Part shown: one piece after another, positions 1-64,000 of the stretch
Layout: every line of letters starts with the position of its first letter
How positions within the stretch are numbered: position 1 is the stretch's first letter
NCBI RefSeq assembly: GCF_036365525.1
Contig: NC_090371.1
Location: 195,197,255 to 195,261,254, forward strand
DNA length: 64,000 bases
Reading direction: 5' to 3'
From: Heterodontus francisci
Taxonomy: Eukaryota
Notes under the pieces: model-generated
Seen by the model: the letters and a program-made list of their open reading frames with translations, nothing else
Database searches by the model: none
What the model was told of the DNA's origin: nothing
Translations under genes and position numbers: made by a program

Positions 1-1773
1 ACTGTTGATGACACCTTCCATCACTTTACTGATGATTGAGAGTAGGCTGATAGGGTGGTAATTGGCCGGGTTGGACTTGTCCTGCTTTTTGAGTACAGGA
101 CATACCTGGGCAATTTTCCAAATTGTCGGGTAGATGCCAGTGTTGTAGCTGTACTGGAACAGCTTGGCTAGGGGCGCAACTAGTTCTGGAGCACAGGTCT
201 TCAGTACTATTGCTGGAATATTGTCAGGGCCAATAGCCTTTGCAGTATCCAGTGCCTTCAGTCGTTTTTTGATATCACACGGAGTGAATCGAATTGGCTG
301 AAGTCTGGCATCTGTGATGCTGGGGACTTCAGGAGGAGGCCGAGATGGATCATCAATTCGGCACTTCTGGCTGAAGATTGTTGCAAATGCTTCAGCCTTA
401 TCTTTCGCACTGATGTGCTGGGCTCCCCCATCATTGAGGATGGGGATATTTGTGGAGCCACCTCCTCCAGTTAGTTGTTTAATTGTCCACCACCATTCAC
501 GGCTGGATGTGGCAATACTGCAGAGTTTAGATCTGATCCATTGGTTATGGGATCGCTTAGCTCTGTCTATTGCATGCTGCTTACGCAGTTTGGCACGCAG
601 ATAGCCCTGTGTTGCAGCTTCACCAGGTTGGCACCTCATTTTGAGGTATGCCTGGTGCTGCTCCTGGCATGCCCTCATGCACTCTTCATTGAACCAGGGG
701 TGGTCTCCTGGCTTGATGGTAATGGTAGAGTGGGGGATATGCCGAGCCATGAGGTTACAGACTGTGGTTGAGTAGAATTCTGCTGCTGCTGATGGCCCAT
801 AGCGTCTCATGGATGCCCAGTTTTGCATTGCTAGATCTGTTCGGAATCTATCCCATTTAGCACGGTGGTAGTGCCACACAACACGATGGAGGGCATCCTC
901 AATGTGAAGGCGGGACTTCGTCTCCACAATGACTATGCAGTGGTCACTCCTGCCAGTACTGTCATGGACAGATTGGTGAGGACGAGGTAAAGTATGTTTC
1001 TCCCTCTTGTTGGTTCCCTCACCTCCTGCTGCAGACCCAGTCTAGCAGCTATGTCCTTTAGGACTCGGCCAGCTCGGTCAGTAGTGGTGCTACTGAGCCA
1101 CTCTTGGTGATGGACATTGAAGTCCCCCACCCAGAGTACATTCTGTGCCCTTGCTACCCTCAGTGCTTCCTCCAAGTGCTGTTCAACATGGAGGAGCACT
1201 GACTCATCAGCTGAGGGAGGGTGACAGGTGATAATCATTAGGAGGTTTCCTTGTCCATGTTTGACCTGATGCCATGAGACTTCATAGGGGCTGGAGTCGA
1301 TGTTGATGTCTCCCAGGGCAACTCCCTCCCGACTGTATACCACTGTGCCACCATCTCTGGTGGGTCTGTCCTGCCGGTGAGAGAGGACATACCCGGGGAT
1401 GGTGATGGCAGTGTCTGGGACATTGTCTGTCCAGTATGATTCCATGAGTATGATTATGTCAGGCTGTTGCTTGACTAGTCTGTGGGACAGCTCTCTCAAC
1501 TTTGGCAAAAGCCCCAAGATCTTAGTAAGGAGGACTTTGCAGGGTCAACAGGACTGGGTTTGCTGTTGTCGTTTCTGGTGCCTAGGTCAATGCCGGGTGG
1601 TCCGTCTGGTTTCATTCCTTTTTATTGACTTCGTAGCAATTAGATACAACTGAGTGGCTTGTTCGACCATTTGAGAGGGCATGTAAGAGTCAACCACATT
1701 GCTGTGGGTCTGGAGTCACATATAGGCCAGACCAGGTAAGGACAGCAGATTTCCTTCCCTAAAGGACATTAGT
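1..1773 (-). mobile_element. CR1/L2-group non-LTR retrotransposon (APE endonuclease plus start of RT), same family as 29041-32217; runs off the window start and lacks the tRNA head
   Basis: ORF 933-1517 has APE motifs (QQPDIIILMESY, RQDRPTRDGGTVVY, WVGDFNVHH). Colinear in reverse complement with 29230-30910, including the non-coding leader ACTAATGTCCTTTAGGGAAGGAAATCTGC. Stops and frameshifts present. Confidence 0.92.
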
Positions 1774-2917
1774 TCTGGTGCTGCCTCCTCTTCTATTGAC
1801 TCTGCTTTCTCTGGAGGCGGCTGAGGGGTTTGGCCAATTTCTGAACTGCCCTTCACATTTTGTTTGCATGCAGTGCCCTCTTTCCCATTATCTTGTGCAT
1901 CAGAGGTCTTGGTGCAGGGTGGGGTGCGAATCTGCTTGTCGGGTTTTCTACTCGATGCAATCCTGTTTCTGAGAGGGATAATATCGGCACTGGCTATCCA
2001 CCCGGTAGCAGCTCCTGCTTTAATGACCTGCACATAGGCGGCAGTGCGTTTTGGGCAGGCCTTGTAAAGATGGCCACCCTCCCCACACAAGTTGCAGCAC
2101 TTGCTCTCTTTGCAGTCCTTTGTCAAATGCCCTTCCTGCTTACAGTTCCGGCAAAAGATTGCACTGTAGTTGATGGCCAAGTGACCAGTTTTGTCGCAGG
2201 TGCGACACACTTTGGGCCGCCCCGCGTACACTAGATAACCTCGATTTCCTCCAATGCAAAGGTGGAAGGAAGGTGGAGGATGGCTCCAATGGCATCCATC
2301 TTAAGGTTACCCTGACCTGCCTTTTGCTTGTCCAGATCCCAAAAGTGTCCTTGACCTCCATGCTGTTTCCAGCCACCTCAACATACCTGCCCAGGAAGGT
2401 GAGCACATCCACCACAGGGATATGGGGTTTGTGCATGTGAATGGTCTCCACCCGGTTCCGTTGCACTGGCGAGTAAAGGATCAAAAGCGGCGCCTGGCTT
2501 CCTTTCTCCTTAAAAGAGTTCAGGAGTTTGACACATCCCATGACATTGTTAAATGTCACATCGAAGTATCCAGCACTGGGGAAATCCTGCAGGCAAAAGA
2601 TGTTCAAACCCACAGCACTCCAATTGGACCTGTTTTACAAAGAAGGTGCGGTCCACGGGTGCTCCTTTGACCGAGGTTGTCACTGTCACCCTGACAGTAT
2701 TGCACACCCCTTGGCCCGGAGCTCGGGCACTTGCAGCAGCCATAGCTCAAATGTTAAGTTGTTGCTGTATTGACGTTAGGTAAATCCCAGCAGAGCTCAA
2801 ACATCACCGTCACCGCCTCAGCCCCCAAACTGCCGTTGTTGACGAAGATCTTCACACTCGGAACTTACTGTCAGCCCTGGGAGTAGTATCAAGACTTTTC
2901 CCCTGCCAGGTAAGTAT
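1774..2917 (-). mobile_element. 5' part of a Tx1/L1-clade LINE: 5' UTR plus degenerate ORF1 (ZCCHC3-like, three CCHC zinc knuckles)
   Basis: Overlapping frameshifted ORFs 2549-2743, 2140-2613 and 1716-2231 give MAAASARAPGQGV...FDVTF...GIWTSKRQVRV...YAGRPKVCRTCDKTGH...CRNCKQEGHLTKDC...CNLCGEGGHLYKAC, the Tx1-type ORF1 layout. Confidence 0.85.
2874..2917 (-). ncRNA. U1 snRNA-derived 5' fragment (not a full U1 gene)
   Basis: Minus strand reads ATACTTACCTGGCAGGGGA (U1 nt 1-19), then AAAGTCTTGATACTAC and TCCCAGGGC, the latter also present in U1. No Sm site or 3' part of U1. Confidence 0.8.
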
Positions 2918-3929
2918 AGTGTAGCTAACTTAGCTTACTGATGATCTCGGTGTGCTGATGTACTTATTTGCTCATTCTAGTTCCCTTTGCCATGGGAAGT
3001 GAAATTCAGGTTAAAATGGATAAATATTTGGAGGCCACACTTCCAATGTAAAGGTCTCCTTTCAGAGTCACTGCATCAAAGTGTTTCACAAACAATGCAT
3101 TCAAATAGACAAGGTTCCAGCATACATCTCTGACATAGGAGAGTGGATTGCAGCTAATTAAAATTTCACTGAGAAATCTTCAACACGTTTGATGTGTACA
3201 TTTGCAATTAGTTTCAGCCTACATTACACATAAAAAGTCACTCAATTTGAACAATTAGCAAATTAAATCCCTACCACTAACAAACAAAGGTGCTTGCAAG
3301 TCTATCAAAAAAGCCCTTGCTGACATTTTCTTCATGTAACCTTACTGCTCTATTAACTCCACAGGCTTGAAGCGCCCGACTGCTGGATGCCAAAGCGCCA
3401 GCCTGTTTCAGGTGGTAGATCCTTTTCAAAATGCAAATAGGACCCTAGGACCCTAATTGCCATTTTAGTTGGAAATTGTCAGAGCTTGTGCCATCAATGC
3501 TCAAATCATTTCCAAGAGTGAAAGAACCAAAGAGACCCAGCGAAGGTAATATAATCTGGGTTGTTTATTGATAGGTCAATGGTCCATGCTACTGTGATAA
3601 ATAAGTTCCACATGAAAAACTGCTACTTAGGTTTGAAGCAGTGGTGATTTATGATAAATCCTGTAATGGACAAGAAATTGGCTGAAGAATAGGAAGCAGC
3701 TAGCACTTATGACCAGAACGTGGAGAATGGTAACATATAGCACATAGGAATTAAGACACGGACACTGCATGAATTCCATTAATCATGCTGAAGTGGCGAA
3801 GGATGAAGTTGCTGGAGACTTACAGCTGTAGATTTTCCTCTGCTGTACTACCTGAATTGAATTTGGTTATATTGTGGCAGAAAATCAAGAGAAATAGGCG
3901 GGGAGAAGTCTGCAGCCACATTTCTTCAT

Positions 3930-4490
3930 TCCTGTGTTACCTCTAGACTTGACTATTCCTGGCTGGCCTCCTACATTCTACCCTCTGTAAACTTGAGGTC
4001 ATCCAAAACTCTGCTACTCATGCTCTTACTAGCACCAAGTCCCATTCCCCTACCACCCATGCGCTCGCTGACCTACATTCGCTCCCTGTCAAGCAACTCT
4101 TCAATTTAAAAATTTTCATCCTTGTTTTCTAATCCCTCCATGGCCTTGCCCCTCCCTATCTCTGTAATTCCCTCCAGTCCAACAACCCTCCAATGTATCT
4201 GCACTCATTTAATTCTGGCCTCTTGAGCATCCCCGATTTTAATTGCTCCACATTGGTGGCTGGGCTTTCAGCTGCCTCGATCAGAAGCTGTGGAATTCCT
4301 TCTTTCAACCTCTCCATCTCTCTACCTCTTTCTTCTTAAAACCAAGCTTTGATCAAGCTTTTGGCCATCTGCTCTAATATTTCCATATGTGGCTTGGGGT
4401 CTAATTTTGCTTTATAACTCTCCTGTGAAGCATCTTGGGACCTTTTATTAGGTTAAATATGCTATATAAATATAAGTTGTTGTTGTTGTT
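3930..4490 (+). mobile_element. L2-clade LINE 3' fragment
   Basis: TCTAGACTTGACTATTCC...CCAAAACTCTGCT...CTGTGGAATTCCT...ATATAAGTTGTTGTTG tail; same family as 61700-62245. Confidence 0.75.
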
Positions 4491-4759
4491 CCCATGCTTA
4501 GCAATGCCACCATGTATTTTTCTTCCTTTCCCTGCAGGGAAGGTGACCTTCCGACCTTTGACCAACTGGTGCATGTAGGTAACGTCAGGGAGATGAGACC
4601 TGGAAAGCTGATGAATTTCCCTGCCTGCTGTTGCTACTGACCTGAGAGACTTCCATAATAGGAACAGTGGTAGGCCTGGGGCAGCAGTACAATGCCTGAT
4701 ATTGGTTGAAAGAATAGGGAGCAGGACACCACAACTCAGGAAGAATTTATTGCCCTTAG

Positions 4760-5240
4760 ACAGGATGCAGCACAGATTCACCAGAATGCTACCTGGGCTA
4801 GAAGGGTTAAATTATCAAGGCAAGTTAAATAGGCTCGACTTGTATTCCCATGAACATAAAACATTTAAGGGGTGATCTAATAGAGGTGTTTGAGAGGATT
4901 AAAGGACTTGATAGGGTAGCTGGAGAGAAACTATTACCTCTGGTGGGGAGTCCAATCTCAAAATTAATGCTAGACTATTCATGGGTAATGTCAGGATGAA
5001 CTTATTTACACAAAGAGTAGTAGAAATCTGGAACTGTCTCCCTTAAAAAGCTGTTGAGGCTAGGTCAACTGAACATTTCAAAACTGAGATGATAAATTTT
5101 TGTTAGGCAAGGAGATTAGGGGTTATGGGGCCAAGTTGGGTAAATGGAGTTCAAATAGAATCAGCCATGAGTTAATTGTATGGCTGAACAGGCTCAAGAT
5201 ACTGAATGGCATATTCCTGACCCTATGTTCTTTTGTTCCG
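4760..5240 (+). mobile_element. CR1 LINE 3' fragment
   Basis: CAGATTCACCAGAATG...AAGGGGTGATCTAATAGAGG...CTGGAAC, matching the CR1 ORF2 C-terminus and 3' UTR. Confidence 0.75.
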
Positions 5241-5509
5241 AGTAATCACCACCACCCCACTATGCTTCTTAAAGGTTTTGGTCCGGTCCTTAAAAATTCT
5301 CTGAACCTTCAGGTCATTTGTTTCCTTTAAATGGTCCTTCTGACCTTCCCGAAGAATGCAGTGCTGCACATTTTCCCTTTGGGATCCTTTTGTGTGGCAG
5401 GGAATCTGCTCCCCATAATTAATCAATCTCCAGCCAGCACAATGAGACAGATCCTGCTCCATTGACAAAACCACCCTGGAGGAAAATCAAAGCCTTCGTA
5501 TTATGAGCA

Positions 5510-6080
5510 GACCTGGTACATACAGATCCACTAACTGCAGAACATCAGTCAACAAGGCAAATAGAATGCTGAACAATCTAGCCAAAATAAAAGATAACAA
5601 GTCAGCGGAAGTCATGATTAAATCGTACAGTGGTCTGGTCAGACAACACCTTGAGTACTGTTCCAGTTTCTGATCACCAACACACAAAGGAAACTTTGAA
5701 GCCCTGGGTGCAGTGCAGTCAACAGCTCCAATGCTGATCCCTAGCATCTGAGGGCTGAGTTATGGAGACCAGAGAAACTTGCACTTCTGTGGTGTTTGAG
5801 AGTGGAATATTTGAGATACATAAGATAATCAAGTGTACAGAAAAATTAAATTTGAAACATAACCTTATATTAAACTGTCACAGTAAGGCAATAGAGCATA
5901 AAAGTGCATTTAATACTAATGTCAGGAAACTCTTCATGCAAAGGATCAAAGGAATGGACTTCCTACCTGCAGCAAAATTCCTGCCATCATTTAGGAAGCA
6001 GCTTGAACAGATGGAGAAATTGCTATTGTCTGAGTGAATGAGTCGGAATGGGCCAATGGCCTCTTTCATCCCCATCTCTC
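5510..6080 (+). mobile_element. Old CR1 LINE 3' fragment
   Basis: Degenerate KANRML...LVRQHLEYCSSFW-type coding remnant and 3' UTR ATGGGCCAATGGCCT. Confidence 0.65.
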
Positions 6081-6766
6081 TTATCCAATTATGCCATTCT
6101 GCTCATTGTTTGTCCTTTCACCCCGTTGTGAAATTAAGATGCATCACATTGGGCCTGAAATTCGGCAAGGATTCTTCTGATCTCCCACCTTAACTTTGGT
6201 ACAAGGCATGTGGAATCCCCAAAGAAACAGCCACTATTAACCATTTACACTGGGTAGAATTGTATGCGGACTTCGGGAAAGGGAACGGAGGTGGGGGTGG
6301 GGGCATTAAATCAGGACGGGAGGTGTCAGACTGGAAGTCCGACGTCGTGACGTCCCATCCCGATTTTATGGACGGCGGCAAACATGGAGGGCAGAGAGCA
6401 GCCATCAATGTAGCAGGCAGGCAATTAAGGTTGTTAAAAGGTCCATTGACAGTAATTTTATTCTTAGCTTTAAATTTTATTAATGGTGCTCAGGAATCAC
6501 TGGGCTTTAGAGCTTTGCCTGGGTGAGAGAGGCAACTTAGAGGTGGGAGCTCATTGCTGGCTGCAAGGGGAGGCCATTGGGAGAGTTAGTATCAACTGCC
6601 AGGAAGGGTGGAGAAGGGAGAACATTGGGCTTTGTCTGAGGAGTAGGAGCAAAGATGCCAGCATTGCAGGCAAGTGCTGCTTCATCAGAGGTGACAAGTA
6701 GGGGAAAGTGGAGGGGGCGACACCGTTGGCAGTGAAGGTCTTGAACTTAGGGAGAGGCCACTGATC

Positions 6767-7092
6767 ATACAGCACTGAACTAGGCCCTTTAGCCCACTGA
6801 GTCTGTGCCAACCAACAACCACCCATTTATACTAATCCTACATTAATCCCATATTTCCTACCACATCCCCACAATTCCCCTACCACCTACCTACACTAGG
6901 GGCAATTTGCAATGGCCAATTTACCGATCAACCTGCAAGTCTTTGGCTGTGGGAGGAAACCAGAGCACCCAGTGGAAACCCACACAGTCACAGGGAGAAC
7001 TTGCAAACTCCGCACAAGCAGTACCCAGAACTGAACCCAGGTCACTGGAGCTGTGAGGCTGCGGTGCTAACCACTGCACCACTGTGCTGCCC
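6767..7092 (-). mobile_element. tRNA-derived HE1/V-SINE-type SINE nested in the Harbinger element
   Basis: GGGCAGCACAGTGGTGCAGTGGTTAGCAC head, B-box GGGTTCAGTTC, V-domain GAGTTTGCAAGTTCTCCC...GGTTTCCTCCCAC, CR1-like tail. Confidence 0.88.
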
Positions 7093-7129
7093 ATTATGGG
7101 CTTCATTCATCTAGGCTTCAGGGACCCCA

Positions 7130-8202
7130 TTGAAGAGGAGGTGCAGCAGAGTGGAAGGGAGGTCCAGGCAGCGACAGCAGCCTGTGAGCCCTCAGGAGGG
7201 TCAGCAACAACATCCAGATGGTGGAGAAGGGTGTGGAGCGGAAATCCTGCAGCCTCCTGCACACAGAAGAAGTTACTATCTAGAGAGAGTCTACCGGTCA
7301 AGGCTCAACTAACTATAGATGTCCGAGAGGCAGTTCCAATGAAGAATCACTGACCTATGCGCTCTGATGCAGGAAGAGCTGTGCTCCAGGGGACTTGGCA
7401 GAAATCCAATGCCAGTGGCACTGAAGTTCAGTGTGGCACTGAACTTGTATGCCTCTGGATCATTGCAAGGATCCACCAAGGCCATGTGTCGGATCTCACA
7501 ATCAGCAGCCCATTGGTGCATCAAAGAGCTCACCAATGCCCTTTTCAGGAGGGCCGATGACCATGTGCACTTCTGCATGGATCCCAACAGTCAGGCTGAG
7601 AGGTCCATTGGGTTCGGGGCGATTGTTGGATTCCTCCAGATGCAGGTTGTTATTGACTGCACACATGTGGCCATCAAGGCTCCTGAACACCAGCTGGTGG
7701 CCTCCATCAACAGGAAGGGCTTCCACTCCCTCAAACTACAATTTGTCTGCGACCACTGTAAATGGATCCTGTAGGTCTGTGCACGCTTCGCTGGAAGTTG
7801 CCAGGATGCTTACATTTTAAAGCAGTCCCAGGTGGCAGAGCTTTGCCGGCCTCCTGCACACCTTCAGGAATGGATCCTTGGAGCCAAGCGCTACCCACTG
7901 ATGACATGGCTACTGACACCTGTGAGGAACCCACGCACAGATGCAGAGGAGAGGTACAACATCTGCCATGAGATAATGTGAGCGACTATCCAGCAGGTTA
8001 TTGGTCTACTCAAGCTGAGATTCATGTGCCTGGATCAGTCCAGTGGAACCCTTCAGTGCCCCAGCGAGGATCTCAAGTATCATGGTGGTTGGAGGCACTG
8101 AACAATGAGGATAGCGAGGAGCATGCTACCTCCTCGAATGATGAGGTTTCAGAGGAGCAAACTGGACAAGCATCGCCAGATGAAGGACCCCAGAGACAAT
8201 AG
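7130..8202 (+). pseudogene. Harbinger (HARBI1-like) DDE transposase, frameshifted
   Basis: ORF 7367-7774: ALNLYASGSLQG...ISQSAAHWCIKELTNALF...VIDCTHVAIKAP...NRKGFHSLKLQFVCD. Later frames give YPLMTWLLTPVRNP and LLKLRFMCLD. Confidence 0.88.
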
Positions 8203-8250
8203 GAGAGACGCCGTGATATACATTTAAGGCCTGGTTCGGGGCCATCGCTG

Positions 8251-8388
8251 GATTCTGATGAAAGGTCACTGACCTGAAACGTTAACCCTGCTTCTCTCTC
8301 CATAGATGCTGCCAGATCTGCTGTGTATTTTGAGCACATTCTGTTTTTATTTCAGATTTCCAACATCTGCAGTATTTTGCTTTTATTA
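8251..8388 (+). mobile_element. Penelope-pLTR-like short repeat with a minimal hammerhead motif
   Basis: CTGATGA-A-AGGTC-ACT-GACCT-GAAACGTT-AAC followed by the tail CTCTCTCCATAGATGCTGCC...TTTCAGATTTCCAACATCTGCAG, also seen at 25150 and 35830. Confidence 0.65.
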
Positions 8389-10403
8389 CAGAAATTTGGC
8401 AGTCCACTGCTGGTCTTGGCCCACTCTCTGCAATTGTGTGTGAACTTCTCTTGCAGACACAAAGATGAATGTTGTTGGTCTCCCAGCGGCACAAGCCCAA
8501 TACATGTGCTGGTGGTAGTCCAGTGGTTACTAATGCGGGCACACAGATGCCTCCTGCACGTGACCCCTTTCCAGGGACTTTGTGAGGGTCTCTAATGACA
8601 AAAAGCCACCATTCAGTGCCATTTTGCCATGCCTCAGGCAGCTTGCCTGTATGCCCTGAACCTTTGCTGACATTAGGGTGTGCACCCCCTCATCCTCTAA
8701 TGCACCATCTTGCTTTGTTAGATGCAAGGCCCAAGAGGCGAAGGCTTTAAGAGGTACTCACTTTCACTGAGCAGATGAGGTCATTGAGCCACTTGCGGCA
8801 ATGAATCCAGGTCCTTGGTGTGAAAACACAGCTGCTGATCTCCTCCGCTATCTGCCTCCTCCGCTATCTGCAGACAGGCTTGTTTGGTCAGGCGCCCAGC
8901 TCTCCTCCTCCCATCCCTAGGAAGAGGATCTCCTGCCTGTCCCTGGCAGCCTGTAGGAGAACCTGGAGGGAGGCATCACTGAAGTGTGGGGACACTTGGG
9001 GTCTTCCTTCAGCCATTGTTCTGCAGTCTTCCCCTTTGAAGAAATCCTTATACCTGAAAATGAAACATTGAATGCAGGGCTGACAGCACCAACACCTGCC
9101 ACGGCATCAGCTGACACTGGCCTCTCCACCTCTGCCCCTGTCACCGTCTACTGTATTGGATGCCCCCGCCCTCCCGCCTCATGAAGCTTAATTGGCTGGC
9201 TGCCGCTTGAATGCATGTGGCTGGCTGCTCATAGCCCAACGGAAGCCACAACTGCTTCTGGACCCAACATCAGGAGTCGTGACTTCAGCATAAAATCTGG
9301 CCCACTATTTCTAGTGGGTAATTGGAAGTACCACCATGGAATTCTAGGGTTACTATCTTCAACACTAATTTATTAATTCCAAAGATCACAAAACTGTGGA
9401 ACTCCTTATCCGCTTCTGTCTTTCCTTCCGTCAACAATCTGTAAGCTTTTGAAATCAAGTTCAGTGTTTTGTAATCACTACTTCTTGAGTTTCTTTGTCT
9501 CTTCACCACTTCCGTTCAGACTTAGTGATGTCTCACGCTACGAGCTTTGACACTTCAGCTAGGTTTCTTCTTTGTTTTTCAATTTTAGTTCATTTTATTT
9601 AATTCATGAAAATGACAGACATAACCTGGAGCAGAATCTTGCTTCAAGCTCCCAGTGTCAACATCAAATGCTCCCAGGTCATGTGTAGATACAAAGTAAA
9701 GTTTCCTTTACTTTGCCACAATAGTATACATCATCACCCACCTCATAAGGACATACCTACTGTGCAAGCAAAAGATTTACCATCTTCCACATCAATCATC
9801 ACATGATCTCTCTCAGTCAGATCTTCATAATTGTGCTTAATTAGAGGCAGTTCTGTGCTGTCGGAGCAAGCATACAGGGAACTGGGTTGAAAATGTTTGT
9901 ACTCATTTCTCATAAGACACTTGCAGTCAACAGACAAGGATAATTTTTAACCCCATCAGTCTGGGACCTAGTCATCTTGAGTAATAAGACAACTACAGAA
10001 ATAAAAGAACATAACTTAGAAAGAAATCCTCAAGGATGCCACAATGGATTGCCACCATACTTGTGGAACCTCTGAATTAGAATCAAGTCAAGACTGATAT
10101 CCTGAATACCTTCCCTATTTGCTGATGGTAAGGCTGCTACATTAAGCAAGCCATTTCTTAGTGGTATTTCCTGGAGCAAACAAATGCATGCAACTTTGCA
10201 CAAGATTGAAAATCTCACTTCGAGACAGACTGGTGTGAAAAGAAGAAAAGCTATACAATTGAAAAAAAGGTGTTTTTTCTGAGTTTGGGAACAAGAAGCA
10301 GAAATAAATTACATTACATCTAAGCTTGTAAAGCCTAATCTGGACAATATGACTGTCAATTTGGGCTCTAGCACTGCTGGTGTTGGCGCTACAAAAACCC
10401 CGA

Positions 10404-11325
10404 TGTTACGAACAGGTGAGAAAGGGGTCTAGGGGGTCCCTCTCAGCCTTCACCTTGTCTTACAGTAACGGCGGGGTTTTATTTTTAAACACACTGTGTT
10501 TTTAGCTCCCCCTTGGTGAATCCTTGTTCACTGCTTTCTAATTATAAGGAAAAGAAACTAGCACAACCGGGGTTTCATAGGCTTAAAGAAGGTTGACATT
10601 TATTAAACTTAAACTCTAATTCAGTTAATGCCTACGGATACACGATGCGCCCATGCTAGCATACATATGCGATACGCACATGCAGATAGAGACAGAAAAG
10701 AGCAGAAGAAAAGTAAAGTGGAAAAGTTTGAGGCAATCTCTGAAGAGGGTTTTTGTTACGGTTCTTAGAGCTCACTATAGAGTCCTTGATTGTAAATAGA
10801 TTTTGCGCTTTATTGGGGCCCAGTATGCTTCTTAAACCTTGTTCACCGTAGGAGCCCTTTCTCTCTTGGGGGTTTATGTGTTTTCAGTGCATTTGGAGTT
10901 CCATGAGAAAGAGAGGGAGAGACAGACAAGAGAGGTCTTCTTCAGTCCAGGAGCATACTGCAGTCTCTCAGTTCAAACTTTTTGTACAATTCAGAAAACT
11001 AAGTTGCTAAGCAGGCGAGTCATGGGACCAGCTGGTCTGACCACGTCTGCTTGTGGATTCGGCCATCCCAGCAGTCATCCTGAAATTTGAGCTCCCTCAC
11101 CTTCAAAGTCTGGTGCTCAAAGTCCATTGTGGGTTACATTGGATCAGGGAAACAAACCCATTGTCTCCACAAGCACTGTTTGCTAATATGCAAATATCTT
11201 TCCAGCCAAGGGCCTGGTGATTTTTTTTAAACAAGTCATTTTTTCACTTCAGCAACAGTTTTCAAATCAATGTTCAGATGTCAAAATTAATGTGCTTCAT
11301 TCTTGACAGGTGGTTCTGCATGACA
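10404..11325 (-). repeat. 3' LTR
   Basis: TGTTACG...GCATGACA, a direct repeat of 14599-15514. Confidence 0.9.
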
Positions 11326-12179
11326 CCTCCACACCCAGCAGAAGGAAATGCAGTTTGAGAAAAACGCTTTTCAATAAAAGGGTCGAGAGAAAACATAAGA
11401 TACAGAAAAAAATCATACATTTTTCTCATCCATTCCCATTCATTCATAAATCCGAAAACTTACTATCGCCTGTCTTTTCTTAGTGGCTTTAATTACCCTC
11501 TTTTTGGCATTCCAGTAAACATGTGGTTTGGGGGAAGCTTTTTTCAGTTTGCACATTCCCATGACTGCTGAGGGTCTTTGTTCCTGTTGAGGTCGGCAAA
11601 GGGGGAGGGTTAGGTTTAATTAGCCCTAAGTTGGAATTTTTTTCCTCAGGAGAGTTAGTACTGGGTGGGTCTATCCTGAACTCTCTTTCAGTGCTTTGCT
11701 AAGCCATGCAATGGCTTTTGAATTCAGGGGATGGGTGGTTCTCTTTTTTCTGCCTGTGGGGGAGGATTTTTGCTCATCTCCCCTTTGTCCTCTGGGACAC
11801 TCCTGCCTGCATGTATGTGTGCAGACTCTACTGCATTGCCCTGTGGCACATCGACTAGGTGAGGCATCACCCTCACGGTTTCTCTGCCCTGTAAAGTTCA
11901 CTCTTCGTCTCTGCAGGTTCCTGTAAATGCTGTTAGCAACTCTGGTGAGGTGCTTCTAGTGTCTGCATTTACATTGGAGGATGTGGGGTCTAACGTTTCA
12001 AATCTTTCCAGTTTGGCTGACCGGACAGTAGGAGAATTCACCGGGGTTCCTCCCGGACTTCCTGTAACCTGCCCTCTTGGTCGCTTTTGCCCCTTCCCTT
12101 TCTAAACATTTTCCAGCCTTGTGCCTGCCTGTCCCCTTTTGTTCTCAGTGGGGGTGCCTTACAGTTCACCAGCCCTCTG

Positions 12180-14457
12180 CTGGTACAGGACTTAGGGGTG
12201 CAGATTTCACTGTAGGTTGGGGTTTCCCCTCAACCTGGCACATGTGGCAACTCCTGCAGTACTCCACCACATCTTTGTGGAGTTTTGGCCAGTCAAACTG
12301 CTGTCTTATGCGGGCTTTGGTCTTTCATATACTGGCATGTACAGCCACTGTAGTCTCGTGGGCCATTCTTAATATTTCTATCTGGTACCTCTGTGGCACC
12401 ACTAACTGGGGAACTACTGAGCATTCCTTGTTTTCAGGTCTGTGAGGAGAACTCCATTTCCTCATTCTTTAAATAGTAGCAATCAGGGATTCCCTCTGCT
12501 TCACTTTCAGACTGGGCAGCCAGTGCTAATTCTTGCAATACTGGGTCGGCTCGCTGAGCCTCAGCTAGAGAAAATCCATTTAATTCATTTCCTGAGCCTT
12601 CTAACTTCCCAAAGAAAGTCTCAGACAGACAGACCTCATGGTCATCTGCCTGCAGTGCCAATTCAGTCTCCTTTGGGGAAGCTGGTTTGATCATGGCCTG
12701 ATTCATTACACATTCAGGGAAGCTGCAGGGGTCCGTCACCTGCCACGAGCTGTCTCTTTGACCTCCTGCAGTCTTTCTTTCACTACTGGGGGGGCTACCA
12801 CCTTCACCCCTGCCAGATCATTACCTAGGAGCAGGTCAACCCTGTCCACAGGCAAACGAAGGACAATTCCTACAGTCACTGGTCCCAAAACTAGGTCGCA
12901 CTCCAGGTGCACCCGGTGTACAGCTACAGGCAAACACTGCCCTCCAATACCATTCACCACCAGTCTGGTGTTCACTGCATTCTCTGGGGGAAAGATCAGG
13001 CCTTTTCCCAGTAAAAGGGATCTAGTGGCCCCTGTGTCCCTGAGAATTACTATGGGCTTGCTTGCCCCACCGGAGGCAAAACCCTGATAACCGATTAAAT
13101 TTTCCTGCACTTGCAGCTGTAAGCTTCCTGGGTCTCACTCTTGCTGCAGTTAAAGCCACAGTTTGTTCTGCTGTGCTTTCCATCACGTTCACTTCTTCAC
13201 TAAGCAGGTGTGCCCTGATTAACCCTACAGGTTTTCCCTTTAGTTTCCAGCAGACAGCTTTTAAATGCCCTGCTTTATGACAATGGAAGCACACAGGTCT
13301 CCAGGTTTCACTTTTGCTCGCAGCACCTTCCTTTTTGGCTAGAGGAGGGCCCCCTGTGTCTCCTGCTTTCCTTTGTCTCCCAGGACTGCTTGGGCTCCTA
13401 TCACCTTCCCACCCTTTGTCCTTTTCGGATTTGTGGAGGTGACTAGGAAAGGTTTTCTCCTGGGAAACCGACTTATAAATTAAAGCAAACTCATCAGCCA
13501 GAACGGCCGCTTGCCAAGCTTTCTGAACCCACTGCTCCGCTACATGTGTCTTTATGGAGAGTGGGAGAGAGTGTTTAAATTCCTCTAACAGGATTACTTC
13601 TCTGAGATTCTCATAGTTGAGCTGTACTTTAAGAGCCCTCAGCCACTGGTCAAAAGCCAGCTGCTTAGTTCTTTCAAACTCCAGATAAGTTTGATTACCT
13701 TGCTTCTTGAGGGTTCTAAACTTTTGGCGATAGGCCTCGGGTGCTAATTCATATGCCCCGAGGATAGCATTTTTTGTCACTTCATAATTTGATGAACTCT
13801 AATCTGGCAACAGGGAATAAACCTCATGAGCTTTTCCTGTTAGCTTGTTTTGTAATAAAAGAGGCTTGGTCTCAGCTAGCCATTTTAGCTGCCTTGCCAG
13901 TTTCTCAAAGGACACAAAAAATGTTTCTAAATCTTCTTCATTGAATTTTGGGATTAGTTGAGCTAGTTTTAACAATTCTGTACCCAGCCCTGAATTACAG
14001 TCCTCCATATTGGCCATTCTTTCACTGAGGTTACTCTGTCGCCTCCTAATTAACTCAAGCCACTTCAGCTCTCTCTCTTCACATTCTTTCCAGAATATTC
14101 TTTCTATCTCCCTCTCCTGCCTTTCATTTTCTTCACGTTGCTTCTGGAAGGTCCTTTCTTTCTCCCTCTCCTATCTCTCTCTCTTTCGCTTTCCTTCCAA
14201 TTCAAGTTTCCTTTGTTCCAATTGTATCTTTGCTAACAATACCCTGTCAGAGTTTGCTTCTAACCCTGTTTCTGCTTCTTCAGAATCAAGGGAAAAATGG
14301 TTGGCCACTTAGGAGTTCAGACTTTCTAGCCTTGCCACGTACAGTGATCCCACACAGCTCAGCCATTTTCCTCAACTCCTCCATAGACAGTGCTTTTCAC
14401 TTATCTCAAGTTACTTCACCCTGGCTTGGAGGGCTACTAGCTTCAGTTGCAGACATG
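12180..14457 (-). pseudogene. Gypsy gag-protease-integrase(zinc-binding part) remnant
   Basis: ORFs 13799-14017 (PKFNEEDLETFFVSFEKLA), 13022-13780 (YELAPEAYRQKFR...LLEEFK...CFHCHKAGH), 12736-13110 (RDTGA...LLLGNDL) and 12434-12739 (AQRADP). Confidence 0.85.
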
Positions 14458-14598
14458 TTAGTATCCAAGCGCAAACAATCACAAGAAAATCTGTACTGAA
14501 ATCTTGCTCATTTGTTTTGACTGGGAACAATTTGGCTTCCCACTTCCAATTTCTCTCATTTGTCCATGGGTAAAATCCCAGACAAACCCCCAAATTTC

Positions 14599-15514
14599 TG
14601 TTACGAATTGGTGAAAAAGGGGTCTAGGGGTCCCTCTCAGCCTTCACCTTGTCTTACCGTAACAGGGTTTTATTTTAAACACACGGTGTTTTTAGCTCCT
14701 CCTTGGTGAATCCTTGTTCACTGCTTTCCAATTATAAGGAAAAGAAACCAGCATAAACAGGTTTACTTAGTTTAAAGAAGAAAGGTTGAAATGTATTAAA
14801 CTTGAACCCTAATTCAGTTAATGCCTACTGATACACGATGCGCCTACGCTAGCATGCATATGCGATACACACATGCAGATAGAGACAGAAAAGAGCAGAA
14901 AAAAATAAAGTGGAAAAGTTTGAGGCAATTTCTGAAGAGGGTTTTTGTTATGGTTCTTCGAGTTCACTGTAGAGTCCTTGATTATAGGTAGATCTTGCTC
15001 TTCATTGGGGCCCAGTATGCTTCTTAAACCTTGTTTGCTCTAGCAGACCTTTCTCTCTTGGGGTTCATGTGTCTTCAGTGCATTTGGAGTTCCATGAGAA
15101 AGGGAGGGAGAACCAAATAGGAGAGGTCTTCTTCAGTCCAGGAACATACTGCAGTCTCTCAGTTCAAACTCTTTATACAATTCAGAAAACTAGGTTGCTA
15201 AGCAGGCTGGTCATGGGACCAGCTGGTCTGACCACGTCTGTTTGTGGATTCGGCCATCCCAGCAGTCATCCTAAAATTTGAGCTCCCTCAATTTCAATGT
15301 TTGGTGCTCAAAGTCCATTGTGGGTTAAATTGGATCAGATAAGTAACCCCTTTGTCTCCACAAGCACTGCTTGTTAATATGCAAATGTCTTTCCAGCCAA
15401 GGGTCTGGTGATTTTTTTCAAACAAGTCCTTTCTTCACTTCAGTTTTCAAGTCAATGTTCAGATGTCAAAATTAATATGCTTCCTTCTTGGCAGGTGGGG
15501 GGATCTGCATGACA
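14599..15514 (-). repeat. 5' LTR
   Basis: TGTTACG...GCATGACA; PBS directly adjacent at 14575-14592. Confidence 0.9.
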
Positions 15515-17365
15515 CTAAACTAATAAAAAATCAGCTAGGACACTTCTGGCCACATGGGATATGGCGCGTGAGACAGCTCCTGACTGACAAAGTGCTAGCT
15601 TGGGTGTACAATATGTGTTCCAGAAGCATGCAGAGTAGCCAGATTGCGATGTTAAATGTCCTTTAATGCTAATTTGGTGCATGATGTTCCATTTTGGACC
15701 ATGCAGGTCCAGTTATTGCCTCTCGTAAGCACTCCCATGTGTTCAGCTGCATGAGGAACACCTCGGGCAGAATCTTGTCAGCCACACGGAGATACCTTTG
15801 GAGGTGGGAGGGATGGGAATTTGCATAAGTTGCTTGTCGAGTTGTCTACCCAACGCGATCCTGTCCCTGAGTGGGATAATATCAGCACCGGCTATCCACC
15901 CGGTAGCAGCGGGAAGCAGGGATAGACACCTGGGCAATTAATCTGAATATAGAGTGCATAGATAATCTAATGCCATCAAAACACAGTCAGATTTAATGCA
16001 CATTTCTCCCTATAAATAAAGTAGCTAAGCATAAAAACATCAATGGAGAGCAGTACACTATATTAGCTAGCTAGCATGCAAAATAGTTTGCAATGGCAAT
16101 ACAAATTACTTTTGTTGACAGAATCGAGCTGGCTACATCAGGTCAGGGGGTGGTAGATGGACCTTATTGGATGACCTCTGTGGATTCACACTGTGTCAGG
16201 AGTGCAAATTCATTGAATAAAATTCAAGGAGAGGATGGTTATTGAGGGGACAGAGAGAGAGAGACGGGGAGGGGGGGGGAGTGGCAGTAAGAGAAAAGGA
16301 CTGAGAGAGATAGAAAAATCAGCAAATGGATACAATATCATTTCTCACACTGCTATTGTAACAAGACAGTTTAACCAGTGATGGTCAATGTTTGTGCTAC
16401 TTCTCCACCTGCTTGTGATATGTATCTGAAGACAGGGCAACCAACAAAAGGGCAGTGATCTCCAAATCAGGAGAATTTTATAGGATGGAGCAGATAGTAC
16501 TTCAGAAGAGTCATATAAAACAGAAAAACAGAATGGGACAGGAAGGGACAGAGAGATTAACGGTAGGTGGCCAAGACTAGTTCATTCATCTTGACAGGCT
16601 GTTAAATTAGGTCCTGGATTCTAAAATACAGAAATAACAGCATCTCTCATGGACAAAATATCCTTTACTCACCAAAGTTAGTGACAACATTCGATAGACG
16701 CAATTACAAATAAAGAGCACCCATCAGTTCCTCCGATAAAGCGATTCTCTTAAATTCACTTATGTCTATATCTCAGTCTATCACTGTCGATTAATATTCA
16801 GCTTTGAAAAAATAATTATTAACAGAAAGCTATTCAGCAAAAAGTTGAGCATTTGTCACTACACATATAGTTCTGTTACAAAATGTTTAGTCACTATCTG
16901 TAAGATTGTACTCCAGATTAATGAATTTATCTCCAAGCCAAATCTCTTACCTGTTCGCAAAAGTGCACTTTTAACGTAATGTAATTATATGATACAGACA
17001 ACTTTCAAATGACATTGGCCACTCAGGTTATCTGCCCTCAAACTGGATAGCCAATGATGCACATTGCAGTTACTGATCTTTGACATACTTGTAAAACTTG
17101 TCCTTTAATCCAATTTGCAGCAAACAAATCACTTACTGACTGTTTCTAACATGATCATTGAAACATAATAAATTTTTACTATGTCTTCCCTGACAATTTT
17201 TAAAACTGCAAATACAGCATGGAATTTGTTATGACATCGTCGACAGTTCATCATAGATTAAGGTTTATTAAAGCTATGCATTGCATTGTACCGACTATTG
17301 TGTATGGGTCTGCAGCATCCTGTTTTTGCCAATATCATTCAGCCTCATTACACTGTACTCTTGTC

Positions 17366-17440
17366 ATAGAGTCATAGAGTCATTTACAGCACAGAAGGAG
17401 GCCATTCGGCTCATTGCTCCCATGCCGGCTCTCCATGGAC
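17366..17440 (-). mobile_element. CR1 3' terminus with (TATGACTC)n tail
   Basis: GTCATAGAGTCATAGAGTCATTTACAGCACAGAAGGAGGCCATTCGG. Confidence 0.7.
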
Positions 17441-17621
17441 CTATGCTGTATTCATGAGGATATATTCATGAGGACTTTACAGTGCTAACTTCTGGAGAAA
17501 TTCCTTGGATTTTCTTGCCTGTTTTCCACTCAGTACATGTTCTGGAACAATGTGACTACAAGTGGATAGCAGCAGAATTGTGACATTTGTATAGCAGTAA
17601 AAGTCCAGCAATTTTCAACAT

Positions 17622-17975
17622 GAGTATTGCTGAAAATAGAGACATGCTGTTGAAGCTTTCCGTCTTGCACTCATCAGGACAATCGCAAGATGAGAAGAGA
17701 GTGCCGATTGGTTGGCAAATGAACTCTGATTGGTAGAGGTGCTGCCGTGGCAAATGCACCAGTTTATGATGACTGACAATTAACTGCCAAGCTTTGTTTA
17801 AAATTTAAACCAGGCAGCTTGACTCTGCTTGGTCAAGGCATTGCCCTGAGGAATGAACCAGCAAATGGGTGTCACTTATTTTGTTCAGCTGAAACAGGCG
17901 CAATGTTTGTACATATGGGTCTGTCTACGAAAAGCAGGGCCCTGTGTATAAATATATGCAGCTTCCAGTACGTGC
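17622..17975 (-). mobile_element. Penelope-like element 3' end (GIY-YIG C-terminus plus pLTR with hammerhead)
   Basis: Minus strand encodes VLEAAYIYTQGPAFRRQ, resembling the PLE endonuclease C-terminus. Hammerhead core at 17648-17681. Confidence 0.75.
17648..17681 (-). ncRNA. Minimal type I hammerhead ribozyme motif (PLE-type)
   Basis: TGTC-CTGATGA-GT-GCAAG-AC-G-GAAAGCTTC-AACA: catalytic boxes, short stem II, palindromic AAGCTT in place of stem III, stem I TGTC/AACA with one mismatch. Confidence 0.65.
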
Positions 17976-18165
17976 AAACTTTCAATGTGTTACTGAGCTA
18001 GTGTCCTAAGTGAAAGTAATGTGTGCCAGAATGTTGAAATCAAGACATTTCCTCAATGACTTTTGCCATTTTAAAATGAGTTTACATAACACAAGCCTTT
18101 AAACTTGTAATTTAAAATAACCTAACTGCTAGATTATTTTAAAACACAAGGTTAAAGGTTTGGAG

Positions 18166-20031
18166 CAGGGGTGGCCAACATTATCACGTGGCAGGGGGCA
18201 CATTACAATTTTTGTCTTACATAGGGGGCTGGTGAGACAATTTTGGAATGATAAAGGCATTAAAAAAATAATCTTACTATTAATCAAAACAACAACAAAT
18301 GTGTATTTTTGTGAAGAACCTTTAAATTAAAAGACTACTGACTTTCTTGTCACTATGTTGGACACTGAATTAGTGAGATTCTAGCATTTTCTTTTGTTGC
18401 TTGCACAAGTAATCAATGTCTACCTGTACACTTGTTGTAGCAATGCAAAGTATTCCATATAGATGTTAATCTGTCAGGAAGGATCTTGATCACTCTCTCT
18501 CCCTCCTCTCTGTGCCTATCTCTCTCCCCCTCCCTCTCTGTGTCCCCACTCTGTGTGTTGCCCCTGTGTTGTCCCCCGTTCTCTGTGTCATCTCCCCTCT
18601 CTGTATCACCTCCTGTCATTACCCCCTCCGATGCCATTTCCTCCCCTCTCTGTGTCATCCTTATCTTCAAGTTGTCCCCCTTCTCTGTTTTGTCCCCCCT
18701 TTCTGTGTCTCCCTCTCTCTCCCTGACTCCCTTTCTCTCTGTCCCCCTTTCTCTCTCTTTCCCCCCTCTCTCTGTCTCCCCCTCTCTGTCCTTTCTCTCT
18801 CACTCTCTCTTCCTCCTTTCTCTCTGCACCTTCTCTCTCTTTCCCCCCTCTCTCTCTGTCCCCTTTTAACTCTCTCTCTTTCCCCTCTTTCTCTGCCCCC
18901 TCTCTGTCCCCATCTCTCTCTCTCTCTCTCTGCCTTCTCTTTCTCTCTTTCTCTGTTCCCTCTTTTACTCTCTCTCTCAGCCCTCTCCCTCTGCCCCCTC
19001 TCTCTTTTCCCCTCTCTCTCCATCCCCCTTTCTCTCTCTCTCTTTCCTGTCTTTCTCTGCCCCCTCTTTCTCTGCCCCCTCTCTGTCCCCATCTCTCTCT
19101 CTCTCTCTGCCCCCTCTTTCTCTCTTTCTCTGTTCCCTCTTTTACTCTCTCTCTCAACCCTCTCTCTCTGTCCCCTCTCTCTTTTCCCCTCTCTCTCCGT
19201 CCCCCTTTCTCTGCCCCCTCTCCTTCTCTGCCCCCTCTTTCTCTCTCCCTCCGCCTACTTTTTCGCTCTTGCTCTGCCCCCTCTCTCTCTGCCCCCTTTT
19301 CTCTCTCTGACCCTCTCTCTCTCTCTGTCCTATCTCTCTCTCTTTCTCTCTGCCCTCTCTCTCTCTGCCCCACCCTTTCTCTGCCCCCTCTTTCTCTCCC
19401 TCTCTCTGCCTCCTCTTTCTCTCTTTCTCTGTCCCCCCTCTGTCTCTCTTCCCCCTCTTTCTCTCTCTCTGCCCCATTTCTCTCTCTCTCTGCCCTCTCT
19501 ACCTCTCTCTGTCCCCTTCTCTTACTGCCTCTCGTCTCTCTCTCTCTCTCTCTCTGTCTCCCTCTCTCTCTCTGTCCCTGTCTCTCGTTCTCTCTCTCTC
19601 TGCCACCTATTTCTCTCTTATGTTCTGCCCTCTCTCTCTCTTTCTGCCCCTCACTCTCTCTGCCGCCGCTTTCTCTCTCTCTCTCTCTCTCTACACACCC
19701 CACCCCCAGCCCCCCCCCCCCCCCCCCCACTTCTGACCGTTGCAAAGAGTGGGAACAGCGGCTTCTGAACTTTGGATAGATTTGTGGTTTTCCAGTGTGC
19801 TTTAAAAGAAAATCGGAACCACAGGAAAACCCTGAATCTACCCGAAGTTCGGAAAACACTATTCCTGCTCTCAGCACCTGTCAGCTGTGAAAGTGACACT
19901 TAAGAATTTTTTTTAAAGCCAGTCTGAAGAAGCCAATGAGAAATTTCTCATCCCTGAAATTATCAGTCACAGACCTCAAAATATTTTCCACGGACACTGG
20001 TATCCAGGTGCGGACACGTTGTCGACCCCTG
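18166..20031. mobile_element. hAT-like non-autonomous DNA transposon enclosing a CT-rich tract
   Basis: TIRs CAGGGGTGGCCAAC and (reverse complement) CAGGGGTCGACAAC, 12/14 identical. An 8-bp TSD is not recoverable on the right side. Confidence 0.6.
18492..19730. repeat. Polypyrimidine (CT-rich) low-complexity tract with an internal duplication
   Basis: About 1.2 kb of near-pure C/T. Block 18895-19070 recurs at 19074-19250. Ends in poly-C. Confidence 0.95.
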
Positions 20032-20972
20032 GCGGGTAGCCAATTAGTGGCAATTAAGTTGCCACTTGTGGGGAAGACTGTTGATGCCGCCGGAATCTTC
20101 CCAATGGCGGATTGGCCCACCGCTGAAGCCAAAGCCTGGCAGATTGCTGGAGGCAGCCTCCCAGTGGCAGGCCGGAGGCCAGTGAAGCCTCCTTTAATTC
20201 CACCCTAGACACCCACTGCTGAAGCCACAAATGCCTGAGGGTCACAGCTGCGGCCACAGGCCATCTTCTGGAGTGGTTTCCCTCCATGGCCTGACAGCTG
20301 GTGGCCAGACTTTAGTTTTACACCATTGGGGCGGCACAATGGCACAGGGGCGGCACAGTGGCGCAGTGCAGCCTCACAGCTCCAGCGACCCAGGTTCAGT
20401 TCTGGGTACTGCCTGTGCAGAGTTTGCAAGTTCTCCTGTGACCGTGTGGGTTTTCGCCGGGTGCTCCGGTTTCCTCCCACAGCCAAAGACTTGCAGGTTG
20501 ATAGGTAAATTGGCCATTGTAAATTGCCCCTAGTGTAGGTAGGTGGTAGGAGAATTGAGGGAAGGTGGGGATGTGGTAGGGAATATGGGATTAATGTAGG
20601 ATTAGTATAAATGGGTGTTGGCACAGACTCAGTGGGCCAAAGGGCCTGTTTCAGTGCTATATCTCTCTATAAAGTCTATAATAAAGAAAGTGTTCTGAGG
20701 GGCCTCAAGCATAGTCCCCCACCTACAGTGGCAGCACCCACTTTTCCCAGTGAGGCTACTGGCTGCCCACAGCCTCAGGCATTCTCACTGGCCCTTCAAC
20801 CTGCACACCCTGCCCACCATCCTTAGTTGAATAGTGCTCCCAGTAGCAGCTTGTTAATTGACTGCCTCTGGAAAGATCACGCAGGCGGCCAGACCTTGTA
20901 AACCACCAGGGTCAGAACCTGGAAATGGTCCCATCTACCATTTAAAAACTAAGGTGGTAAGATTTTGCCCCT
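20032..20972. mobile_element. Harbinger-type MITE remnant (GC-rich)
   Basis: Ends in GTAAGATTTTGCCCC, similar to the other GGGC-TIR elements in the window; left end lost. Confidence 0.45.
20329..20668 (+). mobile_element. HE1/V-SINE-type SINE
   Basis: Same sequence as 6767-7092 and 24648-25002; the 5' start is duplicated. Confidence 0.88.
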
Positions 20973-21099
20973 CACTAACATCAATTAAAGTTCCAGCCAT
21001 CCAACTTCTTTCAACTTACTTTTGTTGGTGCAGAGTTAGTGGAATTACTGTCTTGATTGTTTTTGGAGGAGTTTTGCAAACTTTTTGGATTTTCAAGGT

Positions 21100-22010
21100 A
21101 GCAGTGCGAGATCTTGACAAGAAGGTCGGAGCAGTTGGAAGACCAGTAGAAGAATGCCTGTTTCAGTAATGATGGCTACAGCATGATTTGGGAATGGGGG
21201 ATAGAAAGCAAAGAGGGGAAGCAGTGTGCACAGGGAGGAGGAGGAGGAGGAAGAGGGGAGGAGGAAGAGGGAGAAGGGAGTCTGGTTCCCTTGAGATGTC
21301 ATTCCCACATCACAGTTGTTGTACAATTCCCCAAGTTTCAGTTCATCTTCTCCATTCCATCATAGTGTCCTCTTGGTCCTAATCCTGAAATAAAAGCCAC
21401 CCACAAAAAAAATCCAACACTTTCGAAATACATACACAATTGAAATATTCACCCTAATGCATTCCCTTAGTGCCTGTCTGACAGGTGCCTTTGCCTGTCC
21501 TCGTGCTCCGACACAGTGCTACCCGTGGCTGCAGTATGGTTGGTGGAAGGCTGCTGACCTTCACTCGGGAAGACTGCAGATGGCCTTGCAGGATGACCTC
21601 AAGCAGCTGTGGGCCTTGTGGGCCCAGCTTCACACTGCGCGACCTCAGAATCAGCAGCTACAGTCTGGCTGGCTGAGGGGCACTGACAAGGGCACTGACA
21701 GAATGGCAGTGTTGGGAGTACAAATATTGCCATTTTGAGAGAAGAAAGCAGCTTCATGCATCACGAAGCCACTACCACTACTTGGAAGACTGATTGCTGG
21801 ACTGCTGTGAAAGCCTGCAAGCCCCTTTGAGCACTGGTATCCACAGCCCCGATTGCAGCAGTCTGAGTCTGTACGGCAGCAAGCATGAATCTCATGACCT
21901 CATCTGAGCCTCCACTGCAAAACTGAGCTGTTGGATGGCTTCCCCCTGTGCTGCAGTGAAAGTTGAGACATTGACCACCAGACACTGCATCATGGTTGGG
22001 TTGCAAGTGC
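21100..22010. mobile_element. Probable Harbinger internal fragment (transposase acidic C-terminus on +, convergent second ORF on -)
   Basis: Glu-rich GAGGAGGAA stretch followed by a minus-strand remnant (ORFs 21761-22006 and 21892-22158) similar in character to 22018-22870. Confidence 0.4.
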
Positions 22011-23452
22011 TGTCAAGGTGTCGGTTACCATCTCCATGGTGGAAAGGATGGGCTCCAAGCTCTGCGCAAAGCCCTGTGTCAAGGTACAGCTGGACTCCTC
22101 CATCCTCTCCTCCTTGACAGTGACAAGTGGCTCTATGGCAAGCCTGCCAATGTACCAAGCATTTCGGAGTGCATTGGAGGCCCCGGAGAGTGCCGGCACC
22201 TCTGCGGAGGAGACAATCTCAGAGGATGCAGTGTCCCATGACACTCCCACACCTTCCACCAGCGCAGAGACATTCACCGCAGTGGGAATGAGTCTGGGTA
22301 ACAAGCTGGAGAGAGCACCCGTGCCCAAGGCTGAGGCTGAGACAGTCGAGGCCTCTGACAGTCGGAGGACTGTGGGCGGCCAGGCCCATGCTGCCTCAGG
22401 TTGATGATGACTCTTTGGTGTTGACAGCACAGGGGATGCTGCAGTTGTAGGAAGAGGTAAGGCAACATCTGGCGGAGATGCCACAGGCCACGCGCAGCTT
22501 TGAGCGGATGATGGGGGAGTCCATCCAAGCCATGACAGCTGCCATGCCCCAGGCAAATGAGCACATGGCTTCCTCCATGGAGAGGATGGTGGCCCTCATG
22601 GAGAGCCACATTCGAGAGATGCGCACTGAGCTGCAAACCCTCACCTCAGCCATGAGTTGGATACAGCAGTGGCTAGGTGAGAGACGGACCAGGGGCCTGG
22701 AGAGCAGCAAGGTTCTCACGAGCCTTGAGAGGGAGGAGGCGAACCAGTGGTCCATGTGGGGGGTCTCCCCTCAGGGTGATTCCAATGTGGACACCAGCTC
22801 CTCAGCCCCTCCACCGGTGAGTCCAGCTCCAGCAGCCACGACATCAGAGGAGAACCCTGCACTGGTGTAGGAGGCCCTCAGGCAGCCGGGGCCTTCCAGG
22901 CCTCATGCACCCAGAGGACGAGTGTCCAAGTCATCCAAAACCAAAGGGTGTCCTGATCAGCAGCCTGCCTCCAGTCAAGCTGCTAGTGCAGAGGTTGCAC
23001 TGAAAAAGAGCACCCACGTATGGCTAAAAAAGAGACCATGACACATATGGGTTATCATGGGTGAAATGTATATCTATTGATAACTTCTCATTAAATGTGT
23101 TTCTTTAACAGGTGTCTCCTTTTTACTGTGTGGATGACGCATGCCAGCATGTGCCGACTATGTCTCCTCCCATTACTTCATTGACCTGAGAGCAATGCCA
23201 ATGTATGGAAAAACATCATGGCCATGCCAGTATGCGTGATGTGGCACTGCAGGGATGCAGTCACATGGGCAATGGCTCACTCATCTGCTGCCAGTAATGG
23301 TGGAGACACAGATGTCACAGATGCAGGAGAATGCACAGCAGATGAAGCACAGTGATGTGTGACATGGGGAGCATATACAGTGGAAGTGCTCAGCAATAAG
23401 GCATTGCTGAGCATCCCTTGCTCTTTGCTCGTCCTGTCTGCAATGCCTCATA

Positions 23453-24241
23453 GTAACATAGAAACATAGAAAAATAGGAGCAGGATTAGTCCATTTGGCC
23501 CTTAGAGCCTGCACCGCCATTCAATAAGAATCATGGCTGATCATCCAAACTCAGTACCCTGTTCCTGCTTTCTCCCTGCATCCCTTGATCCCTTTAGCCC
23601 TAAGAACTATATCTAACTCTTTCTTGAATATGCTTAATGATTTGGCCTCAACTGTTTTCCGTGGTAGAGAATTCCACAGGTTTACCACTCACTGGGTGAA
23701 GAAATCCCTCCTCGTCTCAGTCCTAAATGGCTTACCCCTTATCCTTAAACTGTGACCCCTGGTCCTGGACTCCCCCGCCATCAGAAACATCCTTCCTGCA
23801 TCTAGTCTGTCCAGTCCTGTTAGAATTTTATATGTTTCTATGAGATCCCCTCTCATTCTTCTAAATTCTAGTGAATACAAGCCTAATCGACCCAATCTCT
23901 CTTCATATGTCAGTCCTGCCATCCCAGGAATCAGTCTGGTGAATCTTCGCTGCACTCCCTCCATAGCAAGAACATCCTTCCTCAGACCAAACCTGCACAC
24001 AATACTCCAGATGTGGTCTCACCAAGGCCTTGTATAACTGCAGCAAGACATCCTTGCTCCTGTACTCAAATCCTCTCGCTATGAAGGCCAACATACCATT
24101 TGACTTCTTAACTGCCTGCTGCACCTGCATGCTTACTTTCAGCGACTGGTGCACAAGGACACCCAGGTCTTTCTGCACCTCCCCCTTTCCCAATCTCTCG
24201 TTATTCAGATAATAATCAGCCTTTCTGATTTTGCCACCAAA
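23453..24241 (-). mobile_element. CR1 LINE 3' fragment
   Basis: ORFs 23903-24283 and 23689-24000 (LVRPHLEYCVQ, VQRRFTRLIPG, RGDLIETYKI); (TTCTATGT)n tail. Confidence 0.92.
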
Positions 24242-24647
24242 TGCATCACCGCCTCTCTGGACATCCACAGTTATCTCTGACACTGATGCTCCGACATCTG
24301 CAGGTATGTCATGTGGGCTCTATAGACCCACTCTCTTCTTTGGCATCGAATGCACCTTGGTGGCTGCTGCTGCTTGATTGCATGAGCTTCTACGTGGGTT
24401 GTACCTGCCTGTTGGTTCGGCCTCCGGTGGATATGGCTCCTCACAGCACTAGGATCAAGAAAGATAGAATGGACCAGCCCCATTTGAATGCTGCAGGTGA
24501 ACTCGGTTCCTTCAGTAGGTCAACGGCATCTATCAGGGCAGAGAGTGATGTAAATCGGTGCTTCAGCTGCGTTCCTTCATCACCTATATGGCATGGCATT
24601 GCCCATCTTAGCTTTGCATAAAAGCAGAGCAGCATGAGCACGGTCAT

Positions 24648-25002
24648 GTTTAGTTTAGTTTAGAGATACAGCACTGAAACAGGCCCTTCGGCCCACCGAG
24701 TCTGTGCCGACCATCAACCACCCATTTATACTAATCCTACACTAATTCCATATTCCTATCACATCCCCACCTGTCCCTATATATTTCCCTACCACCTACC
24801 TATACTAGGGGCAATTTATAATGGCCAATTAACCTATCAACCTGCAAGTCTTTGGCATGTGGGAGGAAACCGGAGCACCCGGAGGAAACCCACACAGACA
24901 CAGGGAGAACTTGCAAACTCCACACAGGCAGTACCCAGAATCGAACCCGGGTCCCTGGAGCTGTGAGGCTGCGGTGCTAACCACTGCGCCACTGTGCCGC
25001 CC
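24648..25002 (-). mobile_element. HE1/V-SINE-type SINE, full length, (TAAAC)n tail
   Basis: Intact A-box TGGCGCAGTGG and B-box GGTTCGATTC; V-domain; CR1-like tail. Confidence 0.9.
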
Positions 25003-25039
25003 ATGTTACTGACATTGCCTGGATGCAGCCATTGGCCAC

Positions 25040-25133
25040 ATGACCTTCGACCCCATACCATTTTTGTTTCCGGCGTCGGGGCCCCAATGACCTTCGACCC
25101 CATACCATTTTTGTTCCCGGTGTTGGGGCCCCA
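25040..25133. repeat. 47-bp tandem duplication (2 copies) in the Harbinger subterminal region
   Basis: ATGACCTTCGACCCCATACCATTTTTGTT(T/C)CCGG(C/T)GT(C/T)GGGGCCCCA occurs twice. Confidence 0.9.
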
Positions 25134-25147
25134 ATAAAAACCAGCCC

Positions 25148-25250
25148 ATTAACTCTGTTTCTCTCCCCACATATGCTGCCAGACTTGCTGAACATTTCCA
25201 GCATTTTCTGTTTCTAATTTGGATTTCCAGCATCCGCAGTATTTTCCTTT
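25148..25250 (+). mobile_element. Tail of a Penelope-pLTR-like short repeat
   Basis: TTAACTCTGTTTCTCTCC...GCTGCCAGACTTGCTGAACATTTCCAGCATTTTCTG, same family as 8251-8388. Confidence 0.6.
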
Positions 25251-25476
25251 AGTGTTAAAGTTTTTTATATGTCTTGCCCTCTTCATTGCAGCATTGCAAT
25301 TCCCCAATGGACAAAAGGCATCATCAGAATGGCACACCCAGAGTGGAGTCAGTGCGAAGTGTGCATTTGTGGTAAAAGTGATTTATGACTATGGGAATGC
25401 TTTGTGTCAGAGGGGGAGGGGGCGGTGGGGGCCCCAGTTCAGCGTTACACTTCCATATGGTTTTAGGCATGTTTGG

Positions 25477-27160
25477 TTTTTTTCATTCTTTCATGGGATG
25501 CGAGCATCGTTGACAAGGCCAGCATTTGTTGCCCACCCCTACATGCCCTTGAGAACTGCTGCAGTTTATCTGGTGTAGGAACACCGACAGTGCTGTAAGG
25601 GAGGAAGTTTCAGGTTTTTGACACGGCGACAATAAGGAATAGCGATACAGACCCAAGTCAGGATGATGTGTGACTTGGAGGGGAACTTGCAGGTGGTGAT
25701 GTTCCCATGCATCTGCTGCCCTTGTCCTTCTAGGTGGTGGAGGCCACAGGTTTGGAAGGTGCTGCCAAAGGAGCTTTGGTGAGTTGCTGCAGTGCATCCT
25801 GTAGATGGTACACACTGTTGCCACTGTACATCGCTGGTGGAGGGAGTGAATGTTTGTGGATGGGGTGCCAATCAAGCTGACTGCTTTGTCCTGGATGGTC
25901 TCAAGCTTCTTGAGTGTTGTTGGAGCCGCACCCATCCAGGCAAGTGGAGAATATTCCATCACACTCCTGACTTCTGCCTCGAAGATGGTGGACAGGATTT
26001 GAGGAGTCAGGAGTGAGTTACTCCCTGCAGGATTCCTAGCCTCTGACCTGCTCTTATAGCCACAGGATTTATATGGCTGGTCCAGTTAAGTTTCTGGTCA
26101 ATGGTAATCACTAGGATGTTGAAGGTGGGAGATTCAGCAATGGTAATGGCATCGAAATTCAAGGGGGGATGATTCGATTCTCTGTTGTTGGAGGTGATCA
26201 TTGCCCGCCACTTGTGTGGCACGAATGTCACTTGCCACTTAAGAGCCCAAGCCTGAATGTTGTCCAGGTATTGCTGCATATCGACACAGACTGCTTCAGT
26301 ATCTGAGAAGTAGTGAATGATACTGAACACTGTGCAATCAACAGTGAACATCCCCACTTCTGACCTTATACTGGAGGGAAGGTCATTGATGAAGCAGCTG
26401 AATATAGTTGGGCCTACGACACTGCCCTGAGGAACTCCTGCAGTAATATCCGTGGGCTCAGATGATTGACTTCCAACTGCCACAACCATCTTCCTTTGTG
26501 CTAGGTACGACTCCAACCAGTGGAGAATTTTCCCCCTGATTCCCATTGACTTCAATTTTGCTCAGGCTCCTTCATGCCACACTTGGTCAAATGCTGCCTT
26601 GATGTCAAGGGCTGTCACTCTCACCTCGACTCGAGTTCAGCTCTTTTGTTTGGATCAAAGCTGTAATAACGAGTGGCCCTGGCGAAACACAAACTGAGCA
26701 CAGGTGAGCAGGTTATTGCTGTGGAAGTGCCACTTGACAGCACTGTCAATGAGAGCTTCCAACAATTTGCTGATGTTGGAGAGTAGACTGATAGGGCAGT
26801 AATTGGCTGGATTGGATTCATTCTGCTTTTAGTGGCAGGATATTCCTGGGTATTATACTATATATTATATATTATATTATATTATATTCTGGGTAGATGC
26901 CAGTATTGTAGCTGTACTAGAACAGCTTGGCTAGGGGCACGACTAGTTCTGGGGCAAACGTCTTCAGTACTACTGCTGGGATGTTGTTGGGACCCATAAC
27001 CTTTGCAGTATCCAGTGCCTTCAGCCTTTTCTTGATATCAAGTGGAGTGAATTGAATTGGCTGAAGACAGAGAATCTGGCATCTGGCATCAGGAGGAGGC
27101 CGAGATGGATCATCCTAGCGGCACTTCTGGCTGAAGATGTTTGCAAATGCTTCAACCTTT
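25477..27160 (-). mobile_element. 5'-truncated copy of the ORF1-less LINE family (RT and 3' end)
   Basis: ORF 26007-26555 (GVPQGSVVGPTIFSCFINDLP); 3' end GGCAACAAATGCTGGCCTTG...CATCCCATGAAAGAATGAAAAAAA; internal (TATAT)n at 26851-26888. Confidence 0.9.
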
Positions 27161-27164
27161 GCTC

Positions 27165-28600
27165 AGGATTATCTAAACTGAGCCTCTATGAGGATGGCCA
27201 GATGTGCAGCTGCAGCAGCCCTGCCCACATTATTCTCCCCATCCTCCAGCTCCTCTTCCTCCTCCTCCTCATCGGAAGATGATGATCAGTCTGCAGTTTC
27301 CTCCTTCTGCAGCTCCATTCCTCTCTGCAGCACCATATTGTGCAAGGTAAAGCAGCCCACCACCATTCTGGAGACCCTTGCTGCTGCATGCTGAAGGATA
27401 CCCCCAGATCTGCCCAGGGCACCTGAATCTCATTTTCAGCAAGCCAATGGCTTGCTCAATGATTGCCCTTGTGATGACGTGACTCTGTTGTATCTCTTCT
27501 CTGCATCCTTGACACAGCTCCTGACAGGTGTCATCAGCCAGGTTCTCCGACGGTAGCCCTTGTCTCCTAGGAGCCACCCATTCAGTCTGCTCAGAGATGT
27601 GGTAGACCTGACTGACACAGGATGCAGGAGTCATGGCAGCTTCCAGGAAATCTAGCGTGCACATGCATAATAAACTTGGGGTGTCACAAAGGATCTGCAC
27701 ATTGAGGGAGTAGAATCCTTTCCAGTTCATGAACACATCAGGATTATCTGATGGCACTTGGTTGCCACACGTATGCAGGCGAAGACTCTCTGTACCTGTG
27801 GGAATCCAACCACTACAGCAAAGGCAAGAGCTCTTTGCACCTGACTGGCCTCATCAGTGTCAAAGTGGACATATTGGGTGGCCTTGGCACACATGACACC
27901 TGTGAATTGGGAGACGGACTGTGGGCTGCAGATTGTGAGATCCTGCAGATGTCCTTAGCTGATGCCAGAAAGGCAAAGAGGTCTTCTTCCAAGAGGCTGC
28001 AAATGTCAGCAATGAGCTGGCGCGAGAGCCTGAGCCTCCTGAGGAGCTGTTGCTCATTCATATCGAGGAAGCTGATCCTCTGACTCTACACCCTTTTTGG
28101 GAGAGGTACAACCTCCTTCAAACTGCAATTCTGTGTCCTTCCCCTCTGCTCTGTGGAGCAACATGTGGTGGCGGAGAAGGCAGCTGCTGTTGTTGCTGCT
28201 CCTGCTGCTGGTGTTGGTGTTCCTCTTCCGAGGTCAATATAATGGCTGCATAAGCCTTTCCCATAGGCATAGCTGCAGCCATTCAGTTTCTTTATTTAAC
28301 CATCTTCGAGCATGTCAGTTTCACTGATCAATGTCCTCCCACTGAACTCTCGCCTTGCAGAATTTGGCAAGATCCACAAAGCTTGGAAAATCCAAGCGCT
28401 GGCTGTTAAGGTGGAATAGAAAGATAAATTGGTGTTTAATTGCTATTTAACACATTTAAATATCTGGCCCGACCCTTCAAGGGCGTTTCCCACTCGCTTC
28501 CGAATGCGCCCCTGTTAAATGCCGTCATTTTTCGGGGCTTTAACCCCGCCCCCGGATGCACAGAAGCCTGCCTTCCATTTAGCAGATAAAATTCCATCCA
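27165..28600 (-). mobile_element. PIF/Harbinger element with transposase pseudogene
   Basis: MNEQQLLRRLRLSRQLIADICSLL, NWKGFYSLNVQILCD, WLLGDKGY, IEQAIGLLKMRFRC; TIR-like TAAAATTCCATCC near 28587-28599. Confidence 0.85.
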
Positions 28601-28604
28601 AAGA

Positions 28605-29029
28605 GTCTGCAAAGAAAGATCGACAGGTGAAGTGAGTGGGTAGGAAGGTGGTAGGTTGGTAGAAAGATGGGTAAAGTTGTGTATTTTACAAATGGTGAGA
28701 AGCTTTTAAATGTTGCCATTCAGAAGGATTTGGTTGTCTTTGCATATGAAACATAGAAAGCGAACATGCAGGTAAGGCAAGCAATTAGGAAGGCAAATGG
28801 TATTTGGAATACAAGAGCAAGCAAGTCTTGTTGCAATTATACATGATTTTGGTGAAATCTCACCTGGAGTATTGTGTGCAGTTTTGATCTCAGGACCGAA
28901 GGAAGGATATACTTGCCTTAAAGGGTTTGCAATGGAGGTTCATTAGATTGATTCCTAGGATGAGATGGTTTTCCTATGAATGGAGATTGACGCTTTAATG
29001 TTTAGAAGAAGGAGAGGTGAGCTCATTGA
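28605..29029 (+). mobile_element. CR1 3' fragment (left part; continues at 32220-32232 and 32446-32650)
   Basis: CAAGCAATTAGGAAGGCAAATGG...CACCTGGAGTATTGTGTGCAG...AGAGGTGAGCTCATTGA; resumes as ATTGAAGCATA...TAAGATTTTCAGAGGG after the nested inserts. Confidence 0.8.
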
Positions 29030-29040
29030 GCTCACCAGGT

Positions 29041-32000
29041 AGGCGGTGGCGTAGTGGTATTATCACTGGACTAGTAACCCAAAGACCCAGCGTATTCCTC
29101 TGGGGACATGGGTTCGAATCCCACCACAGCAGAAGGTGAAATTTGAATTTAATTAATAAATCTGGAATTAAAACTAGTCCAATGATGGCCATGAAACCAT
29201 TGTCAATTGTTGTAAAAACCCATCTGGTTCACTAATGTCCTTTTGGGAAGGAAATCTGCTGTCCTTACCTGGTCTGGCCTACATGTGACTCCAGAACCCA
29301 GCATCGACCTTGGCACCGGAAACGACAATGGCAAACCCAGCCATGTCAACCCTGCAAAGTCCTCCTGACTAACATCTGGGGGCTTGTGCCAAAGTTGGGA
29401 GAGCTGTCCCACAGACTAGGCAAGCAACAGCCTGACATAGTCACACTCACGGAATCATACCTTACAGACAATGTCCCAGACACTGCCATCACCATCCCCG
29501 GGTATGTCCTGTCCCACCGGCAGGACAGACCCAGCAGAGGTGGTGGCACAGTGGTATACAGTAGGGAGGGAGTTGCCCTGGGAGTCCTCAATATCAACTC
29601 CAGACACCATGAAGTCTCATGGCATCAGGTCAAACATAGGCAAGGCAACCTCCTACTGATTACCACCTACTGCCCTCCCTCAGCTGATGACTCAGTACTC
29701 CTCCATGTTGAACACCACTTGGAGGAAGCACTGAGGGTGAAAAGGGCACAAAATGTATTCTGGGTGGGGGACTTCAATGTCCATCACCAAGAGTGGCTCG
29801 GTAGCACCACTACTGACTGAGCTGGCTGAGTCCTGAAGGACATGGTTGCTAGACTGGGTCTGCGGCAGGAGGTGGGGGAACCAACACGAAGGAAGAACAT
29901 ACTTGACCTCATCCTCACCAATCTGTCTGCCGCAGATGCATCTGTCCATGACAGTATTGGTAGGAGTGACCACTGCACAGTCCTTGTGGAGACGAAGTCC
30001 CGCCTTCACATTGAGGATACCGTCCATCATGTTGTGTGGCACTACCACCGTGCTGAATGGGATAGATTTCAAACAGATCTAGCAATGCAAAACTGGGCAG
30101 CCATGAGGCGCTGTGGGCCATCAGCAGCAGCAGAATTGTACTCAGCCACAAACTGTAACCTCATGGCCCGGCATATCCCCCACTCTACCATTACCATCAA
30201 GCCAGGAGACCAACCCTGGTTCAATGAAGAGTGCAGGACGGCATGCCAGGAGCAGCACCAGGCACACCTCAAAATGAGGTGTCAACCTGGTGAAGCTACA
30301 ACACAGGACTATCTGCATGCCGAACTGCGTAAGCAGCATGCGATAGACAGAGCTAAGTGATCCCATAACCAACGGATCAGATCTAAGCTCTGCAGTCCTG
30401 CCACATCCAGCCGAGAATGGTGGTGGACAATTAAACAACTAACTGGAGGAGGTGGCTCCACAAATATCCCCATCCTCAATGATGGGGAGCCCAGCACATC
30501 AGTACGAAAGATAAGGCAGAAGCATTTGCAACAATCTTCAGCCAGAAGTGCCGAGTTGATGATCCATCTCGGCCTCCTCCTGAAGTTCCCAGCATCACAG
30601 ATGCCAGACTTCAGCCAATTCGATTCACTCCAAGTGATATCAAGAAACGACTGAAGGCACTGGATACTGCAAAAGCTATGGGCCCTGACAATATTCCAGC
30701 AATAGTACTGAAGACCTGTGCTCCAGAACTAGTCGCGCCCCTAGCCAAGCTGTTCCAGTACAACGACAACACTGGCATCTACTCTGCAATGTGGAAAATT
30801 GCCTCGGTATGTCCTGTACACAAAAAGCAGGACAAATCCAACCCGGCCAACTACCGCCCCATTAGCCTACTCTCAATCATCAGTAAAGTGATGGAAGGTG
30901 TCATCAACAGTGCCATCAAGCGGCACTTGCTTCGCAACAACCTGCTCAGTGACACTCAGTTTTGGTTCCGCCAGGGCCACTCAGCTCCTGACCTCATTAC
31001 AGCCTTGGTTCAAACATGGACAAAAGAGCTGAACTCAAGAGGTGAGGTGAGAGTGACTGCTCTTGACATCAAGGCAGCATTTGACCGAGTATGTCATCAA
31101 GGAGTCCTAGCAAAACTGGAGTCAATGGGAATCGGGGGAAAACCCTCCGCTGGCTGGAGTCATACCTAGCACAAAGGAAGATGGTTGTGGTTGTTGGAGG
31201 TCAATCATCTGAGCTCCAGGACATCACTGCAGGAGTACCTCAGGGTAGTGTCCGAGGCCCAACCATCTTCATCTGCTTCATCAATGACCTTCCTTCAATC
31301 ATAAGGTCAGAAGTGGGGATGTTCGCTGATGATTGCACAATGTTCAGCACCATTCGTGACTCCTCAGATACTGAAGCAGTCCGTGTAGAAATGCAGCAAG
31401 ACCTGGACAATATCCAGGCTTGGGCTGATGAGACAAGTAACATTCACGCCACACAAGTGCCAGGCAATGACCATCTCCGACAAGAGAGAATCTAACCATC
31501 TCCCCTTGACATTCAACGGCATTACCATCACTGAATTCCCCACTATCAACATCCTAGGGGCTACCATTGACCAGAAACTGAACTGGAGTAGCTATATAAA
31601 TACCGTGGCTACAAGAGCAGGTCAGAGGCTAGGAAACCTAAGGCGATTAACTCACCTCCTGACTCCCCAAAGCCTGTCCACCGTCTGCAAGGCACAAGTC
31701 AGGAGTGTGATGGCATACTCTCCACTTGCCTGGATGGGTGCAGCTCCAACAACATTCAAGAAGCTCGACACATCCAGGACAAAGCAGCCCGCTTGATTGG
31801 CACCCCATCTACAAACATTCACTCCCTCCACCACCGACGCATCGTGGCAGCAGTGTGTACCACCTACAAGATGCACTGCAGCAACGCACCAAGGCTCCTT
31901 AGACAGCACCTTCCAAACCCGCGACCTCTACCAACTAGAAGGACAAGGGCAGCACGTACATGGGAACACCACCACCTGCAAGTTCCCCTCCAAGTCACAC

Positions 32001-32217
32001 ACCATCCTGACTTGGAACTGTGTCGCCGTTCCTTCACTGTCGCTGGGTCAAAATCCTGGAACTCCCTTCTAACAGCACTGTGGGTATACCTACCCCAAAT
32101 GGACTGCAGCGGTTCAAGAAGGCAGCTCACCACCACCTTCTTAAGGGCAATTAGGGATGGGCAATAAATTCTGGCCTGGCCAGCGTCGCCCACATCCCAT
32201 GAATGAATTTTTTTTTT
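29041..32217 (+). mobile_element. Near full-length ORF1-less CR1/L2-group LINE with a tRNA-derived head (single APE-RT ORF, disrupted)
   Basis: tRNA-like head at 29041-29128 and a leader of about 300 nt. APE starts KVLLTNIWGLVPKLGEL at about 29356. RT motifs NYRPISLLS, ALDIKAAFDRV, GVPQGSV, MFADD. 3' end GGGCAATAAATTCTGGCC...CACATCCCATGAATGAA. Short ATTGA target duplication in the host CR1. Confidence 0.92.
29047..29122 (+). promoter_or_regulatory. Pol III type-2 internal promoter (A-box and B-box)
   Basis: A-box TGGCGTAGTGG (29047-29057) and B-box GGTTCGAATCCC (29111-29122). Confidence 0.8.
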
Positions 32218-32232
32218 AAATTGAAGCATATA

Positions 32233-32445
32233 GGGAGAAATTTGTTCGCGTAGCACCACTTTATGTTGCATCCCTGGGGGGGGGGGGGGGCAGGCCACTA
32301 CCTGCATAGCTCACCTGGGTTCTTCATTGATATCATCAACAAGCGCTGCGAGGGCCGTGCAGGTATCGGCCCGTTGTGCTATTTGCCCTTGGGGAATCGA
32401 CGTAATCTGCATAAAAACAGTCCTGCGCACACAACTTTTTCCCCC
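32233..32445. mobile_element. Harbinger-type MITE, TSD ATA
   Basis: GGGAGAAATTTGT ... ACAACTTTTTCCCCC with ATA on both sides; interrupts the CR1 sequence. Confidence 0.7.
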
Positions 32446-32661
32446 ATAAGATTTTCAGAGGGCATGACAAGGTAGATCCTGAGACTCTTTTCCCCTGGCT
32501 GGCGAGTTTAGAACTTGAGGGGATCGTCTCAGGATCATGGGATGGTCATTTCGAATTGAGACGAGGAGAAAGTTTTTTCACTCAAAAGGTTGTGAATCTT
32601 TGCAATTCTCTACCCCAGAATGCTCAGTTGTTGAGTATATTCAAGGGTGAGACAGATTATC

Positions 32662-32900
32662 GGGCTGGAATTTTCCAGGCCCTTTGAGGACAGTCTGGCA
32701 AGCTGGAAGGCTGGCAAAATGGTATGGGAAGGCATGGTGGGGTACCTGACGTCTTCCCATCGCCATGCCATTTTACTAGCATCAACAAAGTTGGCAGATG
32801 GGCTATTCGTCAGGTGGGCAATTAAGCCACTTATGTGGCCTATTAAGGACCACCTCCCACCTCTGGAAGTATTTGTCCACATCGGGAGAGCTTATGCAAA
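32662..32900. mobile_element. Harbinger-type MITE, left part (family of 57903-58489)
   Basis: GGGCTGGAATTTTCCAGGCCCTTTGAGG...GAAGGCTGGCAAAAT..ATGGGAAGGCAT, shared with 57903 onward. Confidence 0.65.
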
Positions 32901-34036
32901 GTAAATTTCCTAATACCTAATTGTGCTCCAATGGCTAAAAATCACTATCCAATATCCTTATATAATGTGTGGTACTGATTTTTCTTGTCATTGTTAGTTT
33001 GCTTTCCTTTTGAATTTGTCCCTTGTTTCCAAACATACCTTCAGAGCCAGTCCTTCAGATGTGCCATGCAACAACATGACAACACTATGCATGCAAATAT
33101 CTCTTTGCAGCATCCAAACCCCCTCCCAGTTGCTCTTAGTTACCACATCACAACCCATAAAAGGGGGAAAGCAGATGGGACAGTTTCCAGGTGTCTATCT
33201 ATACCATGCTACAACCAGCTACAAAGAGGTATGCAATACAAGCATTATAGAAGTTGGCTCAACCTCTTCTTTCCCTATCAATTTCTATGGGCCATGCTAC
33301 TAGAACTCACTGCACAAGGAACTGCAGAGACAGCCTATACCCCACTCGGATATCCAAAATGTTTTACGCAGGACCACAACATTACAAGATCGTGAGATAG
33401 GTACATTTGAGAAAGGTCATTAAACCCATCTTAATTCAGCATTTCCTCAGAGAGGAGTATTGCTTCACAATGATTTTATTTATATTGGATAATTCTGTGA
33501 TACAATCTATTGTCAACACTGACCAGTCTGATAAGATCTGCACTTCAGGAAAGAACCATCAAACAATATGATAATACATGCAGAGTCAGCCTAGTTGAAA
33601 ATCAGCTGAAGTGCTTGCTTCAGTGAGCATTTTATTTTTAATTTTGTTTAACTTTGTCCTTTATTGATATCCTTTCCTGCTCTTTCCACCTTCATATTGC
33701 TCTTCTTTAACTGTGAAGGTAGGATTGTCTGGTTTGTGGACACTGTAGTCATTTTGAATGCAGCTTTTGATGAGCTGAACAGGAGAGCAGTGCAGGTTAT
33801 GCCTATTATTCCTTCCCACCTTCCCAGCCTCCCGTTACATTACTGCAAGGTGATCTATCTAGCAGAGTCAAAAAAAGTCAATAAAAAATAAAATTGATGT
33901 TGGACTCTAAGCTGAAATACAGACTTCCAAGTTCCCTTCCTTGAAAGCTTGTGTTCTACCACAAAAGCTACTGAGCCACGTGAAAGCTTCAGTGCTTATT
34001 CATCTTAAAAGGAGAAACAATGTAACAATGACTTCC

Positions 34037-34902
34037 TGTTATGACCAGGTGAGAAAGGTGTCTAGGGGTCCCTCTCAGCCTTCATCTGGTCTTACTGTAA
34101 CAGGGTTTTATTTTTAAACACACTGTGTTTTTAGCTCCCCCTTGGTGAATCCTTGTTCACCACTTTCCAATTATAGGGTAAAGAAATGAGCACAAACAAG
34201 CTTTCTTAGGTTTAAATAAAAAAGGTGAAATTTATTAAAACGTAAACTTAAACTCTAATTCGGTTAACGCCTATGGATACACGACGCACCCACACTAGTA
34301 TGCATATGCAATACACACATGCAAATAGGGACAGAAAAGAGCAGAAGAGAAAATAAGTGGAAAGGTTTGAGGCAATATCTGAAGAATTGTTATAGTTCTT
34401 CGAGCTCACTGTAGAGTCCTTGCTTGTAGGTAATTCTTGCTTTTCATTGGGGCCCAGTATTCTTCTTAAACCTTGTTCACTGTAGGAAACTTTTCTCTCT
34501 TGGGATTCATGTCTCTTCAATGGATTCCAAAGCTGGTGAGAAAGAGATGGGAGCAGACAGGAGAGAGATGATCTTCTCCCAGGAGCAAAGCTGCCTTCTG
34601 TCTTCAAACACTGTTTCTCCAATTTAAAACTCCTCAAGTTGGCCAGCAGGTGGTTACGTGACTGATTGGTTTGACCAGGTCTCTTCTGTGTATTGTATGG
34701 GAGCAGTGGGCAGCTCCTTTGTTCCAACACCGTCTGCTAATATGCAAAAATGTCTTTCCGGCCAGGGGGTGGGGAGGGGTGGGTGGCGGTTGCTGGCAAT
34801 TCCTTGTAACAGGCCTGCTCTTCCCAGCAACAATTTGAAGTTTAATGTCCATGTGGTGAAATTAACATGCCTCATTCTTGGCAGGTAGGGGCCTGCATGA
34901 CA
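34037..34902 (-). mobile_element. Solo LTR related to the 10404-15514 Gypsy family
   Basis: TGTTATGACCAGGTGAGAAAGG...GCATGACA; flanks TTCC and TTTC. Confidence 0.88.
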
Positions 34903-35764
34903 TTTCCACTTTAAGGGCACATTTATTTCTCTCCCATTTACAGTTGCAAAAGAGAATTTCAGGCACAAATAATTTACTGCCTCCCACCATACCACTGCCT
35001 TTTTTTCCATTCTGCCACTCTAGCATATTTCCAAGGGGTAAAGCAATGGCTTTTCTCTAGGGTCCTCCCTATCCCAGTGGTAACCAGGTGTGTGGAGGTA
35101 CACAAACATGATAGTGGTCAGCTTGGTTTGCCATTTTACAGCCCCCCTGTGGAGAAGTGCCATCCTCTCCCTCATTGTCTCTCACTCCCCAGTGCTGTTG
35201 TGACCCTTTGGTCAGGCTTAATTAATAGCAAAATCTTTCATGTCTTTTAATAGCTTATTAACAAAACTTACAGTGCACGCTCCTCCCTTTCATGTTCTGA
35301 TTTTATTTCCAATGCAAATTGGAAAACAGGTGATCTTAAATTAACAAGTAGATGGGTAGTACAGTTTTGATTTATGCATCTTTACAACCAGAAGTTCGCA
35401 GAATCATTTTGCACATTTAAGTGAATTTGTGGAGAGGTCCCATAAGTTAAGAGGCTCATTAATTTATAGTGTGGACTCTCTTGAGCTGGCTCTGCACCTG
35501 CTGATATCAGCTTTAAAAAATAGGCATGAAAACCATCGTAACTTGTGGGCAATCAGCCCAAATTGTCGAATTCCAGGTCTCTGCCTCTTTACAGAGTGAC
35601 TCGGTGGGATCATCATCTTATGCTCCTCTGGAGCCCATTGAGGCGCACCACAACTTCTGGTTTTCGGTGCAAACATACACATTGGATGTTGCAGTGCCAT
35701 TACGGCCCTCAGTGGCGGCAAATGTCTCAGTGTTCACCACTACTGGAACCACAAAATCTGGGCC

Positions 35765-35878
35765 AATGTTTCACATTGATGACCTTTCGTCAGAGCTGTT
35801 CTGATGAAAGATTATCTATTGGAAATGTTAACTCTATTTTTCTCTCCATGGATGCTGCCTGACCTGTTGAGTATTTCC
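35765..35878. mobile_element. Penelope-pLTR-like repeat with two back-to-back degenerate hammerhead motifs
   Basis: Minus strand CTGACGAAAGGTCATCAATGTGAAACAT; plus strand CTGATGAAAGATTATCTATTGGAAATGTTAAC followed by the family tail. Confidence 0.5.
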
Positions 35879-35879
35879 A

Positions 35880-38235
35880 AAAACAACAATTTGTACTTCT
35901 ATGGTGCCTTTAACACAACAAAAGGCGCTTCACAGAAGTGTATCAAACAATATTTGACACCGAGCCACATGAGGTGATATATTAGTCCCGATGACCAAAA
36001 GGCTTGGTCAAAGAGTTAAGTTTAAAGGGGGAAAGAGAGGTCGAGAGGTTTAGGGAGGAAATTCCAGAGCTTAGTGCCTTGACAGCAGAAGCGATTAAAG
36101 TCTGGGATACTCAAAAGGCAAGAATTTTAGGAGCATAAATAAAAGGTTGTAGGGTTGCAGGAGATTACAGAGATGAGGAGGGGCAAGGCCATGGAGGGAG
36201 TTGAAAACAAGGATGAGAACTTTAAAAATGAGGCATTGCTCTACAGGGAGCCAACGTAGATTAGAGAACACAGGGGTAATGGGTGAGTGGGATTTGGTCC
36301 GAGTTAGGGCACAAGCAGCAGTGTTTTGGATGACCTTAAGTTTACGGAGAGTAGAACACGGGAAGCCAGCTAGCAGTGTGTTGGATTAGTCAAGTTTAGA
36401 GATATAAAGGCATGGATGAGGGTCACAGCAGCAGATGAACTGAGGCAAGGGCAAAGTCAGGCAATGTTACGGAGGTGGGATTAGGCGGTCTTAGTGATGG
36501 CATGGACATGTGGTTGGCAGCTCATTTCGGGTTCAAATATGACACAAAAGTTGCAAACTTTTTGCTTCGCCCAGGGAGAGAGATAGATTTGATGGCCAGG
36601 GAACAGAGTTTGTGGTAGGAACCAATGACAACAACTTCAGTCTTCCCAATATTTAGTTGGAGGATATTTCTGCTCATCCAGTAATGGGTGCCAGACAAAC
36701 AATCTGTCAATTAGAGACAGTGGAGAGGTTGAGAGAGGTGGTGGTGAGTTAGAGCTGGGTGTCATCAGCATACATGTAGAAACGGATGTTGTGTTTTCCA
36801 ATGATGTCACTGTTGGCAGCATGTTGATGAGAAGTAGGAGGGGGCCAAGGTCAGATCCCTGGGAGACACCAGAGGCAATGAAGCAAGTGGAAAGAGAAAT
36901 CATTGCAGGTTACTCTCAAGCTACAACTTGATAGATGAGAATGGGACCAGGCGAATAGAGTCCTACCCAGCTGGAGGACAGTGGAGAGGCATTGGAGGAG
37001 GATGGTGTGGTCAACCATGTCATAGGTTAAAGACAGGTCAAGAGGATGAGGAAGGATAGTTTACTTTTGTCACGGTCACATAGGATGTAATTTGTGACGT
37101 TTCAGTACTGTGGCGGGGTGGAAACCTAATTGGAGGGATTCAAACATGGAGTTCTGGGAAAGATTTGGGAGGCAACAACATGTTCAAGGACTTTAGAGAG
37201 GAAGGGGAGGTTAGAGATAGGGTAGTAGTTTGCAAGGATGAAGGGGTCAAGGACTTTTTTTGAGGAATCGGTGATGATGGCAGATTTGAAGGAGTGGGGA
37301 CGTACCTGAGGAGAGTGAACCACTGACATTACCAACTAACATGGCAGCAGGAAGGGAATTTGAGTGGTCAGCAGCTTTGTGGAAATTGGGTCAAGGAAGT
37401 AGAAGGTGGATCTCAAGGACCAGATGAGCTCGGAGAGGGCATAAGGGGAGATAGGAGTGAAATAAAAGAAAGATGCAAGTGCAGGGCTGGGGCAGGGGAT
37501 ATCTTTAGAGGGAGTTTGGCCTATTGGGTTAGGTGAAGGAAGGGCAGCAGCGAGGTAGCTGATTGGATGGCACCAATCTTAGTCACAAAGAAGTCCATGA
37601 GCTCCTTGCACTTGGTGCTGGAGGTGAGAGTGGAGGAGACAGGGGCAAGGGGTTTAGGAAGATGGTTTGCATTAAAGAAAAGAAGTCATGGTTATCTTTG
37701 CATTCCAGGATGATTCTAGAATGGTGAGCAATTTTGACAGAAGAGAACAGGACCCAGACTGGCAGTGCATGGCAGTACATGTTATCTGCTATATCCATTC
37801 AAATCTGTATTCCTTGGACTTAAGAAAGTGGAGATGAGGACACCATTTTGTTGAGGATTAGGGCATCAAAATTGGAGGTGGGGGTTCTGGCTGAGCAGAT
37901 CGATAGCTGCAGAAATGTCATGGTAAATGGATGGCCAAAGGCTAGACACTTGGAATATTGAAAATGCAGCTGTAAGTGAATCAGGAGAGACTTTTTTTTC
38001 CCAGGGTGGACACAGAAGGAAGTAAGGTTTGAAGGGGAAAGGGGCATATAGTTGAAAAGTGATACATGGAAGTGATCAGAGATCGCTTTATCTGTAATGG
38101 ACATGATGAGATTAGCAAGGCCACGTGAGATTACAAGGTCACGGAGGTGGTCATGAATATGGGTTGGGCTCTTTATATGGAGGGAGAGATTAAGGGAGGA
38201 TTGGAGGGCAGTGAACTCAGAGGAGAGAGCATGAT
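35880..38235 (-). mobile_element. L2-clade LINE, decayed (endonuclease end, RT and 3' tail)
   Basis: NYYPISNLPFLSKVLE, SGVSQGSDLGPLL, WMSRNILQLNIGKTE, ISDHF; tail GTTAAAGGCACCATAGAAGTACAAATTGTTG. Confidence 0.88.
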
Positions 38236-40126
38236 ACAGTTGTTGTTAAATTATGTTTTTAATTACTTTTTTGTTTTATGAATCTTATGCTGTGTTACAT
38301 TATGATACAATTGGTAAATAGCCTGCTTACACAGCGCTTGGAGCACTGATATTTGATACAATGAGTTATTCGTCACAATTGCATATACCAATACAGAGTA
38401 GAGCTGCACAGTTGATTATCACAGTGTTTTGTAAACGAGGGATTGGGGAGAAGGAGGGGTTGGAGTAGTTGGACAGGAGAACTTAGGGGCGACACTACTG
38501 TTCTGAGGAGTGCAATGGGGTTGGTTTGCTATTCTTGTCATGCCCCCTGTGGGTTGTAGTGGTTGGGAGGTGTAGTTCCCCCTTCCCTTTTGGGTCAGCT
38601 AACCTTATTAAATTAGGTTTAAGAAATTTGATACAGCATGGAACCCAAAATGCTATCCAGCTAGAAACCCTAATAGTAATAAAATCTGTAGCCAAAATAC
38701 CATTGCAAAGGGCACAAAAAACTAAAATGATATAACAAAATTAATCTGGGTTCACATATGACAGTTCCATTGAAATACTATCTCAGTATATCCTAGCCAA
38801 GCTTGACACCAAATGAGTGTGATCGCTGACTACGATTCAGATTGTTTAATTTCTGAATTGCTTTGGTTTCACTTATTGAGCCCAGTCACTCTATGCTGCC
38901 CCAAGGAATACAGGCAGCGAGCTAAACTAACAGAGCTATCCAAAGAGCACCATTGGATGACTTGCACTGAGCACAACCTTCAAAGGCACTGTTCCATCAA
39001 GTTTGTGATTCATCATTGCGTCACTCAGGCAAGTAGTGATTTGCCACATTTTTTGTGCTTTATCGTATGACCATCAGCACAGCTTTTATTTTTGCTAATA
39101 AATCTCGCATCAAGAATAATTAGATTTTTTTAATAATTAATTTGTCAACCTAAATAATACCAATTCACAGGACTGTGCACGGAGGAAGAGGCATCAAAAT
39201 TCAGATCACATTTCATTTCTAAGCTCACAGAAATGCCTAAATGAATACATTCGCACATCCCTTTGATGCATAAATAAATGCAACCTTATTAAATGCACAT
39301 TAAGTAATAAACAAAGCATTTTTGTTATCATCTCATTAACTAACAGTGCACACTGCTGTCTTGTGTCTCCTCAGGAATACTTCATGCAGACATTTCACAT
39401 CCTGAGTAGTGAAATCTGCAGCACAGACCTGTTCCAATGAATTCTGAATGATTTGAAGCGACCTGACAGGCAAGGGCTGCAAACCCCAAAGTCATGTAAA
39501 ATGCACGAGAAACACTCTGCTTAAAACTGTGTAGAAAGAGGAGGAAAAAATACAACCTCTATAATAGAAAGTGTTTCCTCAAACTGCAAGATTTCTCAAA
39601 ATAGCACTTAATGGAAAATTGATGTTCTCTACTTGAAACAAACCTTTGCAGAATTATTATTCTTATTAATAGATTGGTAGAAAGATATTAGCGCCAAATG
39701 TTTTGGAATTAAAAATTAATTGTATGCTATGTACGCACAAATGACATAAAAACCATTTACTCATCCAATGAGTGCTGTGGAGGAAAAGAAATATGAAGCA
39801 ATTCCAGAAAACTCTTAACATTTATCAAAAATTTATGTGCAAGATTGAATATCAAAACTGCTCCTTCACAATCCTTATGACTTTCCTATTAATAATAAAA
39901 ATAGACAAAAAAGCTCTCCCCTAAAATACATTTTTTTCTAACTTTGCTGAACAAATAATAATGTACTTTGAACGCACCATGTAGAATTTTTTTCAAATAT
40001 TTAAAAATCAATTCTCAGGGTTTTGTAATTTCCAAATTAACATAGCAACTGCACCAAAAATTGGCAAATACACTCAGCACACTTTAGATAAATATTGAAT
40101 TAAATTCTAATTATTCATGAGGCATC

Positions 40127-40290
40127 GGAGTAGATCATGACCTCATGCAAAGTGCAAAACGGGTGATAGCGAGTCAGCAGTCTGTTTTACATCTGTCCCT
40201 GTTTTTATTTGCAAAATCAGAGAAATGTAAAACAGGGTGCCAACTCACTATCACCCATTTTAACCTATCACACAATGTCAAGATCTAACC
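40127..40290. repeat. Palindromic MITE-like element (long imperfect inverted repeat)
   Basis: Left arm TAGATCATGAC...AAAACGGGTGATAGCGAGTCAGCAGTCTGTTTTACAT; right arm ATGTAAAACAGGGTGCCAACTCACTATCACCCATTTT...GTCAAGATCTA. Confidence 0.7.
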
Positions 40291-41313
40291 TGTTAATTCT
40301 TTTGTACCAGAATATTTATGTTCTATACTTAAGTAGAACAGCTTTCTTATTTTAGATCGATAGGTTAAGAGTTAGCTCAATGGTGCAGAATGGAGCATAT
40401 TATCTGGTGGCAAATGCCCTTAGGGAAGGATGTGGGACACCTTATATTGTCAAGTAATGGAATCACAAACTCACTACAGCAAAAGTAAATATGCATTCTC
40501 TCTCCACACAATCAATAAATCACTGAGAACTGAGCCTCGAAATACTTCGTCATTCTCCATCACCTAATTTTACAAAGGCAAATGTTACAAGTGTGCTTTT
40601 CTCTACATTGGCAGTGTTATAACAATGCAGGTAAGATCTTTTACTTCAAACTAAACATGTCATTGCACAAGGCAGGACAGGTTCTAAACAAATATCGACA
40701 TGCTAAAGTAATGTGCTGGCTAAACACCTTACTCTATAACATAGAACAAACTAATCGAGTTCCAGTCTCCTACCGAGCTAATTGTTTTGCAAATGTTGTT
40801 ATATTAAATTTATTCACCAGCATTTGATGCTCAAGACTGTGAATGAATTCAGAAATTACAGTAACAACACAATAGCAAGCTTCCTATATCTCTCAGCTAG
40901 ACTGCCACACGTGCCTGACTCATTGGGCTGAATTTTATTCGGGTGCCGCGCTGCAAAGTGGCGCCCTTTAAACTCAGCAGTGTGCCCGCATTCAGCGGCT
41001 GCCGAGGAGCCCCCGCGATATTTCGCACGGGGGCTCATTTAAATAGTGAGGGCGGAGCGCCCACCCTCGGAGACGTGTGGGGGCAGCCGCCGTGTCGCAG
41101 GCAACGGCATCCGGTGTCACATCGCCGGTGCCATTTTTAAAGGGCTTTAAGCCCTTACAAATAGTTATAATTTTTAAAGGGAAAATATAATTGATTTTTA
41201 TTTAAAATAAAAATAAGTGATGGAGGCCCTTCCCCAACACCGCCCCCCACCCCCCGCAATAGTCATTTAATTGCCTGAAATGACTATCAATTGATTTTTC
41301 AAATACCCCAACT

Positions 41314-44300
41314 TAGAGTCATCGAGTCATAGAGTCATACAGCAAAGAAACAGGCCCTTCGGCCCACCGTGTCCATGCCGACCATAATGCCCATCTATAC
41401 TAATCCCACTTGCCTGCATTAATTCCATATCCCTCTATGCCTTGCTCATTCAAGTACCTGTCCAGATGCCTCTTAAATGTCACTACTGTTCCTGCCTCCA
41501 CCACCTCCTCAGGCAGCTCATTCCAGATACCCACTATCCTTTGTGTGAAAAATCTACCCCTTTGAACCCCTTTAAACCTCCTCCCTTTCACCTTAAATCT
41601 ATGCCCTCTAGTTTTAGTCACCCCTACCATGGGAAACAGACTCTGGCTATCTACCCTATCTATGCCTCTCATAATTTTATATACCTCTATCATGTCCCCT
41701 CTCAGCCTCCTTCGCTCCAGCTAAAACAGCCTAACCAATCTCTCTTTATAACTCAAGCCCTCCAAACCAGGCAACATCCTTGTTAATCTTTTCTGCACCC
41801 TCTCTAGCTTAATCACATCTTTCCTGTAGAGCGGCCACCAGAACTGCACATAGTACTCCAAATGCGGCCTCGCAAACATTATGTAGAACTGTAACATGGC
41901 GTCCCAACTCTTGTACTCAATGCCTCGGCCGATGAAGGCAAGCATGCCATATGCCTTCATCCCCACCCTGTCTACCTGTGTTGCCACTTTCAGGGAACTA
42001 TGTACTTGCACCCCAAGGTCTCTCTGCTCAACAACACTCCCCAGGGCCTTGTCATTCACTGTATATGTCCTGCCCTGGTTTAACTTCCCAAAATGCTTCA
42101 CTTCACACTTGTCTGCGTTAAATTCCATTTGCCAATCCCTTGCCCACTTTCCCAGTTGATCTATATCCTGTTGTAACCTTAGACAACCTTCTTCACTGTC
42201 CACTATACCACCAATTCTGGTGTCATCTGCAAACTTACCAATCATGCCCCCTACATTCACATCCAAGTCATTAATATATATGACAAACAACAGAGGGCCC
42301 AGCACCAATCCCTGCGGCACACCACTGGTTACCGGCCTCCAATATGAAAAACAACCCTCCACTACCACCCTCTGCCTCCTATCACCAAGCCAATTTTGTA
42401 TCCAATTTGCTAGCTCACCCTGGATCCCATGTGTTCGAACCTTCTGGTCCAGCCTACCATGCGGGACCTTGTCACAGGCCTTGCTAAAGTCCATGTAGAC
42501 AACGTCCATCGCCCTGCCCTCGTCAATCCTCTTGGTCACCTCCTCGAAAAACTCAATCAAGTTCGTGAGACATGATTTCCCACGCACAAAGCCATGCTGA
42601 CTATCCCTAATCAGACCAGGCCTTTCCAAATGCATATAAATCCTGTCTCTCAGAATCCCTTCCAATAACTTTCCCACCACTGATGTAAGGCTCACCGGCC
42701 TGTAGTTCCCTGGCTTATCCCTGCTGCTCTTCTTAAATAAAGGCACAACATTAGCTATCCTAAAGTCTTCTGGTACCTCACCCGTGGCTAACGATGATAC
42801 AAAAGTCTCTGCCAGGGCCCCAGCAATCTCCTCCCTTGCTTCCCACAGCATCCTAGGATACACCTGGTCAGGCCCTGGGGATTTATCCACCTTAATGCGC
42901 TTCAAAACCTCCAATGCCTCCTCCTTTGTATTATTGATATGCTCCAGGATATCGCTGTTCCAGCCCTTGAACTCATTAGCTTCCATGACCTTCTCCACAG
43001 TAAATACAGACAAGAACTATACATTTAAGACCTCGCCCATTTCCCATGGCTCCACACATAGATTGCCACACTGATCCTTAAGGGGACCTACTCTCTCCCT
43101 AGCTACCCTTTTACTCTTAATACACTTATAGAATCTTTTAGGATTCTCCTTTATCTTATCTGCCAGGGAAATCTCATGCCCCCTTTTCACCCTCCTAATT
43201 TTCCTTCTTAAGTGTACTCCTACATCCTCTATACTCCTCAAGAGACTCACTTGATCCCAGCTGCCTATACCTGACATATGCCTCCTTCTTTGTCCTGACC
43301 AGACCCCCAATATCCCTCGGTAACCCTAAACCTGCCAGCCTTGCCCTTCCATCTAACAGGAACATGCTGGCCCTGAACTCTTCCTATCTCACTCTTAAAA
43401 GCCTCCCACTTGCCAGACATCCCTTTACCTGTAAACAGCCTCTCCCATTCAACTTTTGAGAGTTCCTGTCTGATGCCATCGAAATTAGCCTTCCCTCAAT
43501 TTAGGACTTCAACCTGAGGATCAGTCCTATCCTTTTCCATAACTATCTTGAAGTTAATAGAATTATGGTCACTGGTCCCAAAGTGCTCCCCCACTGACAC
43601 ATCAACCACCTGCCCAGCCTCATTTCCTATGAGGAGGTCGAATGTAGCCCCTTCTCTAGTAGGGTCATCCACATACTGCTTCAGAAAACTATCCTGGACA
43701 CACTTAACAAATTCTTCCCCATCTGATCCCTTAGCACTAAGGCAGTCCCAGTCAATATTAGGGAAGTTAAAATCACCTACTATTACAACCCTATAATTCC
43801 TACACCTATCTGTGATTTCCCTACATATGTGCTCCTCACTTCCCTCTGACTATTGAGGGGCCTATAGTATAATCCCATCAAAGTGATCACCCCTTTCTTA
43901 TTTCTAAGTTCTACCCATATGGCCTCGCTGGACATTCCCCCCAGGATATCCTCTCTTAGTACTGCCGTGATGTCCTCCCTAATCAATAGTGCAACTCCCC
44001 CTCCTCTCTTACCTTCACCTCTGTCACGCCGGAAGGATCGGTACCCCGGAACATTGAGCTGCCAGTCCTGCCCATCCCTCAACCACGTTTCCGTAATAGC
44101 TATAATATCACAATCCCATGTACCAATCCATGCTCTGAGTTTATCTGCCTTACCTGTAAGGCTTCTTGCATTAAAGTAAATGCAGTTTAGCCTATCAGAC
44201 CTTCCATGCTCCCTGCCCTGCCCCGCCCCTGCTCGGCCTGTCTACTGGACTTGCTTGCTTTAACCTCTACATTTGCCTCAACTATCTCATCGGAGAGACT

Positions 44301-45672
44301 ACTACTTTGGGTCCCACCCCCCTGCAAGACTAGTTTAAACCCTCCAGAGTAGTACTAGCAAACCTTCCCGCAAGGATATTGGTCCCCTTCCAGTTTAGAT
44401 GCAACCCATCCTTCTTGTACAGGCCACTTCTGCACAGAAGAGATCCCAATGATCCAAGTAGCTGAAGTCCTCCCGCCTACACCAGCTCTTCAGCCACGCA
44501 TTCATTTGCCTTACCCTCCTATTCCTACCCTCACTAGCACGTGGCACAGGAAGTAATCCTGAGATTACAACCCTAGAGGTCCTGCTTTTTAACCTTCTGC
44601 CTCTATTCACTTTGCAGGACCTCATCTCTCTTCCTGCCTATGTCGTTAGTACCAATATGGACCACGACCTTTGGCTGCTCCCCCTCCCCTTTCAGAATGT
44701 CCTGCAGCCGCTCCGAGATATCCTTGACCCTAGCACCAGGGAGGTAACATACCACCCTGGAGTCTTGTTTGTGGCCACAGAAACGCCTATCTGCACCTCT
44801 TCTGATAGAATCCCCTCTCACAAGAGCTCTTCCAACCCTTTTCCTCCCCTGCTGTGCAGCAGAGCCCTCCGTGGTGCCACAAACTTGGCTGTTGCTGCTT
44901 TCCCCTGGGAGGTCATTCCCCCCCAACAGTATCCAAAGCAGTATATCTGTTTGAGAGGGGGATGGCCACAGGGGACTCCTGTACTACCTGCCTACACCTA
45001 CTACTCCATCTGGTGGTAACCCATCTCTTTTCTGCCTGTGCAGCCATTACCTGCGATGTGATCACCTCACTAAACGTGCTATCCACAACGTCCTCAGCAT
45101 CGCGGATGCTCCACAGTGAATCCACCCACAGCTCCAGCTCCGTAATGCGGGTAGCCAGTAGCTGAAGATGGATACACTTCCTGCACACATGGTCGTCAGG
45201 GACACTGGAAGCGTCCCTGATATCCCTCATAGCGCAGGAGGAGCATATCACAGGCTGAGCTCTCCTGCCATGAATTACCCTTAGTTTAATTAGTTACTCC
45301 CTTAATTTAAAAATACTAATTACGCTGTGGGCCTTGTTCTACCCACTCCAATCTAAAGTCCTTAAAAAAAACACTTTAGTCATACTCACCTTATCACCAG
45401 AGGTTTTATTTTCAACAGAAAAAAACTTTCCCCTTTTTTTTAAAGATATTCTAACAGCTGCTACTCACCAACCAATCAGCTTGTAGCTCCCCTCTGACGT
45501 CACTGTTGGCTTTTTTTTTCAAAACTCCGGCGCGCTGGAAGAGCTCCTCTCTGCTCCGTTCCCGGAAGGTATGAGACTGGGTCTCGATCCTCGGGGTCAA
45601 TTTATAGGCTCAGCACTCAGCGTTTTCCCCACAGGTCCGCTCCGTTCCTCTCTGCTCTGCTCCCGGAAGGTA
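41314..45672 (-). mobile_element. Near full-length CR1 LINE (5' UTR, ORF1 with zinc finger and SGNH esterase, ORF2 APE-RT, (TATGACTC)n tail)
   Basis: ORF1 pieces CSSC...HVCRKC, RGDS, VVVHIGTND, DHWDLF. ORF2 pieces GGGVALLI, PGNYRPVSLTS, VYMDFSKA, GVPQG, KFADD. Stops, frameshifts and one internal deletion. Confidence 0.95.
41721..43013 (-). pseudogene. CR1 ORF2 reverse transcriptase domain (430-aa open segment of a disrupted ORF)
   Basis: All RT motifs are in one frame, but the flanking ORF2 is broken. Confidence 0.9.
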
Positions 45673-46544
45673 AGAGGAACTTCCCCCCCAACCTTCAATC
45701 TTTTGCCCTCTACCCCTTCCCACCATCCCCACATCCAATAAAAATTGATTTCCCGGCTCCTCCAACCCTCTCACCTTGAAAATCTTATTCCTCCTCCCTT
45801 CCCACCAAGTTCTCACCTTGGAACTCCGAAGGCGCAAGAAGGCCGAACAGAGGTCGTAAAATCGGAGTGGGATGGCAGTTAAGTTATTTTGCATGCATTT
45901 ATTGCAATCTGCATATGGAGATGAAGGGCCTGCCGCCAGGCAGCAAGGGTCCACACCGAGGTCCCCCCGCTGCCGGTAATATGCGGCAGGCCCTTCTCGA
46001 TGTCACAGGTCCTGTGGAGTCGAGGGGGCGGTAAAATTCAGCCCATTGTCACACATTATTCAACCCACTACTCAACATAAAAATTATCCTATGCCAACGG
46101 AGTTGACTTCAACAACCTTATTTTAGCATTATTGACTTTTTACTGTAGCCTGTTAAAGGCACAAGAGACACCTGGAGCTCTTATATTTATTTTCAGTGGG
46201 TGTATATCTTGTGAATTCCAAAAGGGATTCCAGATACCACCACAATGGTTTTTTGGAAAGGAAAGATTACTGTATCACTCAGGATACTGTGATTGATGAT
46301 GAAAAATTTGGACTCCTCCAATCTCTCTCCAGGAGTGAACTCTGCCTCTGCCGCTGACAGAAGCACACACCTTTCTCATTGCTGCTCCACAAACTCCCTT
46401 TTAGTGGATGACCCCCAAGGTTCAGCATCTGCATCCATCTGAGCAGAGCTTGGAGTGTCCTGTGTCCTTCGACAGCGACTCTCTACTACTGTTCCTGTCT
46501 TTAGTACCTGCTCCTGTTCACATGTGATGTGCGCCTCATGATGT

Positions 46545-49500
46545 GGCAATAATAAAACTTGAATTGGAAGAATGGGAGATATGGGGAGCATTTTGGAGAG
46601 AAAGTGAAAGAGAAGAGAGGGAATTTAAGTCAAAAGAGATGGAACTAAGGCAAAAGGGTAGTCTTGAATCCAGGGAAAATTCAGGTCAGGAAGAATCTGA
46701 ATTCAGCTCAGGACCCAGCAAAAAGTTGTTTAAATTTATACAGGCTCTTCCTAAGATCGAGGAAAGGGACGTAGAGGCATTTTCACATCTTTCGAAATAG
46801 CCAAACAGATGAAATGGCTGAAGGAAAGTTGGACACTGCTTCTGCAAAGCAGGTTGGTAGGCAGAGCTCATGAAGTTTATGCCATGCTTCCTGAAGAGGC
46901 TTCTACAGATTATGAGATAACAAAAAAGGCTATTCTTGTTGCGTATGAGTTAGTCCCTGAAGCTTACCGTAAGAAGTTTCAGAAATTACGGAAATTGGCT
47001 CGGCAGACATATATAGAATTTGAGAGGGTGAAGCAAATTAATTTTGACTATTGGATATGGACATTAGAGATATAAACACATATAAGAACCTTTGGGAGTT
47101 GATTCTCTTAGAAGAGTTTGAAAACTCCAGTCCTTCACTAGTGAGAACTCATGTAGATAACCTGAAAGTTTTGAAAGCCAGGCAAGCAGTGGAAATTGCT
47201 GATGATTTTGAGCTTGTGAATAAGCCAAAACCTTTCGTCCATCACCCCCTAACCTTGAGAAGGATAGAAAGTGGAAGAGTGAAAGGAAGGCAAGTAGCCG
47301 GGGACAAGAAGGAGCAGATGGGAATGTCCCGGGATCACCTCCTCAGGTCAGAAATTAACATGCTCAGGGTAGAAGTGAGGTTCGCAAGCTAAAGTGTTGT
47401 CATTGACACAAAACGGGTCATCTTCATTCAGAGTGCTGGAAATTGCCAGGTAAACCCATAGGACTTGTTAGTTCTGCAAAGCTAGTGCAGAGGAAAAGAC
47501 TCTGACTGAGAGTATAGCATACCAGGCTACAGCTTTAACGACAGTTGTAAAACCAGATACTAAAACTAAAAGGTGTGTAGAGGTTAAGAATAAAATATTC
47601 AAAAGTTATAATGAATTTTCATCAAAGGGGAATGTAACTCCATATCCCATAAGTGAGGCAGGAAAACCTATCATTATAGTCAGGGATACAACCCAAGGAG
47701 CAACCCAAACACGCTTGCTGGGGAAAGATGCAATGTTTCCACCAGAGAGTGCCTTGAATGCTAAAGTTTTAGTTAAGGGAATTGGTGAGGAGTTTATGTC
47801 CATACTTTTATATAAAGTACGCCTAGAGAGTGACTTAATATCTGGGATAGTAACTGTAGGAGTTGTCCACAGTTTGCTGGTAGAGGGAATTGATCTACTC
47901 CTAGGAAATAATTTGGCTGGATCAAAAGTATCAGTTTCTCCTATAATTACAGAGGAACCAAGTGAAATTAAGGAAATGGCGCAATTACAGGAACAAGTTC
48001 CAGGAATATTTTCTGCGTGTGTAGTCACCCGAGCAATGGCGAAACAGGATCTATTGTCGGAGGTAAAAGGGACACCACCAACAGATAGCCAAGTACCTGA
48101 AAACTTATTTGGGATTTAGATAATCCAAATGAGATGTTTGACAGATCTTCTATCATTGCAGCACAGCAAGCTGATCCAGAGATATACCGAATGGCACAGA
48201 CGGCTCTGACAGAAGCTGAGGCGAAAGGAGTTCCGGAAGGCTATTATATGGCAAATGGGGTTTGAGGAGGAAATTGCCACTGCCTCATAGACCTGCCAAC
48301 GAAGACTGGACAATTGTTGAACAGATAGTGGTACCGCCTAAATATCACCAGGGATTATTAAGGTTAGCATACAACATTCCTTTTGCAGGACATAGGGAAT
48401 TCGGAAGACCAAATCACGCATAAGCCAACATTATTACTGGCCAGGTCTTACAAAGGATGTGAGACAATTTTGTAGGACATGCCATGCACGTCAAATGGTG
48501 GGGAAAACCACAACCTACCATAAAGCCTGCACCGCTAGTTCCCATACCAGTTATTGAGGAACTATTTAAAAGGGTATTGGTAGACTGTGTAGGACCTTTG
48601 CCAAAAACAAAAGTGGGACATCAATACATACTTGCTATCATGGATATGGCTACTCAATTTCCAGAGGCCATTCCTTTGAGGACAATTACTACTAGAATAG
48701 TAGTAGAAATGTTAACCCAATTCTTTACGAGATATGGGTTACCATTTGAAGTTCAATCAGATCAAGGTTCTAATTTCATGTCTAGGATATTTCAAGAAGT
48801 CATGAGCCATTTGGGGATTAGACAGTTGAAATCTTCAGCATATCACCCACAGTCATAGGGAGCTTTAGAAGGATTTCACCAAACTGTCAAAAAAATGGTT
48901 GGAACATACTGTCACGAATATCCACGTGACTGGGCTAAAGGAATAGACTTTTTTTTATATGCCACATGAGACGCACTGAATGAGTCTACAGGCTTCAGTC
49001 CTTTCGAATTTATGGACATGAAGTAAGAGATCCTCTAAAACTTAAAAAAGACATATTCTTGGAACAAAATAATGAATCTTTGATACTAGACTATGGGCTG
49101 GATTTTACCTTAGGTGGATGGGAATTCGCAACCGACTTTTACATGGTGGCGAACCTGCTTCCACCTAGCCCAGGGATCCGTACCGCATTTTACGGTCCCC
49201 AGGATTTAATTGTCCCAAGGCGGTACTTTCACCCACTTGAGTGAGGAGGTCTCGCCTCAGTGAGCTGCCGGCCAATCAGCTCTGGGTCTCAGCAGCGCCA
49301 CCGGAAGCAGTGCTGGGACTGCAGCCCAACCGACACCATGGAACGTAGAGATGAGGTAAGTTAGGCTTGCCTCACCAGGGGGATTGGTCCTTCCCTGGTG
49401 GAGTGGTTGTTTGGGGGGAGGGGGGCATCTTAGGTCCCGGCGGTGGGTTGGGAGGCGGGGGCGGCCCTCAATCGGGTATCCTGTGTCCGACTGCCATGGC

Positions 49501-51670
49501 GCCGTCACCCGCCCCCCCCCCACCACCCCAGAGCGCGGGAAGGCTGGAAGCTATCACTAGGCAGCCTTTCACGTCCCCAGCACACCCGCTTGCCATGGGC
49601 AAATTACCCGTGGAGGTGGGCGTGAGCCTTTAAGTGGCTGTTAAGTGGACGGCTGTTCCCTCCACCCACCACCCCCACCCAACCCCCACCGCCCGATCGC
49701 TGTAAAGTCGACCGGAGGCGGAAGTGGGGCAGGTAGGCCTCCCGGAGCCTCCCGCTCAATTTTACACCACCCCCAAGCCGCCCCCACGTCACCAACTGAC
49801 CCACTGGGGCCCTGTAAAATTCAGCTCTATGTATCTGTGTTCTGGGAAAGACTCACGAAAGCTTGCGGTGTAGCTCAGGAACACCTTAAAGCATCCCAAG
49901 CCATTATGAAAAAATGGGCAGTCAAGAATGCAAAATCCCATGATTTTCAACCAGGGGATGAAGTAATAGTATTGTTACCGTTACAGGGAGAACCATTAAA
50001 AGCACTGTTCAGTGGCCCATATAGAGTGGTCAAGAGTAGGTAAGGTACTTTACTTGATTGACACCCCTGATCGCTGGAAGAAGAACCGGTTGTGTCACAT
50101 CAATATGCTGAAGCAATATTACCACAGGGAGGAGGATAAGTTAGTATAGGTATGTCAGGTAATCGAGACTGTTCAGAAGGAAAAAGATAGTGAGGATGAG
50201 GCAGAAGCAGACCTAGGAAATTCTCAGAATGAACCTCCGACTACCAGATTAGCGAATATAGAATGGCTAGGAAAATTAGACAATATGCTTTTGCACTTTG
50301 AGGCAAAACAGCGTAAAGACCTAACCAGGCTTTTCATAACTTTTAAACGAGATCATAGGGATAAACCGGGATATACAACCTTAGCCACACATGATGTGGG
50401 TATAGGGGGAACCATTCCTTTAAAACAACATCCTTGCCACTTAGGTCCAGACAGACAGGCTCAAGTGGATGGCAGAGGTCCAATTCATGCTGAAGGACAG
50501 CTTAGTTGAACCTAGACAGGACAGCTGGAATTCACAGGTGGTCTGGATGCCTAAACCTGATGGGTCGGCTCAAACTTGCATAGACTATAGAAAAGTCACT
50601 GTGGTAAAGAAGCAGACTCCTACCCAAATTCTCATTTAGAAAACTGTATGTACAGAGTGGGCAACACCATGTGTCTTAAAGAGACAGATGTGTTGGAGGG
50701 ATACTGTTAAAATTCCTCTGACACCTCAAGAACAGGAAAAGTCAGCTTCTGTTGCACCAGATGGAGTTTTCCAGTATCAAGTGGTGCCACACGGGTTAAG
50801 GGGTATTCGAGAAACTTCTCAGAGAATAAGTGAATCCAGTAGTGGTCAGTGCTCCTAGCTGAGGTGATGGACAATAAGGACACTTGGAAGGAAAACACGA
50901 AACAACTGGGAGACTATGTTTGGAAATTTGAAATGGGCTAATTAGGACAACCTTTGCAAAATTTAAAGCCAAAAAAGTTTTGATGGAACTTGTTACTGTA
51001 ATCTTACCATTTTAGAAAAACTGTATATCTATATATCAGGGGAAAAAAGTTAGTGTTTTTCAATTTCTATTTTTTACATTGTAATGAAACACATTTTAGG
51101 AATTCGTTTCATTTCGCCGGGGCAGAGGTGTCATGATCATGTGTTTTTTTTCTCCTCGGGAAATATTGCGGTGCGCCTTTAAGGCTGTAAAAGATCACTA
51201 CATCTTTCAGGCAGCCATCTCCAAGAGACTGAGTGAAGGTGCATTCTGGTTGCTTAGCTACAACCATACAGAGAGGGAGAACAGACATACGATGTATCCA
51301 TTTTGATTTTGAAAACTGGCTAACTGATTTGTTCAAAGACAGACAGACACAGCTTTGCTAGCACCTGAAGGGAGAAAGAAGAGCTCTCTAAGACAATTTG
51401 TTTAACATCTCTCTCAAAATTCTAAAAACTTCAAACCAGATTTATTTCTTAAAGAAATAACAAATTATTGATCTACGGTGTTAATTGTTGAACTGAACTG
51501 CTGAACTGGATTGCTTAACTGAACTGCTGAATTGAACTGCCGAATTACTATCGTCGGATTCACCGGACCTTGGAAGACTGCAAGTGTACTTTGACTGTGT
51601 TGTATCAGATGACCATTCGTCAGGAAGCGTAATCTGCAAAAATGTTATTGTTATTTCTATTTTTTTTCAG
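46545..51670 (+). mobile_element. Gmr1-type Gypsy element, 5'-truncated and decayed: gag, PR, IN, RT remnant, 3' LTR from 51129
   Basis: Gag YELVPEAYRKKF; protease region LLLGNNLAG; integrase VLVDCVGPLP...SDQGSNF...AYHPQS and FSGPY; then RT remnant PLKQHP...CIDYRKV; PPT GGGGCAGAGG followed by TGTCATG. Right end approximate. Confidence 0.88.
49095..49827. mobile_element. Harbinger-type MITE (TSD TAT) inserted in the Gypsy integrase
   Basis: GGGCTGGATTTTAC ... GTAAAATTCAGCTC with TAT on both sides; the integrase frame reads LDY|VSVFWERL across it. Confidence 0.88.
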
Positions 51671-53884
51671 GCAGCCCTTTTCTGTCTTCGCCATGCTGAG
51701 ATTCCACACATAAGATGGGCCGGAGGGACTGTTTCTATGCTGTATGACTCTATGACTCTATAAGATCATTCAGAACCATTCAACAAAATTTTAGTACAGT
51801 CTTCAGGAGGCTTCTTTCCGCTTTAAAGACCTCTTCGCCGTCCTTTAGCTGCAGCACCACTGTATTTTCCTAGCTGGAAATAGTGGGTGCTATGGAGATC
51901 CCTCCAAACCCCCCACTTACTTCCCTAATGAGGCTCAAGTCAGGAAAGTAGATGGGGGTCACAGGCTGACTCATCCCCAGGGGCAGGACATCACTGAGTG
52001 ACAGTGGACCACTGTAAGGGACGGAGGCAGAACAGCTAGTGGCCATGTCCGTATCAGTACCAACAACATTGGTAGAAAGAGGAATGAGGTCTTGAAAGCA
52101 GATTTTAGGGATCTAGGAAACAGACTAGCAAGCAGGACCTCAAAGGTAGTTCACTCCAGATTACTCCCATTGCCAAGCACTGGTCGGCATAGAAATAGGA
52201 GGATAGAGCAGATGACTGCGTGCCTGGAGGGACGGTGCATGACAGAGGGCTTTAGATTCCTGGGACATTAGGAGGAGTTCCGTTGGAGATGAGCCCTGTA
52301 AAGGTCAGACAGGTTGCACCTGAACAGAGCCAGGATCAATGTCCTGACGGTACCTTTTGCTAGAGCTATTGGGGAGGGTTTAAACTAATTGGCAGGGGGT
52401 GGGAACCAGAATGTAGCATTAGAAAGGAGAAACAAGGTTTGCAAAGGATTGGGAAAAGCAGATAGCACTGGAATAAGAAATAGTAAGGTATTAGGTGGTG
52501 TCAGATTAAGAGGTAATGCAATAAGATCAATATTATGTTTACAGTGCATGTATGTAAATACATGGCAAACACATCTGGTGAGCTTCAGGCACAAATAGCT
52601 ACATGGAAATATGATGTTGTGGTGTTAACAGAAAGGGCAGGACTGGGTACTAAATATTCCCGGATACAAGGTGTTCAGGAGGTGTGGTAGTATTGATTAA
52701 GGAGAATATTACAGCCCTGGAGAGAAACAATGTCCTGGGGGCTTGGGGGCGGAGGTTCAAAGACAGTGTCTATGTGGTTGCAGTTAAGAAATAATAGAGG
52801 TACCATCACACTACTGGGTTTATTCTATAGGTCACCAACTAGCGGGAAAGATGTAGGGGAGCAAATTTGCAGGGAAATTACAGATAGATACAAAAACTAT
52901 AGAGTAGTGATAAGGGGGGACTTCAATTATTCCAATATAGGCTGGGATTGTAGTAGTGTAAAGGACATAGAGGGGAAGAGTTTCTGAAGTACGTTCAGCA
53001 GAATTTTCTTGATTAGTATGGTTCTGGCCCAACAAGGAAGGAGGCATTACTGGATCTGGTTCTGAGGGATGGGGTAGGTCAAGTGGATTAATTGTCAGGT
53101 GGATAACGTTTAGAGAACAGTGAACATAAGGATTAGATTAACCATGGAATTGGACAAGGAGCAATCTAAAGTATAAATACTAAATTGGAGGAGGGCCAAT
53201 TTCACTGGGATAACAATGAATAGAGAGTAAGATGAAGCAGAAAACGGGGTGTATGACAGATGTTAGGTTGATAATACAAGTAAGAACCAGGCTGAATATA
53301 GAGCATTGAGAGGGGAAGTGAACAAAAAAATCAGAGAGGCAAAGAGAGAGTTTGAGAATAGCATGGCAGCTAGCATAAAAGGGAATGCCGAAGTCTTCTA
53401 TCAGCATATTAGTAGTAAAAAGGTAGTAAGAGGAGGGGTGGGGATGATTAGGGACCAAAAGGGGGTTCTACAAATGAAAATCGAGGGTATGGCTGAGGTA
53501 CTAAATGAGTACTTTGCATCTGTTATTACCAAGGAAAAGGATGCTGCGAAAGTTATAAAGAAGGAGGAAGTAGTTAAAATACTGGACAGGCTATAAATTG
53601 ATAAAGAGGTGATATTAGAAAGGCTAGCTTAAAGTTGATAAGTCACCAGGACTGGATGGGATGCATCCAAAGATAATGAGGGAAATAAGGGTGGAAATTG
53701 CGAAGGTACTGGACATAATCTTCCAATCCTCCTTAGATATGGGGGTGCTGCCAAATGATACACAAAGAAAGGTTTAAGGATAAACCCAGCAACTAAGGAC
53801 CAATCAGTATAACAGCGGTAGTGGGAAAGCTTTTAGAAACAATAATCCAGTACAAAATTAACAGTCACTTGGACAAGTGTGGAT

Positions 53885-55188
53885 TGTCAAGAAAACGTGC
53901 TGTGCTAAATGAGGATTTTTAATTCATTGGTTGGAATCCTACATTTAACTTTTAAAAAAGCTGGCAGCCAAGATGGTCACCACAATTTGCATCTGAATAC
54001 CTTACACATCAAGGTATCAAATGAGAGATGGATACTTCTGGGTACTGCCTGTGCGGAATTTGCAAATTCTCCCTGTGACCGCGTGGGTTTTTGCCGGGTG
54101 CTCCGGTTTCCTCCCACAGCCAAAGACTTGCAGGTTGATAGATAAATTGGACATTGTAAATTGCCCCTGGTGTAGGTAGGTGGTAGGAGATGGTGGGGAT
54201 GTGGTAGGGAATATGGGATTAATGTAGGATTAGTATAAATGGGTGGTTGTTGGTCGGCACAGACTCTATGACTCTATGATATCTGAGCTAACCACCACTA
54301 GAACAATGTCTCATGAATTTGGAATCAGCTAACAGCTTCACTTCTAATGGCAAAGCATTCAAAGCCATCTTGGAACATTAACAGTGGTGACATACCTCCA
54401 GGCGGTGAACATTGAAACAATGAGACCTGAGAGAGATTGAGAATTCCTAGGCTTGAACCTAATTAAATTAAAAACAAGGAAACTGGACAATCATGTCACC
54501 ACCTTCCCATCTGTGAAGAATTGACAGTCTTTTGCAAAAGGATAAGCTCCTGAGACTTTGAAGCAAATAAGCTTTGATTGCTAACCCGATAAGACTCCAG
54601 TGGGGCCCTCTCTCTCTTTTTCTCTAGATATACTGCAAGTTTTGAAACCTGTCTGCGACTGTGGAACATCTAAGTCTACCGTTGCTACAGACAGAGGCCT
54701 GGGGAAGAAAGTCACCTACAATTCTGTCTCCAAGAAAAACTAGAACCAGGTGGGCCAGCCGCAAAGTGCACTTCTACCAGCCAGAAACTTCAAGATTACA
54801 ACTTCAGCTGGAAGACAAGGGAATTACCAGACCCCAGAGACTTTATATTATATTTATTTGTTCTGGACTCTAATCCAACTCAACTATCCCTCAATACTCT
54901 TTAACCTGTTTGTGTGTGTGATTCTTGTGTGTGTGTGTGTGAGTGAAAGTGTAGCATAATTTTATTATTTTATCTAGATTTTTTTAAGTACAATAAACTA
55001 ACCTCTTTTTTGTTTAAACTCAAGAAAACCTGTCTGATTCTTTTATGATCACAATAAAAGTAAAAGGTTAAACACTCACTGAGGTGGTAAGCACATCTAC
55101 TGTTTTAAAAGGAATAAACCCTGTCACGGTCAAACAAGGAGAAGGACAAGAGGGGAGCCTTGTGACCCCTCCTCACCTGATCATAACA
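53885..55188 (+). mobile_element. Solo LTR with perfect 4-bp TSD GGAT
   Basis: TGTCAAG...CCTCACCTGATCATAACA. GGAT on both sides. 3' end resembles the other Gypsy LTRs in the window. Confidence 0.85.
54036..54279 (+). mobile_element. 5'-truncated HE1/V-SINE-type SINE inside the solo LTR
   Basis: TTCTGGGTACTGCCTGTGCGGAATTTGC...GGTCGGCACAGACTC. Confidence 0.85.
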
Positions 55189-55467
55189 GGATGAATTAGG
55201 GAAAGCCAGCATGGATTTGTTAAAGGCAAATCATGTTTAACTTTCTTGAATGAGTTAGTTACACAATTGTTCAAAAAATGGTGTAAGAATAAACCCAGCA
55301 ACTAACGACCAATCAGTATAACAGCGGTGGTGGGAAAGTTTTTAGAAACAATAATCTGGGACAAAATTAACAGTCACTTGGATAAATGTGGATGAATTAG
55401 GGAAAGCCAGCATGGATTTGTTAAAGGCAAATCGTGTTTACCTAACTTGAATGAGTTTTTTGATGAG

Positions 55468-56598
55468 TCATAGTGTCATTGACAGCATAGAAGGAGGTCA
55501 TTTGATCCATTAAGTCTATGCCGCCTCACCGTGGAGCAATCCAGTGAGTTCCACTCCCCTGCTCGATCCCTGTAGCCCTTGCAAGATTATTTCCTTCAAG
55601 TGCCCATCCAATTTCCTTTTGAAATCATTGATTGTCTCAGCTTCTACCGCCTTCATGTGCAGCAAGTTCCAGGTCATTACCACTCGCTGTGGAAAAAAGT
55701 TCCTCCTCACATTCCCCCTGCATCTCTTATCCAAAACCTTCAATCTGTGTCCCCTAGTCCTTGTACCATCAGTTAACAGGAACAGTTTTTCCTTGTCTGA
55801 CTTATCTATGCCTGTCACAATCTTGTACACCTCTATCAAATTTCCCCTCAGTCTCCTTTATTCCAAGGAGAACAATCTCCCAGCTTTTCCAACCTAACCC
55901 TGTAACTAAAATCCCCCATCCCTGGAACCATTCTGGTAAATCTCCTCTGCACCCTCTCAAGGACCCTCACAACCTTCCTAAATGTGGTGACCAGAACTAG
56001 GTGCAATATTCCAATTGGGGGCCTAACCAGAGCTTTGTAAAGGTTCAGCATACCTTCCCCTGCTTTTGTACTCAATACCTCTATTTATGGTCCCATATTC
56101 TTTCCTAACCACTCTCTCAATATGTCCTGCCACCTTCACAGATCAATGCACCTGCAACCCCAGATTCCTCTGTCCCTGCACATTCTTTAGAACTGCTCCA
56201 TTAAGTATGTATTGCCTCTCCCTATTCTTTCTGCCAAAATGCATCACCTCACACTTGTCTGTATTATATTCCATCTGCCACTTGTCTGCCCATTTTGCTA
56301 GCCTATCAATGTCCTGCTGTAGGCGGTTCATATCATCCTCACTGTTTGCCACTCCTCCAAGTTTGGTATCATCGACAAATTTTGAAATTCTATTCTGTAT
56401 TCCAAGATCCAAGTCATTTATATATATCAAAAAAAAGCAGTGGTCCTCACACTAACCCTTGGGGAACACCACTGTCTACCATCCTCCAGTCTGAAAAATA
56501 ACCATTTACTCGCTGTTTTCTGTACTTAAGCCAATTTATATTCAATTGGACACTGACACTCCTATTTCATGAGCCTCAATTTTGTTAACCAGCCTTTT
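55468..56598 (-). mobile_element. CR1 3' fragment inserted antisense into the host CR1
   Basis: ORFs 56143-56430 (YINDLD...KFVDD), 55848-56075 and 55516-55839. The host resumes ATGAG|GTAACAGAG. Confidence 0.88.
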
Positions 56599-57902
56599 AT
56601 GAGGTAACAGAGATGCTTGATGATGGTAATCAGGTTGATGTGATGTACATGCACTTCCAAAAGACATTTGATAAAGTGCCACATAATAAACTTGCCAGCA
56701 AAGTTGAAGCCCATGGAATAGGAACATAGGAACATAGGAGCAGGAGTGGCCCATTCCGCCTGTCGAGCCTGCTCCGCCACTCAATTAGGTCATGGTTGAT
56801 CATTTAGCCCAATGCCACTTAAATGGCCTACCATAAAAGGCTCAGTGACAGGAAACAGAAAGTAGTTGTGAACGGCTGTTTTTCGGACTTGAGGAAGGTA
56901 TACAGTGGGGATCCCCAGGGGTCAGTTTGAGAAACACTGCTTTTCTTGACATATATTAATGACCTAGACTTAGGTGTACCAGGGCACATTTTCAAAATTT
57001 GCAGATGATACAAAACTTGGAAATACTGTGAACTGTGAGGAAGATAGTGATAGACTTCAAGAGCACACAGACAGTCTGGTGGAATGGACAGACACGTGGC
57101 AGATGTAATTTAATGCAAAGAAGTGTGAAGAGGTAGGAAAAACGAGAGAGGCAATATAAAATAAAGGGTACAATTCTAAAGGTGGTGCAGGAGCAGAGAG
57201 ACCTGAGGGTTCATGTGCACAAATATTTGAAGGTGGCAGGGCATATTGAGAAATGGTTGAAAAGGCATACAGGATCCTGGGCTTTATAAATAGAGGCATA
57301 GATTATGAAGGCAAAGAAGTTATGATAAAACTTTATAAAACTCTGGTTTGGCCTCAACTGGAGTATTGTGTCCAATTCTGGGCAGCGCACTGAGAAAGGA
57401 TGTGAAGGCTTTAGAGAGGGTGCATAAAAGATTTATTAGAATGGTTCCAGGGATGAAGGACTTCAGTTATGTGGATAGATTGGAGAAGCTGTGGTTGTTC
57501 TTCTTAGAGAAGAGGAAGTTGACAGGAGATTTGAAAGAGATGCTCAAAATCATGAGGGGTCTAGAGAAAGTAGATAGAGAAAAAACTTTCCATTGGTGGA
57601 AGGATCAAGAACCAGAGGAGACTGATTTAAGGTGATTGGCAAAAGAACCAACGGTGGCATGAGAAAATTCATTTTTGCACAGCGAGCGGTTAGGATCTGG
57701 AATGCACTACCTGAGAATGTGGCGGAGCAGATACAATCAGGAATTAGATAAGCACCTTTCAAAGGGAAATTAGATAAGCACCTGATGAGAAAAATTTTCC
57801 AGGGCTGGGGAGTGGGATTAGCTGTGTTGGTCTTGCAGAGAGGCAGCGCAGACACGATGGCCGAATGGCCTCCACCTGTACTGTAACATTCTATGATTCT
57901 AT

Positions 57903-58489
57903 GGACTGGATCTTGCCAGCCCTTTGAGGGAGGGCTGGGAAATGAGAAGGCTGGCAAAATTGCATGGGAAGGCATCGGGGGATGACCAACATCTTCCTGC
58001 CACCATGCCATTTGGCCAGCGGTGGGAAAGATGGAAGATCAGCCACCCATCGGGAGGCCAATTGAGTAGACAATTAAGGGCCACTTGCCACCTCCACATG
58101 CATTTTTCCCACATTGGGAGGGCCCGCAGTCACACTGGAAGGCAGCTCAGTGAAACCTGGGAGCCTCCGTAATAGGGCCTTAATATTCTGCCTGCTTGCT
58201 TGCCAGACCCCGGTGACCCCTAACTCCACTTACCCCTCTTCGAAGGCACCCGGCCATTGAGCTGCCCTCATCCTGAAGCTGTAGCCTCAGCAACGGCCAC
58301 TGCTAGTGGTGGCGCTGCTGAGATTGCTGAGCTGACAGCCCTCTGATTGGGCTGGCAGTTCCACTGCAACCATCTAATTGGCTGCCACTGGTAAAATGTG
58401 GTCTCCACTCCCGCCACCCACCCAAATGGGGTCATCTCCCACTTTCAGCCCCAGTGACAGCACTTCTCCGTCTCAGAAAAATTCCAGTC
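57903..58489. mobile_element. Harbinger-type MITE inserted in the CR1 microsatellite tail
   Basis: GGACTGGATCTT ... AAAATTCCAGTC, flanked by (ATTCTATG)n on both sides. Confidence 0.7.
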
Positions 58490-61400
58490 TATGATTCTAT
58501 GATTCTAAAACTCTCCTGAAGGAAAATCCAACTCAAAAAGGCAAATTGCAAATTTTGGAAATTTGAAATAAGTTCTGAAGAAATTTGTACACCCAATTCG
58601 TTAATCCATCTCTGTTCTTTTTAGATGTTGATGTACCAGTTGTGTACATCCAGTATTCTCTATAGATTCCATTCTGCCATTAGCTTTTCAGAGGAATAAC
58701 TCTTTTGCGTAGGTTTCACATGCCAAGAACCCAGCGCACTTGTCATCTATTCTTTGAGCCAAGGCAACAGAAGGTCATGTGCCATTAATTTCCCTGGGCA
58801 CTTTCCCAATCTATTGTCATAACTGCGGTGGAAGATCAACAAAAGACTTGGAAAAATGGTGCAAGAGGCTGTTCATGCTGTTTCGCTGAGACTTCTAACA
58901 ATCTTTTGCTGAAGTTGCAGCAGACAAACAGGGCAACCCCACAGAGGTATTTATCAAGTGTTACATGTTATTTGGTAGGAGGCATATATGTAATTATAGT
59001 TTAATTGTAAGTAGGTTGTGATGATTCAGTGTAATGGAAGCATAGCAATGAAGTGAGTTTCATGACATTGGGTTCTTGGCTGTAGCCTTTGGCATCAGTT
59101 TCATGAATCCCCAATTTTTTGGGAAGACAAAACTGAAATTGAAAACAATTGCATGTCCTTTTGCCTTCTAAGATTTCTGTTGCTTCAATCCTCCTGGTAC
59201 AGTCTGTACTAGCATTGACTTCATCTATTCTAAAGTATATTTGTTCAGAAGTACACATGTGACAAATTAGTAATGTGTAATTGTGGACAAAAAAGGGTCA
59301 TCAATCTAAAATCATGGAGACTCTGGTGATTATCAATCACTAATTGGAACATAATGAGCCATTAATTATCCTTACACTGAATGGTCAGCTTCAAAACTCA
59401 TGAGCAGTAATGACATATTGTTCATATTGCTATACTTGACTGTATCAATTCAAAGCAAGTAGTTTTATATTTCAGAACGGAATATACTAATTGAAAGCCA
59501 TTTTCTCATACTATCATTACCTAGCTTCTCCAGGGTAAATTTCCAAAAATGATTTGAAATAAACAACATCAGTCTTGTGTGACTCATTGACTGTCATGAA
59601 CTGAGAACTTAATTGGGTAATTTTAACCAATTAGAAAGCTGCTGCTTTTGACTTAACAGCCAGGAAATTCATAAACCTATTTCTGGTTAGCAATTAAAAT
59701 GTAGAAGGGTAATCTTAGCCCTGTTATAGCCTCCAGGGTTTAAAAAATTGACCAAAGTCATGGCTCTAAAAAAGAGTAAAGTAAATCATTTGTGAAATTT
59801 GGCACTAAGCCGGTTATAATATGTATGCAAAAATGGTCAAGGAAAAGACCAATCTTAGTGATCATAATGAAGGGGAAAAACATCTATGTCCTTTGGATTT
59901 GTTGTTTTGCATTAAAGAGATGGATGACCCAACAGCGTATTGGAAGCTGTTGGAGAGTGAAGAGAAAACTTGGACCTTAGCCAATTGTAATCTGAACTAT
60001 GTGAGACATATTTGCTTAGCTTTGAGGGAGGCAAATTTAATCATAAGTGACAGTTAAAAGTGTGGAAAGAAGTAGCAGGGGAAAAAAACAGACAGAATAC
60101 TCAAAAGTTGACAGTAGGGCAGATAGGAGATAAAAGGGCAGATATTCAGAGTGTTAGCAAAAGGCACTTTATACGGTTTTCCAGCAATAACCACATACTT
60201 GTATCAGAGACATTGCATCTTCTGATCCACTGCATCTAACTTAGGACAGGTGGTAAATTAAAGCATCCAATTTGGAAATATTCAAAGTTACTGTTCAAAC
60301 AAGCAGATTCAAACCACTTGACAGGTGCAAGTGAACATGACCTTATTGTGCTAGTGCCATTAAGGTGCAGAAAATGGCAACATAGGAGAAATCATACAAG
60401 AGACATGTTTCATGTAGTTAAAGAATTTGCATTAACAAAAAAGAATTGGGTAATCAGAATGTGAAAAGTTGACAGGGTTTCGATGGTGTTGAGCAATACA
60501 AAAGACAACAGAAAATGTATCAGTGAATTAAAATTGACATTGACATTTAAAAATAGCACAGACCAAAAATGTTCTGCAGGGGACAAAGATAGCCAAAAAA
60601 TTAGAAAAATTGGAGTGACATATTTCAATCTTCTGAGATAGAGAGCCAAAATATTCTCAAAGTTTTATTGTTCGATACATATGTTTAAAGTTAATCATCA
60701 ATAAGAATAAATAAACCTGAATTCTTTGGCCCTTCCTGGTGTGACAGGAGGGCACACTCACAGGCCAAGACCCAAATGCATGAGGTCCCAGCCTCTGCTG
60801 CCAGTATGAATTGGTTCTTGTAATGATCAGAACCTCTGCCCACCTATTACAAGGTCATCTCTGTAGAGAGGCTGCATGGCCAGGGGTGAGAGCTCCTGGT
60901 CCAAAGGTGCCCTTGGTCCAAGCCTTTCAAAGGCCTGGCATTGAAATGCTGACTGGTACACCCAGTGAGGAACTGTACCCACAAAAAACATACAGCCGAT
61001 TTAGAAAAAAAAACCTCTGGGAAATTCCTCTCCATCCCCGAAGGCAACCAAGCAAGTTCCAGTACACTACAACAGCTAATATCACTAATTGGAGCTGTTT
61101 CTCATTTATCTTCTATAAAATGAGATGCCTCCACTGTCAGAAACATGTCCAGCTCCTTTTAGAATACCTACTGAATCCATACTTATCATATACTCTGGCA
61201 ACCTATGCCAGAGGTCTATGACCTCCTGGCATCAAAACTATATCTATGCTTTCATATTTTACATTCATATACCCAAATCTCTCCTTTGCATAGCTCAAAT
61301 GATCTACCCACCTAAGCATTACTTTCATCATTTTATAAACTTGAATCATATCCTCTTGAAGTCCAAGAGGTAGAACTTATTCTAGGACCGACCAATGCAC

Positions 61401-61699
61401 ACTGAAACCAAGAGGCCTGATAAGCAATGGAAATTGTTCCTCGGGCTTCATCAGTATATTTGCCATAAATTGCCTGTGCTGGTCCATAGCAAGCTCACCC
61501 TAGCGAAGACTTCAACTTTGGGTTACCTGCCTCACCAGCAGTGGCTCTAAGTGAAGCCCCAGTGTGGGAGATGTGGGAGGGGGGTGGGGGGGAAGGGGGG
61601 TGGCGGTGGGTACGGGTGGGCAGGTAGTGTCATTGGACAAGCTCTGGGACTGTAGGCACCTGATCATGTATTTCCATTTACACAACATTACCCATCTCC

Positions 61700-62245
61700 C
61701 CTCCTGCCTTAGCGCATCCATGTCTTAGACACCTCCGGAATTAACTATTCCAATGCTCTCATGGCTGGCCTCTCACCTTGCACTGAGGCTATCCAAAACT
61801 CTGCCAACTCTATCCTAATGCGCATCAAGTCCTGTTCACTTATGACCCCTGTGCTCGCTGACCTACCTTAGCTTCAGGTTAGCAATGCCTTAATTTTAAA
61901 ACTCTCAAATCCCTCCAAGGCCTCGCCCCCTCCAGCCCTAGCACTGTTCCAGATCTCGGTGCTCCTGCAATTCTGGCCTCTTGTGCATCCCTGATTTTAG
62001 TCACACCACCACCAACAACTGTGCTGTCAGCTACCTAGGCCCTAAGTTCTGGAATTCACTCCCTAAACTTCTGTCCCTCTACCTCTCTCGCCTCCTTTAA
62101 GATGATCCTTAAATCCTACCTCTTTAAGCATGCTTTTGATCACTTGTCCTAATATCTGCCAGTATCAGTGTCATATTTTGTTCCTGTAAAGAACCTTGGG
62201 ACATTTTGCTATGTTAAAGGCATATGTTGCTGTATTGTTGTTGTG
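61700..62245 (+). mobile_element. L2-clade LINE 3' fragment
   Basis: AACTATTCCAATGCTCTC...ATCCAAAACTCTGC...CTGGAATTCACTCCC...GTTAAAGGCATATGTTGCTG; matches 3930-4490. Confidence 0.78.
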
Positions 62246-64000
62246 CAGTGCGTGCTGACCATATTAAAAGGCAGACGGTTCTTGGCTGGGGCGCAGATCA
62301 TATCATATGATTTAACAGTTAATGTCTGCATAGTCAATGTGACTAGCAATGTGCTAGTTTCAATCATCTGCGGAATTAAAGACGAATTTTCCAGATTTTA
62401 TTTTCAGTCATGGTACTCTCCCATTAGCTGATTTATTGCATTAGTATCAAACATTGCAGAGGAGGCTGTGATTTTCTCGGCTGCCTTCTCAGCTAGAAGA
62501 AATTGTAAAATAAACAGCACTGTGCAGTAGATGCTGAAAATCCTGGGCCCTTCCAATTTTCTTCCACTACAATTCCAGCAGAAAGGCTGGAAAAAGGCCT
62601 GGATTCAAATGCACTGGATCTCAGCCTGACATTGGGACATCCACCTGCCCCTTATGAGACCAACAATATAGATGGAGACGGGGCTGGAGGGCGGGAACTC
62701 CTTTCACCTCAAGGGTTTCCACATGCATGGCCTAGGAATAGATCAATCAGGTCAGGCATGGCAGCTAGCACACCGAGTACGAAGAGACATATCAGCCTCC
62801 CAAAGGCCACATGTGGACCCATATGGGGTCCAGGCCAGATAATGGCCTGGACAAAAAGAAAACAATTAATTTTGTTTTAATTTTTTTAAATGCAGCACGC
62901 TTATTAAGGAGGTTGCTGGTAGCACAACTATATTTTTCCACATGAAAATTGGGTGGGCCTGGCACTCCTTCCCCATTGCACACTGCAGCAGTCCTGGCAT
63001 GTTGAGGCTGGCAGGTCCCAAGGTGTGTTCCTAATATCATGGGCGTTGTAGAATTTATGGAAATGGGACAATCTCCTCCTAACCCCGCAAACTTCAGCCA
63101 GATCAGTGCCAGAAGTCATCAGATGCTGCATCCTGGCACTTGTATCGGGATGCGCCCCTGCCAAGGATTTTTTTGCAGGAAATCACATGTGTGGGAAAGT
63201 GTCTGAAATTAAAAACTGCTTACAGCCAAATGAGTGACCATGCTCACATAATCCATAATGAATGCACCCTGGGGCAGGTTGTAGGGCTGAGTTATGACTT
63301 CCGATTTTCTTCAAACGGGGGTGCACTTGCCAGATTAATGTTGTCTTTCACTTACGCCTGATGTGTTCCACTGGAGATAAATGGTGCAAAGTAATAATTG
63401 CTCAGTTTGCTGACAGATGTATCCACACTGACAATCAAAAATCCCATTTAATTCCATTTAAAGCTTTTAATTCTCAGTCAGTGATGGTGACACAGTGTGA
63501 GCCAATCTTGGCCCTTGACAGCTTTTATATTGTTGTCAAACATCATGAGCCTCCAGGAATCTGATTCAAAACCCTACTGTTTTCTTGAAATAAAAAAGTC
63601 CATAGTTCTTGTAATTAAGGTAGGTCCATATGATTATTCAGTTACACTGCTCTAAGCTATCGTTAAGGTTAATGAATGTATAAGGGCTTTCGCAATATTT
63701 AGATTCAGGTTAAATATTATTGAACTTATTAGAAGACAAATTATTAAATGGATTTTGTAACCATCAAAAAATTACAAATGTAAGACCACCACTTTTGATA
63801 ATCAGTCTTGTCATCTTGAAGATAATCAGAATTCTCCACTTTTAAGATTGCATCACAAAAATGTGCAGTTTTTTACAAATTGCTCTCGACAGTTTGCTCA
63901 GTCCTAACCTGCAGCCAGGAATGTTGGTTTAAGTGGTTGATCTTTTCACCTAATCCTTCACTTAATATCACCTTAACGCCTGCCTCCATTTGCCTCCCAG

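What the first reader, a model, noticed from the sequence alone, without database searches (positions are those of the whole stretch)
2744..2917. Tx1-type LINE whose 5' end is the 5' end of U1 snRNA
Seen: about 170 nt upstream of the ORF1 ATG (2743), the minus strand starts ATACTTACCTGGCAGGGGA. This is identical to U1 nt 1-19 and begins exactly at U1 +1. A shortened segment follows, then TCCCAGGGC, also in U1. The rest of U1, including the Sm site, is absent and no PSE is evident upstream. Established: Tx1-clade elements include snRNA-gene-targeting families (Keno in U2), and crocodilian SINEU elements have U1/U2 heads. Inference: this is a shark LINE family that either inserts into U1 genes and is transcribed from the U1 promoter, or has fixed a diverged U1 head. 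Its RNA would carry the 5'-splice-site-binding sequence ACUUACCUG at the cap end. Antisense copies would also donate a perfect CAG|GTAAGT splice donor (2908-2916).
Basis: partly seen in the sequence, partly recalled or inferred. Interest (0 to 1): 0.8.

Follow-up and report, generated by a model that had tools for sequence, protein, structure and literature searches.

The report
Shark LINE with U1-derived head
A dead shark retrotransposon copy begins with a remodelled piece of the U1 splicing RNA, a layout already described in crocodilian retrotransposons and here seen in a shark-type element, though not yet shown to be shared by its whole family.

Summary
The minus strand from 2917 equals U1 nt 1-19 (19/19) and nt 45-53 (9/9), with a rewritten, 9-nt shorter stem-loop I between them, 174 nt ahead of a decayed Tx1-type ORF1 (ATG 2743). 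A younger LINE cuts ORF1 at about 1774; ORF2 and the 3' end are not in the window. No PSE, DSE or U1 3' half was found, so this copy is not in a U1 gene. Chance or a host splice donor cannot explain it (about 7e-10). [quoted passage not shown] New: the ORF1 falls in an all-shark/ray clade (100/100) with a basking-shark protein whose N-terminus reads as U2 then U1 sequence. Best reading: a U1 5' fragment captured by template switching and carried as the element's 5' UTR (0.55). One-off chimera 0.25; U1-gene-targeting family 0.17. Whether other copies share the head could not be tested. New member of a known kind.

The parts
2899..2917 (-). U1 nt 1-19, exact; starts at U1 +1; holds the 5'-splice-site-binding arm
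   Evidence: by eye
2883..2898 (-). Remodelled stem-loop I: 16 nt in place of U1 20-44 (25 nt); U1's AUG at 26-28 reads TTG; can still close a short hairpin on the U1 base stem
   Evidence: (by eye)
2874..2882 (-). U1 nt 45-53, exact; end of the clear U1 similarity
   Evidence: by eye
2863..2868 (-). GTAAGT in the element's own 5' UTR (head positions 50-55), complementary to U1 nt 3-8; possible cis mask or cryptic donor; 136 of 5000 shuffles contain it
   Evidence: post hoc
2744..2873 (-). Rest of the 5' UTR (130 nt); one upstream ATG at 2804-2802; not more structured than shuffles
1774..2743 (-). Decayed Tx1-type ORF1: two ZCCHC3-type RNA-binding domains and zinc knuckles, frame breaks near 2605 and 2270-2285, C-terminus cut off
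1..1773 (-). Second, younger LINE (AP endonuclease + RT-like ORF) nested in or abutting ORF1; 91% identical to the copy at 29231-30911; not part of the U1-headed element
2907..2915 (+). Antisense of the U1 arm, reads as a perfect splice donor CAG|GTAAGT; the only one in the window

Best explanation
[quoted passage not shown] Its 5' end is the first 53 nt of U1 snRNA. Shown: the U1 match, its start at +1, the ORF1 type, the shark/ray clade, the lack of a U1 promoter at this locus. Inferred mechanism: at some point the element's reverse transcriptase, on reaching the 5' end of its RNA, jumped to a U1 RNA and copied it to its cap end, which is why the head starts exactly at +1; the head then travelled with the master element as its 5' UTR, where stem-loop I was shortened and rewritten and U1's AUG was lost, while nt 1-19 and 45-53 were kept or refreshed from U1 RNA, as documented for crocodilian SINEU-2. 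The head is not an snRNP (no Sm site) and holds no known promoter, so the master was probably transcribed from flanking sequence. This copy inserted in non-genic or intronic DNA, decayed and was cut by another LINE.
For: U1 1-19 and 45-53 exact. Differences from U1 are not spread as decay would spread them: 0 of 28 in the flanks against 5 of 11 plus a 9-nt loss in the middle (Fisher p 8e-4, post hoc; P of 5 or more of 11 is 7e-5 to 0.016 for 4.5-15% decay). Shark U1-derived sequence is canonical over 14-28 in the basking-shark model (RGDTM), so the middle is not just a shark-human difference. Crocodilian Tx1-2_Crp, Tx1-2B_Crp, Tx1-4_AMi have a U1 head like SINEU-2's; SINEU-2's head varies at nt 20-45, joins U2 sequence at 53-58, and one form also lacks AUG at 26-28: the same span and the same variable part. 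ORF1 lies in a 10-row clade of shark and ray proteins, 100/100 (11 rows in the 123-row quick tree), which includes Cetorhinus maximus XP_078387188.1, whose residues 30-40 match U2 nt 2-34 in frame at 10 of 11 and 42-46 match U1 nt 14-28 at 5 of 5. No PSE-like match upstream; nearest exact octamer is over 500 nt away.
Against: No second copy with this head was found: the window has one; the antisense head peptide found nothing among 347 candidates; none of 183 stored ORF1 relatives carries a peptide of this head and only 1 of 183 has any U1 peptide, though most start at their own Met and cannot show a UTR. The basking-shark head differs (U2 first, U1 AUG kept, about 11 codons to ORF1), which fits an independent one-off join or a spliced gene model equally well. 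The retained hairpin is not more stable than shuffles (z 0.42). The U1 reference is human/mouse, compared by eye; a diverged shark U1 variant as donor is not excluded. Tx1 membership was not tested on the RT.
Confidence: 0.55

Rival explanations
1. One-off chimera: during this insertion the RT switched from the element RNA to a U1 or variant-U1 RNA, as in snRNA/L1 chimeras; other copies have an ordinary 5' UTR. The odd middle comes from a variant donor or from junction deletion and filler.
For: Such chimeras are established, and 26 SINEU-2 copies carry independently added U1 5' extensions. The +1 start is expected. No sister copy with this head was found. The basking-shark U2+U1 N-terminus differs in layout.
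Against: Concentrated divergence in nt 20-44 with intact flanks is unlikely from decay of canonical U1; the span and variable part match a crocodilian family-level head; one-off chimeras are a minority of copies, and the only near-full 5' end in the window has one.
Confidence: 0.25
2. U1-gene-targeting family, a U1 counterpart of Keno: masters insert about 53 nt into U1 genes, are transcribed from the U1 promoter as a U1(1-53)-element fusion, and this copy is an off-target insertion of that co-transcript.
For: Keno inserts about 37 nt into U2 genes and a distant ORF1 relative (P0087) reads through U2 nt 2-34 at 11 of 11. A U1-promoter transcript would begin at +1, and it would solve the missing-promoter problem raised in PMC4494074. 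The end point near 53 recurs in SINEU-2.
Against: No PSE/DSE at this locus. A head renewed from working U1 genes at each insertion should be canonical, and this one has a rewritten stem-loop I. As of 2015 no U1-targeting non-LTR element was listed, only Dada-U1 DNA transposons.
Confidence: 0.17
3. A host plus-strand splice donor, or chance, that happens to sit near the element's end.
For: CAG|GTAAGTAT is a perfect donor; a shorter look-alike occurs at 1732-1745 in the neighbouring LINE.
Against: Given a perfect donor, the further 8 nt and the 9-mer have a joint chance of about 7e-10; Rfam aligns model positions 1-55; no host-gene domain in 236 of 246 long ORFs scanned.
Confidence: 0.02

Closest known systems
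Crocodilian Tx1-Mar families Tx1-2_Crp, Tx1-2B_Crp, Tx1-4_AMi (U1 head) and Tx1-11_Crp (U2 head); PMC4494074
   Same: Tx1-type LINE whose 5' end is U1-derived; the head is said to be quite similar to SINEU-2's, which spans U1 1 to about 53 with a variable 20-45.
   Different: Shark/ray ORF1 clade; stem-loop I is 9 nt shorter here; no Mariner target shown; the crocodilian sequences (Fig. 1B, supplements) could not be seen, so common descent versus parallel capture is open.
SINEU-1 and SINEU-2; PMC4494074
   Same: U1-derived head without a recognisable promoter; repeated U1/U2 additions (the basking-shark relative reads U2 then U1, the order of SINEU-1C/H).
   Different: SINEU are short, non-coding and reported only from crocodilians; this element encodes ORF1.
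Keno (Tx1 clade, U2-gene-specific); PMC4640811, PMC6136364 passages
   Same: Same broad ORF1 family; an snRNA 5' fragment directly upstream.
   Different: U1 not U2; no snRNA promoter upstream here; the fragment is diverged, not an intact target gene.
snRNA/L1 template-switch chimeras (described in PMC4494074 discussion)
   Same: snRNA 5' sequence from +1 joined to a LINE, no promoter.
   Different: Those are single events, often on truncated LINEs; here the 5' UTR and ORF1 start are complete and the U1 part is internally rewritten.
ZCCHC3-like shark proteins (Heterodontus XP_067897345.1 and others)
   Same: ORF1 pieces 57-64% identical; same two RNA-binding domains and knuckles.
   Different: These database entries are annotated as genes and carry no DNA context here.

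Membership tests
Tx1 clade non-LTR retrotransposon | RT domain groups with Tx1 references | not testable with these tools
   ORF2 is not in the window; no Repbase references on hand.
Tx1 clade non-LTR retrotransposon | ORF1 with RNA-binding domains and CCHC knuckles (that this marks Tx1 is recalled) | tested here: met
   PF23057, PF23058, PF00098.
Tx1 clade non-LTR retrotransposon | ORF2 with AP endonuclease and RT after ORF1 | tested here: inconclusive
   Absent from the window; present in relative P0084 (APE, RVT_1, zf-RVT), and a whale-shark model joins this ORF1 to homologous ORF2 pieces.
Tx1-Mar / U1-headed Tx1 | U1-derived 5' head | tested here: met
Tx1-Mar / U1-headed Tx1 | Head shared across the family consensus | not testable with these tools
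   One copy in the window; no eukaryotic DNA collection; indirect searches negative.
Tx1-Mar / U1-headed Tx1 | Insertion preference for Mariner-N4-like transposons | not testable with these tools
   The 5' flank 2918-3937 has no repeat elsewhere in the window; no repeat library to name it.
SINEU | Short (<500 bp) non-coding retroposon | tested here: not met
   Head is followed by about 970 nt of ORF1.
snRNA-gene-targeting element (Keno-like) in its target | snRNA promoter upstream (PSE near -60, DSE near -220; positions) | tested here: not met
   No match to a recalled PSE consensus at 3 mismatches upstream; nearest exact octamer 3431-3438. A shark PSE may differ from the consensus.
snRNA-gene-targeting element (Keno-like) in its target | Rest of the snRNA gene after the element's 3' end | not testable with these tools
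   3' end is left of base 1.
U1 snRNA gene | Full length with stem-loops II-IV and Sm site | tested here: not met
   Rfam matches model 1-55 of 166 only, 16.3 bits against a gathering score of 69.5; no U1.
One-off snRNA/LINE chimera | One target-site duplication around both parts; junction unique to the copy | not testable with these tools
   3' end and sister copies unavailable.

The most novel reading that the evidence does not exclude
U1 nt 1-53 is an old working module of a jawed-vertebrate Tx1 lineage, shared by sharks and crocodilians or captured twice with the same boundary, either because the masters insert at about nt 53 of U1 genes (the first U1-targeting LINE, borrowing the U1 promoter) or because the intact arm acts in cis: it pairs with the GTAAGT 50 nt downstream and hides both its own splice-site-binding activity and a cryptic donor in the element's 5' UTR.
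Probability: 0.15. Interest if true: 0.75.

Novelty: new member of a known kind. Interest (0 to 1): 0.42.

Why it matters
PMC4494074 leaves open how U1/U2-headed elements are transcribed and why the heads are added again and again, and reports SINEU from crocodilians only. A shark/ray lineage with the same U1 span gives an independent group of genomes in which to ask whether the head is inherited, re-captured or a target remnant. If it is a family trait, every antisense copy also plants a perfect splice donor. If it is a one-off, it is an ordinary snRNA/LINE chimera.

Tried and rejected
Rfam on the whole window and on 2700-3100 gave no U1; only the truncated 54-nt scan did. Search of 5.8 billion proteins with the 46-aa antisense stretch over the head, longer proteins only: 0 of 347 candidates at E 10 or less; weak evidence, and 25-81 aa proteins were not searched. 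Screen of 183 stored ORF1 relatives: 34 of 182 aligned had an N-terminal extension of 15 aa or more; a U2 peptide in 3 (two are near-duplicates), a U1 peptide in 1, this head's own peptides in 0. Folding: whole UTR z 0.48, first 50 nt z 0.42, not structured beyond chance; pairing of U1 3-8 with UTR 50-55 ranges from 0.99 (first 60 nt) to 0.02 (400 nt). A possible stem-loop II remnant (8 of 11 to U1 71-81 at head positions 55-65, by eye) is too weak to claim. Atlas searches gave no Tx1 name; PDB sequence search gave only retroviral zinc knuckles. No PSE consensus in the passages of PMC5054213, so a recalled one was used. No statement tying ZCCHC3 to Tx1 in PMC10351740 passages. Ten low-complexity ORFs at 18.4-19.9 kb were left out of the Pfam scan.

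Full report
Observation. The minus strand from 2917 reads as described. The 19-mer occurs once in the window, with 0.03 matches expected at up to 3 mismatches. Against human and mouse U1 printed in bioRxiv 2021.08.01.454689 (passage; compared by eye) head positions 1-19 equal U1 1-19, positions 20-30 match at 6 of 11, and positions 36-44 equal U1 45-53, so stem-loop I is 9 nt shorter. Frog U1 primers in PMC2064619 (passage) show that this part of U1 is conserved beyond mammals. Rfam aligns U1 model positions 1-55 from 2917 (E 0.0074, 16.3 bits, gathering 69.5) when given 2872-2925; that stretch was hand-picked, and the wider scans did not report U1. Taking a perfect donor as given, the further 8 nt and the 9-mer have a joint chance near 7e-10. 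The donor on the plus strand is at 2907-2915.

The element. An ORF1 starts at 2743, 174 nt after U1 +1. It is in three frames, with breaks near 2605 and 2270-2285, and carries two ZCCHC3-type RNA-binding domains and zinc knuckles. Its best relatives are shark and ray proteins, 57-64% identical to Heterodontus XP_067897345.1 over the three pieces, and their first residue aligns with this ATG. Similarity stops near 1775, where another LINE begins that is 91% identical to 29231-30911. No ORF2 of this type is in the window. A fish relative has ORF1 followed by AP endonuclease, RT and zinc finger, and a whale-shark model joins this ORF1 to homologous ORF2 pieces. That this ORF1 type marks the Tx1 clade is recalled; the RT test could not be run. 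In a 27-row careful tree the window's ORF1 lies in a clade of 10 rows, 100/100, whose other nine are named shark and ray proteins; the 123-row quick tree gave the same clade with 11 rows.

Context. No match to a recalled PSE consensus lies upstream at up to 3 mismatches, although the pattern is loose (41 matches in the window, 41.7 expected). The nearest exact octamer is at 3431-3438, over 500 nt away; PMC4494074 puts PSE near -60 and DSE near -220. Pfam found only transposon domains in 236 of the 246 stop-free stretches of 75 aa or more. So this copy is not in a U1 gene, and no host gene is evident.

Fixed head or accident. The differences from U1 are bunched: 0 of 28 in the flanks, 5 of 11 plus the deletion in the middle (Fisher p 8e-4, post hoc). 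Decay of 4.5-15% gives 5 or more of 11 with P 7e-5 to 0.016; the 4.5% floor is inferred from the nested LINE. U1's AUG at 26-28 reads TTG, which would suit a 5' UTR (inference). The short hairpin left is not more stable than shuffles. [quoted passage not shown] In SINEU-2 the segment replaced between subfamilies is nt 20-45, the U1/U2 junction is at 53-58, and one form has GTG where U1 has AUG. That the crocodilian head is U1 1 to about 53 is my inference from this numbering. The span and the variable part are those seen here. The same paper shows repeated, independent U1 additions to SINEU-2 copies and leaves transcription open.

Evidence from relatives. No eukaryotic DNA collection was available, so I looked for snRNA sequence read through into predicted proteins. 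Of 183 stored relatives, 34 of 182 aligned had an extension of 15 aa or more. Cetorhinus maximus XP_078387188.1, in the window's clade, has residues 30-40 equal to U2 nt 2-34 in frame at 10 of 11 and residues 42-46 equal to U1 nt 14-28 at 5 of 5, directly before ORF1. A distant unnamed protein, P0087, has the U2 stretch at 11 of 11, as expected for Keno, which inserts about 37 nt into U2 (PMC6136364 passage). Against the reading: no stored protein has a peptide of the window's own head, the antisense search found none among 347 candidates, the GTDB scan found nothing, and the basking-shark head differs in layout, so it shows that this clade takes up snRNA ends but not that it has one fixed head. 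It rests on a gene model, not on DNA.

Mechanism. Most likely (0.55) a U1 5' fragment was captured by template switching and then carried and remodelled as the 5' UTR of the master element, with no snRNP role and no promoter of its own. A one-off chimera (0.25) and a U1-gene-targeting family seen off target (0.17) remain. [quoted passage not shown] One lead: GTAAGT at head positions 50-55 is complementary to U1 nt 3-8; it occurs in 136 of 5000 shuffles, and the pairing is predicted at 0.99 for the first 60 nt but 0.02 for 400 nt. It is post hoc and unproven.

Novelty. U1-headed Tx1 LINEs are known. Searches for a shark or other non-crocodilian case (listings, with passages of PMC8869645 and PMC5753468 read) found none, but the library lacks most subscription papers and Repbase could not be searched. 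Verdict: real feature, new member of a known kind, family status untested, interest 0.42.

Noticed in passing
P0017 (Cetorhinus maximus XP_078387188.1), residues 30-56: N-terminus reads as U2 nt 2-34 then U1 nt 14-28 before a Tx1-type ORF1; the Met from U1's own AUG is in frame with ORF1 and could serve as its start; the residues after it are compatible with an internal deletion in stem-loop I.
   Followed up: partly
P0087 and P0165 (ENA, unnamed), residues 54-64: Exact in-frame U2 5' sequence upstream of a distant ORF1 relative; likely a Keno-type insertion.
   Followed up: partly
window 1933-2012 and 15831-15910: An 80-nt stretch inside ORF1, after the knuckles, is 86% identical to an isolated copy; AAGCAG lies on both sides on the minus strand, 83 nt apart, yet the frame stays open. 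Small insertion or native ORF1 sequence; unresolved.
   Followed up: partly
window 2923-2935: Perfect interrupted palindrome AGCTAA-C-TTAGCT, 6-18 nt upstream of U1 +1.
   Followed up: no
window 1732-1745 and the sister copy near 29265-29275: The nested LINE has a short donor/U1-arm look-alike near its 5' boundary, without further U1 similarity.
   Followed up: partly
window 4538-4578 (+): 41 nt between a strong pyrimidine tract plus AG and a GT; possible small exon on the same strand as the antisense donor at 2907-2915.
   Followed up: no
window 41721-45293 (-): Near-complete LINE with an esterase-type ORF1 (Lipase_GDSL_2), AP endonuclease and a 421-aa RT ORF.
   Followed up: no
window 13025-13798 (-) and 47048-48855 (+): SCAN-domain remnants, the second with an integrase core; probably SCAN-bearing Gypsy elements (name recalled).
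   Followed up: no
window 7343-7771 (+) and 27272-27850 (-): DDE_Tnp_4 (Harbinger-like) transposase remnants.
   Followed up: no
P0014 (MBB6707171.1): A protein labelled Proteus mirabilis clusters at 90% with bamboo-shark ORF1; probably shark DNA in a bacterial assembly.
   Followed up: no

Follow-up and report, generated by a model that had tools for sequence, protein, structure and literature searches.

The window analysed here, a 64,000-nt stretch of contig NC_090371.1 from the 6.0-Gb genome of Heterodontus francisci, contains at 29038-32217 a dead yet full-length copy of a non-LTR retrotransposon with an element length of 3.28 kb. The longest open frame left in this focal copy is 228 codons. 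The following features were delineated for the copy and for two sister copies in the window:

29016-29037, forward strand: insertion site in a CR1-like 3′ fragment (labelled by eye), with an inverted duplication at 29016-29036 seen in the sequence
29025-29029, forward strand: left 5-bp repeat ATTGA, lying inside that inverted duplication
29038-29130, forward strand: head derived from tRNA-Ser(AGA), with an enlarged variable arm, delimited by alignment to the tRNA gene L264 and by the sharp common 5′ end of copies
29047-29057, forward strand: A box, read from the sequence and retained in old LINE copies, SINE copies, and published consensuses
29111-29121, forward strand: B box, likewise read from the sequence and retained in published consensuses, being GGTTCGAATCC here and GGTTCAAATCC in the SINE and older copies
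29131-29303, forward strand: non-coding body common to the partner SINE, cut short by a private deletion of ~100 nt
29296-29370, forward strand: what is left of the N-terminal, Arg-rich leader, in frame with the ORF according to translations of natural copies
29371-29980, forward strand: APE endonuclease domain (Pfam PF03372, E 6.9e-11; frames), with stops in the focal copy
30825-31432, forward strand: reverse transcriptase domain (Pfam PF00078), frameshifted in the focal copy, with its FADD motif at 31322-31333
31433-32154, forward strand: C-terminal ORF region up to the family stop codon (32152-32154), from frames and copy translations
32142-32207, forward strand: 3′ tail common to the partner SINE by sequence comparison, comprising the last four codons, the 3′ UTR, and ATGA repeats
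32208-32224, forward strand: T10 and then two or three A, replacing the usual A tail, and the right repeat ATTGA (32220-32224), from the sequence
1-1773, reverse strand: sister copy (L070), 5′-truncated and headless, sitting in a Tx1-like ORF1 and having its full 3′ end beyond the window
25485-27159, reverse strand: older sister copy, 5′-truncated and 80% identical by sequence comparison

A first-pass annotation, made from the letters alone, had described this copy as an ORF1-less LINE with an integral tRNA-SINE head. The A box and B box that it placed at the start are indeed present, and the APE domain starts at 29371 with the reverse transcriptase domain after it, leaving the focal copy without an ORF1. 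The short leader, taken there for a property of the element, looks short because ~100 nt were lost privately at 29296-29303; the same deletion takes out the SINE/LINE junction, the candidate UUG start, and an out-of-frame AUG. The copy at 1-1773 does show the same leader-ORF join, as had been noted, but is itself truncated and headless and hence no proof of an integral head, which is supplied by other copies. The count of sense TTTT runs was exact: besides the T10 there are two, at 29241 and 30960, and the family has a T3 at each of these sites, at element positions 205 and 2035. Target-site duplications were looked for as a system among 35 copies, with none found convincing.

Other repeats surround the copy. 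A young, near full-length CR1 with an esterase-like ORF1 (by eye) lies at 41300-45300 on the reverse strand and shows ~95% identity to its best 40 hits, and the Tx1-like LINE ORF1 at 1716-2634 on the reverse strand, with zinc knuckles and ZCCHC3-type RNA-binding domains, is split by the sister copy; both families served as controls. Broken LTR-retroelement pieces with gag-, protease-, and integrase-like frames (by eye) occur at 12700-14170 (reverse strand) and 46755-50500 (forward strand), Harbinger-nuclease-like fragments (by eye) at 7343-7774 (forward strand) and 27269-27850 (reverse strand), and a GA/CT-rich simple-repeat tract of 1.4 kb at 18400-19880. Another tRNA-type SINE, at 20205-20666 and 24664-25148 (reverse strand), has no similarity to the element studied here and is presumably V-SINE-like.

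The head of the element aligns to the genomic tRNA-Ser(AGA) gene L264 with 51 invariant columns and a longer variable arm. It is not called by ARAGORN or by Rfam at the gathering score, the best Rfam match being tRNA-Sec at an E of 0.27, below threshold. The A box at element position 11 and the B box at 75 stand at tRNA spacing at the 5′ end. With a query spanning head and ORF, every one of the 39 other loci found had the head continuing into ORF sequence, and 35 had both ends and a sharp common 5′ end; such a query is biased, so head and ORF were each searched alone. The ORF-only query gave 29 loci other than the focal one, of which 24 had the head: in 19 the sequence ran without a break as far as the first 20 bases, and in 5 the head was partial or interrupted, two of these being perhaps one duplicated locus. 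The remaining five copies are 5′-truncated at scattered points, and among the 29 loci there was neither a common longer 5′ part nor an ORF1-bearing form. The head-only query led to 26 of 29 loci continuing into the ORF, the others being two head fragments and one young internal deletion (L149).

On a wider scale, the exact 26-base junction between leader and ORF occurs 2,374 times in the H. francisci genome and is spanned by contigs from four other organisms. Seven elasmobranch Zenon consensuses from five species start with the same head (first 400 nt, by eye), and six exact B-box/body motifs match only those seven rows among ~1,000 CR1-group consensuses, of each of which the first 400 nt were compared. 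Older copies (78-88% identical) are also headed, changes in the head track changes in the LINE body, and both boxes are retained across subfamilies; box conservation among young copies was left out of the evidence, those copies having been picked by head likeness. The head, as claimed for this copy at the outset, is therefore an integral part of the LINE and has travelled with the ORF into thousands of copies. Elsewhere in the material, ~50 tRNA-Ser(AGA)-like matches stand in tandem with a period of ~2.15 kb at C34:12636732-12762173, and ARAGORN calls a tRNA-Ser(AGA) with an element-like variable arm, possibly a shortened head, at L265:1491-1569 (reverse strand).

On its sequence, the element is an elasmobranch Zenon LINE of the CR1 group, ORF1-less and A-tailed, with a single APE-RT ORF (Pfam), no ORF1, and a poly(A) tail. 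The clade label comes from a 2026 survey of the CR1 group, through a match, by eye and with exact motifs, to the first 400 nt of seven consensuses (CarCar, HypSab, RhiTyp, and ScyCan Zenon-1; SquAca Zenon-1/2/3) in the available part of that source (PMC13343379). There, the Zenon LINEs of sharks and rays are all ORF1-less and poly(A)-tailed, and those of the elasmobranchs are of the same family as the present element, with lengths of 2,886-3,314 nt, a single APE-RT ORF, no ORF1, and an A tail. The absence of ORF1, correctly seen in the first-pass annotation, is a trait of the clade and normal for Zenon; this escaped the first reading, as did the A tail, and the family itself was already known. 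The words "tRNA," "promoter," and "Deu" do not occur in the main text of the survey, and neither the head nor the partner SINE, the T-run avoidance, or the missing AUG was found described in its available parts (PMC13343379). The first 400 nt of the hagfish and coelacanth Zenon rows of the survey, one of them low-confidence, were inspected by eye, and no head of this kind was seen. The headed Zenon is a real and conserved variant of a known LINE, not found described in the openly accessible literature consulted; further searches for relatives gave one weak match only.

A SINE sharing both head and tail with the LINE, which the first-pass annotation had proposed to look for, was found in a 400-nt form in which element positions 1-323 run directly into the last 75-80 bases. 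The exact SINE junction occurs 1,660 times in the genome. In all 25 junction loci sampled, the alignment follows the leader as far as position 323 and then passes into the tail; 12 of them reach the head, and the SINE loci are 70-92% identical to the young LINE leader; the join was also seen as loose ends in four other organisms. Pairwise identity is 82.6% for the SINE, 81.4% for the oldest sampled LINE copies, and 97.2% for the young LINE burst, making the SINE copies approximately as old as those oldest LINE copies and much older than the burst; the tree of the heads is unrooted. Young internal deletions of the LINE do arise, as in L149. The partner SINE may well have arisen in this way, by internal deletion of the LINE, and borrow its enzyme.

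The ORF of the family is under purifying selection, with a pN/pS of 0.12 between old and young copies, which indicates that the protein is produced by the lineage itself. From element position 307 the frame runs for 975 codons without a stop, its first Met being codon 285, past the endonuclease. Ten AUGs occur in the first 520 nt, and none of them opens the ORF; the lack of any in-frame AUG ahead of the endonuclease had been overlooked by the first reading. The part shared with the SINE has as its final codon a TTG, at position 319. It is present in 97 of 102 copies, 88 times in frame, and in all nine older copies; in the closest full-length relatives, the initial Met lies 25-30 residues ahead of the same motif. 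The UUG at 319 is likely the start codon, given the absence of an in-frame AUG, the retention of TTG-319 in old and young copies, and the position of the relatives' Met. In the published consensuses, inspected by eye, three of the five species have the UUG in frame; a stop follows it in Squalus, and it is out of frame in the whale shark. AUG-353 is present in six of the seven consensuses. The AUG at 353 was rejected as a direct start: it lies one base out of frame, opens a 46-codon upstream ORF, and is ATA in 9 of 11 older copies here. A frameshift from AUG-353 is the alternative route to the ORF. A TATAAAA near position 343, also considered, is absent from the published consensuses. The leader frame shows 3 synonymous and 6 non-synonymous differences between old and young copies, and the leader fold has a z of −2.6. 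Non-standard initiation suits an uncapped RNA, but occurs in other LINEs too.

Because vertebrate Pol III terminates at runs of four or more T, strand-specific avoidance of T-runs is a prediction of Pol III read-through, for which it counts as indirect evidence. Over the whole sense strand, the column majority of 25 copies has seven T3, no T4, 13 A4, 13 C4, and eight G4; the absence of sense T4 over 3.3 kb holds in young and old copies alike (column majority), with private T4s in single copies. Within the ORF, 4 T3 runs were observed as against 12.9 expected, none of 5,000 synonymous-codon shuffles giving as low a count, and A, C, and G runs were as expected under codon shuffles. The T4 depletion suspected at the start did not reach significance by itself under codon shuffling (0 as against 2.1 expected, P 0.08); the significant signal lies in the T3 runs. 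Dinucleotide shuffles, which absorb a TT deficit, gave a P of 0.07 for T3 and 0.17 for T4. The T3 deficit was seen in four natural frames of 519-764 codons (P 0.0005-0.0015), with a fifth of 279 codons giving a P of 0.35. It extends to codon junctions: third-position T stands before a T-starting codon in 5 of 56 cases as against 103 of 351 before A or C (P 0.0009), the same T-T junction test giving a P of 0.08 in the single natural frame L043. Older copies keep the T-run pattern across 82 synonymous codon differences.

Comparison with other LINEs, also proposed in the first-pass annotation, supported the depletion, with one of its suggested comparators, an L2-like set, left out because its majority segment, probably a different repeat, yielded no frame. 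The CR1 (P 0.40) and Tx1-like (P 0.31) LINEs of the same genome show no junction effect and have 2.9 and 2.6 T4 per kb, respectively. Further comparators were drawn from 80 related metagenome loci, 39 of them with an intact frame of at least 600 codons; ARAGORN, a tool that also misses the focal-type head, was run on 40 of the 80 and called no tRNA. None of the 39 ORFs displays comparable avoidance: their observed/expected T3 ratio is 0.75-1.20 (median 1.02) as against 0.31 in the shark element, they have at least 11 T3 per kb as against 1.4, and none is T4-free or matches the A and B box pattern. Two are significantly T3-depleted, more mildly than the shark element, and one comparator (L364) also avoids T-T junctions. 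The element is T-poor (20%), with one of the 39 comparators at or below 22.5% T and the other 38 richer. Phe makes up 1.8% of its ORF product, less than in any of 102 relatives of similar length, among which the minimum is 2.3% and the median 4.3%. The closest non-shark relatives, P0021, P0023, and P0024, are also Phe-poor (2.3-2.9%; P0021 2.3%), and more Pol III-type Zenons may exist, for example among them.

The 3′ ends tell against one part of the original proposal. The T10 at 32208-32217 is present as described, but does not represent a family terminator: of 84 LINE tails examined, 70 could be parsed, and T1-T3 precede the A run in 55 and T4 or more in 15, so that a terminator of T4 or more is not a family feature. 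A runs are of ~5-10, some following T runs. The remaining Pol III transcripts would end in flanking DNA, as those of many SINEs do. About one-fifth of LINE and SINE tails have T4-T6 and then A4-A7 (e.g., L046, L095, and L099), with T and A together near 10 and a near-palindromic T5A5 common. Tail T-runs, including the T10, were considered as a terminator or an oligo-U remnant and rejected as such, given that T+A is ~10, that T5A5 recurs, that there is no relation to copy age (rho 0.07), and that they are also in SINE tails; they look more like genomic conversion of the A tail, or else oligo-U addition and then adenylation of the RNA.

Judged from these sequence patterns, the 3.3-kb element is probably transcribed by Pol III from its own tRNA-derived head, with likely non-AUG translation. 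The fuller reading, to which we give slightly better than even weight, is of an autonomous protein-coding Pol III retrotransposon existing since before the shark-ray split, with an uncapped 3.3-kb RNA from which terminators have been purged even at the level of codon and amino-acid usage, a UUG start at the end of a tRNA-headed leader, and its own SINE by deletion. TFIIIC would bind the A and B boxes, and Pol III would start at the G where copies begin, read through because the strand has no T4, and stop at downstream T-runs. The uncapped RNA would be translated from UUG-319 at the end of the SINE-shared leader, which may itself recruit ribosomes. Through target-primed reverse transcription at the A tail, a mode known for the CR1 group, the APE-RT protein would then copy the RNA that encodes it, and the SINE, arising by internal deletion, would use the LINE enzyme. 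Uncapped RNA is poorly translated, which counts against such a scheme. So does the position, in the available part of one source, that such elements are confined to ~1.3 kb by the processivity of Pol III (PMC10886601).

A possible, though doubtful, alternative is that the integral head belongs to a Pol II transcript. The tRNA module would then be an internal Pol II promoter acquired by capture, an anchor for TFIIIC, or a structure in the RNA acting in stability or translation, and the T-run avoidance would come from another RNA-level pressure, such as signals for U-rich decay, splicing, or polyadenylation. Two sources, in their accessible parts, treat every characterised LINE as a Pol II unit (PMC10886601; PMC5786205). 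The A tails fit this alternative, as does the P of 0.08 for the absence of T4 alone, but T-run avoidance is absent from the CR1 and Tx1-like LINEs that share the genome with the element. Moreover, both boxes are retained at tRNA spacing across species, copies begin ~10 nt ahead of the A box, where Pol III transcripts begin, and on a capped mRNA there would be ten AUGs in the way, none of which opens the ORF. Less plausible, and in our estimate improbable, is a division of labour in which a Pol III RNA is copied and the protein is provided in trans from capped Pol II transcripts reading through copies that lie within host genes. Translation of uncapped RNA would be spared, and contigs of X15 (RNA only by guess) extend into the flanks at the head; however, a pN/pS of 0.12 needs the copied loci to be the protein-supplying loci, and the read-through RNA would likewise be without an in-frame AUG. 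Chance adjacency—a SINE having landed beside a 5′-truncated LINE at the focal locus alone, as the odd, shortened leader of this one copy could suggest—retains practically no probability and is refuted by the 2,374 exact junctions, the five published species, and the four other organisms.

The divide between LINEs and SINEs rests on the polymerase, with coding LINEs being Pol II units and short non-coding SINEs Pol III units. If Pol III transcription of the headed Zenon is true, a long-lived natural 975-codon ORF behind a tRNA promoter would break this rule and provide a natural model for translation of Pol III RNA, and the birth of a SINE could be a single step, the deletion of the middle of a tRNA-headed LINE. 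Even under Pol II transcription, this is an unremarked architecture in an abundant repeat family of sharks and rays, and one that repeat annotators will split into a SINE and a LINE.

Among known systems, as far as the available parts of the sources describe them, Persaeus, the SIDE of Lepidoptera derived by deletion from the lepidopteran Zenon, has the build of the partner SINE but for the head, being without tRNA homology or a Pol III promoter, whereas here the long and short forms both carry one (PMC6740152). A tRNA-like sequence is mentioned in RTE-1_DAn and related LINEs, and the bipartite RTE/Vingi-derived SINEs demonstrate that SINE bodies can derive from LINE 5′ ends; these systems, however, belong to another clade, and their SINEs gained a head after deletion, with the LINE being headless (PMC5786205). 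Cassandra, Helenus, and Ajax (TRIMp3) are retroelements with an internal Pol III promoter, but are non-autonomous, LTR-type, non-coding, and at most 1.3 kb long, and their autonomous partners are argued to require Pol II (PMC10886601). The Deu-SINEs SacSINE1 and LmeSINE1 resemble the partner SINE in being tRNA-headed SINEs of cartilaginous fishes, of 400-460 nt, SacSINE1 differing in its Deu domain and L2 tail as against the Zenon tail found here (PMC5499810).

An identity of the partner SINE with SacSINE1/Deu was considered and rejected: five Deu-motif copies, taken from 1.19 Mb of loci, were compared with the SINE body and scored within the shuffled range, leaving a faint motif likeness only, and the published Deu alignment looks unlike the body (PMC7245038 supplement). 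An L2-type tail on the SINE was likewise discarded, the tail being that of Zenon. Separate Deu-motif SINE copies are present in the same genome (L059, L149, L212, L238, and L262); some carry what we take to be an L2-like tail, and they are presumably the SacSINE1 of H. francisci.
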